The notes beneath the pieces are model-generated. The model did not search any database, was not told the DNA's origin, and saw only the letters and a program-made list of their open reading frames with translations. A DNA stretch of 44,856 nucleotides from a bacterium (GTDB taxonomy: Bacteria; Calditrichota; Calditrichia; RBG-13-44-9; J042): positions 1 through 44,856 of the forward strand of contig WFTQ01000051.1 in assembly GCA_015485355.1 (NCBI GenBank), given 5' to 3'. Made by a program: the position numbers and the translations under genes. Shown in pieces: positions 1 through 44,856 of this stretch (position 1 is the stretch's first letter; each line of letters begins with the position of its first letter).

Positions 1-315
1 AGTAAGCATCCGACCAACCACGGATTGACGGATGGAAATCGATGTTGAGGATAAGAATTGAAGTATTTTTCTCTTTATGGATTTCAGGAGATAAATGTTT
101 TTCGACTTTGCGGCCGGTTTCCAATTCTGGGGCATCAAGGTAAACAAATGCTGGTAAGGATGGGGGCCAATGCGGCTCGGCACATCATTCAGATCGGCGA
201 ACGGCTCCAGCCCCTGCAATCTGGCCGAGACCCGCAGGGTGAATTTGACGCCCTTGCCCATGTCGGCGGCCTCGGTATACCAATAAAACCGACTGCGGCT
301 GCTTACGGCAACCAT
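1..315 (-). pseudogene. IS66-family TnpB-like, partial or degenerate, running off the window start
   Basis: My translation of the minus strand gives MVAVSSRSRFYWYTEAADMGKGVKFTLRVSARLQGLEPFADLNDV...HLFTLMPQNW, which resembles the IS66 TnpB N-terminus (R-I-W-L-x-G-x-TDMRKGFDGL ... HLFVF). The C-terminal part is AT-rich and low-complexity with no stop before position 1. The + strand ORF at 58-396 is judged spurious. Confidence 0.45.
2..23. repeat. Left terminal inverted repeat of the IS66-like element (GTAAGC...)
   Basis: Matches the reverse complement of 683-704 at about 16 of 22 positions. IS66-family ends typically begin with GTAAGC. Confidence 0.45.
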
Positions 316-626
316 GGCGTATCGCTTCGGTATATCCGCAGAATCATCCCGTCGCCGAAGCGCAGCTCGACCCGCGGGGGCTGCTCCCATTCCTGAAGGG
401 CACTCCGGGATTCCGGTTGCAGCGGGATGAACCTCGCCGAAGCCTCCTGGGCCTGACCCACCCGTTGATGCCGGCGGCAGCGTTGTCCCCAATCGTTCAG
501 CTTACTCCGGGTGATACCTTCCTGTTGGCTGAACGGACGGCGGGTGAAACCGCTTTTGTAATAGCGCTCCACCAGGCGAACCATCGCCTCTCGGTGGGCG
601 ATGTGTTTTTCGATGGACGCAGACAT
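303..626 (-). CDS. IS66-family accessory protein TnpA-like (HTH)
   Basis: 107 aa. The motif F-x-QEGITRSKLNDWGQRCRR resembles the IS66 TnpA signature (F..E.G.S...Y.WRKK). Confidence 0.5.
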   Translation of the reverse strand: MSASIEKHIAHREAMVRLVERYYKSGFTRRPFSQQEGITRSKLNDWGQRCRRHQRVGQAQEASARFIPLQPESRSALQEWEQPPRVELRFGDGMILRIYRSDTPWLP

Positions 627-682
627 GGACCATTCCCCTTTCGTTTTTAGGGGAATTTAATCCCACAATCGAAGAATTTTAG

Positions 683-704
683 ACGGGGTTGCACGGGGGC
701 TTAC
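683..704. repeat. Right terminal inverted repeat of the IS66-like element
   Basis: The reverse complement reads GTAAGCCCCCGTGCAACCCCGT and pairs with the left end. Confidence 0.45.
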
Positions 705-890
705 GCTGTTTCCATATCCTGAAATTCTCGCTTGATTATTTGGCCTTATAACTGATGCTCGGTGATCACTGGGTTTTAGGACACTGAACCTGCTATTTAA
801 AAAACACCTCCGATGTCAACCAAACTCTGAAATTATCCCGCGGCCCCGCAATCCACTGAAGTAAATGTTATGCTTTGTTTGAATACTGTG

Positions 891-1838
891 TTATCCTGGA
901 ATCATTGCGAAACCTAAGAACATTATCATTAATAGATTAAACACTACACCCAGAACCGAGAAAACTTTTCGCTTCTCTTTTTGAATTATTCCAGCTATTC
1001 CCAAACCGAAACCAACGAGCACAATGAAAATACTGACTATCATAAGAAATCCGATTAATGTTGAGCCAATGGACTCTTGTTCTAACCATTGCGGGTCAGA
1101 GAATTGTTTGATTGTGTAGACAGTATAAACGAAAATCTGTGTAAAGAAAGCTACAATCGATAGAATGAACGATGCAATGCCTAATCCTGAATGTCGAGAT
1201 TTATCTTGATTCAGGTTTATAGTTCCTAATTGCTGTGCATTGTTATTGATTTCATTGGAACTTGTGATTGCATCGTCAGAATACAATTTGAATTTTCGGA
1301 TTTCTTGAATACCCCAAACCAATTGTAGCACCCCAAATATCAACCAGCCAAAACCACCGCCTTCAGGCAAAGTCGTTCCGAGAATATTCATAATGCCAAC
1401 CAGTAAGAGAGCAGAACCATTGGCGATAAACATTCCACGCTTTTTGATAAAGAGATTTAAGATGCCAAGTATAATGATAATTGAACCCCAGAGTGGATCC
1501 AAGAAATTCGATAGAACCAGATGAACCATTCCAAGAATAATTAAACCAATTCCCCATTTGCGAAGGCTCTCGTTCAATTCAGGCAACGGTTTTTCACTTG
1601 GAAATGAAAGACGTCTCTTAGTATTTCTTATTGAAGTATTATCTTTCTGTGGATCTAATTCAAACTTCTCACAAGTGTCTACAAATGACGGTTTCTCTTT
1701 AGTCAACCCACACAAGATTCCTTTTCGGAGGTCAAAGTCGTAATGTTGGCATCTTTTACAGAATCTGTCGTAATCCACATCCTGTCCTTTCACGCATCTG
1801 AAAAAGTTGTCTTTTTTAAGCCTAACGACCAAGCTCAC
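891..1838 (-). CDS. Hypothetical polytopic membrane protein with an N-terminal Cys-rich (zinc-ribbon-like) segment
   Basis: 315 aa with a GTG start. The N-terminus carries C-x13-C-x2-C-x10-C, followed by about 6-7 hydrophobic helices. It sits in a low-GC islet. Confidence 0.5.
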   Translation of the reverse strand: MSLVVRLKKDNFFRCVKGQDVDYDRFCKRCQHYDFDLRKGILCGLTKEKPSFVDTCEKFELDPQKDNTSIRNTKRRLSFPSEKPLPELNESLRKWGIGLIILGMVHLVLSNFLDPLWGSIIIILGILNLFIKKRGMFIANGSALLLVGIMNILGTTLPEGGGFGWLIFGVLQLVWGIQEIRKFKLYSDDAITSSNEINNNAQQLGTINLNQDKSRHSGLGIASFILSIVAFFTQIFVYTVYTIKQFSDPQWLEQESIGSTLIGFLMIVSIFIVLVGFGLGIAGIIQKEKRKVFSVLGVVFNLLMIMFLGFAMIPG

Positions 1839-1879
1839 CTGCCGCTAAGGAGCGCAGCGGAATAGCGGTCAGGTGGAGC
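1833..1879. other. Bulged stem-loop (GCTCACCTG ... CAGGTGGAGC) overlapping the GTG start of the membrane-protein gene and downstream of the DUF1059 gene
   Basis: Inverted repeat seen directly in the sequence. An inner CCGCT/AGCGG pairing is also possible. No U-tract follows. Confidence 0.35.
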
Positions 1880-1914
1880 GCCTTGTTAGGGGCTCTTTGG
1901 CCATTTACGGGACA

Positions 1915-2151
1915 TTAGCTCTCTGGCAGAGACTCGAACTCCTTGCGTTTTGAATCAAACCACTTGTTCATCTCATCCGGGTCTTTCATAAGGTCCTGCA
2001 TTTTTCTCATTGCTTCGAGATGTGCCGCATCCTGCTTCTGGAGCATTTCCATTGCGTGCTGCTTACTCAACTCAGCCATTTCTTCAAATGTATTAGCATG
2101 GAACTCTTTTTCACACGCCCCCCCAAGTTGCCTGCAAGTCATGGTCTTCAT
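1915..2151 (-). CDS. DUF1059-family small protein
   Basis: 78 aa. MKTMTCRQLGGACEKEFHANTFEEM...H matches the DUF1059 pattern (MK..C.DLG..C...F.A.T.EE...H). Confidence 0.5.
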   Translation of the reverse strand: MKTMTCRQLGGACEKEFHANTFEEMAELSKQHAMEMLQKQDAAHLEAMRKMQDLMKDPDEMNKWFDSKRKEFESLPES

Positions 2152-2460
2152 GTTTCTCCCCCTTGTGTATTAGTTGAAGCACCTAAGATTACTTTTTATA
2201 TCGAACCAATTTGTTCTATTGGTTTTACTTTATTATAAAAAATTATTTCAATAAATCCAATCGATATTTCTGGATATGACGGTAATTAACTGGATATTAT
2301 TTGAAGTAATGAGAATATATCGATTCGATATAATTTGTGGAAAACAACCATTTTACAACATTTCGGGCGATTTTGGCGTCCAAAATAAACAACAAAAGAA
2401 AATCTATTCCCTATTACGTGAACCGGGCGAAGCAGGTCCAGTATTATAATATTTAAAAAA

Positions 2461-2871
2461 TTAGCATTTCTGGGACGGGTCTTTTCCCGCAGCACTTACC
2501 ATCAGCCGTTTATTGATACACCAGGCGTATCCCCGACCGACGGCAAACCAGAGGGCGTTGGTTTCCGCCAAGGGTTCCGGGGTGGCTGCCGTGCGCACTT
2601 CTATACCATCCACAAAAATGCTGTGGGCGTAAACGCCCCAGCCGCCGCTCCTGGTGGCGGATGGGAGCTCCAGAAATTCACTGCCGCCGACAAAAAGCCA
2701 CAGCAAGTGGTGAATAAACACCGCCTGACCCTTACCTTGAATCAACCCTGCCGGAATCCGGTACAGTACCGTTGATCCCGGTGCCGCCACCGTGTAGCCG
2801 TTTCCCATGGCCGTGGCCCGCACATTCACCCCAATTTTCAGAAATGTCGGCCCCGGACACCGGCCCGCCAA
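2461..2871 (-). CDS. Hypothetical protein (uncertain)
   Basis: 136-aa ORF at the GC-rich edge of the islet. No motif recognised. Confidence 0.2.
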   Translation of the reverse strand: MAGRCPGPTFLKIGVNVRATAMGNGYTVAAPGSTVLYRIPAGLIQGKGQAVFIHHLLWLFVGGSEFLELPSATRSGGWGVYAHSIFVDGIEVRTAATPEPLAETNALWFAVGRGYAWCINKRLMVSAAGKDPSQKC

Positions 2872-2907
2872 GGCCCTCCTGTCATTCTGAGCGCAGCGTC
2901 AGCGGAG

Positions 2908-2942
2908 CGAAGCATCTCCCTCGCCGTTCCTGAGATGCTTCG
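2908..2942. other. Perfect 11-bp inverted repeat hairpin (CGAAGCATCTC ... GAGATGCTTCG) in a gene-poor region
   Basis: Seen in the sequence. A second small hairpin (GTCGGTT...AACCGAC) and a CCC-UUCG-GGG tetraloop hairpin follow. Confidence 0.35.
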
Positions 2943-3973
2943 TCCCCTCCTGTCGGTTGGTGAACCGACGGATAAGGAACCGTACGGAGGTGTGAGAGGA
3001 AGCCCCCTTCGGGAGAAATTTCTCGACTGTTTAAACATTGAGCTTTCCCTAAACACCCGAATGGGACCCATCGGGGACTGCCTGTTGAAACGGAAAGTCC
3101 GAATGTTTTCCGGAAAGAAAAAACGTGCCTCTATTCAGGATGGGCGTTCGCCAAACCATGTTCGATACAACGGGCTATGTTCCTATCGTTTTTTCGTTTT
3201 CACCCTTGCTAAATTACGTTCTGGCTATTATGTTTCGACTTGTATTTTGGGAAGGTCGGATTGAATATGCAGGGTCTTTTCCATGCAAATGGCGATTATT
3301 GATCCATTCCCGATTTCCCCGGTCTCTTCCGCCCCTCCTCCCCGGAATGCCGTTGGCGAATTTCTGAGGAACATGTGTGGACGTGAAAAATTCTGGTTTT
3401 GAAATGCATGGGCAGGTTTCACGACCCGCGGAATGGCGAGAATAAAAGGTGGTATAATGAAGCGGCCAATAGTTTTCGGCGTTCTTCTGATATTACTTTT
3501 TCGATCGGGTGGCACGCGTTTCGAGGCCCCCCGCTGTAAGGAAATGAGGCAACTTCCTCCGGAATGGGCCGCTTGCCTGGACAATCCCCCGCGGGCACAC
3601 AACCAAGTTGCCCTTTTGCAATCCCGCGGTAGCATCCCATTGGGCATCTATGTCGTTATGGATCAAAGAATTCCAGCAGCCGTGGGGGGTCATCCGGAAG
3701 CCCTGGATTTAACGGTAGGCGAGGGGTTTCAGGCGGAAAGGGAATCCCGCGGTAAAGGGTTCCGGTTCTGCCCGGCCTCTTCCCGGTTGTCCGGCGATTT
3801 GATCGGGCATGAGGCAATGTATGCCCATCGGCCGGTCCTGGAGGCCCGGGAAGATCAACCCCGTCTCAAAGCATTCCATGATGCCATGCCGTCTTTGGGG
3901 TCACCGCCCCACCATGGGTAAAGGAGTTGATGCAATTGTAAAGGGTTTCACTCATTGAACAGAGGAGTAAACC

Positions 3974-5665
3974 ATGAAAATCGGATTGTTTTTAATGCTG
4001 ACAGGTCTGGTTGCCGTGCTGTTTTCCGGAGATCGCATCACCGGCAGGAAGTTTGCCACGCGCTCGGAGGTGATCGCCCGCCATGGAATGGCGGCCACCA
4101 GTCAGCCGCTGGCCACTCAGATTGCCCTGGACATCCTGAAAAAAGGGGGGTCGGCCGTGGACGCCGCCATTGCCGCCAATGCTGCCTTGGGGCTGATGGA
4201 ACCTACAGGCAACGGCATTGGTGGGGACCTGTTTGCCATTGTCTGGGATGCAAAAACAAAAAAACTGTACGGACTGAATGCCAGCGGCCGCTCCCCCTAT
4301 CAGTTAACCCTGGAATATTTCAAGAAAAACGGCTATAAAAGCATTCCTTCCCATGGTCCCCTACCGGTGACGGTTCCCGGATGTGTGGATGGATGGTTTG
4401 AATTGCATCGGAAATTCGGTCGTTTACCCATGGAGGTTATCCTGGAACCGGCCATACGATATGCCCGGGAGGGATTCCCGGTTAGCGAACTGATCGCCTA
4501 TTACTGGCAACGGAGTGTTCCTGTTCTGAAAAAATATCCCAATTTCGAGAAGATCTTTACCATTAACGGAAGAGCGCCACGCAAAGGGGAGATATTCCGC
4601 AATCCGTATCTGGCGAATACCCTGGAGACGATTGCCCGCGGTGGACGAGAGGTGTTTTATCGCGGAGAGATTGCCCGAACCATTGTGGATTACCTGCAGC
4701 GCAATGGGGGATTCTTGACCATGAAGGATTTTGAGGACCATCGCTCGCAATGGGTGGAACCGGTTTCCACCAATTATCGCGGCTACGACGTATGGCAACT
4801 TCCACCGAACGGGCAGGGCATTGCCGTATTACAAATGTTGAACATCCTGGAAGGCTATGATATTCGGCGCATGGGCTTCGGGAGTGCCGACTATATTCAC
4901 GTTCTGGTCGAAGCGAAAAAACTGGTTTTTGAAGATCGGGCGAAATTTTATGCAGATCCCGATTTTAATGATATTCCGGTTAAGGCGTTGATCTCCAAAG
5001 CCTATGCGGCGAAACGGCGGGCTCAGATCGATCTTAAACGAGCCGCCCGACGCTATGAGGCGGGAAATCCGGCCCTGGAAGACGGCGATACGATCTATCT
5101 GACCGTCGCCGATGCCGAAGGGAATATGGTGTCCCTCATTCAGAGCAATTTCCGGGGCATGGGTTCTGGAATGACCCCCGATGATTTGGGGTTCATTCTT
5201 CAGGATCGGGGAGAGTTGTTTACCCTGGAGGAAGGCCATTTTAACACTTATGCGCCTCATAAAAGGCCCTTTCACACCATCATTCCCGGATTTGTCACCA
5301 AAGATGGGCAGCCTTTTCTCAGTTTTGGGGTGATGGGAGGCGATATGCAACCGCAGGGACAGGTGCAGATCCTGGTCAACATCATTGATTTTGGCATGAA
5401 CATTCAGGAAGCCGGGGATGCCCCCCGGGTTCGCCATAGCGGTTCCTCACAGCCCACAGGAGGCCAAATGACCGATGGCGGATGGGTGCATCTGGAATCG
5501 GGTTTCGATTACGAGGTCGTTCGGGAATTGATGCAGCGCGGCCATCGCATTCGTTTCAGCCGGGGTGGATACGGTGGGTACCAGGCCATCATGTACGATG
5601 CCCAAAATAAGGTCTATTACGGAGCCTCAGAATCCCGAAAAGACGGGCAGGCCGCCGGTTACTAA
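3974..5665 (+). CDS. ggt: Gamma-glutamyltransferase (secreted, Ntn-hydrolase)
   Basis: 563 aa with a signal peptide. GGT family motifs are present, including the autoprocessing nucleophile Thr (GDTIYLTVADAEGNMVSL) and the GGD motif. Confidence 0.92.
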   Translation: MKIGLFLMLTGLVAVLFSGDRITGRKFATRSEVIARHGMAATSQPLATQIALDILKKGGSAVDAAIAANAALGLMEPTGNGIGGDLFAIVWDAKTKKLYGLNASGRSPYQLTLEYFKKNGYKSIPSHGPLPVTVPGCVDGWFELHRKFGRLPMEVILEPAIRYAREGFPVSELIAYYWQRSVPVLKKYPNFEKIFTINGRAPRKGEIFRNPYLANTLETIARGGREVFYRGEIARTIVDYLQRNGGFLTMKDFEDHRSQWVEPVSTNYRGYDVWQLPPNGQGIAVLQMLNILEGYDIRRMGFGSADYIHVLVEAKKLVFEDRAKFYADPDFNDIPVKALISKAYAAKRRAQIDLKRAARRYEAGNPALEDGDTIYLTVADAEGNMVSLIQSNFRGMGSGMTPDDLGFILQDRGELFTLEEGHFNTYAPHKRPFHTIIPGFVTKDGQPFLSFGVMGGDMQPQGQVQILVNIIDFGMNIQEAGDAPRVRHSGSSQPTGGQMTDGGWVHLESGFDYEVVRELMQRGHRIRFSRGGYGGYQAIMYDAQNKVYYGASESRKDGQAAGY

Positions 5666-5768
5666 CGTTTCGGAGCAGAGAGTTTATCCCTGATGTCCGG
5701 AAATATTGCTTCGAGCTCGGGGAAGGTAGGAGAGTGCAATAACAATCAAACCGGAAAGGAACTTCCGT

Positions 5769-6491
5769 ATGAATAGACGGGCCATTCAGAAATTTTCCCG
5801 GAAGTGGCATCGCCGATTGGGAAGTATTGTGGGCATTCAATTGTTTTTCTGGACACTGGGGGGATTGTATTTCTCCTGGTTCCATATTGACGACGTTCGG
5901 GGAACCACCGATCGGGTGGCCCGCGAACCTGTTAATCTGAGGGAATATTCGGAATTGATGGCTCCGGACTCGATCCTGCGGCGCAGTGCCCTGGAGTTTG
6001 TGGAACGTGTCGAGTTGACGGTTTTCCAGAAGCGCCCGGTCTATCGGTTGTATCGAGACGATGATCGGGTGGAGATGTTTGATGCCCGCAGCGGGGAAAA
6101 ACTGTCCCCTATTTCTCGGGAGCAAGCCGTCGAGATTGCCCGGGCCGATTTTCGACCCCATGCTGCGGTGCGGGCGGTGCATCTGGTGAACCAAAAGGGT
6201 GGCGAATACAAGGGACCCGTTCCTGCATATCGCATCGATTTTGACTACTGGAAGGGCACCCGAGTGTACGTGCATGCCCATACCGGACGCGTGACTGCGC
6301 ATCGAAACCATATCTGGCGCGGTTTTGATTTTTTCTGGATGCTTCATATTCTGGATTTTAAAGCGCGGGAGAATTTTAACAACTGGCTGTTACGCATTCT
6401 TTCCCTACTGGGGCTGATTACCCTGGCTTCGGGATATCTTTTGTGGGTGGTAACCACACCTTGGTTTCGTTTTAAAAAGCCACGGGCGTAA
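5769..6491 (+). CDS. PepSY-associated TM helix domain protein
   Basis: 240 aa. The N-terminal W-H-R-R-LG..I.QLFFW TM helix and a C-terminal TM helix are the typical PepSY_TM architecture. Confidence 0.7.
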   Translation: MNRRAIQKFSRKWHRRLGSIVGIQLFFWTLGGLYFSWFHIDDVRGTTDRVAREPVNLREYSELMAPDSILRRSALEFVERVELTVFQKRPVYRLYRDDDRVEMFDARSGEKLSPISREQAVEIARADFRPHAAVRAVHLVNQKGGEYKGPVPAYRIDFDYWKGTRVYVHAHTGRVTAHRNHIWRGFDFFWMLHILDFKARENFNNWLLRILSLLGLITLASGYLLWVVTTPWFRFKKPRA

Positions 6492-6523
6492 CGGCGACCC
6501 CCCCGTTTGAGGAGTATACCGGC

Positions 6524-8026
6524 ATGGGATTGACGATGGGAGAGGCCATGACAAAGGCAATCTACGCATTGACTGCGGCTTTATTGGTGCTGGGGACAAT
6601 TTTGTGGTACAATACCTGGCGTTTCGCGGCGCCCCGGCCATCACCTTCGGCTGCGGCGGATGAGCACGCGATTCGGATCGCCCCCGCCGACTCGGCGGCC
6701 ATGGTGGAGCGCTTTTCCCGGGCCTTACAGTTGGCCACCGTCTCCAGGGAAACCGCCCGGCGGGATACCCCGGTTTTCCAGGAATTTCTCCAATTGCTGC
6801 GGGAAAGTTTCCCTCGGGTATTCTCCCGGATGCAAGAGGAACGGGTAAATGAGCTCAGTGTGCTGCTCCACTGGAAAGGTGATTCCGATACCCTGCGCCC
6901 GCTTCTGTTTGTCGCGCATTACGATGTCGTTCCCGTCGACAGTAGCACGATCCATTTGTGGACGTATCCCCCTTTTTCCGGCACCATTGCCGGCGGTTAC
7001 GTTTGGGGACGTGGAGCGATCGATGATAAGGCGGGTACCATGCTGACCCTGGAGGCCATGGAGTATCTCCTGGCCGGGGGATTTCGACCCCGGCGGTCCA
7101 TCTATATCGCCCTTGGTCATGATGAAGAGATTGGAGGGCTGGAGGGTGCCCGGGAAATGGCCCGACGCCTTGATCAACAGGGGCGGGAATTCGAACTCGT
7201 CCTGGATGAGGGCGGCACCGTTTTAACAGAAGGCCTTGCCGGTATCTCCCGTCCCGTTGCTCTGGTGGGAATTGCCGAAAAAGGGTATGTTACCCTTCGA
7301 TTGACCGCCAGGGGGGAGGCGGGCCATTCTTCCATGCCGCCCCGGCAAACGGCCATTGGTCGGCTGGCTGCAGCCATTCAGCGGTTGGAAGCCCATCCCT
7401 TTCCCGCCGCCATTACGGGCCCTACCAAGGCCTTCTTCGATGCGGTGGGTCCCCATATGCCGTTTCTTCCCCGATTGGTTTTGGCGAACCGCTGGTTGCT
7501 GGGTTCCCTGCTCATGGCACAACTGGAACGGCAACCCCCTACAAACGCCCTCATCCGTACCACAACGGCCGTGACCATGATCCAGGGCGGGGTAAAGCCC
7601 AACGTCCTTCCGGCACAGGCCACCGCCCTGGTAAATTTCCGCATTCGCCCGGGGGAATCGGTGGAGACGGTGATCAAACATGTCCGGAGCGCCATCGCCG
7701 ATACGTCCATCGGGATAGAAATTTTCGGTAAACTGGCGATCGATCCTTCTCCCACATCCCGCATCGATAATCGGGCCTTCCGGCAAGTGAGCCAAAGCAT
7801 TCGTACCGTTTTCCCGGGCGCCCTGGCGGCCCCGTATACCGTACTGGGCGCCACCGATTCCCGATACTACTATTCCGTCTCCCGGGCGGTGTACCGCTTT
7901 CTGCCTCTGGAAGTTCGTTACGATGACCTCAGCCGGATTCACGGTGTAAACGAACGCGTTGCAACCGCCGGCCTGATAAAGGGAGTCCGCTTTTATATCG
8001 ATCTGATTCGACGGCTGAATCCGTAA
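6524..8026 (+). CDS. M20-family metallopeptidase (ArgE/DapE/CPG2/Cps1-like dipeptidase/carboxypeptidase)
   Basis: 500 aa with an N-terminal TM/signal segment. Carries the HYDVVP motif, GRGAIDDKAG, the GHDEEIGG metal ligands and a dimerisation domain. Confidence 0.85.
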   Translation: MGLTMGEAMTKAIYALTAALLVLGTILWYNTWRFAAPRPSPSAAADEHAIRIAPADSAAMVERFSRALQLATVSRETARRDTPVFQEFLQLLRESFPRVFSRMQEERVNELSVLLHWKGDSDTLRPLLFVAHYDVVPVDSSTIHLWTYPPFSGTIAGGYVWGRGAIDDKAGTMLTLEAMEYLLAGGFRPRRSIYIALGHDEEIGGLEGAREMARRLDQQGREFELVLDEGGTVLTEGLAGISRPVALVGIAEKGYVTLRLTARGEAGHSSMPPRQTAIGRLAAAIQRLEAHPFPAAITGPTKAFFDAVGPHMPFLPRLVLANRWLLGSLLMAQLERQPPTNALIRTTTAVTMIQGGVKPNVLPAQATALVNFRIRPGESVETVIKHVRSAIADTSIGIEIFGKLAIDPSPTSRIDNRAFRQVSQSIRTVFPGALAAPYTVLGATDSRYYYSVSRAVYRFLPLEVRYDDLSRIHGVNERVATAGLIKGVRFYIDLIRRLNP

Positions 8027-8047
8027 AGGTTCCCGTGGGGCTTTGGG

Positions 8048-8968
8048 TTAATTCCCAGCGGAAGGCGATGCTTTCCGGTAACTCCGATAAACAATTTCAA
8101 TCCAGCGTTCGGTGGAAATAAACCCCCAGCTCCAGGGTTCCCATTTTTCCGGCAAGCCCGCCTGTTGAATGGCCGACAGGCTTTTCCCGGCAGCCATCTG
8201 CCGACGCACATGGGCGGTCGTTTCCCTTAACATGGTCAGGTAATGGTTTAGGTCGGTTAAGGTGGAAATCGGTCCATGTCCCGGGATAATTTCTACCTCC
8301 TCCGGCAACTGTCGAATGATGGCCGCCACGTTTTGAATTAAACCCTCCACATCGCCGCCACTGTCCAGGTCCACGAACGGGAAGCGTCCGGCAAAGAATA
8401 CGTCGCCCATATGGACCACATTGGAACCGGTGAAAAAGATGATCAGATCCCCGTCGGTGTGTCCATGAGGAAAGTGAATGGCTCGAATCTCTTCACCGTT
8501 GAAGTGAATGGAAAGGGAGGAGTCGAATGTCAGAACAGGGAGGCCTTCCTTTTTCATGGGAGGAATCGTACGATGGCCCCGCTTGTGTTCCTGCATAAGC
8601 CGTTTACGCACGTTGGTGTGAGCGATAATAGGTGCTTCGGGCCCAAATTCCGGATTCCCTCCGGTGTGATCTCCATGCCAGTGGGTGTTCAGAATGAACC
8701 GCAGTTTCCCCTCGCCCAATGTTTTAAGCGCAGCACGGATTTTATCCGCCAACGGGGCGAACTGGTCGTCCACGATCAAGATGCCGTCTTCCCCCACCGA
8801 TACGCCGATTTTACCCCCTGCGCCTTCCAGGGCGTAGACGTTCCCCGCCACATGAACGGCCTGAATTTCTACCTTGGAGAAATCCCGCTGAGCTTGCAGG
8901 GTCGTCTGGCCCAACAACAGCCCGATGAACAGGCCGAACAATCGCCATCGATGCATGATGACCTCCAT
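8048..8968 (-). CDS. MBL-fold metallo-hydrolase (secreted, B3-like HxHxDH)
   Basis: 306 aa with a signal peptide. Carries the NTHWHGDHTGG motif. Confidence 0.85.
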   Translation of the reverse strand: MEVIMHRWRLFGLFIGLLLGQTTLQAQRDFSKVEIQAVHVAGNVYALEGAGGKIGVSVGEDGILIVDDQFAPLADKIRAALKTLGEGKLRFILNTHWHGDHTGGNPEFGPEAPIIAHTNVRKRLMQEHKRGHRTIPPMKKEGLPVLTFDSSLSIHFNGEEIRAIHFPHGHTDGDLIIFFTGSNVVHMGDVFFAGRFPFVDLDSGGDVEGLIQNVAAIIRQLPEEVEIIPGHGPISTLTDLNHYLTMLRETTAHVRRQMAAGKSLSAIQQAGLPEKWEPWSWGFISTERWIEIVYRSYRKASPSAGN

Positions 8969-9199
8969 CGTTGTTTGGATATTTCATGTAAATGGGTGAA
9001 ATCCTCCATCATTGGTTGATTGACTGCGTTTTGCAGGTGTTGTAAACGAACGATCTTGAATGAAAACCCGTGGTATACGTTGCTAACGTGACCAGCGGGG
9101 GGCATCCCGTCACCCGTTATAGCGGGTGTGAAAAAAATGTCCTTTCCGCCGTCGCGGTGAGCGCCTTCCTATCCACCCGGGATGTGCCGACCGTTATCG

Positions 9200-9233
9200 C
9201 ACCATTCCCGGTGGCAGCACACCGGGAATGGTG
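9200..9233 (-). terminator. Strong hairpin (14-bp perfect stem CACCATTCCCGGTG / CACCGGGAATGGTG, 6-nt loop) immediately downstream of the M28 peptidase stop
   Basis: Seen in the sequence. It lies 14 nt past the stop of the 9247-10917 minus-strand gene. The U-tract is weak. Confidence 0.45.
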
Positions 9234-9246
9234 TTGACGAAGCTTA

Positions 9247-10917
9247 TTACCGGGCCATCATCTGGTCCCGTTTGGCACGGAATTCCGTGCCTTCCCGCCA
9301 GTTGGGAAAATGATTCGAATTGGCCAGACGATAGCCTACCCGGAATAATAATTGAACATCCTGAACCATGCCGGATAAGTCCCACCAGGAAGGATCGTAC
9401 TCATCGCTGGGTTTATGGTAAAAATTCTTGATCCACCAGTCCAGCTTCTCTAAGGTCCATGCTTCCCCATGATCCACATGGTCGATTCCGTGATCGGCGT
9501 ACAAGGCGGGTACGCCTTGCTTGGCGAAGTTGAAATGATCCGACCGGAAGTAGTATCCTTTTTCAGGCTCGGGATCGGGACGGACATAGCGCCCTTGCTT
9601 TTGGGCCTCCTGTTTGACGTAGTCATCCAGTTCCGAAAAACCGTACCCGATAATGGTGACATCGTTCATCCTGCCGAATACGTTCATTCCATCCATGTTA
9701 ATGGCAGCGACGGTTTTGTTGAGGGGATACACCGGATGGGTGGCGTAGTATTCCGATCCCAGCAGTCCCTGTTCTTCGGCGGTGACGGCCAGGAAGAGGA
9801 TGGAACGTCTGGGGGGTTGGGGCAGGGACTGAAAGGCCTGGGCGATTTCCAGCAGCGCCGCCGTTCCAGTGGCATTATCCCGGGCTCCATTGAGGATGGA
9901 ATCGCCCTTCAGGGTGGGATTGATGCCCAGATGGTCCCAGTGGGCCATATAAATCACGTATTCATCTTTGCGATCGCTGCCCGGCAGCAGGGCCAGAAAG
10001 TTATTGGATTTGGAATAACGCAGGGTGTTTTTGATGCGCAAGGAAACTTGTAAAGGCAACGGTACGGGTCGGAATCCTTTTTGGGCGGCGGCTTTCATGA
10101 GCCGGTCGAGGTCTTTCCCGGCCATTTGAAATATTTTTCGGGCGACGTCCAGGGTCACCCAGCTTTCGAAGGCGCATCGATCCCGGTTGCCGTGGTCCGT
10201 TTGCAGGTAAAATTGAGCTCCCGACCAGCTGTTCCGTACCACTTCCCAGGGATACCCCGCCGGGCCCGTTTGATGAATGATGATGGCGCCCGCGGCCCCC
10301 TGACGCGCCGCCTCCTCATATTTATAGGTCCAGCGACCGTAATAAGTCATGGCCTTGCCGGTGAAAAGGGTGGAATCCAGGGTGGCGTAACCGGGGTCAT
10401 TCACCAGCATGACGACCGTTTTCCCTTGCACATCAATGCCGGCGTAATCGTTCCAGCCATATTCCGGAGCCACGATCCCATAGCCGACAAACACCAGTTC
10501 CGAACGGCTGACTGCCACGTTTTCCTGCACCCGGCGGGTACCGGCCACAAATTCATCCAGGTATCGAAAGCGAGCCGTTTTTCCCTTTCCCTGAACAACG
10601 AGTTCCATGTCCGGGTCCGCGGTGATCTCCACCAGAGGCACTTCCTGTAAAAACCGATCTCCATTGCCCGGTCGAAGGCCCAACTTCTGGAAAGCCTCGG
10701 TCAGATAAGCCAGGGTTTTCGTTTCGCCTTCCGAGGCAGGAGCGCGGCCACCAAACTCGTCGGAAGCCAGTACCGACACGTGACGGGCAATGTCGGCTTC
10801 GTCAATTAAGGACTCCGCTTTTTTCAATTGCCCTTCCTCGCTGGTACAGGCAATCCACAGCATGGTGAATAGAATTCCGGTTAACGGGATACCAATTCTC
10901 ATATAGACCTCCTCCAT
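9247..10917 (-). CDS. M28-family peptidase with PA domain (lipoprotein)
   Basis: 556 aa. Motifs include HWDHLG and NGARDNATGTAALLEIA. The lipobox-like N-terminus MRIGIPLTGILFTMLWIAC suggests the true start is near 10902. Confidence 0.85.
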   Translation of the reverse strand: MEEVYMRIGIPLTGILFTMLWIACTSEEGQLKKAESLIDEADIARHVSVLASDEFGGRAPASEGETKTLAYLTEAFQKLGLRPGNGDRFLQEVPLVEITADPDMELVVQGKGKTARFRYLDEFVAGTRRVQENVAVSRSELVFVGYGIVAPEYGWNDYAGIDVQGKTVVMLVNDPGYATLDSTLFTGKAMTYYGRWTYKYEEAARQGAAGAIIIHQTGPAGYPWEVVRNSWSGAQFYLQTDHGNRDRCAFESWVTLDVARKIFQMAGKDLDRLMKAAAQKGFRPVPLPLQVSLRIKNTLRYSKSNNFLALLPGSDRKDEYVIYMAHWDHLGINPTLKGDSILNGARDNATGTAALLEIAQAFQSLPQPPRRSILFLAVTAEEQGLLGSEYYATHPVYPLNKTVAAINMDGMNVFGRMNDVTIIGYGFSELDDYVKQEAQKQGRYVRPDPEPEKGYYFRSDHFNFAKQGVPALYADHGIDHVDHGEAWTLEKLDWWIKNFYHKPSDEYDPSWWDLSGMVQDVQLLFRVGYRLANSNHFPNWREGTEFRAKRDQMMAR

Positions 10918-11029
10918 ATCATGGAATGGTTTCTTTATCCTTCGGCAATTGGGTATAAAACGCTGAAATAATACGGAATTTTTGAACCATTTGCCAGATA
11001 CTTTTTAGAAAAGCTCCGCAAGAGCCTTT

Positions 11030-11503
11030 TTAACGAGGGTGGGAGAGCCCTCGTAAGGAGAGGATGATCCGCCATTCATTTTCGGTAACGGGTTGAACCG
11101 AAAGGCGGTTACCTTTCTGCAGGAGCACCATTCGGGACAATGCCGGAACCGCCTTTAATTCCTCGCGCGTGATGGGTGGAAGGAGGTCCCGTACGTATTG
11201 AACATCCACGGCCACCCAGCGGGGATTTTCCGGGGAACCGGCGGGGTCGTAATAGGGGCTACGGGGATCCCATTGCGTGGGGTCCGGGTATGCCTCGGCC
11301 ACGATACGAACGATGCCCATTATGGCCTGGGGTTTGACCACGCTGTGGTAGAAAAATGCCAGATCGTTTATCTTCATGGCCCGCAGAAAATTGCGTGCCT
11401 GGTAATTGCGCACCCCGTCCCACATATCGATGCCCTCGGGTTGAGCTTTTAGATCCCTCCAGGAATAAGTCCCCGGTTCGGATTTGAGCAACCAATAGTT
11501 CAT
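11030..11503 (-). CDS. EVE (PUA-like) domain protein
   Basis: 157 aa. MNYWLLKSEPGTYSW...VRNYQARNF...FYHS is the EVE/DUF55 signature. Confidence 0.8.
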   Translation of the reverse strand: MNYWLLKSEPGTYSWRDLKAQPEGIDMWDGVRNYQARNFLRAMKINDLAFFYHSVVKPQAIMGIVRIVAEAYPDPTQWDPRSPYYDPAGSPENPRWVAVDVQYVRDLLPPITREELKAVPALSRMVLLQKGNRLSVQPVTENEWRIILSLRGLSHPR

Positions 11504-11625
11504 TTCGTTCCTCCAATTTTAAAGTGGTGCCTTTTTGAATCATCATCACCAGAACATTTAAATTAACTGGATTTTTTTCTCATAATATAATAATTTCATC
11601 TGTAATTATGTAAGGGAAGGCGGCA

Positions 11626-12336
11626 ATGCCTCAGCGAAGATATGCACCGGAATGCGAGACCTGTGGAACACGCCTGAAATCCATATTCAAATATCTGGCT
11701 TTCGAAGACCTCCAGCGGTTGTCCCGCTTGCGTGGATGCCGGTTTTATCGTAAAGGGGAGACCATTTTTTTCGAGGGAGACTTTCCACTGGGCATATTCT
11801 GCATGCACAAAGGCAAGGCCAAAATCTACAAACTGGGAAACAACGGTAAGGAACAAATCGTGCGTCTGGTGGGAGACGGCGATTTTTTTGGATTCCGATC
11901 TCTGATCAGTGGTTCCCAGTACAAAGCCTCGGCCGAAGCACTGGAGGACAGTGCCGTGTGTTTTATTCCTAAGGAAGATTTTTTTAATGTATTGCAGCGG
12001 AATATGGAATTTTCCTTACAATTGATGAAGGTATTGTGCCAGGAACTGGAGACGGCGGAGCGCTACATGCTGGACCTGGCTCAGAAATCGGTTCGGGAAC
12101 GCCTGGCCACGGTGCTTTTATTGCTGAAAAAAAAGTATGGCACCAATTCCGATAAACAGACCCTGAATATTCATCTTACCCGCGAAGACCTGGCCAACAT
12201 AGTGGGCACCGCTACGGAAACCGTCATCCGCTTGCTCAGCGAATTCAAGGAGCAAAACATCATTGCCCTGGAAGGCAAAAAAATCAAGCTGCTGGATGTG
12301 GACGAGCTGGTTCGCATCGGCAATGTGTATGAATAA
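11626..12336 (+). CDS. Crp/Fnr-family transcriptional regulator
   Basis: 236 aa with a cNMP-binding-like beta-roll plus a C-terminal HTH (TREDLANIVGTATETVIRLL). An N-terminal CxxC is present. Confidence 0.85.
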   Translation: MPQRRYAPECETCGTRLKSIFKYLAFEDLQRLSRLRGCRFYRKGETIFFEGDFPLGIFCMHKGKAKIYKLGNNGKEQIVRLVGDGDFFGFRSLISGSQYKASAEALEDSAVCFIPKEDFFNVLQRNMEFSLQLMKVLCQELETAERYMLDLAQKSVRERLATVLLLLKKKYGTNSDKQTLNIHLTREDLANIVGTATETVIRLLSEFKEQNIIALEGKKIKLLDVDELVRIGNVYE

Positions 12337-12458
12337 GCCCCTCCCGGGTAAATAGTATCCCTTCCCCCGGATTACAGCCGTTAGCGGCAGGCCGGAATCG
12401 AGTTTCCGGGTGTCATATCGTTGAACCTCCAAAATATGTCAAATGTCATCATTTTTGC

Positions 12459-12470
12459 TGATTAATATCA
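12459..12470. promoter_or_regulatory. Candidate Crp/Fnr-type operator TGAT-TAAT-ATCA (TTGAT-N4-ATCAA-like) upstream of the second crp/fnr paralog
   Basis: The half-sites TGAT/ATCA with a 4-nt spacer are seen directly. It lies about 65 nt upstream of the 12536 start. A direct repeat TGTCA-AA-TGTCA sits just upstream. Confidence 0.3.
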
Positions 12471-12535
12471 TTGCATTTAAGAGTTCCTTGTTTGGAAATT
12501 TGGGTTGGTATTCGTAAACGAAGCCCAGATGCCGG

Positions 12536-13234
12536 ATGGACAGTCAACTTCAGAGTAATCCCCCAGCCCCTTCGTTGCGTACCGTGCCGTTGTTTGCCAC
12601 CTGCCAGGCCGAGGATGTTGTTCGGCTGGAGCAGCGGGCCCGGTATCGGAAATTTAAAGCCGGCAGTATCATCGTTCAGGAAGGGCAGAGCGCAGAGGAG
12701 ATTTTTTGCATTTGCCGGGGCAAGGTTAAGTTGATGAAGGGAAATTTCCGTCGGCGGGAACGCATCGTGGCCTTTGCCGGCGGGGGCGAGATAATCGGTT
12801 TGCGGTGTTTATTGGGATTCCAGAAATTCGATAAAACCGCCGTAGCCCTGGAACAAACCGAAGGGTATTTTGTAAGCCGGTCCGAGCTGCTTCGCCTTTT
12901 CCGAAAGCATCCTGATATGATTATCAAAATAATGAAGCAGATTATCAATCATCTGGAAGAAATCGATGACCGTATTGTGGAAGTGGCTTCCAAAAAAATG
13001 GCCCAACGTCTGGCCGAAACGATTCTGTATTTAAAAACCACTTTCGGTGAAGATGATCAAGGAAATTTGAACATCCGGGTGGGCCGCAAGGACCTGGCCA
13101 ATTTTATTCATTCCAATCGGTATACCGTGTATCGCTTACTGGCGGAATTCCGCAACAAGGGCATCATCGAGTTCGACCGCAAATGCCTGAAGATTCTTGA
13201 TGAGGACAAACTCCGCGAAATTGCCCGGAAATGA
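12536..13234 (+). CDS. Crp/Fnr-family transcriptional regulator (second, tandem paralog)
   Basis: 232 aa with an effector-domain beta-roll plus HTH (RKDLANFIHSNRYTVYRLL). Confidence 0.85.
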   Translation: MDSQLQSNPPAPSLRTVPLFATCQAEDVVRLEQRARYRKFKAGSIIVQEGQSAEEIFCICRGKVKLMKGNFRRRERIVAFAGGGEIIGLRCLLGFQKFDKTAVALEQTEGYFVSRSELLRLFRKHPDMIIKIMKQIINHLEEIDDRIVEVASKKMAQRLAETILYLKTTFGEDDQGNLNIRVGRKDLANFIHSNRYTVYRLLAEFRNKGIIEFDRKCLKILDEDKLREIARK

Positions 13235-13442
13235 TACCCCCACCGCCAGGCCCTCGGAAACGGATGAAACGGTGGAGGAAGCCCACGTTTGAGAGATTTC
13301 AGAGTCCAATATCGGTGGTATATAATAACGAAAAGCAAGGAGCCGGGGAATCGTACCACGGCCGATAAGCGCCAAAACGGTTCCGGCCCTGTAAAAGCGC
13401 GTGCGGGTGAGCCGTGGTATGCCAAATCCCCGGGTAACGATT

Positions 13443-14627
13443 ATGAATGGAATTGGTTGGAAAGGAATTCCTGTTGTGCTTTTGCTGGTGTGTTTGGGGC
13501 AGGCGCAGGTGCACCTTCAGGGCAGTTATCGGTCTGCCGTTTATTTCTGGCAACCGGGGGGGAGCGGGCGTTATAGCGATGTTTACCAGGGATTCCGTTT
13601 CCGCCTGCGCAGCGAGGCGATGCCCCGGTGGAGCGCCCAGGGTTTTTTTCGGGTGGCGCTGCTGGGAACGGATAAGCGACTGCAGGATCGGTTTTATCAT
13701 TTGTATGTTCAATGGCGGCACAGGACCGGGAAATGGCAATTGCGTGTAGGGCGGCAGTTTCTTTTTGCCGGAGTGTGGAACGGCACCTACGATGGCGCCG
13801 TGCTGTCGGCGCGGGCGTCTCGGTCGGTGCAGCTACGCCTGCTGGTTGGGGTGCGGGCTCCCTACGAGCGGGGAATGCGTTGGAATGCTCCGGAACAGGG
13901 AGTCTCCATCGGAGCCTTTGCGACCTGGGATGCTTCCTCCAAGGTGCGTTTCACGTTCAGCGGGGTGCATCAACAAAAAAAGGGCATGGTGCTCTGGCAG
14001 TTGCTGGGTCTGGGCATCAGTGGCCGGCTGCGGACGGGACTGCACGTCACGACCAATCTGGAATACAATGTTCCCACCCACTCCGTACAACTCTTCCGCC
14101 AGTTAGTGACGTATGATCGCGGTGCCTGGCAACTGGGGTTGGAATTCAACCACCAAACCCCTAGGATCCTGGAAAATTCTTACTTTCGGATATTCAAAAT
14201 CAGGGGATATCGGCAAATTCGAAGCAGCGTGGGCTATCGGTTACCGCAAGCCCTGATTTCCCTCCAGTACCTTTACACCTGGTACAGGCGGGATCGAAAC
14301 CATCAGGTGATTGTGGGTGTTAATCGGCGTTGGGGCAATGTGGGATTGGTGTTTCAGGATGGATTTGGCGGCAACAATGTGGGCATTTATGGAGATGTGC
14401 AATATACTCTGGGGGGAAAAGTAACCCTGCGGGCTCACAGCAGTTATTACAATTATCAGCGCTATGCGATGGAAATGGGGGAAGAGGCCGCCGCCTACGC
14501 TGTGGGGATGACCTACCGGCCCGTTTCCGGGCTGCGGCTGGAGGGCGATCTTCAGCAGAGTATCAATTCTTTTTATATAAACGACTTACGAATCCTGCTT
14601 CGGTTGATGTATCGCTTTCGCTGGTAA
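13443..14627 (+). CDS. Outer-membrane beta-barrel protein, porin component of a porin-cytochrome-like conduit (OmbB/MtrB-like role)
   Basis: About 395 aa. Has a signal peptide (MNGIGWKGIPVVLLLVCLGQAQV), alternating amphipathic beta-strand patterning rich in Y/W/R, and a C-terminal aromatic residue (…YRFRW). It sits immediately 5' of two multiheme cytochromes. The track ORF starts at GTG 13401. Confidence 0.6.
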   Translation: MNGIGWKGIPVVLLLVCLGQAQVHLQGSYRSAVYFWQPGGSGRYSDVYQGFRFRLRSEAMPRWSAQGFFRVALLGTDKRLQDRFYHLYVQWRHRTGKWQLRVGRQFLFAGVWNGTYDGAVLSARASRSVQLRLLVGVRAPYERGMRWNAPEQGVSIGAFATWDASSKVRFTFSGVHQQKKGMVLWQLLGLGISGRLRTGLHVTTNLEYNVPTHSVQLFRQLVTYDRGAWQLGLEFNHQTPRILENSYFRIFKIRGYRQIRSSVGYRLPQALISLQYLYTWYRRDRNHQVIVGVNRRWGNVGLVFQDGFGGNNVGIYGDVQYTLGGKVTLRAHSSYYNYQRYAMEMGEEAAAYAVGMTYRPVSGLRLEGDLQQSINSFYINDLRILLRLMYRFRW

Positions 14628-14657
14628 CGGAGCAACCCATTTGGAGAGATTCGCATC

Positions 14658-15572
14658 GTGAACGACCACCTGTTTCGGCTTCTGATGATTGCCTTGCTTG
14701 GAGGGGGAACCGCTGTCTGGGGTCAAGTCGATCCCGGCGCGGGCGGCCTCATTTTCTCTCATAAAACCCATGTGGTGACCAACGGGATGGCATGTGAGGA
14801 TTGCCACGCCCTGGCACTGAACAGTCTGTCCGGTCGGGATGATCTTTTTCCGGACATGGACGCCTGTGGTGAATGCCACGACGTGGAGGCCGAAGAAGAG
14901 TGCGAAATTTGTCATCGTCAACCGGACGATGTGGTGTTGATTGCCCGGGTGGATGATTACAGTCGCCTTTTTTCTCATCGAGGGCATCTGGCAGCGGGAC
15001 TGGAGTGCCCGGCCTGTCACCCAACGGTAAGCAGAAAGGATCGGGTGACGGCGTACGATTTGCCGGATATGGGCGGATGTATGGGTTGCCATCAGCGGCG
15101 CAACGTGGAGACGGATTGCCGAAGCTGTCACTCACCCGAAGAATCTTTAAGACCGTTGAGCCACGGGCCGGATTTTGAGCATCGCCATGCCGACCTGGCC
15201 CGGCTGCAGAACCGCTCCCTGACCGCAGGAAAAGATTGTGGGCTGTGCCACCGGGTCAGCGAATGCCAGCGTTGCCACGAAGGCGACAATCTGGATCGGT
15301 TAACCCATCCGTTGAACTACGCCTTTACCCACGCCTTAGAGGCTCAGGGCCGTCAGAAGGATTGTACCGGATGTCACGCCGACCGCCTGTTTTGTGTGGA
15401 GTGCCATCGCGATCAAAACGTCCTGCCGCACAATCATACAGCGGGATGGACCAATCGGATTCCCAATGATGGGGGACGGCACCGTTGGGAGGCCCAAAGG
15501 GACCTGGATGCCTGCATGGCCTGTCATGAATCCAATGCCGAGGAAATTTGCCGGCCCTGCCACAAAAGATAA
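14658..15572 (+). CDS. Dodecaheme c-type cytochrome (12 CxxCH in 304 aa), secreted
   Basis: Has a signal peptide. The 12 canonical CxxCH motifs were counted directly (CEDCH, CGECH, CEICH, CPACH, CMGCH, CRSCH, CGLCH, CQRCH, CTGCH, CVECH, CMACH, CRPCH). Confidence 0.88.
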   Translation: MNDHLFRLLMIALLGGGTAVWGQVDPGAGGLIFSHKTHVVTNGMACEDCHALALNSLSGRDDLFPDMDACGECHDVEAEEECEICHRQPDDVVLIARVDDYSRLFSHRGHLAAGLECPACHPTVSRKDRVTAYDLPDMGGCMGCHQRRNVETDCRSCHSPEESLRPLSHGPDFEHRHADLARLQNRSLTAGKDCGLCHRVSECQRCHEGDNLDRLTHPLNYAFTHALEAQGRQKDCTGCHADRLFCVECHRDQNVLPHNHTAGWTNRIPNDGGRHRWEAQRDLDACMACHESNAEEICRPCHKR

Positions 15573-15587
15573 GGAGCATCGCCGATC

Positions 15588-16616
15588 ATGCGTGGATCCC
15601 TGCTCTTTCCGGGAATTTTCATTATCGCCTTGTTGGGGTGGTCCTGCAGTGACCGACGGGAACCCTTGGCGGTGCAAACCCACCCTGCGGGATGGATGGA
15701 TCCCGCTTCTCCAAATTTTCATGGGAAGGTATTAGTGTTCGATAGCAGTCTGACCTTGAGGAGTTGTCGGAGTTGCCATGGGCGGGATTATCGAGGGGGT
15801 GACAGCAAGGTTTCCTGTTACCAGAGTGGGTGTCATCGGGGTTATCCCCATCCCGAAGGATTCGCCGTCACCACCCGTTCCCGGTTTCATGCGTTCTACA
15901 TTGCGGAAGAACTGTTGTGGAACATTCGTGCCTGTCAACGCTGCCATGGGATGGATTACGCGGGGAATGGGGTGGCCCGGAAGAACTGCCGACAGTGCCA
16001 CACCGCAGCCGAAGGTCCGGAAGCCTGCAATACCTGTCATGGGAAGTTTGAGGCGGCCGTACCGCCCCTATGGAATGCGGCTCCTCCCGAGGATTTGGGC
16101 GGTCACGTACTATCCACGGCTCTCGGCGTGGGTGCCCATCAGCATCATCTTACCGATACCACGCTGACAACCTATGTTCGTCGGGATTGCCGTCCCTGCC
16201 ACATACAGCCTCGGACGTTGGTTTCTGTCGGACATATCGATAATGTCCCTCTTCCTGCCGAAGTGGTTTTTAATGCCTTTGCTTCCGATTCCGGACGGAT
16301 TCAACCTCTGTGGAATCGGGAAGAAGCGACCTGCTCCAACATCTACTGCCATGGAGCGTTTGTTTTTTATCGGGACAGCAGCCGGTACAGCGCCTTTTAC
16401 GTCGATTCGATCATCCAGGGCAATAATCCGTCGCTCCGATGGAACCGGCTGGAAGAAGGGCCGCGGGATTGCGGCACCTGCCACGATATGCCTCCTCGGG
16501 GACATCTACCCGTGAGTGCGACCGGTTGTGTGAACTGCCATCCGCGCGTCGTGGATGCGGACCTCAATATCGTGGGCAGGGACCTTCACATCAACGGGAA
16601 GGCGGATGCCTTTTGA
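15588..16616 (+). CDS. Multiheme c-type cytochrome lipoprotein (7 CxxCH plus 2 CX4CH-like motifs)
   Basis: 342 aa. The N-terminus ...ALLGWSCS is lipobox-like. Canonical motifs are CRSCH, CQRCH, CRQCH, CNTCH, CRPCH, CGTCH and CVNCH, plus CYQSGCH and CSNIYCH. Confidence 0.85.
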   Translation: MRGSLLFPGIFIIALLGWSCSDRREPLAVQTHPAGWMDPASPNFHGKVLVFDSSLTLRSCRSCHGRDYRGGDSKVSCYQSGCHRGYPHPEGFAVTTRSRFHAFYIAEELLWNIRACQRCHGMDYAGNGVARKNCRQCHTAAEGPEACNTCHGKFEAAVPPLWNAAPPEDLGGHVLSTALGVGAHQHHLTDTTLTTYVRRDCRPCHIQPRTLVSVGHIDNVPLPAEVVFNAFASDSGRIQPLWNREEATCSNIYCHGAFVFYRDSSRYSAFYVDSIIQGNNPSLRWNRLEEGPRDCGTCHDMPPRGHLPVSATGCVNCHPRVVDADLNIVGRDLHINGKADAF

Positions 16617-16894
16617 TCGGCCGATCACCCTAAAGTTTCCCGGTCTTTCGGCGGGGGGACCGGTTCCGGAAATGACAAAAATCATGTTAAATCCTGATGA
16701 TCATCATTGTGAATAGCCTCGAAAGTTATATTTTTCTCAAAGTTTAAAATTTGATGAATGTAAATGGAGGCCGGGAATGGTGAATGCCCGAAAGGGCAGG
16801 AGTGCGGGGCGGTTTTGTGAAAAACATCATTTGTTGGCGGCCAAAGAAATCCAAACCGGGATGAAGGTGGGGCAAGGTTCCCCGTAACCGCATC

Positions 16895-16960
16895 GATAAA
16901 CCCCTGAAAGCCGATGGGGTTAACCCGCAAGGGCCGAGGGGTTTGGTTTTTCGCATTTTC
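16895..16960 (+). terminator. Candidate terminator/hairpin cluster after the cytochrome operon (AACCCC...GGGGTT and CCC-GCAA-GGG stems followed by a T-rich run)
   Basis: Seen in the sequence. Coordinates are approximate. Confidence 0.3.
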
Positions 16961-17033
16961 TTTGTATTATTCGGGTGAATGCAAGTTTGAGAGCGAATAA
17001 ATATCGGGTTGAATTAAAACGACCAATAGAACC

Positions 17034-17474
17034 ATGGAACTGAATCGTCGCAAGTTCACGAATATGCTGATTGGTGGCGGGTTACTGGGATGGTTGGCCA
17101 GTGTGCTGTATCCTTTATTCACCTATCTGATTCCCCCGAGGGTGGAAGAACAATCGTTGAATTCGGTCAAGGCCGGTAAAGTGGATGACTTCCCGCCCAA
17201 CAGTGGAAAAATCATCAAATTCGGACGAAAACCCGTATTGTTGATCCGAACCGAAACCGGAGATTTTCGGGCCTTTTCCGCCACCTGCACTCACCTGGAC
17301 TGTATTGTTCAGTATCGGGAAGACACCAAGCATATTTGGTGTGCCTGTCACAACGGGATGTTTGACCTGACGGGTAAAAATATCGCCGGACCGCCCCCGC
17401 GGCCGTTGATGCCCTACGGGGTACGCGTCCAAAAAAATGAAATTATCATAGAGAAACCAACCAATCTGGGTTAG
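17034..17474 (+). CDS. Rieske [2Fe-2S] subunit of a cytochrome b6f/bc-type complex
   Basis: 146 aa. Tat-like RRKF signal/anchor, with Rieske boxes CTHLDC and CACHNG. Confidence 0.9.
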   Translation: MELNRRKFTNMLIGGGLLGWLASVLYPLFTYLIPPRVEEQSLNSVKAGKVDDFPPNSGKIIKFGRKPVLLIRTETGDFRAFSATCTHLDCIVQYREDTKHIWCACHNGMFDLTGKNIAGPPPRPLMPYGVRVQKNEIIIEKPTNLG

Positions 17475-17476
17475 CG

Positions 17477-18559
17477 ATGAAGAGCAATATGGTTAAAAAA
17501 GTGTACAACTGGCTGGATGAACGTTACGATTTAACCCCCTTGATTGAGTTTGCCAGGCACAAGAAGGTGCCCGTGCATGAGCATACCATCTGGTATTATA
17601 TGGGTGGAGTTACCCTGTTTTTATTCTTGATTCAGATTTTTACCGGGATTCTGTTGTCGATGTATTATCAGCCCGGTCCCGATAGTTCTTATGAGAGTTT
17701 ACGATTTCTGCTGACCAAAGTGCGGTTTGGCTGGCTGATTCGTTCCATCCATAGCTGGTCTGCCAATTTAATGATATTTTTCGCCTTTGTGCACATGTTC
17801 AGTACATTTTTTACCCGGGCTTACAAAAAGCCGCGGGAGTTGACCTGGGTTACGGGGTTCATTCTGCTGAGTTTGTCCATGGCCTTCGGGTTCAGCGGAT
17901 ATTTATTACCCTGGAACGAATTGGCCTTTTTCGCCACCAAGGTGGGTACCGAAATCGTTGGAGCGGTGCCGGTTGTGGGGCCCATTATCATGAAGGTGTT
18001 GCGGGGCGGTTCCGATGTCACCGGCGCAACCATCTACCGGTTTTACGCCATTCACATCACTCTGTTGCCGGCCTTGTTCATGCTGGTGCTGGCTCTCCAT
18101 CTGGTGTTTGTGCAGAAGCATGGCATGAGCGAACCCGAACACCTGGCGAATTTGCCGGAATCCCGGAAAAAATATATCCCCTTCTTTCCCAATTTTCTGT
18201 TACGAGACCTCATCCTCTGGTTGATTGTATTCGATATTCTGGTATTTCTGGCGGTGTATTATCCCTGGGAGCTGGGTTTAAAAGCCGATCCGTTTGCACC
18301 GGCCCCCGCCGGTATTCGGCCCGAATGGTATTTTATGTTCATGTTCCAAACCTTGAAGCTGCTACCCGGCCATATTCTGTTCATCGAAGGCGAAGTGTTG
18401 GGCATCCTGATATTCATGGTTGGAGGATTGCTCTGGATGCTGGTGCCCTTCTGGGCTCTAAAAGGACGACCGGATCAACGCATTCAGCCCATGGAATTCA
18501 TTGGTGTGGTGGTTCTGATCTACATTGGTGTAATGACGATTTTGGGTTATGCATTGTAA
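17477..18559 (+). CDS. Cytochrome b, b6-type with fused subunit-IV-like C-terminus
   Basis: 360 aa with the PRELTW motif. Heme-ligand spacings are H-x13-H (helix B) and H-x14-H (helix D), which is b6-type. The start abuts the Rieske stop. Confidence 0.92.
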   Translation: MKSNMVKKVYNWLDERYDLTPLIEFARHKKVPVHEHTIWYYMGGVTLFLFLIQIFTGILLSMYYQPGPDSSYESLRFLLTKVRFGWLIRSIHSWSANLMIFFAFVHMFSTFFTRAYKKPRELTWVTGFILLSLSMAFGFSGYLLPWNELAFFATKVGTEIVGAVPVVGPIIMKVLRGGSDVTGATIYRFYAIHITLLPALFMLVLALHLVFVQKHGMSEPEHLANLPESRKKYIPFFPNFLLRDLILWLIVFDILVFLAVYYPWELGLKADPFAPAPAGIRPEWYFMFMFQTLKLLPGHILFIEGEVLGILIFMVGGLLWMLVPFWALKGRPDQRIQPMEFIGVVVLIYIGVMTILGYAL

Positions 18560-18578
18560 AAATTTGCAGAGGACCATT

Positions 18579-19880
18579 ATGAAAATCGGGTATACAAGCA
18601 TTTTCGCGGGGCTTTTCCTGGGGATGGGGGTTTTATTGGCTCAACCACAGGACGATGAAAAAACAAGCTACCTGCAGCAACTGGTGGAAGTGGATCAGTG
18701 TGTGGCCTGCCACATCGAAGAGGAAGCCCTACCGGAAGGTTTACATGAGAACGACATTCATTTGCGCGAGGGACTATCCTGTGCGGGATGCCATGGTGGA
18801 GATCCCACCTCCGACGATATGGATATCGCCATGGATCCCGCCCGTGGTTATATCGGTATACCGGACAAGCAAGAAGTGCCCTCGTTTTGCGGAAAATGCC
18901 ATTCGGATATTCGTTTCATGCGCCGGTTTCGACCGCAGGTGGAGACCGATCAGGAAGTCCAATACTATACCAGTCGTCACGGACGCCTGCTGAAGGCGGG
19001 CGATACCAAGGTGGCGGTTTGTACCGATTGCCATACCAGTCACGCGGTCTTCCCGGCATCCGATCCCCGGTCATCGGTGTACCCCACCAATGTTCCCGAA
19101 ACCTGTAAGCGCTGCCATAGCGATTCGGATTATATGGCGGAATATAAAATTCCCACCGATCAGTACGAAAAGTTTGCCGAAAGCGTTCACGGAGTGGCCC
19201 TTTTAAAGAAAAAGGATGTGGGGTCTCCCGCCTGTAACGATTGCCATGGAAATCACGGCGCCTTACCGCCGGGAGTCACTTCCATCGGGCAGGTCTGCGG
19301 CAATTGCCACATCAACAATTTACAGTATTTTCAAAAGACTAAAATGGCCGAAGAATTTAAGAAAATGGACCTGCACGATTGCATCGAATGCCATGGGTAC
19401 CATGCCGTACCACCAACCAACGATGAAATGGTTGGCGTGGGGGAACAGTCCACCTGTATCGACTGCCACGATGAAGGCGACGAGGGGTATAAAGCCGCGG
19501 TGGAAATTCGAGCGATGTTGCGGAATTTAACCACGGCGATTGATTCGGCCAATACCCTGAAAAAACAGATACAGATCATCGGGATGGATGATCTGGACAT
19601 CGAGTATCTATTGAAAGATGCGCACCAACAATTGATTCACGCGCGCACGGTGATTCATACGTTCGATCCCAAGCAGGTGGAAGAAAAAACCAAAACCGGC
19701 CTGGACAGGGCCAAAGAGGCCATACAGTTGGCATTGGAAGAGATTGAGGAATATCATCGCCGGCGTAAGGGATTCCTTTTTGCCACTTTATTTACCACGC
19801 TGTTGATTATCGGATTGTTCATTAAATTGCGGCAAATCGAATCCGAGCAAAAGGAGGATGCCCATCGGCGGGAACCATAA
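18579..19880 (+). CDS. Nonaheme c-type cytochrome with a C-terminal membrane anchor (cytochrome c subunit of the bc-type complex)
   Basis: Signal peptide starting MKIGYTSIFAGL, with a GAGGA RBS. There are 9 CxxCH motifs, and a C-terminal TM helix (FLFATLFTTLLIIGLFI) followed by a basic tail. The track ORF begins at 18549. Confidence 0.85.
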   Translation: MKIGYTSIFAGLFLGMGVLLAQPQDDEKTSYLQQLVEVDQCVACHIEEEALPEGLHENDIHLREGLSCAGCHGGDPTSDDMDIAMDPARGYIGIPDKQEVPSFCGKCHSDIRFMRRFRPQVETDQEVQYYTSRHGRLLKAGDTKVAVCTDCHTSHAVFPASDPRSSVYPTNVPETCKRCHSDSDYMAEYKIPTDQYEKFAESVHGVALLKKKDVGSPACNDCHGNHGALPPGVTSIGQVCGNCHINNLQYFQKTKMAEEFKKMDLHDCIECHGYHAVPPTNDEMVGVGEQSTCIDCHDEGDEGYKAAVEIRAMLRNLTTAIDSANTLKKQIQIIGMDDLDIEYLLKDAHQQLIHARTVIHTFDPKQVEEKTKTGLDRAKEAIQLALEEIEEYHRRRKGFLFATLFTTLLIIGLFIKLRQIESEQKEDAHRREP

Positions 19881-20116
19881 GGATTTCCCCGTTGGAGGGC
19901 AACGGCGGAGGGGGCAATCCAGAGATGCGATTCGGCGGATCGTTTCCGGGTGGGAGCCATCCTTGGCGCTAAGGGGCTTCTCTGTTTTTCCGATTGAGGG
20001 GCGATGAATTCGGCCCCAGATAGGGGCAGGGATCCCTATCTCCACCCGGCCGGAAGATAGAAATGCAGCAGTGCCGTAAGGGGAAGAAGCAACCATCCCT
20101 TTGGGTGGGGACAATC

Positions 20117-20150
20117 AAAAAGGCGGTTCCCGGAAGAACCGCCTTTTGAA
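20117..20150. terminator. Bidirectional Rho-independent terminator between the convergent cytochrome c and SPFH genes
   Basis: AAAA-GGCGGTTC-ccggaa-GAACCGCC-TTTT: a perfect 8-bp GC-rich stem flanked by an A-run and a T-run. Confidence 0.65.
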
Positions 20151-20169
20151 GTTTTCAGGGGGTTGGGGA

Positions 20170-20937
20170 CTATGTTGGATTACCGGCATTGCCTTTGTGC
20201 CAACTGGACAGGAAGGGAGCGAACAGATCGATGGGGACGGGAAAGATTGTGGTGGAGTTGTTTTCCGAGGCGACCTCGGTGAGGGTTTGCAGAAAGCGCA
20301 GCTGAATGGCTACGGGATATTTGCTGATAATTTCGGCGGCCTGTTGCAACTTTTCGGCGGCCTGATATTCCCCCTCGGCATGGATGATTTTGGAGCGTCG
20401 TTCGCGCTCGGCTTCCGCCTGCCGGGCCATGGCCCGCTTCATCTCGATGGGTAAATCGATGTGCTTGATCTCTACCAGCGAGACCTTCACCCCCCAGGGA
20501 TCGGAATGTTTATCGATGATCTCCTGAAGCTCCTTGTTGATTTTTTCTCGCTGTGCCAGCAATTCATCCAGCTCCACCTGTCCCACAATGGAGCGCAGGG
20601 TGGTTTGAGACAGCTGCGAGGTGGCAAACAGGTAGTTCTCTACTTCCACGACCGCTTTTTCGGGATTGATCACCCGAAAATATACCACGGCGTTGACCTG
20701 AACAGACACATTGTCCCGAGTGATCACATCCTGTGGAGGGACATCCATTACCACAGTGCGCAGGCTAACTTTGATCATTCGATCGATAAAAGGAATGAGT
20801 AAAATCAAGCCCGGGCCTTTGGCCCCGATTAAACGACCCAATCGGAAGATAACACCTCGTTCGTATTCCCGTAACACGCGAATGGCGCTGGCTAATAATG
20901 CCAGTAGCAAAATTAAAATCGTTACAAATGCTGGCAT
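20170..20937 (-). CDS. SPFH/band-7 (stomatin/paraslipin-like) protein
   Basis: 255 aa with an N-terminal TM segment. SPFH domain signature: [30 protein letters not shown]. Confidence 0.9.
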
Positions 20938-21223
20938 GACCTCCTCCAGAGTTTTGCTGATCGCTCAAATTAATTCCGCTTTTGTGCTTACCCTTTTATT
21001 GGATTCTGATACGCCGGGTTCCCCCCATGGAACTCCACCGAAGATTCGGGCTTCCTTTTGCGGGCCGATTGGGGTCCACCATGCCGCCCCTTAATCGGCC
21101 GCTCGTTCGTTCTCGATGGTGGCCTCTTCATACGGGTTTATCACCGGTTCCCATAAAACGACCTCGGTTCTCATGGCGGTATTCCGTGCAACGACCGCCC
21201 CTGGGTGCAAGCGGAGTGTTTGA

Positions 21224-21493
21224 TTAATTCTCCTTTTTTTCACGGGTGCGGGGTTTTTTTGCCTTCAGCTCCCGATAGCGTTTTTTGGCCCGCTCGATGG
21301 TGGCCCGACGATATGCTTCGTCCTCATGATAGCGTTTTCTTGCCAGCTGTTTGGTTTTTTCACGGTAGTCCGGGTCCTGCTGATAGCGTTGTTTCATCTT
21401 GAGAAGGATTTTTTCCCGATTGCGTTCGTAGTAGGTCTTTTTGGCTTTCTGAGTAGCCATGTGGGTTTTGCTCTTTTTTATTCTGGAACCCAT
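21224..21493 (-). CDS. Small highly basic protein with three K-R-Y repeats (hypothetical)
   Basis: 89 aa, about 45% K/R/E. It has a repeating (K/Q)RY..D..YR(E/R) unit and is sandwiched between nfeD and the SPFH gene. Confidence 0.4.
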   Translation of the reverse strand: MGSRIKKSKTHMATQKAKKTYYERNREKILLKMKQRYQQDPDYREKTKQLARKRYHEDEAYRRATIERAKKRYRELKAKKPRTREKKEN

Positions 21494-21505
21494 TTATTTT
21501 GATCA

Positions 21506-22801
21506 TCAGGGCGTCTCCTCATCGGTTTCTTCGACCCGTTGCACCCGCAAGTGGAGCCCATCGACCCGGGTAACCCGAACGGCATCCCCCTTGCGGATGG
21601 AATCGTTGCTTTTGGCCTTCCAGATCTCGCCGTGAACCATTACCTGACCCGACCCTTTGCGGAAATTCTCGATGGCCTCACCGAACTCACCCACCAGGCC
21701 TTCGCTTCCGGTGGTGGGTTTTTTCCTTTGCGCTCGGATGCCCATCCCAATGGCAAAAATGAAAAACAGGGCCGTGGTTACCGTGGCTGCGGCGATGACT
21801 TTCCAGGATACCCGTAAAAAAGGTAAAGGCGACTCGAATAACATCAGGGAACCGAGAACCAGGGACACAATGCCTCCTATCGTTAAGAGTCCGTAACTGG
21901 GAATTTTGATTTCCAGCAAAAACAATATGACCGCCAAAATGATGAGCAGCAAACCGGCATAATTGATGGGAAGGGTTTGCAAGGCATAAAAGGCCAGGAT
22001 CAGGGAGATGGTTCCGATGACGCCGGGAAAAATCGATCCGGGATTATAGAGTTCAAAAAGGATACCGTAGATGCCGATAAGCATCAGGATGTAGGCCACA
22101 TTCGGATCGCTGATCACATTGAGCACGCGGTAGCGGAAGGACATTTCGATGCGCTGAATCCGTGCCTTTCGGGTATGCAGGGTTATCTTCCCCCGGCTGG
22201 TTTCCACCTCTTGGCCGTCCATTAGAACCAGCAGGCTATCCAGGGTGGGGGCGATGAAATCGATGACGTTGAGCTCCAGGGCTTCCGTTTCGGTGATGGA
22301 GGCGCTTTCCCGTACCGCCTTTTCGGCCCATTCGGCATTGCGACCTCGCTTTTCGGCAATGCTTTTGATGAAAGCCACGGCATCGTTGGTAACCTTTTCC
22401 ATCATGGTTTGGCTGGTGTCGGCTCCCATCCCAAAGGCCACCGGATGGGCGGCCCCGATATTGGTGCCCGGTGCCATAGCCGCCACATGGGCCGCCAGGG
22501 TAATAAAAACGCCGGCCGACCCCGCCCGAGAACCCGAAGGCGCTACATACACCACAATGGGAATGGCAGAGGTTAACATGTCCTTGACGATCATGCGCAT
22601 CGATTTCATTAACCCACCCGGCGTATCCAGCAGAATCACCAACACCTGGGCATTGGCTTCCTCCGCCCTTTCAATGTTGTTCTGGATAAAATTCTGAGCT
22701 ACCGGATTGATGACCCCGTCAATCTGAATGACGTGCACCTGCTCCTGCGCATAGATCGTGCCGGTGAAAAACAGCCATAAAGGAAAAAGTTTCTGTATCA
22801 T
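21506..22801 (-). CDS. NfeD-family membrane-bound ClpP-class serine protease (stomatin operon partner)
   Basis: 431 aa with an N-terminal S49/ClpP-like domain (LDTPGG, SAGVFITLAA), central TM helices and a C-terminal OB-fold. Confidence 0.85.
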   Translation of the reverse strand: MIQKLFPLWLFFTGTIYAQEQVHVIQIDGVINPVAQNFIQNNIERAEEANAQVLVILLDTPGGLMKSMRMIVKDMLTSAIPIVVYVAPSGSRAGSAGVFITLAAHVAAMAPGTNIGAAHPVAFGMGADTSQTMMEKVTNDAVAFIKSIAEKRGRNAEWAEKAVRESASITETEALELNVIDFIAPTLDSLLVLMDGQEVETSRGKITLHTRKARIQRIEMSFRYRVLNVISDPNVAYILMLIGIYGILFELYNPGSIFPGVIGTISLILAFYALQTLPINYAGLLLIILAVILFLLEIKIPSYGLLTIGGIVSLVLGSLMLFESPLPFLRVSWKVIAAATVTTALFFIFAIGMGIRAQRKKPTTGSEGLVGEFGEAIENFRKGSGQVMVHGEIWKAKSNDSIRKGDAVRVTRVDGLHLRVQRVEETDEETP

Positions 22802-23130
22802 ATATATTTTTTTCTTTTTTCTTCATGCAGTTTAATACATCCGCATTTTTATGTCAAGCCTTTTTCGGTGGCCGGAAGGAGACGGATACCCGGGTCCGGG
22901 GAAGCGAGGTGTTGTTTTCCCGGAGAGCGGATCGGTGGGCGCGGAATACCGGGCGTGCGGGACCTACCGTTGGGGATCGAATTTTTGTTTGGGTTTTTGT
23001 GGGAACGGCTCTATTTTTCAGGGAAAGCATGTGAGGGGTGGAGAGAGCGGTCGGTTCAACCAGGCGGAAAGGATCGGTTCAAAATTCTCGATCGTAAACG
23101 ATGAGTCGGGCGATGGAAGAAGATAAAGGC

Positions 23131-23550
23131 ATGACCATTGGGGAATTGGCCCGTCGTGCGGGGGTTCATCTGGAGACCATTCGGTATTACGAACGGGTGG
23201 GGGTAATGCCCTCGCCGGAGCGCAGTTCCGCCGGATATCGGCTGTACCGTTCCGAGGACCTCCGACGTTTGAATTTTATTCGTCGGGCCAAGGAACTGGG
23301 ATTTACTTTGAGGGAAATACGGGAGTTGTTCGACCTCCGGATGGAACCTTCTACCACTTGCGAGGATGTGCGTCTTCGGGCGCTGGAAAAGGTTCGTACA
23401 ATTGAACAGAGGCTTCGGGAGCTGGAGCAAATGCGGCGGGCGTTGCAGCGGTTGGCGGCTACCTGTACCGGCAGGGGCCCCGCCGGTGAGTGCCCTTTTC
23501 TGGACGCCCTGGATGCCGTGGAGGAGGACCCGGATATCCCTGCTCAATGA
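23131..23550 (+). CDS. MerR-family metal-responsive regulator with Hg-MerR-type cysteine triad
   Basis: HTH MTIGELARRAGVHLETIRYYERVGV with a coiled-coil dimerisation helix. The Cys residues are spaced C-x34-C-x8-C, which is identical to Tn501 MerR C82/C117/C126. The track ORF starts at 23101. Confidence 0.8.
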   Translation: MTIGELARRAGVHLETIRYYERVGVMPSPERSSAGYRLYRSEDLRRLNFIRRAKELGFTLREIRELFDLRMEPSTTCEDVRLRALEKVRTIEQRLRELEQMRRALQRLAATCTGRGPAGECPFLDALDAVEEDPDIPAQ

Positions 23551-23738
23551 ATGGCGACCGGAGAGAGGATCGTTTACCGCTGAGCAAATCGCAAGGGTGC
23601 GGCGACGGAAGGTTGGGGGAATTGTAGGGGTTGGGAATGCCGTCTTCTCCGCCGGGGGATGCCGCAATCCTATGGTGCGTTGGGATGGAGGAGGAAGGGA
23701 GCGGCATGATCGGATGGGGATCACACCGTGGCAGGGCA

Positions 23739-25163
23739 TCAGCCGAACAGACCTTTCAGGATGTAATAGAAGATGATGGCGCCCCCGGCCCCCACGGGAA
23801 TGGTCACGATCCAGGAGATGATGATATCCAGGATGGTTCGCAGATTAAGAGCGCCGATCCCCCTGGCCAGTCCCACCCCCAGCACGGCACCCACCAGCGT
23901 GTGGGTGGTACTGATGGGCAGGCCCATTTTGGAGGCCAGTACGATGGTACAGGCGGCGGAAAATTCTGCGGCAAAACCCCGTGTGGGGGTCAATTCGGTG
24001 ATTTTTTTTCCGATGGTTTCCATCACTCGCCAACCCCAGGTGGATAGGCCGATGACGATGCCCAGGCCGCCCAGGGCCAGGGTCCACATGGGAACTTCGG
24101 TCTTCAGGGCCACGATACCCGATTGCAAAATGGCGATCACCGCCGCTAAGGGACCCACTGCATTGGCCACGTCGTTGGCCCCGTGGGCGAAGGCCACAAA
24201 GCTGGCGCTTAAGATTTGCAGGTAAACAAAAATTTTCTGAACCGTTTTATACTCCGAGGTGGTTTGCTCCACTTCGGTGCCCCGCTTAATTTCCTCGTTA
24301 ATGGTGCGGAGGTCCTGGTAAATGTAGGTCAGTTTATTTTTAATCTCGCCCCGGCTTTCGCGGGCCAGGCGCTCCAGCTGCTGAAGCAGGCGGGGCAATT
24401 TTTGCCGAACGATGGGAGGTTGCCGCTGGATTTCTCGCTCTTTAATCGGAACCGGTTGAATGCGTTGAACCAGGAAGTAACTGACTATCGCCGCCATCAG
24501 TCCTGCGATCGAGGCAATGAAGGAGGCCTTCAAAAAGTTCAAATTTAGATGCAGGTTTTTTAATCCCTTGAATACCAGGGCCAGGGTGAGCACAAAAAAG
24601 ACGACAAAAACAATCCATGGAGCCAGCCGTTTGGCCGCCGCCACCGGATTTTCCTTATAGTAAATGTTTTTCCTTAGAAAGTTAAATACAAAAAAAGCGA
24701 TTGTGCCACTCAGTAACGGGGAAACGATCCAGCTGGCTACAATGGAACCCACCTTCGACCAATCCGCTGCGTGGATCCCCCCTATCACCACGCCAAAGCC
24801 CAGCACCGAACCCACAATGGAATGGGTGGTGGACACGGGCCATCCGAAATAAGAGGCGATTTGTAACCAGATGGCGGCCGCCAGCAAGGCACCGGTCATT
24901 CCAAAGGCCAGCTCCATGGGCTGGCTCTGGAATATTTCGGGGCTGATAATTCCTTTGCGAATGGTTTCGGAAACATGGGTGCCCACGAAGAAAGCCCCGG
25001 AAAATTCCAGCACCGCGGCAACGATCACCGCCTTTTTGATCGTCAGGGCTCCAGAGCCCACAGAAGTTCCCATGGCATTGGCCACGTCGTTGGCCCCGAT
25101 GCTCCATGCCATATAAAACCCGAAACCAATGGCCAATACCAGTAATAGCGTTTCTGCAGACAT
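23739..25163 (-). CDS. Inorganic phosphate transporter, PiT family
   Basis: 474 aa with duplicated GANDVANA motifs and 10-12 TM helices. Confidence 0.9.
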   Translation of the reverse strand: MSAETLLLVLAIGFGFYMAWSIGANDVANAMGTSVGSGALTIKKAVIVAAVLEFSGAFFVGTHVSETIRKGIISPEIFQSQPMELAFGMTGALLAAAIWLQIASYFGWPVSTTHSIVGSVLGFGVVIGGIHAADWSKVGSIVASWIVSPLLSGTIAFFVFNFLRKNIYYKENPVAAAKRLAPWIVFVVFFVLTLALVFKGLKNLHLNLNFLKASFIASIAGLMAAIVSYFLVQRIQPVPIKEREIQRQPPIVRQKLPRLLQQLERLARESRGEIKNKLTYIYQDLRTINEEIKRGTEVEQTTSEYKTVQKIFVYLQILSASFVAFAHGANDVANAVGPLAAVIAILQSGIVALKTEVPMWTLALGGLGIVIGLSTWGWRVMETIGKKITELTPTRGFAAEFSAACTIVLASKMGLPISTTHTLVGAVLGVGLARGIGALNLRTILDIIISWIVTIPVGAGGAIIFYYILKGLFG

Positions 25164-25217
25164 TCTTTCCTCCTTGCTATCGCTCGTCGTTTCCGCCGGT
25201 TCGTAGGGCCGTGTTTT

Positions 25218-25892
25218 CTATTTAATCTCCAGTAACATTCGAATGCGGTTGCCCAGCTTTTCGGCCAGATTGGCCAGCGAAGCCACCGTTTGGAGAATAC
25301 TGATCCAGAGGTAAAAACTGGAAAAGGGAAGATCGTCTTCCATGGAAAAAATCTTTTTTAACAGCTGGCGTTGCAACACATCGGCTTCGTGTTCCATAAA
25401 GGCGACCTCATCCACCATTTCTTTCACCTTTTCGGCCTCCGGTCCGCCGAACGAGCTTTCCAGCAACTCATCCATCTGACGAATGATGGCGTGGGCTTTA
25501 TTCACCGCCTCGATGTTTTTATCCAAAAATCGTTTCAATTCTTTTTGCATATCCGGAAGGGGTTCCAGCCGTTTCAGGCTCATCAGCACCCCGATATCCT
25601 CGGCTTTATCGGCGATGGTATCCTGTAGCGCCAGGATTTCCAGCAAATCGGCCCGGTTGATCGCCAGAAAAATTCCCTTGGGCAAACTGTTGCGGATTTC
25701 GTTCTTGGTCAGATCGGCCATGTGCTCCAGTTCGGAAATGTCTTCCACCAGCTGATGGATGCGTTCGTAATCACCCCGGGAGTAGGCTTCGAACAATTCT
25801 TCCAGCTTTTGCACGCACTCGGCAACGCGGGACATATGGGTCTGTAGCGGCGAGAAGGGCGAGCGGGCAAACAAGCTCAAAATACTTCGCAT
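25218..25892 (-). CDS. DUF47/TIGR00153 PhoU-like Pit accessory protein
   Basis: 224 aa. It shows the typical pairing upstream of PiT, with helical PhoU-like repeats. Confidence 0.8.
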   Translation of the reverse strand: MRSILSLFARSPFSPLQTHMSRVAECVQKLEELFEAYSRGDYERIHQLVEDISELEHMADLTKNEIRNSLPKGIFLAINRADLLEILALQDTIADKAEDIGVLMSLKRLEPLPDMQKELKRFLDKNIEAVNKAHAIIRQMDELLESSFGGPEAEKVKEMVDEVAFMEHEADVLQRQLLKKIFSMEDDLPFSSFYLWISILQTVASLANLAEKLGNRIRMLLEIK

Positions 25893-26379
25893 TGGACGGT
25901 TCTCCCATTTTGAATGGTTAATGGACGATGATGAAGCACTCCCCAGCGCTCGGGCGGAGACGAAGCCGGCCTTCCGGATCGGCTGTTGCCCGTTGATGTG
26001 CTGCGCTGTCAGGAATCGCCATGGAAAAACTTCCCATTGTGTAGAGTCAGCGATTCGAAATTTAAGACAAAAAGTAATAATTTTTTTTCGGGAATTGAAG
26101 AACTAAGTAAATTTACCGCTGTTTTCCGGGGTGCCGGGAAGACCGGGTCGTCTGCACGGTGTGCTCCTGGAAGAGAAAACCCCGGTTATTGAATTTCAAA
26201 TTGATTTTAAACATTTGAAAAAATAACTTGCGGTCTCTTGACACCCGAACCCATGATCTTTGAATCCAACGATGGAAACACGAGAGGCGGCGGCCGATGG
26301 TGAACGGCCGAGTGATGGTGAAGCCCCCCGGGACCGGGTAAATAAGCAAGGTGGTGATTTGGTATGGTGGGAGGTAGTC

Positions 26380-27798
26380 ATGCGTATTTCGGAGAGGCCT
26401 TTCCGATGGTGGTGTTTGATGGTTCTGTTTTTGGGTATGGGAAGTCTCCGGGCGGAAACTACCCGTGTTATTGCCCTCAGCTGGCGGGACGTCGTCGGCA
26501 AGACCCGCAGCCACAACCTGACCCTGCAGATTGCTTATCAAGACTATCGTTTTCAAAGGATGGAGGAGTGGAAGGCGTTCAGTACCTTTCTACCTCAAGT
26601 CAGCTATCAGGGTGTGGGAACCCGCAACATCGAATTGCCCGAATTTGTTTTCCAAATAAATGGTTTAACCCAGCGGGTTCGAGTGGGTACTCGATATAAC
26701 GTGTTGCACACCTTTCAGCTGAATTGGCCGTTGTTTACGGGCGGGAAGCGTTGGGCCGGCTGGCGGGCCCAGAGGGAACTGCGGAAGTCCCTGGCGGAAG
26801 AGTTGCGGGGAAAAGAAGCCACTGTAATCCTCAACGCATTGCAAAGTTATTACCAGATTTTATTGGGGGAAATGCTGGTTCGGGTCAACCGGAGTGCCCT
26901 GAAGGCGGCGCGAGTGAATTTAAACCAGGTGGAAAAATTCTACCAGGTGGGTACGGCATCGCAATTGGACTTAATGCGGGCCCGGACCCGCCTGGCCGAG
27001 CTGGAACCCGCTTTGTTGTCCGCCCGCCATCAAAAGCAACTGGCGGTGGAAAATCTAAAATTCCTCCTGAATCTTGCCCCGGAGGATTCGCTTGTGGTGC
27101 TGGATAGTTTACAGATCATGGATTTTCTGGGACCGTTGGCTCGTTGGTCCCTGGCGGATATGATGGAACTGGCCCTGCAACATCGTCCGGAATTGCAAAT
27201 GATGGCGCATACGGCTCGGGCGGCGGGAAAGCAGCGCACCATCGCCGCCTCCCGGTTTCTTCCCAGTGTGGCCCTATCGGCCTCCGTGGAGCATCAGGCA
27301 CAGGTCGATCAACTCTATCCTGCGGCCACGGATTACGTTCGGGTGAAACGGGCCCTCCTCACGGTGCAGTTTCCCCTATTCCAGGGTGCCCAGCGGCTAC
27401 TGGACTATCAACAGGCCCGAATACAGCATAAAAAAATGCAATTGCAGCTGGAGCAGTTCAAACAACAGGTGTTGCTGGAAGTGCGCCGGTCTTATTTCCG
27501 TTTTCAGGAAACTTCCCGCAAACTGGAGGGCTTGAAAGAGGCCGCCAATGAATCGGCGGAGAGCTTGCGGTTGGCCCGGTTGTATTTTCGCCAGGGGATG
27601 GCCACCCAATTGGAGGTCTTAACGGCCCAGCTCCAATATGTGCAAAGCCTGTTGAACTATCATCGGGGGGTGTTTGACTATAACATGAGTCAATTGCAGT
27701 TGTTGCAGGCCATGGGTCAATTGGATCGGATCGTCCAGGAGGCCGCCCCGGCTGGGTCGAGGTCTGTTCTGGAAGGCCGGGAGAAGTCCGTCGATTGA
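26380..27798 (+). CDS. TolC-family outer-membrane efflux protein
   Basis: Signal peptide, two OEP repeats and coiled-coil helices. The track ORF starts upstream at 26260. An RBS (GGTGGGAGG) precedes the ATG at 26380. Confidence 0.8.
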   Translation: MRISERPFRWWCLMVLFLGMGSLRAETTRVIALSWRDVVGKTRSHNLTLQIAYQDYRFQRMEEWKAFSTFLPQVSYQGVGTRNIELPEFVFQINGLTQRVRVGTRYNVLHTFQLNWPLFTGGKRWAGWRAQRELRKSLAEELRGKEATVILNALQSYYQILLGEMLVRVNRSALKAARVNLNQVEKFYQVGTASQLDLMRARTRLAELEPALLSARHQKQLAVENLKFLLNLAPEDSLVVLDSLQIMDFLGPLARWSLADMMELALQHRPELQMMAHTARAAGKQRTIAASRFLPSVALSASVEHQAQVDQLYPAATDYVRVKRALLTVQFPLFQGAQRLLDYQQARIQHKKMQLQLEQFKQQVLLEVRRSYFRFQETSRKLEGLKEAANESAESLRLARLYFRQGMATQLEVLTAQLQYVQSLLNYHRGVFDYNMSQLQLLQAMGQLDRIVQEAAPAGSRSVLEGREKSVD

Positions 27799-27841
27799 TC
27801 CGTTGGCCCAACTGTGGGTCATAGAAAAATAGGAGTGTGGG

Positions 27842-28972
27842 ATGAAAGGCCGCATAGGAATCATGGTAGCGCTGGCGGTGCTGGGAATTTCCTGTCAGCA
27901 GAAGACCGAGATGCCGGATCAGGAGCCCATTCCGGTGAAAATTTATGTCGTTCGCCCGGATTCCCTCTCGCAATACCTGAGGTTGACCGGAGGGTTGGAG
28001 GCGGCCCGGGAGGCTTTGCTGTACAGCAAAGTGACAGGAAAGCTGGTGACGTTGAAGGTCGCCGTGGGGCAAACGGTGGCGGCGGGCCGATTGTTGGGCG
28101 TCCAGGAGAATGAGGTCTTATTTCAGCAAATGAAGCAGGCGGAATCGGCCGTGCGGATGGCCGAGGTTCAGTATCGCCTGGCGCAAAAAGAGTTTGAGCG
28201 CATGTCCCGTTTATACGAAGAACAGGCCATCGCTTCCCAGCAATTTGATCAAGCCCGCAGTCAATTGGAACAACTCGAAGCCCAGTTGAAGCAGGCTCGA
28301 GCGGCATGGAATCTGGCCAGACAACAGTATGACCATACCTTTTTTCGGGCCCCTTTTCCGGCCACCGTCGCGGCCGTTTATTTTGACGAAGGGGATATGG
28401 TGCCGGCGGGTCAGCCCGTGTTTCGGTTGGTGACTCCCGGGGCCATGATTGCTCCCCTGCATGTTCCGGAACGATATTTCCGGCACATTGATGTGGGCCA
28501 GCGGGTCCTGGCGCATTTTCCTGCGCTTCCAGGAAAATCCTTCAGGGGGCGCATTTTTCGCAAGGATGCCGCCGTGGATCCCTTGAGCCGCACTTTTGAG
28601 GTGCGCGTGACGCTGGAAAATCGGAGCGCGGCGTTGGCCTCCGGATTGTATGGAGAGTTTCTGATCGAGCTGCGCCGGGAAGTGGATACCATTGTGGTTC
28701 CCCGCAACGCCTTGCTGTCTCGCACGGAAGTGGTGATCAATCCCCAAACGGGCACTTCAGAATATCGTAAACGGTTTTACGTGTTCCTGGTAAAACAGGG
28801 AACGGCCTATTCCCGCCGGGTGGAACCGGGCATCGAATCCAGTGATCGGGTGCAAATCCGGCAGGGATTGGCACCCGGCGATTCGTTGATTGTGGTGGGC
28901 CAGAAACTGGTCAAGGAAGGATCCCCCGTGCGGGTGGTGCGGGAGGAAATGCAAGGAGACGAAACCGGATGA
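27842..28972 (+). CDS. RND efflux periplasmic adaptor (MFP/HlyD family) lipoprotein
   Basis: 376 aa. Lipoprotein signal (LGISC), coiled-coil hairpin and beta-barrel domains. The stop overlaps the RND start. Confidence 0.85.
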   Translation: MKGRIGIMVALAVLGISCQQKTEMPDQEPIPVKIYVVRPDSLSQYLRLTGGLEAAREALLYSKVTGKLVTLKVAVGQTVAAGRLLGVQENEVLFQQMKQAESAVRMAEVQYRLAQKEFERMSRLYEEQAIASQQFDQARSQLEQLEAQLKQARAAWNLARQQYDHTFFRAPFPATVAAVYFDEGDMVPAGQPVFRLVTPGAMIAPLHVPERYFRHIDVGQRVLAHFPALPGKSFRGRIFRKDAAVDPLSRTFEVRVTLENRSAALASGLYGEFLIELRREVDTIVVPRNALLSRTEVVINPQTGTSEYRKRFYVFLVKQGTAYSRRVEPGIESSDRVQIRQGLAPGDSLIVVGQKLVKEGSPVRVVREEMQGDETG

Positions 28973-31900
28973 GAATCTCTACCCTGCCCATCGACCGTAA
29001 GATAACCTTCTTGATGATCTATCTGATTGTCATCGGTTTTGGGCTGTTTTCGTTAACCCAGCTGAAGATCGATCTGCTTCCGGATATCAAGTTTCCCGTG
29101 GTCGGCGTCATCACCGAATATCAGGGAGTGGGGCCTGCGGATATCGAAAACCTGATAACGCGCCCCCTGGAGGAGACCGTTTCGGCGACCAAGAATGTGA
29201 AGAAGGTATATTCCCAATCGGCGCAGGGTTTTTCCATCATCATTTTGCAATTCGATTGGGGTACCGATATCGATCAGGCGGAAAATAACGTGCGCAAGCG
29301 GCTGGACTTGGTGCGGGGATTGTTACCGGACGAGGCCAAGGACCCCCTGGTTTTTGCCTTCGACCCTTCTTTGCAGCCAATCATGTTTCTGGGGGTGAGT
29401 TCGTCTTTATTGGGACCCGCGGAACTGCGGAAATTATCGGATGAACAAATCGAGCCCTTGCTGGAGCGGGTGGAGGGGGTGGCCGCCGCCAGTGCTCTTG
29501 GAGGGTTGCAGCGTCAGGTGAATGTGCGGGTCAATCCGATTCAATTGGCCGCATACAACCTTTCTGTCCAGGATGTGGTGCGGGCCATCCAATTGCAGAC
29601 GTCGCTGTTGCCCGCAGGCACCATCGAAACCCCTACCACCAACTTCAACCTGCGCATCGCCAGCGAATACCATAGCATTGCCGATATCGAGAATGTTGTG
29701 GTTCAATACCAGAACAACATCCCGATTTATGTGCGCGATGTGGCGGTTGTGGAGGATGGTTTTAAAGAACGCTTCGGCGATGTACGCACCAATTACAAAC
29801 CCGGGGTCATTCTACAAATCAATAAACAATCCGATGCCAATACCGTGTTGACCTGTCGCAATGTGAATCAGGCCCTGCCGCAAATCCAGCAGGTTTTACC
29901 CGAAGGAACCGAAATCGGTGTGATCTTCGACGCCTCGGAATTTATCCTGCGCTCAATTCAGAATCTGCGCAACACGGGGATTCAGGCGTTTTTTCTGTCT
30001 TTTCTGGTGCTGTTGTTTTTTTTACGGAATTTTCGAGGCAGTCTTATCATGGGTGTTTCCATTCCAGTTGCGGTGGTGGCCACTTTTGCCATTATGCTGG
30101 CGTTTCATTTGACGCTGAACATCATTTCCATGGCGGGATTGGCCCTGGCCATCGGGCTGCTGGTGGATAATTCCATTGTGGTGTTGGAAAACGTCTTTCG
30201 CCATCGGGAGAAGGGCGAATCCCTTTATCGGGCGGTGGACATCGGCACCACCGAAGTGGGAATGGCGATCATTGCATCGACTTTAACCACGGTATCGGTA
30301 TTCATCCCGGTGCTTTTTGTGCCCGATATCGCCGGAGAGCTGTTCAGCGACATGGTTGTTGTGATTTGTTTTAGTTTGATGGCTTCTTTGATCATTGCCT
30401 TAACCCTCATTCCTCTGTTATCGCATCAGCTGTTGCAGACGCCCGTGCTCCATGGGGCTCCGGCACGATTGCCCAAAATAAATCAGCGGATAGGAAAATG
30501 GATCGAGATACTCACCGCCAGGTATAGCCGTCTGTTGCACTGGTCGCTGCATCACCGCGGAAGAGTACTGTTGGGAGTGGCGGCGTTGTTTGTGCTGGCC
30601 CTGATCCTGGCCGGCACCCTGGGGGGAGAATTCCTGCCCCGCACGGATCAGAATCTGATCATTGTCCGCATAGAAAGAGAAATCGGCACCCCTTTAAAGC
30701 AGACCGAGCAAACGGTATTGCAGGTGGAACAGATCGTGCGAGAGGAAATTCCGGAAGCGGAAAACGTGTACGTGACCTTTGGTGCCACGGAGGGCATTGC
30801 CGCCCTGTTCACGGGTACCGGTAGCCATAATATGTTCTTGCGGATTCGTTTAACCCCCATGGAAAAACGCCGTCGAAGTCAGTTCGAAATAGAGGATCGT
30901 CTCCGCGATCGATTGAAGGAAATTCCAGGGATTACTTTTGAATTCATTCAACCCGGTACGTTTACGACGGAGCGGCAAATTGAGGTGAAAATCCTGGGTT
31001 TCGATTTGACCCGGGGACGCGCCGTTGCCCGGGAGATTAAACGAAAAATGGAACAGGTGCCGGGGTTGGTGGATATCACATTGAACATGAAGGAAGGCAG
31101 TCCCGAACTTCAGATTGTGCCCCGCCGGCAGCGGTTGAATGATTTAAAACTGTCTGTCTTTCAACTGGCGGACTATATTTCTACCGCCATACAAGGGAAG
31201 GTGGTGGCCCTGTATCGGGAAGCGGGAGAGGAATACAATGTATACGTGCAATTTGACGAGCCGTTCCGGAAACAAAAAGCCGTCCTGGAAAATCTACTGA
31301 TTCCCCTGTGGAACGGGAAGTATATTCCCTTATCTGAAGTAGCCCGGGTTCAAGAAGAAATTTCTCCCACCACCATTTATCGGGAAAACCAACAGCGCTT
31401 TGTTTCTGTAGGGTGCGATCTGTCCGGCATCGACCTGTCTACCGCCGTCAAGGAAATTCGACGAATCATTCGAGAAACACCGATCCCTTCGGATTTTCAG
31501 GTCATCATTGGGGGAACCGCCGAGGATCAACAGACTTCCTTTTTTTATTTGACCATTGCGTTTTTTGCTGCGATTCTGTTGGTATACATGGTAATGGCGT
31601 CCCAATTCGAATCTTTAATCGACCCGTTTATTATCTTTTTCACGATCCCGTTGGCCTTTATTGGAGCGGCCTTCATGTTATTTTTGACCCGTACCCCCAT
31701 CAGTGTTATGTCTCTGGTTGGATTGGTGATGCTGGTGGGCATTGTGGTGAATAATGGCATTGTGCTGGTCGATTATACCAATCAGTTGCGACGTCGGGGT
31801 TTGTCCCTATACGAAGCGGCGGAGGAGGCGGGCCGTGTGCGAATGCGCCCGGTTTTAATGACGGCCTTAACCACCATTCTGGGAATGGTTCCCCTGGCAC

Positions 31901-32073
31901 TGGAATTTGGGGCGGGTTCGGAAAACTGGTCTCCGATGGCACGATCGGTTATCGGCGGAATGGCCGTCAGTACCGCCTTTACCCTTATTGTGGTGCCCAT
32001 TTTTTATACGTTGTTTGAAGAATGGGCGGTAAAGGTCAAAGCTCGCCTGAGGATTCGCAGCCATCCTCGGTAA
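28969..32073 (+). CDS. RND efflux permease, AcrB/HAE1-type
   Basis: 1034 aa with 12 TM helices. The TM4 motif GLLVDNSIVVLEN is HAE1-like rather than CzcA-like. Confidence 0.92.
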   Translation: MRISTLPIDRKITFLMIYLIVIGFGLFSLTQLKIDLLPDIKFPVVGVITEYQGVGPADIENLITRPLEETVSATKNVKKVYSQSAQGFSIIILQFDWGTDIDQAENNVRKRLDLVRGLLPDEAKDPLVFAFDPSLQPIMFLGVSSSLLGPAELRKLSDEQIEPLLERVEGVAAASALGGLQRQVNVRVNPIQLAAYNLSVQDVVRAIQLQTSLLPAGTIETPTTNFNLRIASEYHSIADIENVVVQYQNNIPIYVRDVAVVEDGFKERFGDVRTNYKPGVILQINKQSDANTVLTCRNVNQALPQIQQVLPEGTEIGVIFDASEFILRSIQNLRNTGIQAFFLSFLVLLFFLRNFRGSLIMGVSIPVAVVATFAIMLAFHLTLNIISMAGLALAIGLLVDNSIVVLENVFRHREKGESLYRAVDIGTTEVGMAIIASTLTTVSVFIPVLFVPDIAGELFSDMVVVICFSLMASLIIALTLIPLLSHQLLQTPVLHGAPARLPKINQRIGKWIEILTARYSRLLHWSLHHRGRVLLGVAALFVLALILAGTLGGEFLPRTDQNLIIVRIEREIGTPLKQTEQTVLQVEQIVREEIPEAENVYVTFGATEGIAALFTGTGSHNMFLRIRLTPMEKRRRSQFEIEDRLRDRLKEIPGITFEFIQPGTFTTERQIEVKILGFDLTRGRAVAREIKRKMEQVPGLVDITLNMKEGSPELQIVPRRQRLNDLKLSVFQLADYISTAIQGKVVALYREAGEEYNVYVQFDEPFRKQKAVLENLLIPLWNGKYIPLSEVARVQEEISPTTIYRENQQRFVSVGCDLSGIDLSTAVKEIRRIIRETPIPSDFQVIIGGTAEDQQTSFFYLTIAFFAAILLVYMVMASQFESLIDPFIIFFTIPLAFIGAAFMLFLTRTPISVMSLVGLVMLVGIVVNNGIVLVDYTNQLRRRGLSLYEAAEEAGRVRMRPVLMTALTTILGMVPLALEFGAGSENWSPMARSVIGGMAVSTAFTLIVVPIFYTLFEEWAVKVKARLRIRSHPR

Positions 32074-32661
32074 CACTTGCCGGCTTCCGGATAGGGAAGC
32101 CGCAAGAAGGTCCCGCCCCGCCGAACCGAACGAACCTGTTCAACCGCGATACCGTGCATTGGTCTGATCCCGGTGGAGAAAGGTGTTCGGCGCTGTGTTT
32201 TTTCCCCATGCATTCGGGAAGCCCTCGGCACGGCATTCCGTAACGCTGTGCCTATGCAGGAATCGACCGAACCGGCGGCATCCCCGCACGAGTTTCCATC
32301 ACTCCCTCTAAAGCCATGCCGCCGGTAAAAACCGATCTCGGCAGGCGGAATCTCATGACTCTGCCAGGCGGCCGATCATCAAGAGGCTCCCATGCGGTTT
32401 TTCGGAATGTTCGCCGGCAACCACCTATCCCTGTAGGATACCTTTTTGTCCCAACCGCCGGGTAGCCTGATCCCAAAGCAGTGATACAAAATATTTCCTA
32501 TTATAAATTATTCATTCCTGCCGAATATAAGAAATTTCAAGATATGTCCTGCAATCGTTTCTGTTTGACATGTGTTGGAATCTATGATCATAGCCATTGG
32601 TTCCTAAGAAAATTTAAGGTTTTGGGAATAGTCGAAAGACCTTTCATCAAAAACGCAGGAG

Positions 32662-34395
32662 GTGTTTATGCAGACCCGTTATCGCTTTTTTTATGTATGG
32701 ATGGGAGTATTGATTTTTATTTTCCCGGGGTTTGGAGAAGATGTCCAGGAAACCGGCGCATTGCCACAGCTTTTCCCGAACGATGGGGCGGAAACGGCAC
32801 TGTCCCAGATGCCATCCGTAGACCCGGTTAAATTGCAGCAGGAGAAGCTGATGGAAATACTCCGGGAACGGGGTTATGATAAACACACGGTCCAGGTATT
32901 GGGGCAGTTGGTGGTATCCGGTCAACAGGAACATCAAATCCAGGCGGTGACCAAGTATCGGTTGGATAGTACTTATTATACCAAGTATGGGGATCGTTAT
33001 CGGGAATACTACATATATGATAAGAACGACAATTTTATCAAGTTTGAAAAGCACGTATGGAATAAAGATTCCAGTCGATGGGAATATTTAAGACGAATTC
33101 GATTGGATTACGATGCCGATGGATACCTCGTGGAATCAACGACGGAAAATTGGTCCCAGGAATCAAGTCAATGGGAGCCGGAGACCCGTTCTTTGTACAC
33201 CTATAATGAAGATGGTCGGTTGACAAACTATTTGTTCCAGAGATGGTTCAGTGATTCCAGCAAGTGGCAAAATGATTTGCAGATAGTTTACCAATATAAT
33301 GCCATGGGAAAATATAGCCAGATTTTGTATCAATTCTGGGATTCCAATATAAATGAGTGGGTGAATTCCGCGCGATATTTATATCAATACGATGAAAACG
33401 GTCGGACTCAGGTGTTTGAAGAACAAATATGGGACGGCGCTTCCCAACAGTGGGTCGGGAGTTTTCGCATTCATTACCAATGGGATGACAAGGGGCGACT
33501 GATTGAGATCATCAGACAGAGGTGGGATTCCGATCTTGGCACCTATGTGAACTGGGATCGCACCGAAAGGATATACGAGAATGGTTTCTTGAGATGGTAT
33601 ATCAGCTATGTCTGGGATGATCAAAACAGTGTGTGGGTTCCCCTGCTTAGGATAGAATACACCGTCAATACCGATGGGAAATTAGAAAGTCACGTCTTTT
33701 ACCGGTGGAATAGTGATTCATCAAGGTGGGATCAAAGAACCCGTACCTTGTATTATTACAATGCCCAGGGGCGAATGGACAGTTTGAAATACCAGGTATG
33801 GAACGATTCCACCGGGCAATGGCTAAATGATAGAAAAGATATTTTTACTTGGGATGCCAATGGCAATTTAAGTCAAGTCGACCGGATGCTCTGGGATCAG
33901 GATCAGGGTAGCTGGGTGCCCGACAAGCGCCGAACATTTCAGTACAATATCGACGATATTCTGGAATATTTCAAAGAAGAAGCCTGGGATTCCAACAACA
34001 ATGCCTGGGTGGAAAGTGATGGTTTTGTGTTTTTCGTGGATTCGTTTAGGTATTATAGTTATATTGTTTCCGAGTTATTTGCCTACTATTCGACCATTAC
34101 CGGAATAGAGGATGAAGTGACCACGGTTACCGGACGGTTTCACCTTTATCAAAATTATCCCAACCCGTTTAATCCGGTGACCACCATACGCTTTCGCCTG
34201 CCGGAATTCGGTCGGGTGCAGTTAGAGGTGTACAATGCTCTGGGACAGCGCATCCGAACCCTGGTAAACCAAACGCTGAATGCCGGAGAATACCGTTTTC
34301 GGTTTGATGGGACGGATCTGCCCAGCGGCGTTTATTATATTCGTTTGAAGTCCGAACGATTCCAACAGACCCGAAAGATGTTGCTGATAAAATGA
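32662..34395 (+). CDS. Secreted repeat protein with T9SS C-terminal sorting domain (W-x-D/YD-like repeats)
   Basis: 577 aa with a signal peptide. It carries about 12 tandem 26-30-aa repeats (W..D...W..xxR..YxYDxxGRL). The C-terminus is a type-A Por/T9SS domain (NYPNPFNP...VYYIRL). Confidence 0.75.
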   Translation: MFMQTRYRFFYVWMGVLIFIFPGFGEDVQETGALPQLFPNDGAETALSQMPSVDPVKLQQEKLMEILRERGYDKHTVQVLGQLVVSGQQEHQIQAVTKYRLDSTYYTKYGDRYREYYIYDKNDNFIKFEKHVWNKDSSRWEYLRRIRLDYDADGYLVESTTENWSQESSQWEPETRSLYTYNEDGRLTNYLFQRWFSDSSKWQNDLQIVYQYNAMGKYSQILYQFWDSNINEWVNSARYLYQYDENGRTQVFEEQIWDGASQQWVGSFRIHYQWDDKGRLIEIIRQRWDSDLGTYVNWDRTERIYENGFLRWYISYVWDDQNSVWVPLLRIEYTVNTDGKLESHVFYRWNSDSSRWDQRTRTLYYYNAQGRMDSLKYQVWNDSTGQWLNDRKDIFTWDANGNLSQVDRMLWDQDQGSWVPDKRRTFQYNIDDILEYFKEEAWDSNNNAWVESDGFVFFVDSFRYYSYIVSELFAYYSTITGIEDEVTTVTGRFHLYQNYPNPFNPVTTIRFRLPEFGRVQLEVYNALGQRIRTLVNQTLNAGEYRFRFDGTDLPSGVYYIRLKSERFQQTRKMLLIK

Positions 34396-34539
34396 TGCGG
34401 GGTGTCCTTTGCCGTAAGGGCGCCTGGAGCGACCAGAAAGATGGAAAGCGTTGCTTTTTGGCGAGAAGAACATAACCCACGGCGATGCTACCAGGGAAGA
34501 TGATTCCCTGGTAGCATGATCAACAGAGGGGGGCGGAAT

Positions 34540-35070
34540 TCAAGTGAAAATGATGGTGCCTCCCGCAGCCAGTGTGTAAAACTGGCCAACGGTAAGAACG
34601 TCTGAGACGTCGTCGATTAAATCTTCCCGGGTGAAGTGAAACATATCCATGGCGGCTTTACAGGCATACAGGGTTGCTCCCGCCGCGGCGATCATTTCCA
34701 GAAATTCGTCCACCGGGGGGATATCCAGTTTGTCCATTTCCTTTAGCATCATTTTGGTTACCATGGCAGACATCCCCGGAATCATCCCGATCACCGGGGG
34801 AATACCTAATGCCGGATTCCCGACGGTATCCACCCGAATCTTTTTCATCTTCTTTTTGTGAACGGCGTGAAGACCGAAGAAAGTAAAGAAAATATTGGCT
34901 TCTATGCCTTCCATACGTGCCCCGTTGGCCATGATCAGGCCGGGATAAATGCCTTCCAGAGTACCCCGTGAAATGATTATCGAAACCTTTTTTAATGGTT
35001 CTGTTGCTTGTGCCATGCCGTCCTCCTGATTTACGTTGTGGCGATGTCCCGGCGGTCGGTTTATACGCAA
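34540..35070 (-). CDS. DsrE/DsrF-like (COG2210, YrkE-like) sulfur-relay family protein
   Basis: 176 aa (probable start at internal MAQATEP...). The KKVSIIIS...FFTFFG motifs are DsrE-fold-like. The operon context is sulfur-related. Confidence 0.5.
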   Translation of the reverse strand: MRINRPPGHRHNVNQEDGMAQATEPLKKVSIIISRGTLEGIYPGLIMANGARMEGIEANIFFTFFGLHAVHKKKMKKIRVDTVGNPALGIPPVIGMIPGMSAMVTKMMLKEMDKLDIPPVDEFLEMIAAAGATLYACKAAMDMFHFTREDLIDDVSDVLTVGQFYTLAAGGTIIFT

Positions 35071-35375
35071 CCCTGGGGTTTGCCCAGCCCGGCGATTTTG
35101 GCCGCTCGTTTTGCCGGCCCATCGGGAAAAAGTTGGTATAATTGCTGAACGGGAATGCCGCCGGCGTTTTTCATCCGACGAATGGTTGGGATTTGTCCGC
35201 GCTCTTTAAAATCCTGCCGCATGAAGCGAATGACCTTCCAGTGGGCATCGGTTAACTGAATGCCTTCCTCCCGAGCCAGTTCCTCGGCGATGGATTCATT
35301 CCAATCGTCGGGATTGAGCAAAAAACCTTCGGCATCTACCTCTACGGTTTTTCCGGCGAGGGTCTTGGTGGGCAT
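35061..35375 (-). CDS. DsrC/TusE-family sulfur-relay protein
   Basis: About 104 aa from MPTKTLAGKTVEVDAEGFL..., preceded by an AGGAGGA RBS. The C-terminus ...GLGKPQGCV carries the conserved penultimate Cys of DsrC/TusE. The track ORF extends to 35426. Confidence 0.75.
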   Translation of the reverse strand: MPTKTLAGKTVEVDAEGFLLNPDDWNESIAEELAREEGIQLTDAHWKVIRFMRQDFKERGQIPTIRRMKNAGGIPVQQLYQLFPDGPAKRAAKIAGLGKPQGCV

Positions 35376-35377
35376 GG

Positions 35378-36094
35378 TTAATCCTCCTGTTTGGTTTCTT
35401 GCGTCGGTTGCAGTGGTTTGAGCCATTCTCCATTCTTAGAAGCCATGTTCTTCAGGAATTGGATCATAAAGGCGAGGCCGCGTCGCATTTCCGGGTCGCG
35501 GAGCGCTTGAAAAATTTTCCAGTAGGAAACGTGCTCCTCAATTTCGATGTCCATTTCCTTGAAAAAGCTCAGGGCATTGTTCAGTGTGGCCAGCATTTCC
35601 GGCTGTGTGAAGTTCTTCACGGTTAACAGGATGTGGGCTATGTTTTCCCGCAGTAAACGCACGTCTTCTACCGTAAAAGAGGTGACGATGGTGTCGATGA
35701 TCTTCAAGGCCTCGGTAAAGAATTCGAAATAGCCTTTGTGGTCGAGCGCGTCGAGTTGTTCCATCAACTCCAGTGCCATATCTTTGGTTAAGGGGCCGGC
35801 GTCTTCGAAAAAATGCATCAGACTTTCCAGCTGATCCATCAGGCGACTGAGATGGCGCACATTACGCAAAAGTTTCTTCAGTAAAAAGAGGACATCGCCT
35901 GTTTCGATGTGCTGGGCTACACCGTTCAATTCCTCCACCGCCGCCTGAAACACGTCCCGCGCGATCCGATTGAGATCGGAGGTCAATTCTTCCCGTTCTT
36001 GCCGCCGGCGCCGCTGCGCCGCCATCTCTTCCACAATGATATGCAACTGTTTTTCTATGCGATCAAGCCGGTGTTGAAGGGTATGGGTTTCCAT
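35378..36094 (-). CDS. DUF1641-domain protein
   Basis: About 238 aa from METHTLQHRL.... The stop of the upstream oxidoreductase is 2 nt before its ATG. DUF1641 proteins characteristically accompany SQR/NDH-2-like flavoproteins. The track ORF is extended N-terminally to 36397 by a junk-like segment. Confidence 0.65.
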   Translation of the reverse strand: METHTLQHRLDRIEKQLHIIVEEMAAQRRRRQEREELTSDLNRIARDVFQAAVEELNGVAQHIETGDVLFLLKKLLRNVRHLSRLMDQLESLMHFFEDAGPLTKDMALELMEQLDALDHKGYFEFFTEALKIIDTIVTSFTVEDVRLLRENIAHILLTVKNFTQPEMLATLNNALSFFKEMDIEIEEHVSYWKIFQALRDPEMRRGLAFMIQFLKNMASKNGEWLKPLQPTQETKQED

Positions 36095-36096
36095 GA

Positions 36097-37326
36097 TCAG
36101 CGCCTCTTTCCTGCCATGTTCATCTGGGCTTCGATGGGTAACTCCCTCCCTTTTAAGAGCAGGTTCCAGTATATCCAGCGAAACATCATTTTGCCCCAAT
36201 GGTTCATCCGGGTTTCTTCCAGAAGGGAGTAGGGGCCGACGCCGGGCAAGGGAAATTTCCCGGGAAGGGGCTCCACCGTGTAGTTGAAGTCGATTAACAA
36301 ACCTTTGCCAAAGCCGGATTCGATGAAGCAATTGGCATGCCCGTCGAAATCGGGAAGCAAGGGACGTCCCTCGATGAAGCGCAAAATGTTTTCCCAAAGG
36401 ATTTCGGATTCAAAATGCGCCACCGAACCGGCTTTGGAGGTGGGGACGTCTGTGGCATCACCGATAACGAAAATGTTTTCCCATTGCTTGGACTGTAACG
36501 TGTAGGGGTCGGTGGGGATAAAGTGCAGGTCGTCCCCCATGCCGGAGCGACCGATCACCTCCGCCCCCATGACGGTGGGAACAATCACCAGAAGATCGTA
36601 GTCCACTTCCCGGCCGTCCCAGGAGATCAGCTTGTTTCGGGTGCTGTCCACACGCCCGGTATTGAACTCCGCCACCAGACGGATGTTTTTCTTCTCCAAA
36701 AAATGACCCAGATATTTGGAAGCGATGGGTTTGGTAAAGGCGCCCGGCAGAGGGGTCACGTATTCGATCTCGACTCGGTCCCGTATCCCCTGTTCCGTGA
36801 ACCACCAATCGGCCAGAAACACAAATTCCAGGGGCGCTACCGGACATTTGATGGGCATTTCGACAATATTCATTACCAGTTTGCCCCCTTCCCAGTACTT
36901 CAAATGCTGGGCCAGTGCCAAAGCGCCATCCACCGTGTAAAAATCGAAAATGTTCTCTCTCCAACCGCCGTCCAATAATCCTTCGGTCTCTTCGGGATGG
37001 ATGTGACTTCCCGTGGCGACAATCAGAATGTCGTAATTCACCACCTTCCCATTTTCCAGTTTGACCCGGTTCCGCTCCGGCTCGATCCGCTCGATGGCGG
37101 AGATCATCACCTCGATTCCCGGCGGAAAAAAATCGCGCTTCGGCTTAATGACATCGTGTTTGGTGTAGATGCCGAAGGGAATGAATAAGAATCCTGGCTG
37201 GTAATAGTGAATTTCATCCTGGTCCACCAGGGTAATGTGCCATTCCCGCGGGTCCAGGACCGGTGCCAGTTTGTTCACCATGATGGTGCCTGCGGTTCCT
37301 GCACCAAGGATCACCAGCTTTTTCAT
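36097..37326 (-). CDS. FAD-dependent pyridine nucleotide-disulfide oxidoreductase, sulfide:quinone oxidoreductase (SQR)-like
   Basis: About 409 aa from MKKLVILGAGTAGT (Rossmann GxGxxG), preceded by a GAGGG RBS. There is a second FAD/NAD fold (VIGDATDVPTSKAG). The track ORF is N-terminally over-extended to 37647. Confidence 0.8.
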   Translation of the reverse strand: MKKLVILGAGTAGTIMVNKLAPVLDPREWHITLVDQDEIHYYQPGFLFIPFGIYTKHDVIKPKRDFFPPGIEVMISAIERIEPERNRVKLENGKVVNYDILIVATGSHIHPEETEGLLDGGWRENIFDFYTVDGALALAQHLKYWEGGKLVMNIVEMPIKCPVAPLEFVFLADWWFTEQGIRDRVEIEYVTPLPGAFTKPIASKYLGHFLEKKNIRLVAEFNTGRVDSTRNKLISWDGREVDYDLLVIVPTVMGAEVIGRSGMGDDLHFIPTDPYTLQSKQWENIFVIGDATDVPTSKAGSVAHFESEILWENILRFIEGRPLLPDFDGHANCFIESGFGKGLLIDFNYTVEPLPGKFPLPGVGPYSLLEETRMNHWGKMMFRWIYWNLLLKGRELPIEAQMNMAGKRR

Positions 37327-37334
37327 CGTCACCC

Positions 37335-37820
37335 TCATCGTTTTAGGTTTTCTCCGTTGGGAACATTTTCCCGATACGTTGACTGCCACCGCTGAAAAAT
37401 GATTGGCTTCAGGGTGTGACAATGAATGGGCAGACGGTATACCAGGCAATCCCGACAATTCTGTTGTCGGCATTTGGCCCCCACATCGGGCACACTCCAG
37501 CAAGGCCCCGTGACCTGGTGGTAAACCGGACAACGGCGGCAGTCCGCATCCAAACCACCCCGGTATTCCCAGCAGGGAATCAGGGCGTAAAGCTTGCGGA
37601 TTCCTTGTAAGTTCAATCCGTACACGGTTAGCATTTCTCGAATACACAGGAGACGTTCCAGGTCATGCAGCGAGTACCTGCGCTGTCCCCCAGGCGTTTT
37701 ATAGGGTAGTACCAAACCCTCCTGTTCGTACAAGCGCAAGGTTTGAACCGCTACCCGGAGCTTCTGGGCCACCGTTCCAATCGTGAAGACCGGTTCATAT
37801 TTGCCGATTTCCGGGGGCAT
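37335..37820 (-). CDS. MerR-family transcriptional regulator with a C-terminal eight-cysteine domain
   Basis: 161 aa. The MerR HTH is FTIGTVAQKLRVAVQTLRLYEQEGLV...RRYSLHDLERLL. The C-terminus carries CW, C-x2-C, CW, C-x4-C-x2-C and CH motifs. The stop abuts the SQR-like gene RBS. Confidence 0.75.
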   Translation of the reverse strand: MPPEIGKYEPVFTIGTVAQKLRVAVQTLRLYEQEGLVLPYKTPGGQRRYSLHDLERLLCIREMLTVYGLNLQGIRKLYALIPCWEYRGGLDADCRRCPVYHQVTGPCWSVPDVGAKCRQQNCRDCLVYRLPIHCHTLKPIIFQRWQSTYRENVPNGENLKR

Positions 37821-38183
37821 GGCTCTATCCTACATTCTTTACTGTGCGCTTTCTACATCCATTGATGAAGATTTGCAAGTGGAGTGCCAGAAAGCGCCCC
37901 CGGAGAAAAATGGGAGTAATCTATTGGTTTTTCGGTGATTGGATGCTTAAGAAGGTGGGGCGTGACGGCACGATGTTTCTCATTATTGAGAATTTTCCGG
38001 GGCCGGTATTCTCAGTTTTGAGAATCGCTTCCCGGCATAAGGGGCGGTGAGAAGTCAGGGATCAGTGGTAGTCGATCAAAAAAATCACCTGGATCATCGG
38101 GGCGGAGAGCCTGGGGATTTCAACCCCATGGGCCCGGATCAATGGGGGCACGCGGGGAATCGAGAACGAATCCCCGCAACCGG

Positions 38184-38645
38184 TCAGTCCGCTGCCCCGA
38201 AATCCTGCAAATACGTGCTCTGAATAAGCTCCCGCTCCGCCGCCTCGTGGGCCTCCAATTGCTTTAGCAGCGTAGTTATCTGATGACGAATTTCCGGAAA
38301 TTGATCGCAATCCCGGCAACTCAAAGCCTTCAAAGCCTCTACAATCCGGTCCAGGGTGTTAATGATTTCCTGATGTTGTGCCTCCAACTCTTTTAATCGA
38401 CTGTGGTTTTCCGGTTTAATCCGCAGCATGTCTTCGGTGAATCCCCCGTGTTCCTCCAGCTCAAAATGTTTTAACAGTTGATTGCGAAAATCGCGCAATC
38501 GCCAAACAAATTCCAGTTTCCAGGTGTCGAATGCTTCGCCGGATACCGGCCGTTGCATCTCTTCCAGGATGGCACCCATCATTTGTTTGAGCGCTTCGTG
38601 CTCTTTTTCGATCCTCAAAGTGATATCGGTTTTTCGGGCATCCAT
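38184..38645 (-). CDS. Hemerythrin-like (HHE cation-binding) domain protein
   Basis: 153 aa, helical, with H/E ligand motifs spaced in the HHE style (HEALKQM, HFELEEHGG, HQEIIN, HEAAERE). Confidence 0.5.
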   Translation of the reverse strand: MDARKTDITLRIEKEHEALKQMMGAILEEMQRPVSGEAFDTWKLEFVWRLRDFRNQLLKHFELEEHGGFTEDMLRIKPENHSRLKELEAQHQEIINTLDRIVEALKALSCRDCDQFPEIRHQITTLLKQLEAHEAAERELIQSTYLQDFGAAD

Positions 38646-38736
38646 GGAATCATCCTCCTTTTATTCGTTGTTTTCGATGTTCGGCGATTCGGCCGAAACT
38701 CCGCCCCCATGGCCTCCCTGCCTGCCCTGGGACTTT

Positions 38737-38759
38737 CCGGGTTTTCTTTAAAAACCCGG
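38737..38759. other. Perfect hairpin CCGGGTTTT-cttta-AAAACCCGG in the divergent intergenic region
   Basis: Seen in the sequence. It lies between the hemerythrin-like gene start and the NusG_II gene. Confidence 0.4.
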
Positions 38760-39040
38760 AGACGTTAGGCCCCCACTTGATGGGCCACACAACGTTCAAC
38801 GGTGTTTGTTTGCAAAACGATTGTATGCCAAGCCCGAATCGGGCGTTATAGGCTTCCGGATCGGTATTTGAATATCGGTAACGGAATATAGGATGATTGC
38901 AGGCGAAAACACAAGGAAAAGAAAAAACCGTTTGCCGATTGCGGTTGTCGGCGAACAATTCAATCCAGAGCTTGAATTTGTGAAATCAGGCATTTAATTT
39001 GCCCGTCCAAACGGAAACCGTGAAACCGACAGGTGGCAGT

Positions 39041-39664
39041 ATGAAACGACGCGAGGTTCTCAAAATTATATCCCTGGCCGGAGCGGCTGGACTCCTGGGT
39101 GGTGCGGAGTGGCTTTGGCCCCGATCTGCCCGGGCGTGGGTGTTGATTACCGACCGCCCCCGTCTGGATATTGCTCGTTTGCGGCGGGCGCTGGGGAGGT
39201 CGGCTAAGGCGCTGGAGCTGCACTATGCACCCGTGGAGGCGGCATCCCAGGATGTCACCCTGATTCGTCATGGGAGGGTTATCGATCCCTCGGAAGAAAC
39301 GACGGTGCCGGAGGGCATTGTGCATCTGGTTGCGGAGATGCGCCGGCGTTCCGCACCCGGGCATACGATGGTGATCCTCCAAACGCCGGTATCCGATCCC
39401 GCCCCTCGAGCGGACGTTCGGGTGGATGGGACCCTGCTGCTGCAATTGGATCCAAAGAAAAACTATAACCGCATTGAGGTTCCGGGTAGGGTGGGTAAAA
39501 CGGTGCTCAAGTGGCGGGATGGACGCATTCAGGTTGTAGAGGCCGGTTGTCGCCATAAACTGTGCCAGAAAATGGGTGCCATGGAACAGGGGCAACTGAT
39601 CTGTGCCCCGAATCGGTTGCTGGTTACCCTGCCTCCGCTGCCTTACGATGCCCTTGTGGGTTAG
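39041..39664 (+). CDS. NusG domain II (DUF1312)-like protein with Tat signal peptide
   Basis: Tat motif MKRREVLKIISLAGAAGLLGG. The C-terminus ...VVEAGCRHKLCQKMGAMEQGQLICAPNRLLV matches the DUF1312 C-x4-C...GQ.I.C.PN motif. It lies upstream of apbE. The track ORF starts at 38999. Confidence 0.55.
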   Translation: MKRREVLKIISLAGAAGLLGGAEWLWPRSARAWVLITDRPRLDIARLRRALGRSAKALELHYAPVEAASQDVTLIRHGRVIDPSEETTVPEGIVHLVAEMRRRSAPGHTMVILQTPVSDPAPRADVRVDGTLLLQLDPKKNYNRIEVPGRVGKTVLKWRDGRIQVVEAGCRHKLCQKMGAMEQGQLICAPNRLLVTLPPLPYDALVG

Positions 39665-39961
39665 CGCTCCCTTATCGGAATCGCGGCGTCGATGAATGAT
39701 CGGCGGTGCGCAGAGCAGGGGAATCATATGCGGGGGTTGAAACAATCCCGGAAATAGGGGAGCCGGACGGGTTTGGGCGGCGGAGACCGTTTCCCTATTC
39801 ACCCTACTGTAAGACGGACGGGTAATTCAGGTGGACTCTATAGTACCATGAAATTCCGCTATATCCTTTCATTATTTCCCAATCTGCCGTTCGGGAAGGC
39901 CTGGGGATGGAATCGCTTGGTGGACGGGATCAGAAAAAGGGGTTTTTGGGGAAAAAGCCGG

Positions 39962-40948
39962 ATGTGCCTGGGAATTTGGCTGGTGCTGATGGTATGGGGT
40001 ACTTCCTGCGATCGGCCCCAGGTGTTTCGTTTCACCCGTTTTTCCATGGATACTCTGGTGGAGTATACGGTGGTGGCGGCCAGTGGGGAGAGAGCCCGAC
40101 AGGCGGTAGAGGCGGCGCATCGGGAAATCCGGCGAATCGATTCCTTGTTCTGGGAGGAGAATCCCAATGGGCCGGTCTTTCGGTGGAATCACTCGCCGGG
40201 GGAAATGCCATTGCCCCGGGAGGTGGCGGAATTGCTCCGACGAAGCCTGGTCTATAGCCGGGAGTCCGGGGGGGCTTTCGATGTGACCATCAAGCCGGTA
40301 CTGGATTTATATCCTTTTGGGCGGGAACATCCGCGGCCTCCCTCAATCGACCGAATCACCCGGCGGTTGTCCCGGGTGGGGTGGCAATTTCTCAAACCCG
40401 ATAGCGGAGGTGTGGTACGCAAAGCCTATCCGGATGTGCAGGTGGCCTTAGGTGGTGTGGCCAAAGGCTATGCCGTCGATCGGGCGGTGCAGGTGTTACG
40501 AAACCAAGGCATTCGTCAGGCAATCGTCAATGCCGGTGGGGATTTGTATTGTCTGGGAAACAAGGCCGGCCGTCCCTGGGTGGTAGGCGTTCGGCATCCC
40601 CGAAAATCCGCCGAAGTGATTGCCGTGTTACGCTTGCAAAATCGGGCCGTGGCGACTTCGGGGGATTACCAGCGGTTTTTTTGGTATCAAGAAAAGCGCT
40701 ATCATCACATTTTGGATCCCCGAACGGGGCGTCCTGCAAGAAAGGCCCAAAGCGCCACAGTGGTGGCCCCGACCACGGAACAAGCGGACGCTCTGGCTAC
40801 CGCACTCTTTGTGATGGGTCCCCGGCAGGGATTGAAATGGATCGATCGCATGCCGGAAATAGAGGCCATGGTGGTGGATTCTGCGGGAACGATGCATTAT
40901 TCCCGGGGTTTTCAGAAATATCTTTACCCGAAAAAAGAAGCATTTTAG
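39962..40948 (+). CDS. apbE: FAD:protein FMN transferase (ApbE family), lipoprotein
   Basis: ApbE motifs are present (FSMDTLVEYTV, GAFDVTIKP, LGGVAKGYAVD, NAGGDLYCLG). Lipoprotein signal MCLGIWLVLMVWGTSC. The track ORF starts at 39773; an alternative start is at 39848. Confidence 0.88.
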   Translation: MCLGIWLVLMVWGTSCDRPQVFRFTRFSMDTLVEYTVVAASGERARQAVEAAHREIRRIDSLFWEENPNGPVFRWNHSPGEMPLPREVAELLRRSLVYSRESGGAFDVTIKPVLDLYPFGREHPRPPSIDRITRRLSRVGWQFLKPDSGGVVRKAYPDVQVALGGVAKGYAVDRAVQVLRNQGIRQAIVNAGGDLYCLGNKAGRPWVVGVRHPRKSAEVIAVLRLQNRAVATSGDYQRFFWYQEKRYHHILDPRTGRPARKAQSATVVAPTTEQADALATALFVMGPRQGLKWIDRMPEIEAMVVDSAGTMHYSRGFQKYLYPKKEAF

Positions 40949-41098
40949 ATATCGGCCCGGGCGGAAGGACGGGAGAACGTCACACAAACCAAGCAAAGAG
41001 ATGCTTTTGTGATAGGAAAGGGTCGCTTTTTAAAAAGGGGTTGAGGGTCGCTTGGATCGAAGGTCCTCTTGTTTGGGAATGCAAAGAGGGTGCGAGGT

Positions 41099-42706
41099 AT
41101 GGCAAAGGCAGGGTTAAATGATTGGAAGAATTCGCCGGTGGTACGCCGGCAGTTACAGGAAAAGGGCTTGACGGTGGAGCATGTCGAGAAGCAGCTGGAG
41201 CGTTTTCAGAGAGGATTTCCTCGCATTCAGCTGGAACGCCCCTGCACCATTGGTGATGGCATACGGCGGCTGTCGATATCGGAAGAGGACGAATATATCG
41301 CCCTGTACGAAGAGGCGGCGGCCGGAGGACGCGCCATGAAGTTTGTTCCTGCCTCCGGGGCGGCCACACGAATGTTCCGGGATTTACAAAACATTCTATC
41401 CCATTATTCGCGATACCGGTCTCGGTTGCGGCAGGGGGTGGATCGCATCAACGAAACCCAATTGGAACCCCTGAAACGCTTCGTTATGAATTTGCCCCGC
41501 TTCGCTTTTTTCGAGGCCCTCCAGGATGCACTGCAAAAGGATGGTTATCTGCTGGAAACACTTCTGAAAAATGCAGATTATGACATCTTGCTGGAGTATT
41601 TATTGTCCGAAAAAGGACTCCATTACGGGCAACTGCCCAAGGCATTGATTTTGTTTCATCGCTATCCACAGGGACCGCGCACCCCGATGGAAGAACACCT
41701 GGTTGAAGGGCGAGGCCATGTACGAGACGCCCAAGGACGGGTGCGCATTCATTTTACCGTACCCGGGGCCTTTCGGGACACCATTGCCCGCTTCTTGCAA
41801 AACGTTGGACCCCGATACGCAGAGCGCGGGACGCGTTTCGTGCTGGACTATTCCACGCAGAACCCCGCCCTGGATATTGTCGCCGTGGATTTTAACAATC
41901 GTCTGGTGCAGGATGCCTCGGGGCGTCTGGTGTTTCGTCCCGGCGGCCATGGTGCCCTGCTGGAAAATTTGAATCGTTTGCAGGGGGACATAATTTTTAT
42001 CAAAAATATCGATAACGTAGTGCCGGACCCCTTCAAAGCGCCCGTCATTCGCTACAAAAAGGTGTTGGGGGGAATCCTGGTGTGGGTGCAGGGGCAAATC
42101 TTTCAATTCCTGCGGTGGCTGGAAACGCCCCGGGTGACATCGGATCAGTGGAAAACCATCGAAACATTTTTACGTGATTGGTTTTATCGGGTTTTCCCGG
42201 AAGATTATCACCGTTGGAGTCCCCAGCGTCGTCGGGACTTTTTGCGAAGACAACTGAATCGGCCTATAAGGGTGTGCGGTATGGTAAAGAATCAAGGCGA
42301 ACCCGGTGGCGGCCCTTTCTGGGTGCGGGGAAGGGACGGAACCATATCCCTTCAGATTGTGGAAGAGGCTCAGGTGGATTTGGACGACCCGCTCCAACAA
42401 CGGGTATGGCAACAGGCCACTCATTTTAATCCCACCGACCTGGTTTGCGGGGTACGCAATTACCGTGGACAACCTTTCGATCTAATGCAATTTCGCGATC
42501 CGGAAACCGGTTTCATTACCGTGAAATATCTGAATGGAAAAGAAATCAAAGTAATGGAGCTGCCGGGCTTGTGGAACGGTTCCATGGCTTTCTGGAATAG
42601 TATTTTTGTGGAAGTGCCCCTGGAAACGTTCAATCCGGTGAAAACGGTTTTCGATTTATTGCGGCCCCGCCATCTGGACCGGGCGAATGGGGAGCGGAGA
42701 CAATGA
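41099..42706 (+). CDS. DUF4301-like protein (predicted nucleotidyltransferase-fold)
   Basis: About 535 aa. The N-terminal pattern (...KGLTVEHVEKQLERFQRGFPRIQLERPCTIGDGI...) resembles the DUF4301 family as I recall it. Unverified. Confidence 0.4.
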   Translation: MAKAGLNDWKNSPVVRRQLQEKGLTVEHVEKQLERFQRGFPRIQLERPCTIGDGIRRLSISEEDEYIALYEEAAAGGRAMKFVPASGAATRMFRDLQNILSHYSRYRSRLRQGVDRINETQLEPLKRFVMNLPRFAFFEALQDALQKDGYLLETLLKNADYDILLEYLLSEKGLHYGQLPKALILFHRYPQGPRTPMEEHLVEGRGHVRDAQGRVRIHFTVPGAFRDTIARFLQNVGPRYAERGTRFVLDYSTQNPALDIVAVDFNNRLVQDASGRLVFRPGGHGALLENLNRLQGDIIFIKNIDNVVPDPFKAPVIRYKKVLGGILVWVQGQIFQFLRWLETPRVTSDQWKTIETFLRDWFYRVFPEDYHRWSPQRRRDFLRRQLNRPIRVCGMVKNQGEPGGGPFWVRGRDGTISLQIVEEAQVDLDDPLQQRVWQQATHFNPTDLVCGVRNYRGQPFDLMQFRDPETGFITVKYLNGKEIKVMELPGLWNGSMAFWNSIFVEVPLETFNPVKTVFDLLRPRHLDRANGERRQ

Positions 42707-42866
42707 GGGGAATGCACGAGGGCGGCCCGATGGGGAAGCCGGCGTTGAAGAGGTGTTCCCCTTGTTTGTGGGGGATCGTTTGAATGGGCCTCTGTTGCCG
42801 GAAATGTATTTGCAAAGGTGGGGGATAATGCATTAATTTTACACCGACGAAACGCAATGGAATAGA

Positions 42867-44087
42867 TTGCAGGAATACTATTTAACAATCATTATTCTTT
42901 CCCTCATTTTTTCCTTTTACTTTTCGGGAACGGAAACGGCTTTTGTATCGGTCAACAAAGTGCGGGTGGAACTATGGCGACGGCAGGGCCGGCGGGCCGC
43001 CCGGTTGATATACCAATTTCTTAAAAAACCGGAACGTTTTCTATATACGACCCTGGTCGGGAACAACATCTTCAACGTGGCTTTCGCCTCCTTTGCGACC
43101 ATTTATTTCAATCAGTACCTGAATTCCAAACTCACCTGGCTGGGAATTGTACTGTGCACCATTGTATTAGGGGAGATCATTCCCAAAACGGTATTCCGCA
43201 GTCTGGCCGAATGGGTTGTGCGAGGGGTGGTGTTTCCACTGGAATTTTTTTATCGCCTCTTTTACCCTCTTATTTATATCGTCAGTCGTATTTCGGAAGC
43301 GTTCTTGGGGCTCCTGGGTGTAGAATGGGGGGAATTGCAACGGTTTTTCTCTAAAAAGGATATCGAGATTCTATTGTCCGAAAGTCAGGAAATGGTGCGT
43401 CGCATCCCCGGGCGGGAAAGTGAATTCTTGAAACGGATACTGGAGATGCGCGAACTCCGGGTTCGCGATGCTATGATTCCGCGTACCGAAATTATCGCCG
43501 TGTCCAAAGATCGATCTTTGAAAGAGGTCACGGAATTGTTCCATAAGTATGGCTTTACTCGAATGCCAGTCTATAGCGGAACGCTGGACAATATCGTGGG
43601 GGTTGTTTTTCTTAGAGACCTTTTCCGGCAGCCGAAGAGTTTGAAAGAGATGATTCGTCCGGTCATGATGGTGCCGGACAGTAAACGGGTCATCGAGCTG
43701 CTGTCGGAGTTTCGGGAAAACAATACCAGCATCGCCATTGTGGTGGACGAGTATGGGGGGACGGCGGGATTGGTCACCACCGAAGACCTGATTGAGGAAT
43801 TGTTCGGGGAAATTCGGGATGAATACGACACCACACCATCCCTCATCCGCAAACTGGATGAGCGAACTTATAGCGTGAACGCCCGCATTGAAATTGAGCA
43901 ATTGAATCGAGAGCTGGGGATTCATTTACCCGAAGGCGATTACGAAACTCTGGCGGGATTTTTATTATTCCATCTGGGGCGCATTCCCCGTCGCGAAGAA
44001 ACGTTGGCTTTTCAGGATATTCAATTCATTATCACACGGGCCACCCGTCGGAAGATTGAATGGGTTAAGCTGGTGCTTCCGCAATAA
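42867..44087 (+). CDS. CNNM/CorC-HlyC-family transporter (DUF21 + CBS pair + CorC_HlyC)
   Basis: 406 aa with N-terminal 4-TM DUF21 (GTETAFVSVN), tandem CBS domains and a C-terminal transporter-associated domain. Confidence 0.88.
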   Translation: MQEYYLTIIILSLIFSFYFSGTETAFVSVNKVRVELWRRQGRRAARLIYQFLKKPERFLYTTLVGNNIFNVAFASFATIYFNQYLNSKLTWLGIVLCTIVLGEIIPKTVFRSLAEWVVRGVVFPLEFFYRLFYPLIYIVSRISEAFLGLLGVEWGELQRFFSKKDIEILLSESQEMVRRIPGRESEFLKRILEMRELRVRDAMIPRTEIIAVSKDRSLKEVTELFHKYGFTRMPVYSGTLDNIVGVVFLRDLFRQPKSLKEMIRPVMMVPDSKRVIELLSEFRENNTSIAIVVDEYGGTAGLVTTEDLIEELFGEIRDEYDTTPSLIRKLDERTYSVNARIEIEQLNRELGIHLPEGDYETLAGFLLFHLGRIPRREETLAFQDIQFIITRATRRKIEWVKLVLPQ

Positions 44088-44856
44088 CAGCGGCACGGCC
44101 GTGGGTGCTAAAGCGTTCAATGTGGACATCCAAGAGGAGATCGACAAAGGGTATCTTCTCAAGAAAGAAAAAGGAGGAGATACCCATGAATCGCGGTTTC
44201 TGTGTGCTCCATTTTCAGTTCGGTGATGTTTTCAATCCCCTATTTGAGCGATGTGGGAAAAATTGTTGCCGCAACTCAACGATACTCTGGAAAAGGCGCC
44301 GGCCGCATATCGCGATCGTGTGATGAACCGCAGGGCCGGCAATGCGGGGCAATAGGAGGGTAGGCTGGTACAAATGTGTCAGGGGAGGGTAGGCAAAACC
44401 ATCCGGATTCGGGTTGTGGGCGCGGCGCCCGGGGCGGTTTCCACCGAGCGCGTCGTCTGTCATCCAATGCCAGCATTGACCCACGGTGACGGCTGATTGT
44501 CGCTGATGATTTCCCGTGCGACTGAGTGATTCTGCCTCTCTGGAATCAGGGGACGGCCTTTCCATCCGGGCGCCGTCGGGTCACCGGGGATGCCCTGCTT
44601 GATGCAGAATGTCAACATCGGGACTCGGCCGAATCCCGCCATTTTTTGTTGCCGTTTTTTATGAAAGTCCCTAATTTTCTCATGCCGTTCAGGAACCGCC
44701 TCCCCACCAACAGGACGTTGACGCAGCCGGTCTTTTTCAGGGTCTGAAAGCCGTATCCGTCCGCAGAGCGGATCGTTCACGAGGGTGGGCGATGGGTTGC
44801 GGGACGAAGGATCGGGTAAGCATAGCGTCGTGGCGGTCCGGTCGGGTGGGAGCGGG

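What the first reader, a model, noticed from the sequence alone, without database searches (positions are those of the whole stretch)
17034..19880. Rieske / b6-type cytochrome b complex with a membrane-anchored nonaheme cytochrome c, positioned directly downstream of the outer-membrane conduit
The cytochrome b has b6-type heme spacing (H-x13-H and H-x14-H) and a fused subunit-IV-like tail. Instead of a mono- or diheme cytochrome c1/f, the complex carries a 9-heme cytochrome with a C-terminal TM anchor. It is separated from the porin-cytochrome cluster only by a 417-bp terminator/promoter region. This arrangement suggests a quinol-oxidising (or quinone-reducing) module that hands electrons to, or receives them from, the outer-membrane conduit through the multiheme subunit.
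Basis: partly seen in the sequence, partly recalled or inferred. Interest (0 to 1): 0.7.

Follow-up and report, generated by a model that had tools for sequence, protein, structure and literature searches.

The report
Rieske/cytochrome b complex with nonaheme subunit
This is a real three-gene respiratory operon (Rieske protein, b6-like cytochrome b, membrane-anchored nine-heme cytochrome c) beside an outer-membrane porin-cytochrome cluster; it belongs to a widespread but biochemically unstudied family, and the arrangement has already been described in Geobacter and Zixibacteria.

Summary
Three tightly packed genes encode a Tat-anchored Rieske protein (17034-17474), a 7-helix cytochrome b (17477-18559) and a nine-CxxCH cytochrome c (18579/18549-19880). 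The cytochrome b has H-x13-H and H-x14-H spacing, a PEWY motif and a fused subunit-IV-like tail. The cytochrome c has a signal peptide, a helical stalk and a C-terminal membrane helix.

The nonaheme protein is not a stand-alone enzyme:
- It sits next to Rieske and cytochrome b in 71 of 73 related loci that have enough DNA.
- In at least three lineages it is fused to cytochrome b or to the subunit-IV-like part.

The family occurs in at least 501 species genomes, in Calditrichota, Ignavibacteriota, Rhodothermales, Acidobacteriota, Zixibacteria, KSB1, NC10 and others.

The upstream 394-aa protein models as a 22-strand outer-membrane barrel, followed by 12-heme and 9-heme cytochromes. The same conduit type lies beside the trio in 7 of 84 loci. 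In 19 further loci, mostly Acidobacteriota, an MtrA/DmsE-family decaheme with a ~750-aa putative barrel takes its place.

Functional coupling is therefore plausible but inferred. No terminator was found in the 417-bp gap. The concept is already published for Geobacter extHIJKL-MNOPQS and Zixibacteria RBG-1, so this is a new member of a known kind.

The parts
17034..17474 (+). Rieske [2Fe-2S] subunit, 146 aa. It has a Tat motif (NRRKF) with an uncleaved-anchor-like N-terminal helix. Box I is CTHLDC and box II is CACHNG-M-F, so the Ser and Tyr of the canonical CPCHGSxY are replaced by Gly and Phe, a pattern I know as the low-potential type.
   Evidence: Pfam PF00355 E 5.3e-14; the best NCBIfam hits are b6f PetC models, below cut-off. 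Motifs. Family-wide the boxes are CTHL[DE]C and CACHNGx[YF].
17477..18559 (+). Cytochrome b, 360 aa and about 7 TM helices, a fused b6 plus subunit-IV-like protein. It has H-x13-H (92/106), H-x14-H (193/208) and a PEWY Qo motif, with Tyr where b6 has the haem-ci cysteine.
   Evidence: The closest solved structures are cytochrome b6 chains (E 8e-59). NCBIfam cytochrome b6 scores 241 bits (cut-off 325) and ExtP 212.6 bits (cut-off 290).
18579..19880 (+). Nonaheme cytochrome c, 433 aa from ATG 18579 (an alternative upstream ATG at 18549 overlaps cytochrome b). It has a Sec-type signal peptide, a nine-CxxCH domain, a three-helix stalk (about 312-405 in 443-aa numbering) and a C-terminal TM anchor (407-428).
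   Evidence: all nine CxxCH invariant in 22 homologues; gene call; AF2: C-terminal helices confident, haem domain poor.
16617..17033 (.). 417-bp intergenic region. About 95 nt (16667-16760) are conserved with the 89%-identity relative L001. The block includes two palindromes, TGACAAAAATCA (16673) and TGATGATCATCA (16695), that resemble Crp/Fnr boxes, followed by AT-rich promoter-like sequence.
   Evidence: Alignment and motif list. No terminator. The motif count in the window is not significant, and there is no enrichment across the family.
13443..14627 (+). Putative outer-membrane 22-strand beta-barrel, 394 aa, with a signal peptide and a C-terminal Trp. This is the 'porin' of the neighbouring conduit.
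   Evidence: No Pfam or NCBIfam hit. AF2 gives pLDDT 76 and 22 strands. Foldseek PDB hits to usher and OprD-type barrels at E 1e-10, probability 1.0.
14658..15572 (+). 12-haem cytochrome c, 304 aa, with a signal peptide and no TM helix. Presumed periplasmic or barrel-inserted component.
15588..16616 (+). 9-haem cytochrome c, 342 aa, with seven CxxCH and two CxxxxCH motifs. The signal peptide ends ...LLGWSC, so it is possibly a lipoprotein. Presumed outer-face component.
   Evidence: (Geobacter CxxxxCH/CxxCH domain TIGR01904, 35.9 bits against cut-off 27).
11626..13234 (+). Two Crp/Fnr-family regulator genes (11626-12336 and 12536-13234) directly upstream of the conduit. The first has an N-terminal CxxC. 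A TGATTAATATCA palindrome lies between them at 12459.
   Evidence: At least one Crp/Fnr-family gene directly upstream of the conduit is retained in L001, L086 and L090. A Crp-family gene also precedes the Acidobacterial clusters.

Best explanation
The three genes encode one inner-membrane Rieske/cytochrome b complex of the b6-like, 7-helix type. The usual cytochrome c1 or f is replaced by a nine-haem cytochrome held in the membrane by a C-terminal helix.

Mechanism (inferred from the family, not shown here): menaquinol is oxidised at the PEWY Qo site. One electron goes to the Tat-exported, low-potential-type Rieske cluster and on into the nonaheme wire. The other crosses haems bL and bH to the Qi site, so the step can conserve energy through a Q-cycle.

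The nonaheme subunit then acts as a periplasmic distribution hub for multihaem partners. [quoted passage not shown] Two neighbouring Crp/Fnr-type regulators probably control expression.

What is shown: gene identities, motifs, family-wide synteny, fusions, and the barrel fold of the neighbour. What is inferred: physical hand-over to the conduit, direction of flow, quinone type and regulation.
For: (1) Gene identities and motifs come.

(2) The nonaheme protein is a complex subunit.
- Of 71 related loci with all three genes, 67 have the order Rieske-cyt b-nonaheme and 4 have nonaheme-Rieske-cyt b.
- The median gaps are -4 nt and 20 nt, and 64 of 67 have a cyt b-nonaheme gap under 300 nt.
- Fusion proteins exist with consistent topology and nine CxxCH: P0199 (7-TM cyt b plus nonaheme), P0151 (subunit-IV-like 3 TM plus nonaheme) and P0228.
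- The C-terminal anchor mimics that of c1 and f.

(3) The neighbour is a conduit-like module.

(4) The linkage recurs.
- The block Crp-barrel-12haem-9haem-Rieske-cyt b-nonaheme is intact in relatives at 89% and 85% identity even though the flanks are rearranged.
- The same barrel family lies downstream of the trio in Rhodothermales (L007, L027) and KSB1 (L039, L040), and nearby in an Ignavibacteria MAG (L020).
- In 19 loci, mostly Acidobacteriota, a decahaem that passes the DmsE/MtrA family cut-off (234 against 192 bits) plus a ~750-aa signal-peptide, Cys-free protein sits upstream of the trio, in most of them directly upstream of the Rieske gene.
- Of the 43 loci with at least 15 kb of context, 39 carry further multihaem genes, with a median of 4.

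(5) There is published precedent: Geobacter (PMC2825233, PMC5877670, PMC6148476) and Zixibacteria RBG-1 (PMC3903129).
Against: - There are no expression, biochemical or structural data for any member of this family.
- Only about a third of sampled relatives have a conduit-like pair within 10 kb. The others are flanked by ImcH-like or CbcL-like quinol oxidases, NrfD/FeS modules, ACIII, monohaem cytochromes or nothing relevant.
- In four Ignavibacteriota/Bacteroidota MAG loci the nonaheme gene follows an ACIII operon. In L016 and L020 the ACIII operon separates it from cytochrome b; in L011 and L022 no Rieske/cyt b is in view. It may therefore serve more than one quinol oxidase.
- The 417-bp gap with its own conserved promoter-like block suggests a transcript separate from the conduit genes.
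- Thermodynamics (my own knowledge): a bifurcating Q-cycle on menaquinol needs an acceptor chain well above the quinone potential. This sits badly with typical low-potential bis-His multihaems and with Fe(III)-oxide reduction.
- In Geobacter the quinol oxidases I know to be required for metal or electrode respiration are ImcH, CbcL and CbcBA, not the Rieske/cyt b complex (my own knowledge, not checked here).
Confidence: 0.6

Rival explanations
1. The trio is the organism's ordinary complex III. It is a general menaquinol:cytochrome c oxidoreductase that supplies whatever periplasmic or terminal reductases are present (oxidases, nitrite or N2O reductases, other multihaems). Its position next to the porin-cytochrome cluster reflects clustering of cytochrome genes rather than a dedicated pathway.
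For: - The family is very broad and its neighbours vary. Monohaem class-I cytochromes, FixP-like cytochromes, ACIII and NrfD modules are frequent neighbours.
- Only 7 of 84 loci have the window's conduit type.
- The 417-bp gap carries a separate promoter-like block.
- The Caldithrix abyssi Rieske/cyt b was assigned to nitrate/nitrite respiration (PMC5317091).
Against: - Conduit-like pairs of two unrelated types lie within 10 kb in about 26 of 84 loci. By my rough estimate of a few percent for a handful of such clusters per genome, this is far above chance.
- The seven-gene block stays together through a flank rearrangement.
Confidence: 0.25
2. The module runs in reverse. Electrons taken up from extracellular Fe(II), minerals or a cathode enter through the outer-membrane conduit and pass along the nonaheme wire to the Rieske cluster. 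They are then pushed uphill into the menaquinone pool by a pmf-driven reverse Q-cycle, as proposed for iron oxidisers.
For: - Castelle et al. favoured Fe(II) oxidation for the equivalent MtrAB plus PetAB cluster in Zixibacteria RBG-1, because typical extracellular reductases were missing (PMC3903129).
- Kao and Hunte discuss reverse operation for some bc complexes.
- Many carriers of the family are aerobic soil Acidobacteriota, where EET reduction is less expected.
Against: - This window does encode a probable surface-exposed 9-haem cytochrome with a lipoprotein-like signal, which is typical of reducers.
- There is no Cyc2 or rusticyanin-type partner in the window.
- The low-potential-type Rieske motif fits forward menaquinol oxidation.
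Confidence: 0.12
3. The nonaheme protein is an independent membrane-tethered reductase of the octahaem nitrite/hydroxylamine reductase type, and merely shares an operon with Rieske/cyt b.
For: The best, non-significant, fold matches are octahaem nitrite reductases and HAO (E at least 0.09). The layout of a haem domain followed by long C-terminal helices is loosely similar.
Against: - All nine sites are CxxCH, with no CxxCK.
- No hit passes any enzyme-family cut-off.
- The matches come from a low-confidence model.
- Fusions to cytochrome b and to the subunit-IV-like part, and the strict synteny, argue for a structural subunit.
Confidence: 0.03

Closest known systems
Geobacter sulfurreducens extHIJKL-extMNOPQS cluster (GSU2940-GSU2930), the 'cytochrome bc cluster' of Butler et al. 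2010
   Same: - A Rieske protein (ExtO) and a b6-type cytochrome b (ExtP) are encoded with several multihaem cytochromes (12-, 10-, 5- and 2/4-haem), directly next to an outer-membrane barrel (ExtI, 21 strands, 45 kDa) that works as a conduit.
- The cluster was proposed as the quinol-oxidising link to periplasmic cytochromes.
- The window's cytochrome b scores 212.6 bits on the ExtP model.
   Different: - The score is below the ExtP cut-off of 290.
- Geobacter has a split b6 plus a separate ExtQ, whereas this one is fused.
- The Geobacter multihaems lie upstream of the Rieske gene. No homology of the nonaheme protein to them was shown, and I could not fetch ExtN or ExtM to compare.
- There is no rhodanese or selenoprotein here.
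- The barrel shows no detectable similarity to ExtI models.
Zixibacteria RBG-1 Mtr-like cluster with PetAB (Castelle et al. 2013, PMC3903129)
   Same: [quoted passage not shown] Zixibacteria loci L038 and L076 carry the same trio.
   Different: The conduit there is MtrAB-like, whereas here it is a smaller 22-strand barrel with 12-haem and 9-haem cytochromes. The published interpretation leaned towards Fe(II) oxidation. I did not check that the RBG-1 inner-membrane multihaem is this nonaheme family.
Cytochrome b6f and the 'Chlorobi/NC10/Acidobacteria' clade of Rieske/cyt b complexes (Kao and Hunte 2014, PMC4122944)
   Same: - H-x14-H spacing on helix D, a PEWY motif, subunit-IV-like helices E-G and 7 TM helices.
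- The closest solved chains are cytochrome b6.
- Relatives occur in Chloracidobacterium and NC10.
- That clade is predicted to have low to mid-potential Rieske proteins.
   Different: - The polypeptide is fused rather than split.
- Tyr replaces the haem-ci cysteine.
- There is no cytochrome f and no small Pet subunits.
- The c-type partner is a nonaheme.
- Tree placement was not computed.
Other Rieske/cyt b complexes with non-c1 cytochromes: tetrahaem in other Deltaproteobacteria, multihaem in anammox bacteria, and a cyt b-cytochrome c7 fusion in Ignavibacterium album
   Same: The c1/f position is filled by a different c-type cytochrome. C-terminal fusions of c-type domains to a 7-TM cytochrome b are known.
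   Different: Nine haems, a helical stalk and a C-terminal anchor. I found no described family, Pfam or NCBIfam model, or structure for it.
Alternative complex III (ActABCDEF)
   Same: A quinol:cytochrome c oxidoreductase with a multihaem subunit. In four Ignavibacteriota/Bacteroidota MAG loci the nonaheme gene directly follows an ACIII operon.
   Different: The window has no NrfD, molybdopterin-like or FeS subunits. The catalytic core is unrelated.

Membership tests
Rieske/cytochrome b complex superfamily (bc1/b6f) | Rieske subunit with CxH...CxxH cluster ligands plus the two disulfide cysteines, and a membrane anchor or Tat signal | tested here: met
   CTHLDC and CACH motifs, an RRKF Tat motif and an N-terminal helix. 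Pfam Rieske E 5.3e-14.
Rieske/cytochrome b complex superfamily (bc1/b6f) | Cytochrome b with two His pairs on helices B and D, and a PEWY-type Qo motif | tested here: met
   His92/106 and His193/208, with PEWY. Pfam Cytochrome_B E 1.5e-50.
Rieske/cytochrome b complex superfamily (bc1/b6f) | A membrane-anchored c-type cytochrome subunit that accepts electrons from the Rieske cluster | tested here: inconclusive
   A C-terminally anchored nonaheme is encoded in the operon, is syntenic in 71 of 73 loci and is fused to cytochrome b in some lineages. It is not homologous to c1 or f, and physical association was not measured.
Cytochrome b6f proper | Split cytochrome b6 and subunit IV polypeptides | tested here: not met
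   A single 360-aa ORF covers both parts.
Cytochrome b6f proper | Cysteine that binds haem ci near the start of helix A | tested here: not met
   The motif is YYMGG here and Y-Y-x-G-G in 63 of 70 family members. b6 has Cys at this position (my own knowledge).
Cytochrome b6f proper | Passes the NCBIfam cytochrome b6 and PetC cut-offs; has cytochrome f | tested here: not met
   241 bits against a cut-off of 325 for b6, and 65.7 against 250 for PetC. No cytochrome f.
Geobacter ExtMNOPQS (selenite/tellurite reduction operon) | Cytochrome b passes the ExtP equivalog cut-off, with a separate ExtQ membrane subunit | tested here: not met
   212.6 bits against a cut-off of 290. The subunit-IV-like part is fused.
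Geobacter ExtMNOPQS (selenite/tellurite reduction operon) | Orthology of the multihaem partners to ExtM, ExtN and ExtS | not tested
No NCBIfam Ext cytochrome model was hit.
Porin-cytochrome conduit (the neighbouring cluster 13443-16616) | An outer-membrane beta-barrel gene adjacent to a periplasmic and an extracellular multihaem cytochrome gene | tested here: met
   A 22-strand model with Foldseek hits to outer-membrane barrels at E 1e-10. A 12-haem cytochrome with a signal peptide and a 9-haem cytochrome with a lipoprotein-like signal follow. Localisation was not measured.
Porin-cytochrome conduit (the neighbouring cluster 13443-16616) | Sequence homology to MtrB/PioB, OmbB, ExtB/E or ExtI | tested here: not met
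   No Pfam or NCBIfam hit for the barrel. Only 4 relatives were found by the word-indexed search.
Chlorobi/NC10/Acidobacteria cytochrome b clade (Kao and Hunte 2014) | Placement in that clade on a cytochrome b tree | not tested
   The placement is consistent with PEWY, with the low-potential-type Rieske, and with relatives in Chloracidobacterium and NC10. No tree with reference sequences was built.

The most novel reading that the evidence does not exclude
The nonaheme-anchored Rieske/cytochrome b complex is the dedicated, energy-conserving (Q-cycle) inner-membrane entry or exit point of a widespread and so far uncharacterised extracellular electron transfer pathway in the FCB superphylum and Acidobacteriota. 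It would plug interchangeably into unrelated outer-membrane conduits: the 22-strand barrel type here and the MtrAB-like type elsewhere. If so, metal or mineral respiration (or Fe(II)/electrode oxidation) in these abundant soil, sediment and hot-spring lineages would be coupled to proton translocation at the quinol step. As I recall, the CymA, ImcH and CbcL routes of the model organisms are not coupled in this way.
Probability: 0.3. Interest if true: 0.7.

Novelty: new member of a known kind. Interest (0 to 1): 0.45.

Why it matters
How electrons leave the quinone pool is the least understood step of extracellular electron transfer outside Shewanella and Geobacter.

This locus belongs to a large family: at least 501 species genomes, and 542 clusters at 50% identity with E up to 1e-30. 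In this family a Q-cycle-type complex carries its own nine-haem wire and repeatedly sits beside outer-membrane conduits of different evolutionary origin.

If the coupling is real, it points to an energy-conserving quinol oxidase, or a reverse-running quinone reductase, for mineral respiration in Calditrichota, Ignavibacteriota, Rhodothermales, KSB1, Zixibacteria and soil Acidobacteriota. It would also give a concrete, purifiable target.

The idea itself is not new. It was proposed from genomes for Geobacter in 2010 and for Zixibacteria in 2013. The value here is the family-wide synteny and the fusion evidence, not a new concept.

Tried and rejected
- **Rfam scan of the whole window:** no match, so there is no riboswitch or known RNA in the 417-bp gap.
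- **Terminator scan and folding of the hairpin after the 9-haem gene:** no U-tract, z = -0.47. The 'terminator' is rejected.
- **Crp/Fnr-box idea:** TGAT-N4-ATCA occurs 3 times in the window against 0.99 expected, and 6 of 100 shuffles reach 3. There is no enrichment upstream of Rieske genes across 63 loci (0.89 against 0.76 per kb). I keep it only as a local lead, supported by conservation with L001.
- **Sequence search of the nonaheme against PDB:** only a weak NrfB hit at E 7e-4.
- **AF2 model of the nonaheme:** the haem domain has low confidence, with overall pLDDT 68. Foldseek against PDB gave nothing significant, with a best E of 0.09 to octahaem nitrite reductases. I do not use these matches as evidence.
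- **Profile of the ~750-aa Acidobacterial neighbour (c7) against PDB and Pfam:** no hit. NCBIfam gave only one weak hit far below cut-off (GSU2204 family, E 2.7e-4, 19.8 against 350 bits). Its barrel nature rests only on a signal peptide, zero Cys, no hydrophobic helix and a Gly/Tyr/Asn/Ser/Thr/Asp-rich composition.
- **Fusion P0144:** it keeps a signal-peptide-like helix after a poly-Lys junction, so it may be a read-through or assembly artefact. I did not count it.
- **Literature search for 'nonaheme/nine-haem' with Rieske:** no paper describes this family.
- **Melioribacter roseus genome paper:** it reports no bc complex in the type strain, so that species is not a model for this complex.


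Full report
**Observation.** The ORF map shows three co-directional genes at exactly the reported coordinates: 17034-17474 (146 aa), 17477-18559 (360 aa) and 18549-19880 (443 aa).
- Motif counting confirms nine CxxCH in the last protein, with hydrophobic segments at residues 13-31 and 407-428.
- In the cytochrome b, His92/His106 give H-x13-H and His193/His208 give H-x14-H.
- In the first protein the motifs are CTH and CACH.
- Pfam and NCBIfam identify a Rieske domain and Cytochrome_B N-terminal (E 1.5e-50). A C-terminal/petD part spans 270-356 and matches TIGR01156 subunit IV. The third protein hits only generic multihaem models.
- Gene callers on identical public contigs start the cytochrome c at ATG 18579, 19 nt after the cytochrome b stop. 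The Rieske-to-cytochrome b gap is 2 nt.
- The gap to the upstream cytochrome gene is 417 bp.

**What the proteins are.**
- The Rieske protein has an RRKF twin-arginine motif and both disulfide cysteines (CTHLDC, CACHNG).
- The Ser and Tyr of the canonical CPCHGSxY are Gly and Phe here. Across the family the pattern is CACHNGx[Y/F]. From my own knowledge of these hydrogen-bond donors, this indicates a low-potential, menaquinol-type cluster. It agrees with the prediction of Kao and Hunte for the Chlorobi/NC10/Acidobacteria clade (PMC4122944).
- The cytochrome b is closest to solved cytochrome b6 chains (E 8e-59). It is a single 7-helix polypeptide. It has Tyr where I know b6 to carry the haem-ci cysteine. 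It fails the NCBIfam cut-offs for cytochrome b6 (241 of 325) and for Geobacter ExtP (212.6 of 290).
- It is therefore b6-like, but it is not a b6f complex and not an ExtP equivalog.

**The nonaheme family.**
- A search of 5.8 billion proteins returned more than 6000 hits. The best 120 are all 399-450 aa and at least 52% identical. Those that carry names are from Calditrichota, Latescibacterota and Krumholzibacteria.
- All nine CxxCH, several extra His and Met residues, and an RR motif before the C-terminal helix are invariant in 22 diverse members.
They span Calditrichota, Ignavibacteriota, Rhodothermales, Bacteroidota, Zixibacteria, KSB1, Marinimicrobia, Acidobacteriota (Blastocatellia, Pyrinomonadaceae, Chloracidobacterium), NC10, Rokubacteria and others.
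- An exhaustive HMMER search of 1.84 billion cluster representatives gave 542 clusters at E up to 1e-30.
- There is no solved structure beyond a weak NrfB hit. No curated family matches.
- AlphaFold gives a poor haem domain, as expected without haems. It gives a confident three-helix stalk (312-344, 349-371, 374-441) whose last helix is the membrane anchor.
- The closest relative, at 89% identity, is from a Calditrichaeota MAG. Contigs identical to the window exist in GCA_027005515.1 and SRR10312498.

**Is the nonaheme part of the complex?** Yes, as far as genomics can show.
- In 71 related loci that contain all three genes, 67 have the order Rieske-cytochrome b-nonaheme. Four (NC10, Rokubacteria, Binatia and a deltaproteobacterial MAG) have nonaheme-Rieske-cytochrome b.
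- The median gaps are -4 nt and 20 nt, and 64 of 67 have a cytochrome b-nonaheme gap below 300 nt.
- The only loci with enough upstream DNA but no adjacent Rieske/cytochrome b (L011, L022) have an alternative complex III operon directly upstream instead. In L016 and L020 an ACIII operon is inserted between cytochrome b and the nonaheme gene.
- Rosetta-stone fusions exist:
  - P0199 is a 7-TM cytochrome b continuing directly into a nine-CxxCH domain.
  - P0151 is a subunit-IV-like three-helix protein fused to the nonaheme.
  - P0228 is a cytochrome b with four extra helices and then the nonaheme domain.
  - All three have a helix parity that places the haem domain in the periplasm.
- A fourth fusion, P0144, may be an artefact.

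This rejects the 'stand-alone periplasmic reductase' alternative.

**The neighbouring cluster.**
- The 394-aa protein at 13443-14627 has no family hit and only four detectable relatives.
- AlphaFold predicts a signal peptide and 22 beta strands (pLDDT 76). Foldseek matches outer-membrane barrels (ushers, OprD/Occ porins) at E 1e-10 with probability 1.0.
- It is followed by a 12-haem cytochrome with a signal peptide, and then a 9-haem cytochrome with a Geobacter-type CxxxxCH/CxxCH domain and a lipoprotein-like signal.
- This is the standard layout of a porin-cytochrome conduit, although no homology to MtrB, OmbB or ExtI could be shown.

**Does the bc module travel with conduits?** Partly.
- The block Crp-barrel-12haem-9haem-Rieske-cytochrome b-nonaheme is intact in relatives at 89% (L001) and 85% (L090) identity. 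In L090 the flanking genes have been rearranged around it.
- Homologues of the same barrel and cytochromes lie downstream of the trio in two Rhodothermales MAGs (L007, L027) and two KSB1 MAGs (L039, L040). They lie 7 kb away on the other strand in an Ignavibacteria MAG (L020). That makes 7 of 84 non-redundant loci.
- In 19 other loci, mostly Acidobacteriota, the region upstream of the trio holds a different pair, in most of them directly upstream of the Rieske gene.
  - One member is a 338-aa decahaem that passes the DmsE/MtrA family cut-off (234.3 against 192.2 bits).
  - The other is a ~750-aa protein with a signal peptide, no cysteines and no hydrophobic helix, which is probably a large barrel.
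- Three more loci have an 11-haem cytochrome next to an unannotated 535-615-aa protein. I did not test these.
- Other frequent neighbours are ImcH-like NapC/NirT heptahaems, CbcL-like multihaem-cytochrome b fusions, NrfD/FeS modules, a DUF2339 membrane protein and sigma-54 two-component systems.
- Of the 43 loci with at least 15 kb of context, 39 carry further multihaem genes, with a median of 4.

The trio is thus embedded in multihaem 'islands'. Its association with outer-membrane conduits of unrelated origin is far more frequent than chance would give, by my estimate rather than a formal test. It is not universal.

**The 417-bp gap.**
- No terminator was detected and no Rfam family matched.
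- Alignment with L001 shows a conserved block of about 95 nt (16667-16760) within otherwise diverged sequence.
- The block contains two palindromes 22 bp apart, TGACAAAAATCA and TGATGATCATCA. In L001 they are TGATAAAAATCA and TGATTATCATCA. AT-rich promoter-like sequence follows.
- Two Crp/Fnr-family regulators are encoded just upstream of the conduit. The motif count is not statistically significant, and the motif is not enriched across the family.
- The likeliest reading is that the trio has its own, possibly Crp/Fnr-controlled, promoter.

**Mechanism and rivals.**
- *Best explanation (0.6).* This is a Q-cycle-type menaquinol:multihaem-cytochrome oxidoreductase. Its anchored nonaheme subunit distributes electrons to periplasmic multihaem partners, here most likely the adjacent conduit.
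- *Rival 1 (0.25).* It is simply the general complex III, and the adjacency is incidental.
- *Rival 2 (0.12).* It runs in reverse for Fe(II) or cathode oxidation, as Castelle et al. favoured for Zixibacteria.
- *Rival 3 (0.03).* The nonaheme is an independent enzyme.
- *Main caveat (my own knowledge).* A bifurcating Qo reaction on menaquinol needs a fairly high-potential acceptor chain. That fits Mn(IV), chelated Fe(III), oxygen or nitrogen oxides better than Fe(III) oxides.

**Comparison with what is known.**
- The concept is published. Butler et al. 2010 proposed the Geobacter Rieske/cytochrome b cluster with 2-, 10-, 12- and 5-haem cytochromes as the quinol oxidation site.
- That cluster is contiguous with extHIJKL. 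ExtI is a 21-strand barrel, and extHIJKL alone supports 50% of wild-type Fe(III)-oxide reduction and 75% of Mn(IV)-oxide reduction.
- Castelle et al. 2013 described MtrAB-like genes, inner-membrane multihaems and PetAB in one Zixibacteria cluster.
- The Caldithrix abyssi paper discusses multihaems as acceptors of a c1-less Rieske/cytochrome b complex.
- I found no paper that describes the nonaheme subunit family, its distribution or its fusions.

I therefore file this as a new member of a known kind, of moderate interest. The family-wide evidence makes a long-standing hypothesis more concrete and directly testable.

Noticed in passing
window 16667-16760 and 12459-12470: A conserved block of about 95 nt lies upstream of the Rieske gene. 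It holds two Crp/Fnr-like palindromes 22 bp apart (16673 and 16695), and both are perfect TGAT-N4-ATCA in the relative L001. A third perfect palindrome sits at 12459, between the two Crp/Fnr regulator genes. The first regulator has an N-terminal CxxC.
   Followed up: partly
L016:2055-11218, L020:2317-11242, L022 and L011: In four Ignavibacteriota/Bacteroidota MAG loci a complete alternative complex III operon directly precedes the nonaheme gene. The operon comprises a pentahaem, a molybdopterin-like subunit, an FeS subunit, an NrfD subunit and class-I cytochromes. In L016 and L020 it sits between cytochrome b and the nonaheme gene. The nonaheme may serve both kinds of quinol oxidase.
   Followed up: partly
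L049:4745-8052 and 18 similar loci, mostly Acidobacteriota (for example L041, L043, L059, L067, L077): A DmsE/MtrA-family decahaem (234 bits, cut-off 192) and a ~750-aa Cys-free protein with a signal peptide lie upstream of the trio, in most of these loci directly upstream of the Rieske gene. Downstream of the trio are 8-, 9- and 4-haem cytochromes, a monohaem cytochrome, a CbcL-like protein (9 haems plus a cytochrome b561 domain) and an ImcH-like protein. This is striking for lineages regarded as aerobic soil heterotrophs.
   Followed up: partly
P0199, P0151 and P0228: These are natural fusions of cytochrome b, or of its subunit-IV-like part, to the nonaheme domain, with helix counts that keep the haem domain periplasmic. 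P0199 carries PPWY instead of PEWY.
   Followed up: yes
L089:438-11058: A 36%-identical homologue of the barrel, with two multihaem genes, lies next to an FeS/NrfD/cytochrome c3 module and response regulators carrying a GCV_H domain. The contig ends before any Rieske gene could appear.
   Followed up: no
window 20170-22801 (- strand): An SPFH/Band-7 gene and an NfeD gene converge on the nonaheme gene, with a small, very basic 89-aa ORF (21224-21493) between them. The Band-7 gene keeps its place directly after the nonaheme gene in L001 and L090.
   Followed up: no
window 26260-32073: An RND efflux operon: outer-membrane factor, membrane-fusion protein and a 1034-aa AcrB-type pump. It is also found near the trio in L009 and L028.
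   Followed up: no
window 32662-34395: A 577-aa protein with DUF3836 repeats, an RHS repeat and a T9SS C-terminal sorting domain lies in a low-GC stretch (0.43 at 33001-34000). A TGATTGAGATCA palindrome is at 33500.
   Followed up: no
window 35378-37647 (- strand) and 39773-42706: A pyridine-nucleotide-disulfide oxidoreductase is followed by a DUF1641 protein, and an ApbE flavin transferase is followed by a DUF4301 protein. These may be further redox-related genes and were not examined.
   Followed up: no
L002:6481-8280 and L010:1608-6048: In Calditrichaceae the trio is flanked by other genes instead of the barrel cluster. These are a 599-aa MtrC-like 9-haem cytochrome, an ImcH-like heptahaem, a 923-aa 19-haem protein with a cytochrome b561 domain, and a DUF2339 membrane protein. 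DUF2339 recurs in 23 of 84 loci.
   Followed up: partly

Follow-up and report, generated by a model that had tools for sequence, protein, structure and literature searches.

The gene at 37335..37820 on the minus strand of the window, the 44,856-nt stretch of DNA analysed here, encodes a real, conserved and unstudied MerR-type DNA-binding protein that carries a small Cys-packed sensor module. This gene, termed merR-2CW, is the first of an operon that also encodes a type III sulfide:quinone oxidoreductase (SQR) and sulfur-relay proteins; its product almost certainly regulates this operon and probably represents a new bacterial way of sensing sulfur or redox state. We propose, with the chances about evenly balanced, that the regulator is an autorepressor of this σ54-dependent sulfide-oxidation and sulfur-relay operon, which is released by modification of its Cys centre.

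In Calditrichota, Ignavibacteriota and Bacteroidota, the MerR-type protein with its uncharacterised Cys6–8 module shows a tight and specific association with operons of three types, namely those for sulfide oxidation, for thiosulfate/polysulfide reduction and for cytochromes of the tetrathionate-reductase family. These phyla are abundant in sulfidic sediments. Reactive-sulfur sensors have been characterised in few model organisms, mostly proteobacterial and firmicute; they comprise SqrR/BigR, CstR, FisR and a few others, and to our knowledge none of them belongs to the MerR family. The present analysis provides a testable candidate operator and defines the type of promoter and the predicted regulon. 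It also offers the first plausible function for the two-CW domain, a module found in anaerobes as part of chemoreceptors and membrane proteins, too.

The DNA-binding domain and its relatives

The merR-2CW gene is an ORF with an ATG start that codes for 161 residues, and a database search returned 66 homologs of the regulator with E-values down to 1e-109, one of them at 99% identity. Its TGA stop codon overlaps an alternative ATG of the SQR gene (ATGA). An overlapping ORF in another frame (36097..37647) was rejected as a gene, being a mechanical in-frame upstream extension of the SQR gene; of the two frames, that of MerR is the conserved one. The N-terminal part of the regulator is a short, GlnR/TnrA/HspR-like MerR-type winged helix-turn-helix (wHTH) domain (residues 12–77; 37590..37787, minus strand), as identified by Pfam, NCBIfam, Foldseek and a PDB profile search. 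PF13411 (MerR_1) covers residues 12–77 with 61.1 bits against a cutoff of 21.6, in agreement with the family assigned by the original prediction, and PF00376 matches the N-terminus with 43 bits (cutoff 28.2).

In the AlphaFold model of the full-length regulator, which was computed from the homolog alignment (pLDDT 89, pTM 0.81), the predicted helices of the wHTH comprise residues 14–21, 25–33, 51–65 and 71–79. The Cys-rich domain begins three residues past helix 71–79 and possesses very short helices only. No long coiled-coil or dimerisation helix is predicted after residue 79, so the original placement of the Cys domain behind a dimerisation helix did not hold. A Foldseek search with the full-length model returned MerR N-terminal domains as the sole matches, with GlnR and TnrA on top (E 3e-4, RMSD of 0.9 Å and 36–37% identity against residues 2–80), and the same two proteins were the best hits of a PDB profile search with residues 2–80 (E 1.3e-18). 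The NCBIfam equivalog models (HspR, SoxR, MerR, CadR, ZntR, CueR, TnrA and others) match the N-terminus only and all remain below their cutoffs, which accords with the earlier view that the Cys region is unlike that of SoxR or the metal sensors.

The regulator resembles GlnR and TnrA of Bacillus (PDB 4r4e, 7tea and 4r22) in the wHTH fold, in the lack of a long coiled coil, in the position of the regulatory part C-terminal to the wHTH and, presumably, in the binding of a short palindrome. However, GlnR and TnrA have a short C-terminal tail under the control of glutamine synthetase and no Cys domain. Membership in this group was rejected, as the regulator scores 33 bits on NF053740 (cutoff 140), its C-terminus is a Cys-rich domain, and its candidate operator differs from the TGTNA-N7-TNACA operator of GlnR/TnrA. 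HspR gives the top NCBIfam match to the N-terminus (NF047375, 63.7 bits against a cutoff of 105) and is the label that JGI attaches to the homologs. It is a repressor that acts on an inverted repeat at the promoter of its own operon and is encoded inside the operon that it controls, but unlike the regulator it has no Cys-rich domain. Besides the score below cutoff, HspR membership is contradicted by the lack of a dnaK/chaperone (dnaK/clpB) context and by a candidate operator that is not HAIR (CTTGAGT-N7-ACTCAAG), the operator of HspR.

GlnR and TnrA depend on glutamine synthetase, and HspR depends on DnaK. As these closest solved or curated relatives are partner-controlled, the Cys domain might be a structural, Zn-containing module for dimerisation or partner binding, with regulation exerted by a protein partner rather than by Cys chemistry; a regulator devoid of a coiled coil would also need some other dimerisation device. 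Such partner control appears improbable, since the occurrence of the domain on chemoreceptors, on membrane anchors and as a stand-alone protein is typical of a sensory module, and no conserved partner gene besides the sulfur enzymes is evident across the loci. A C-terminal helix (residues 137–151; 37368..37412, minus strand), which AlphaFold2 predicts at a low pLDDT of ~57–65, contains the near-invariant K138 (at least 90% conserved among 65 homologs) and could possibly make a dimer or partner contact.

In canonical metal sensors such as MerR, CueR, ZntR and CadR/PbrR, the dimerisation helix is long and forms an antiparallel coiled coil, behind which two or three Cys sit in a short metal-binding loop. 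The regulator was set apart from them by the lack of a long helix after residue 79 and by scores of 35 bits on TIGR02051 (cutoff 151), 30 on TIGR02044 (147), 32 on TIGR02047 (151) and 27 on TIGR02043 (168). A sensor of thiophilic heavy metals (Hg, Cd, Cu or As) resembling the canonical MerR proteins would fit the family and the many Cys, as well as the ArsR-type regulators and RND efflux genes that adjoin some distant members. It is nevertheless extremely unlikely, because the metal-sensor scores lie far below their cutoffs and come from the wHTH only, the AlphaFold model shows no metal-binding loop after a coiled coil, and the presumably regulated genes code for sulfur and respiratory enzymes rather than for efflux or detoxification.

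SoxR, the only established Fe–S protein of the MerR family according to a 2024 review, senses redox-active molecules by a C-terminal Cys cluster (PMC11672702). It thus shares with the regulator both the family and the C-terminal position of the Cys. SoxR binds a [2Fe-2S] cluster via CX2CXCX5C after a long dimerisation helix and activates a σ70 promoter that has an over-long spacer, whereas the regulator possesses six to eight Cys at a different spacing, no coiled coil and a candidate operator downstream of a σ54-type -12 element. SoxR itself was excluded, as CX2CXCX5C is absent from the regulator and TIGR01950 matches the N-terminus only, with 38.9 bits against a cutoff of 116.9.

The Cys-rich domain and its cofactor

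The two-CW-like Cys-rich domain, a putative sensor domain, comprises residues 82–135 (37416..37577, minus strand) and was delineated by profile search, hhalign and AlphaFold2. The regulator has nine Cys in total, namely C59 in the wHTH in addition to C83, C94, C97, C107, C117, C122, C125 and C134, the latter eight being packed into 52 residues (83–134). They are arranged in the motifs C83-W, C94-x2-C97, C107-W, C117-x4-C122-x2-C125 and C134-H, exactly as the original prediction described them. An alignment of 65 homologs revealed strong conservation of the Cys: C83-W84, C97, C107-W108, C122, C125 and Y128 do not vary at all, and the conservation of C59, C117 and C134 is 90% or higher. Owing to this conservation, the Cys pattern is not a product of chance. 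The domain reaches a pLDDT of 85–95 within the full-length model, compared to 68 when it is modelled alone.

No Pfam family covers the C-terminal region, where the search returned noise only, and no NCBIfam model exceeds its threshold there, with only sub-threshold matches to NF045718 among the homologs. Likewise, a PDB profile search with the Cys domain gave noise only (E ~1) and no solved relative. A canonical Fe–S motif such as CxxCxxC is absent from the regulator. C97-P98 was considered as a haem-regulatory CP motif and dismissed, as conservation of the Pro does not extend over the domain family.

A profile of the Cys domain was searched against 1.84 billion (1.84e9) protein cluster representatives, yielding 432 matches at E up to 1e-3, of which 62 are at E up to 1e-10. 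Among the best 150 of the 432 matches, 88 have a recognisable MerR N-terminus. The remaining ones of these 150 consist of fragments of genes, methyl-accepting chemotaxis proteins whose C-terminal part bears two copies in tandem (P0097 and P0115), proteins of ~115 aa that combine an N-terminal membrane helix with a six-Cys copy, and stand-alone proteins of 70–95 aa. The named two-CW chemoreceptor comes from a Thermodesulfobacteriota MAG and bears the domain at its cytoplasmic C-terminal end, one of the stand-alone two-CW proteins is from the anaerobe Thermanaerosceptrum, and a gene for a membrane-anchored two-CW protein adjoins and precedes a multihaem cytochrome gene. This range of settings, from chemoreceptors and membrane anchors to proteins that consist of the module alone, suggests a sensory role.

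The chemoreceptors P0097 and P0115, which the MerR-domain profile retrieves with E-values of 1.8e-13 and 1.2e-11, score 93 and 91 bits, respectively, on the two-CW domain model NF045718 (cutoff 35). The regulator itself gives no match to NF045718 at E up to 10 and stays below the curated 35-bit cutoff. Weak matches to this model were obtained for 10 of 21 homolog domains (best E 0.0048), and six homolog domains re-scanned singly scored 11–13.6 bits (cutoff 35). Despite these low scores, hhalign of the MerR-linked domain against bona fide two-CW copies gave a probability of 98.65% (E 4.6e-16); together with the retrieval of the chemoreceptors, this profile comparison places the Cys domain on a divergent branch of the two-CW domain (NF045718), which is catalogued but uncharacterised. 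The two have in common the signature PCW..C..CPAY..CW..CxxC.VY, whereas the MerR branch has C94 instead of ~C89, the additional C117 and C134, and a fused DNA-binding domain. A literature search for "two-CW domain" found no publication.

A census of 208 domain copies defined a near-universal core of six Cys, present in ~200 of them, which consists of C83, one Cys at ~89/90 or 94, C97, C107, C122 and C125. By contrast, C117 and C134 may each be present or absent, independently of one another. The set of eight Cys put forward originally is therefore kept in the orthologs linked to SQR, but the unit that extends over the whole superfamily has six Cys, with C117 and C134 variable. All nine Cys are retained in 31 of 31 non-redundant orthologs that lie directly upstream of a type III SQR gene, and none of these has lost most of its Cys in the same genomic context, the finding that would have spoken against the original prediction. 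The orthologs linked to PsrABC-like operons also keep the eight domain Cys and C59 (13/13).

The six universal Cys (C83, C94, C97, C107, C122 and C125) would hold a cofactor, with the clade-specific C117, C134 and C59 nearby. A bound metal or cluster is favoured by the presence of six invariant Cys in a cytoplasmic domain of ~50 residues with almost no regular secondary structure, as well as by the aromatic residues that flank the Cys and by the occurrence of the domain in anaerobes. An Fe–S cluster is our favoured candidate, with a confidence that falls just short of even; a Zn-thiolate site is a less probable choice, and metal-free thiols are unlikely. With an Fe–S cluster, the regulator would represent the second Fe–S type in the MerR family after SoxR, with a different architecture.

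Promoter, candidate operators and proposed repression

When the upstream regions of the regulator genes were aligned, a σ54 element and an adjacent palindrome emerged as conserved features. In the window, the σ54-type -24/-12 element TGGCACTCCACTTGC (37875..37889, minus strand) is an exact match to TGGCAY-N5-TTGM, with GG at -24, GC at -12 and the spacing TGGCAC-N5-TTGC of a σ54-dependent promoter. Of 47 non-redundant clade-A promoters, 39 contain the element TGGCAY-N5-TTGN, for which the background frequency is 0.009 per 150 nt; at least 20 of 52 clade-B promoters have it as well. No σ70-like promoter was found in 34300-38700.

The putative operator O1, CTTCATCAATGGATGTAG (CTTCAT-CAATGG-ATGTAG; 37853..37870, minus strand), has one mismatch to CTACAT-N6-ATGTAG. 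It begins 4 nt past the -12 element, and the transcription start, predicted at ~37863, would fall inside it; under the usual σ54 geometry, the palindrome would cover ~-7 to +11, that is, the DNA that needs melting. Within two mismatches, the 18-bp palindrome CTACAT-N6-ATGTAG occurs in 44 of 47 clade-A promoters, and in all clade-A promoters with a σ54 element (39/39) it follows the -12 element after 2–4 nt. Perfect copies of CTACAY-N6-RTGTAG number 36 in 763.5 kb of related loci, and every one of them is located at most 130 bp upstream of a merR-2CW start, compared to 0.35 expected by chance. The significance of the palindrome derives from this comparison across loci, as the copy in the window does not by itself reach significance, one match being obtained in 39 of 100 shuffles. 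A putative weaker operator O2 (GCACAG-TAAAGA-ATGTAG; 37830..37847, minus strand) has its right half-site ATGTAG at 37830-37835. A second [AT]TGTAG exactly 23 nt after O1 is found in 10 of 44 clade-A promoters, including that of the window, against a background of 0.015 per 45 nt. Clade B retains the σ54 element and the right half-site, with the left half overlapping the -12 element, and a divergent protein clade has the variant palindrome CTACAC-N6-GTGTAG.

Promoters of the σ54 type require an AAA+ activator. The window contains no ORF with the GAFTGA motif of σ54 activators, and activator-like GAFTGA ORFs were found at 3 of 84 loci. Next to an ortholog from Gemmatimonadota (L085), an NtrC-type σ54 activator gene is divergently adjacent, and the promoter and operator are laid out as in the window.

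A repressor of the HspR/GlnR kind, rather than a MerR-style activator, is the best-supported assignment. We propose that two of the short GlnR/TnrA/HspR-like wHTH domains bind CTACAT-N6-ATGTAG, with a weaker second site 23 bp downstream of O1. The bound palindrome would coincide with the region that σ54-RNA polymerase must melt, and initiation would thereby be blocked. The two-CW-like domain might replace the usual coiled coil and effector loop of MerR proteins and pack against the wHTH. Reactive sulfur (polysulfide or persulfide from sulfide) or a change in redox state or O2 would modify or destroy the Cys centre; the altered centre would change the interface between domain and wHTH and release the DNA, after which a separately encoded σ54 activator would switch the operon on. 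A MerR-family repressor on the melting region of a σ54 promoter would, if true, be an unusual regulatory design, and our literature search for a MerR protein at a σ54 promoter returned general reviews only and no precedent.

Alternatively, the regulator might be a classical MerR-type activator that stays on the DNA, with the modified centre untwisting the promoter, here one of the σ54 type. Activators of the MerR family, including SoxR, act by DNA distortion, as outlined in the 2024 review (PMC11672702). In the case of the regulator, the candidate operator is centred on the DNA to be melted, and most loci have no adjacent σ54 activator gene. This alternative is very unlikely, since σ54 needs an AAA+ activator, which is encoded adjacently in L085, and the coiled coil that would transmit the distortion is absent from the AlphaFold model. 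In addition, the canonical layout with the operator inside a 19–20 bp σ70 spacer between -35 and -10 was rejected, there being no σ70-like promoter in the region searched. A quite improbable but broader scheme takes two-CW for a hitherto unrecognised cofactor-based sensor, either Fe–S or polysulfide-reactive, that is plugged into transcription factors, chemoreceptors and membrane proteins; the MerR fusion would then gate σ54 promoters at the melting site, the modified form aiding opening by untwisting, with the AAA+ step gated or partly bypassed. Should direct gating of σ54 be true, the regulator would be the first demonstrated case of a MerR-family protein that acts on σ54-RNA polymerase.

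Operon context and the candidate signal

The operon consists of five co-directional genes in the order merR-2CW, type III SQR, DUF1641, TusE-like and DsrE2. The type III SQR (409 aa; 36097..37326, minus strand) scores 662 bits on NF049943 (cutoff 525) and matches Pfam Pyr_redox_2. The ATG of the gene for the DUF1641/HMP protein (238 aa; 35378..36094, minus strand; PF07849) lies 2 nt after the SQR stop codon. The following gene encodes a TusE/DsrC-family sulfur-relay protein (35061..35375, minus strand), with 129 bits on PF04358, 102.8 bits on TIGR03342 (cutoff 53.5) and a single C-terminal Cys (..PQGCV); the shorter of its starts was chosen because the homologs have 105 aa. The last gene of the conserved operon encodes a DsrE2-like sulfur carrier (34540..35016, minus strand; PF13686, 109 bits), which scores 96.5 bits on NF047629, below the cutoff of 210.

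A survey of GTDB species, each represented by a single genome, yielded 80 loci. The close relatives of the regulator (52–80% identity) are from Calditrichota and a few other MAGs of the FCB group; the regulator gene lies directly upstream of the same four genes at 31 non-redundant loci, and upstream of a PhsA/PsrABC-like operon at two. A second clade (36–48% identity), in which one Cys is shifted from position 94 to ~89, occurs in Ignavibacteriota and Bacteroidota and as a second copy in Calditrichota genomes. Its operons are of two types: one comprises PhsA/PsrABC-like reductases and YeeE-type sulfur transporters, and the other a tetrathionate-reductase-family octaheme cytochrome (TIGR04315, 591 bits), cytochrome b and YeeE-type transporters. 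More distant members precede HdrA/MvhD-like, multihaem cytochrome, ABC/FtsX or TRAP transporter genes. Literature searches for a MerR protein in connection with psr or Caldithrix found nothing.

The sulfur metabolism encoded by the operon genes fits a sulfur- or redox-reactive Cys centre. Judged by its gene content, the regulon predicted for the two closest clades suggests that the signal is reactive sulfur, namely polysulfide or persulfide that derives from sulfide, thiosulfate or tetrathionate. The signal may be general redox state rather than sulfur, since distant members precede non-sulfur genes (HdrA/MvhD-like, FtsX and TRAP) and the module also occurs in chemoreceptors of anaerobes, beside multihaem cytochromes and in Hdr-like operons.

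Among the known reactive-sulfur sensors, FisR is a σ54 activator and acts through σ54. The folds of SqrR/BigR, CstR and FisR are unrelated to that of the regulator, and they employ two or three sensing Cys. On the other hand, SqrR/BigR (ArsR family), CstR (CsoR family) and FisR resemble the regulator in that they target sqr and sulfur-transfer genes and sense by Cys, as described in the 2024 review (PMC11672702). By analogy with SqrR, CstR and FisR, the two-CW-like domain might be a Zn-structured or metal-free thiol sensor for sulfane sulfur, in which persulfide or polysulfide bridges between Cys, for instance among C117, C134 and C59, release the repressor. This possibility, to which we give a clearly lower chance than an even one, draws on the sulfur-specific regulon of the two closest clades and on the distribution of C59, C117 and C134, which are carried by the sulfur-linked MerR clades and missing from the six-Cys forms; moreover, the characterised reactive-sulfur sensors covered by the review all use Cys pairs, not clusters (PMC11672702). 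However, six invariant Cys within ~50 residues of little secondary structure are more readily explained by a metal or cluster than by free thiols, and the domain is also found without sulfur genes nearby.

The 2024 review distinguishes only three groups of redox-sensing MerR proteins, among them SoxR and NmlR, and its excerpted text describes no MerR-family sulfur sensor (PMC11672702). Similarly, no MerR-family sensor of reactive sulfur or persulfide was found in the literature that we searched.

At the loci examined, every type III SQR is accompanied by a DUF1641 protein. For Huc, ForCE and Ndh, DUF1641 proteins have recently been shown to form scaffolds that conduct quinones (PMC13524794). 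Given the constant pairing and this scaffold role, the operon may encode an SQR–DUF1641 complex analogous to those that DUF1641 proteins form with Huc, ForCE and Ndh.

The SQR-DUF1641 gene pair and paralogous regulators

The DUF1641/HMP gene begins 2 nt after the type III SQR gene (window 35378-37326, minus strand), and the pair is kept in more than 30 Calditrichota loci. Recent work demonstrated that Huc, ForCE and Ndh-Ncp each use DUF1641 proteins as quinone-conduit scaffolds (PMC13524794). Together, these points suggest an SQR-DUF1641 complex, which is so far undescribed. Paralogs of merR-2CW, the MerR-family regulator gene that heads this operon, are often found directly after the SQR operon in Calditrichota. 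These paralogs (with their operons, L001 11462-16459, L023 5000-7960 and L055 5983-10547) show 36-48% identity, with Cys94 shifted to approximately position 89. They head operons of a PhsA/PsrABC-like type with a YeeE-type transporter, or alternatively one encoding an octaheme tetrathionate-reductase-family cytochrome and a cytochrome b.

Cysteine-rich modules in other architectures

The homolog P0065 (209 residues, from a JGI contig of 2.3 kb) possesses a MerR N-terminus of 71% identity to the regulator, followed by the zf-like cysteine-rich small domain PF04071 (Pfam) in place of the two-CW domain. This joining of a query-like MerR N-terminus to PF04071 implies that cysteine-rich sensor modules are exchanged on one DNA-binding domain. 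The two-CW domain is also found in many small membrane-anchored proteins, such as the six-cysteine P0221 (116 residues), the gene of which sits between that of a GerE-type response regulator and, immediately downstream, a multihaem cytochrome c gene (L090 2257-3518).

Sigma54 elements and an adjacent activator

In Gemmatimonadota, the gene of the ortholog P0052 is divergently adjoined by that of an NtrC-type sigma54 activator (L085 3423-4760, minus strand), which comprises Response_reg, Sigma54_activat and HTH_8 domains. The P0052 promoter (L085 4900-4983) has the same layout as that in the window, with TGGCACCGAATATGC followed by CTACATCAGCAGATGCGG. The Ignavibacteriota promoters of clade B (upstream regions of L049-L084) retain the sigma54 -24/-12 element. 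Next comes TAATTATAAATGTAGCT, and the start codon lies almost directly behind it, leaving very short leaders; here the spacer is shorter and the putative operator seems to run into the -12 element. Within the DUF1641 coding region of the window, TGGCACTGGAGTTGA (35764-35778, minus strand) also fits the sigma54 pattern exactly, but it has no palindrome after it and is probably a chance occurrence.

Other genes of the window

The regulator is preceded on its own strand, at a distance of 363 bp, by the gene of a hemerythrin-domain protein (window 38184-38645, minus strand), whose presence there is not a conserved feature of the related loci. Divergent from this side are the genes of a NusG_II-domain protein, an ApbE flavin transferase and a DUF4301 protein (window 38999-42706, plus strand). 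Elsewhere, two tandem CRP/FNR-family regulator genes (window 11626-13234, plus strand) precede a cluster in which multihaem cytochromes are encoded alongside a cytochrome b and a Rieske protein (window 13401-19880, plus strand), together a bc-type complex with multihaem partners.
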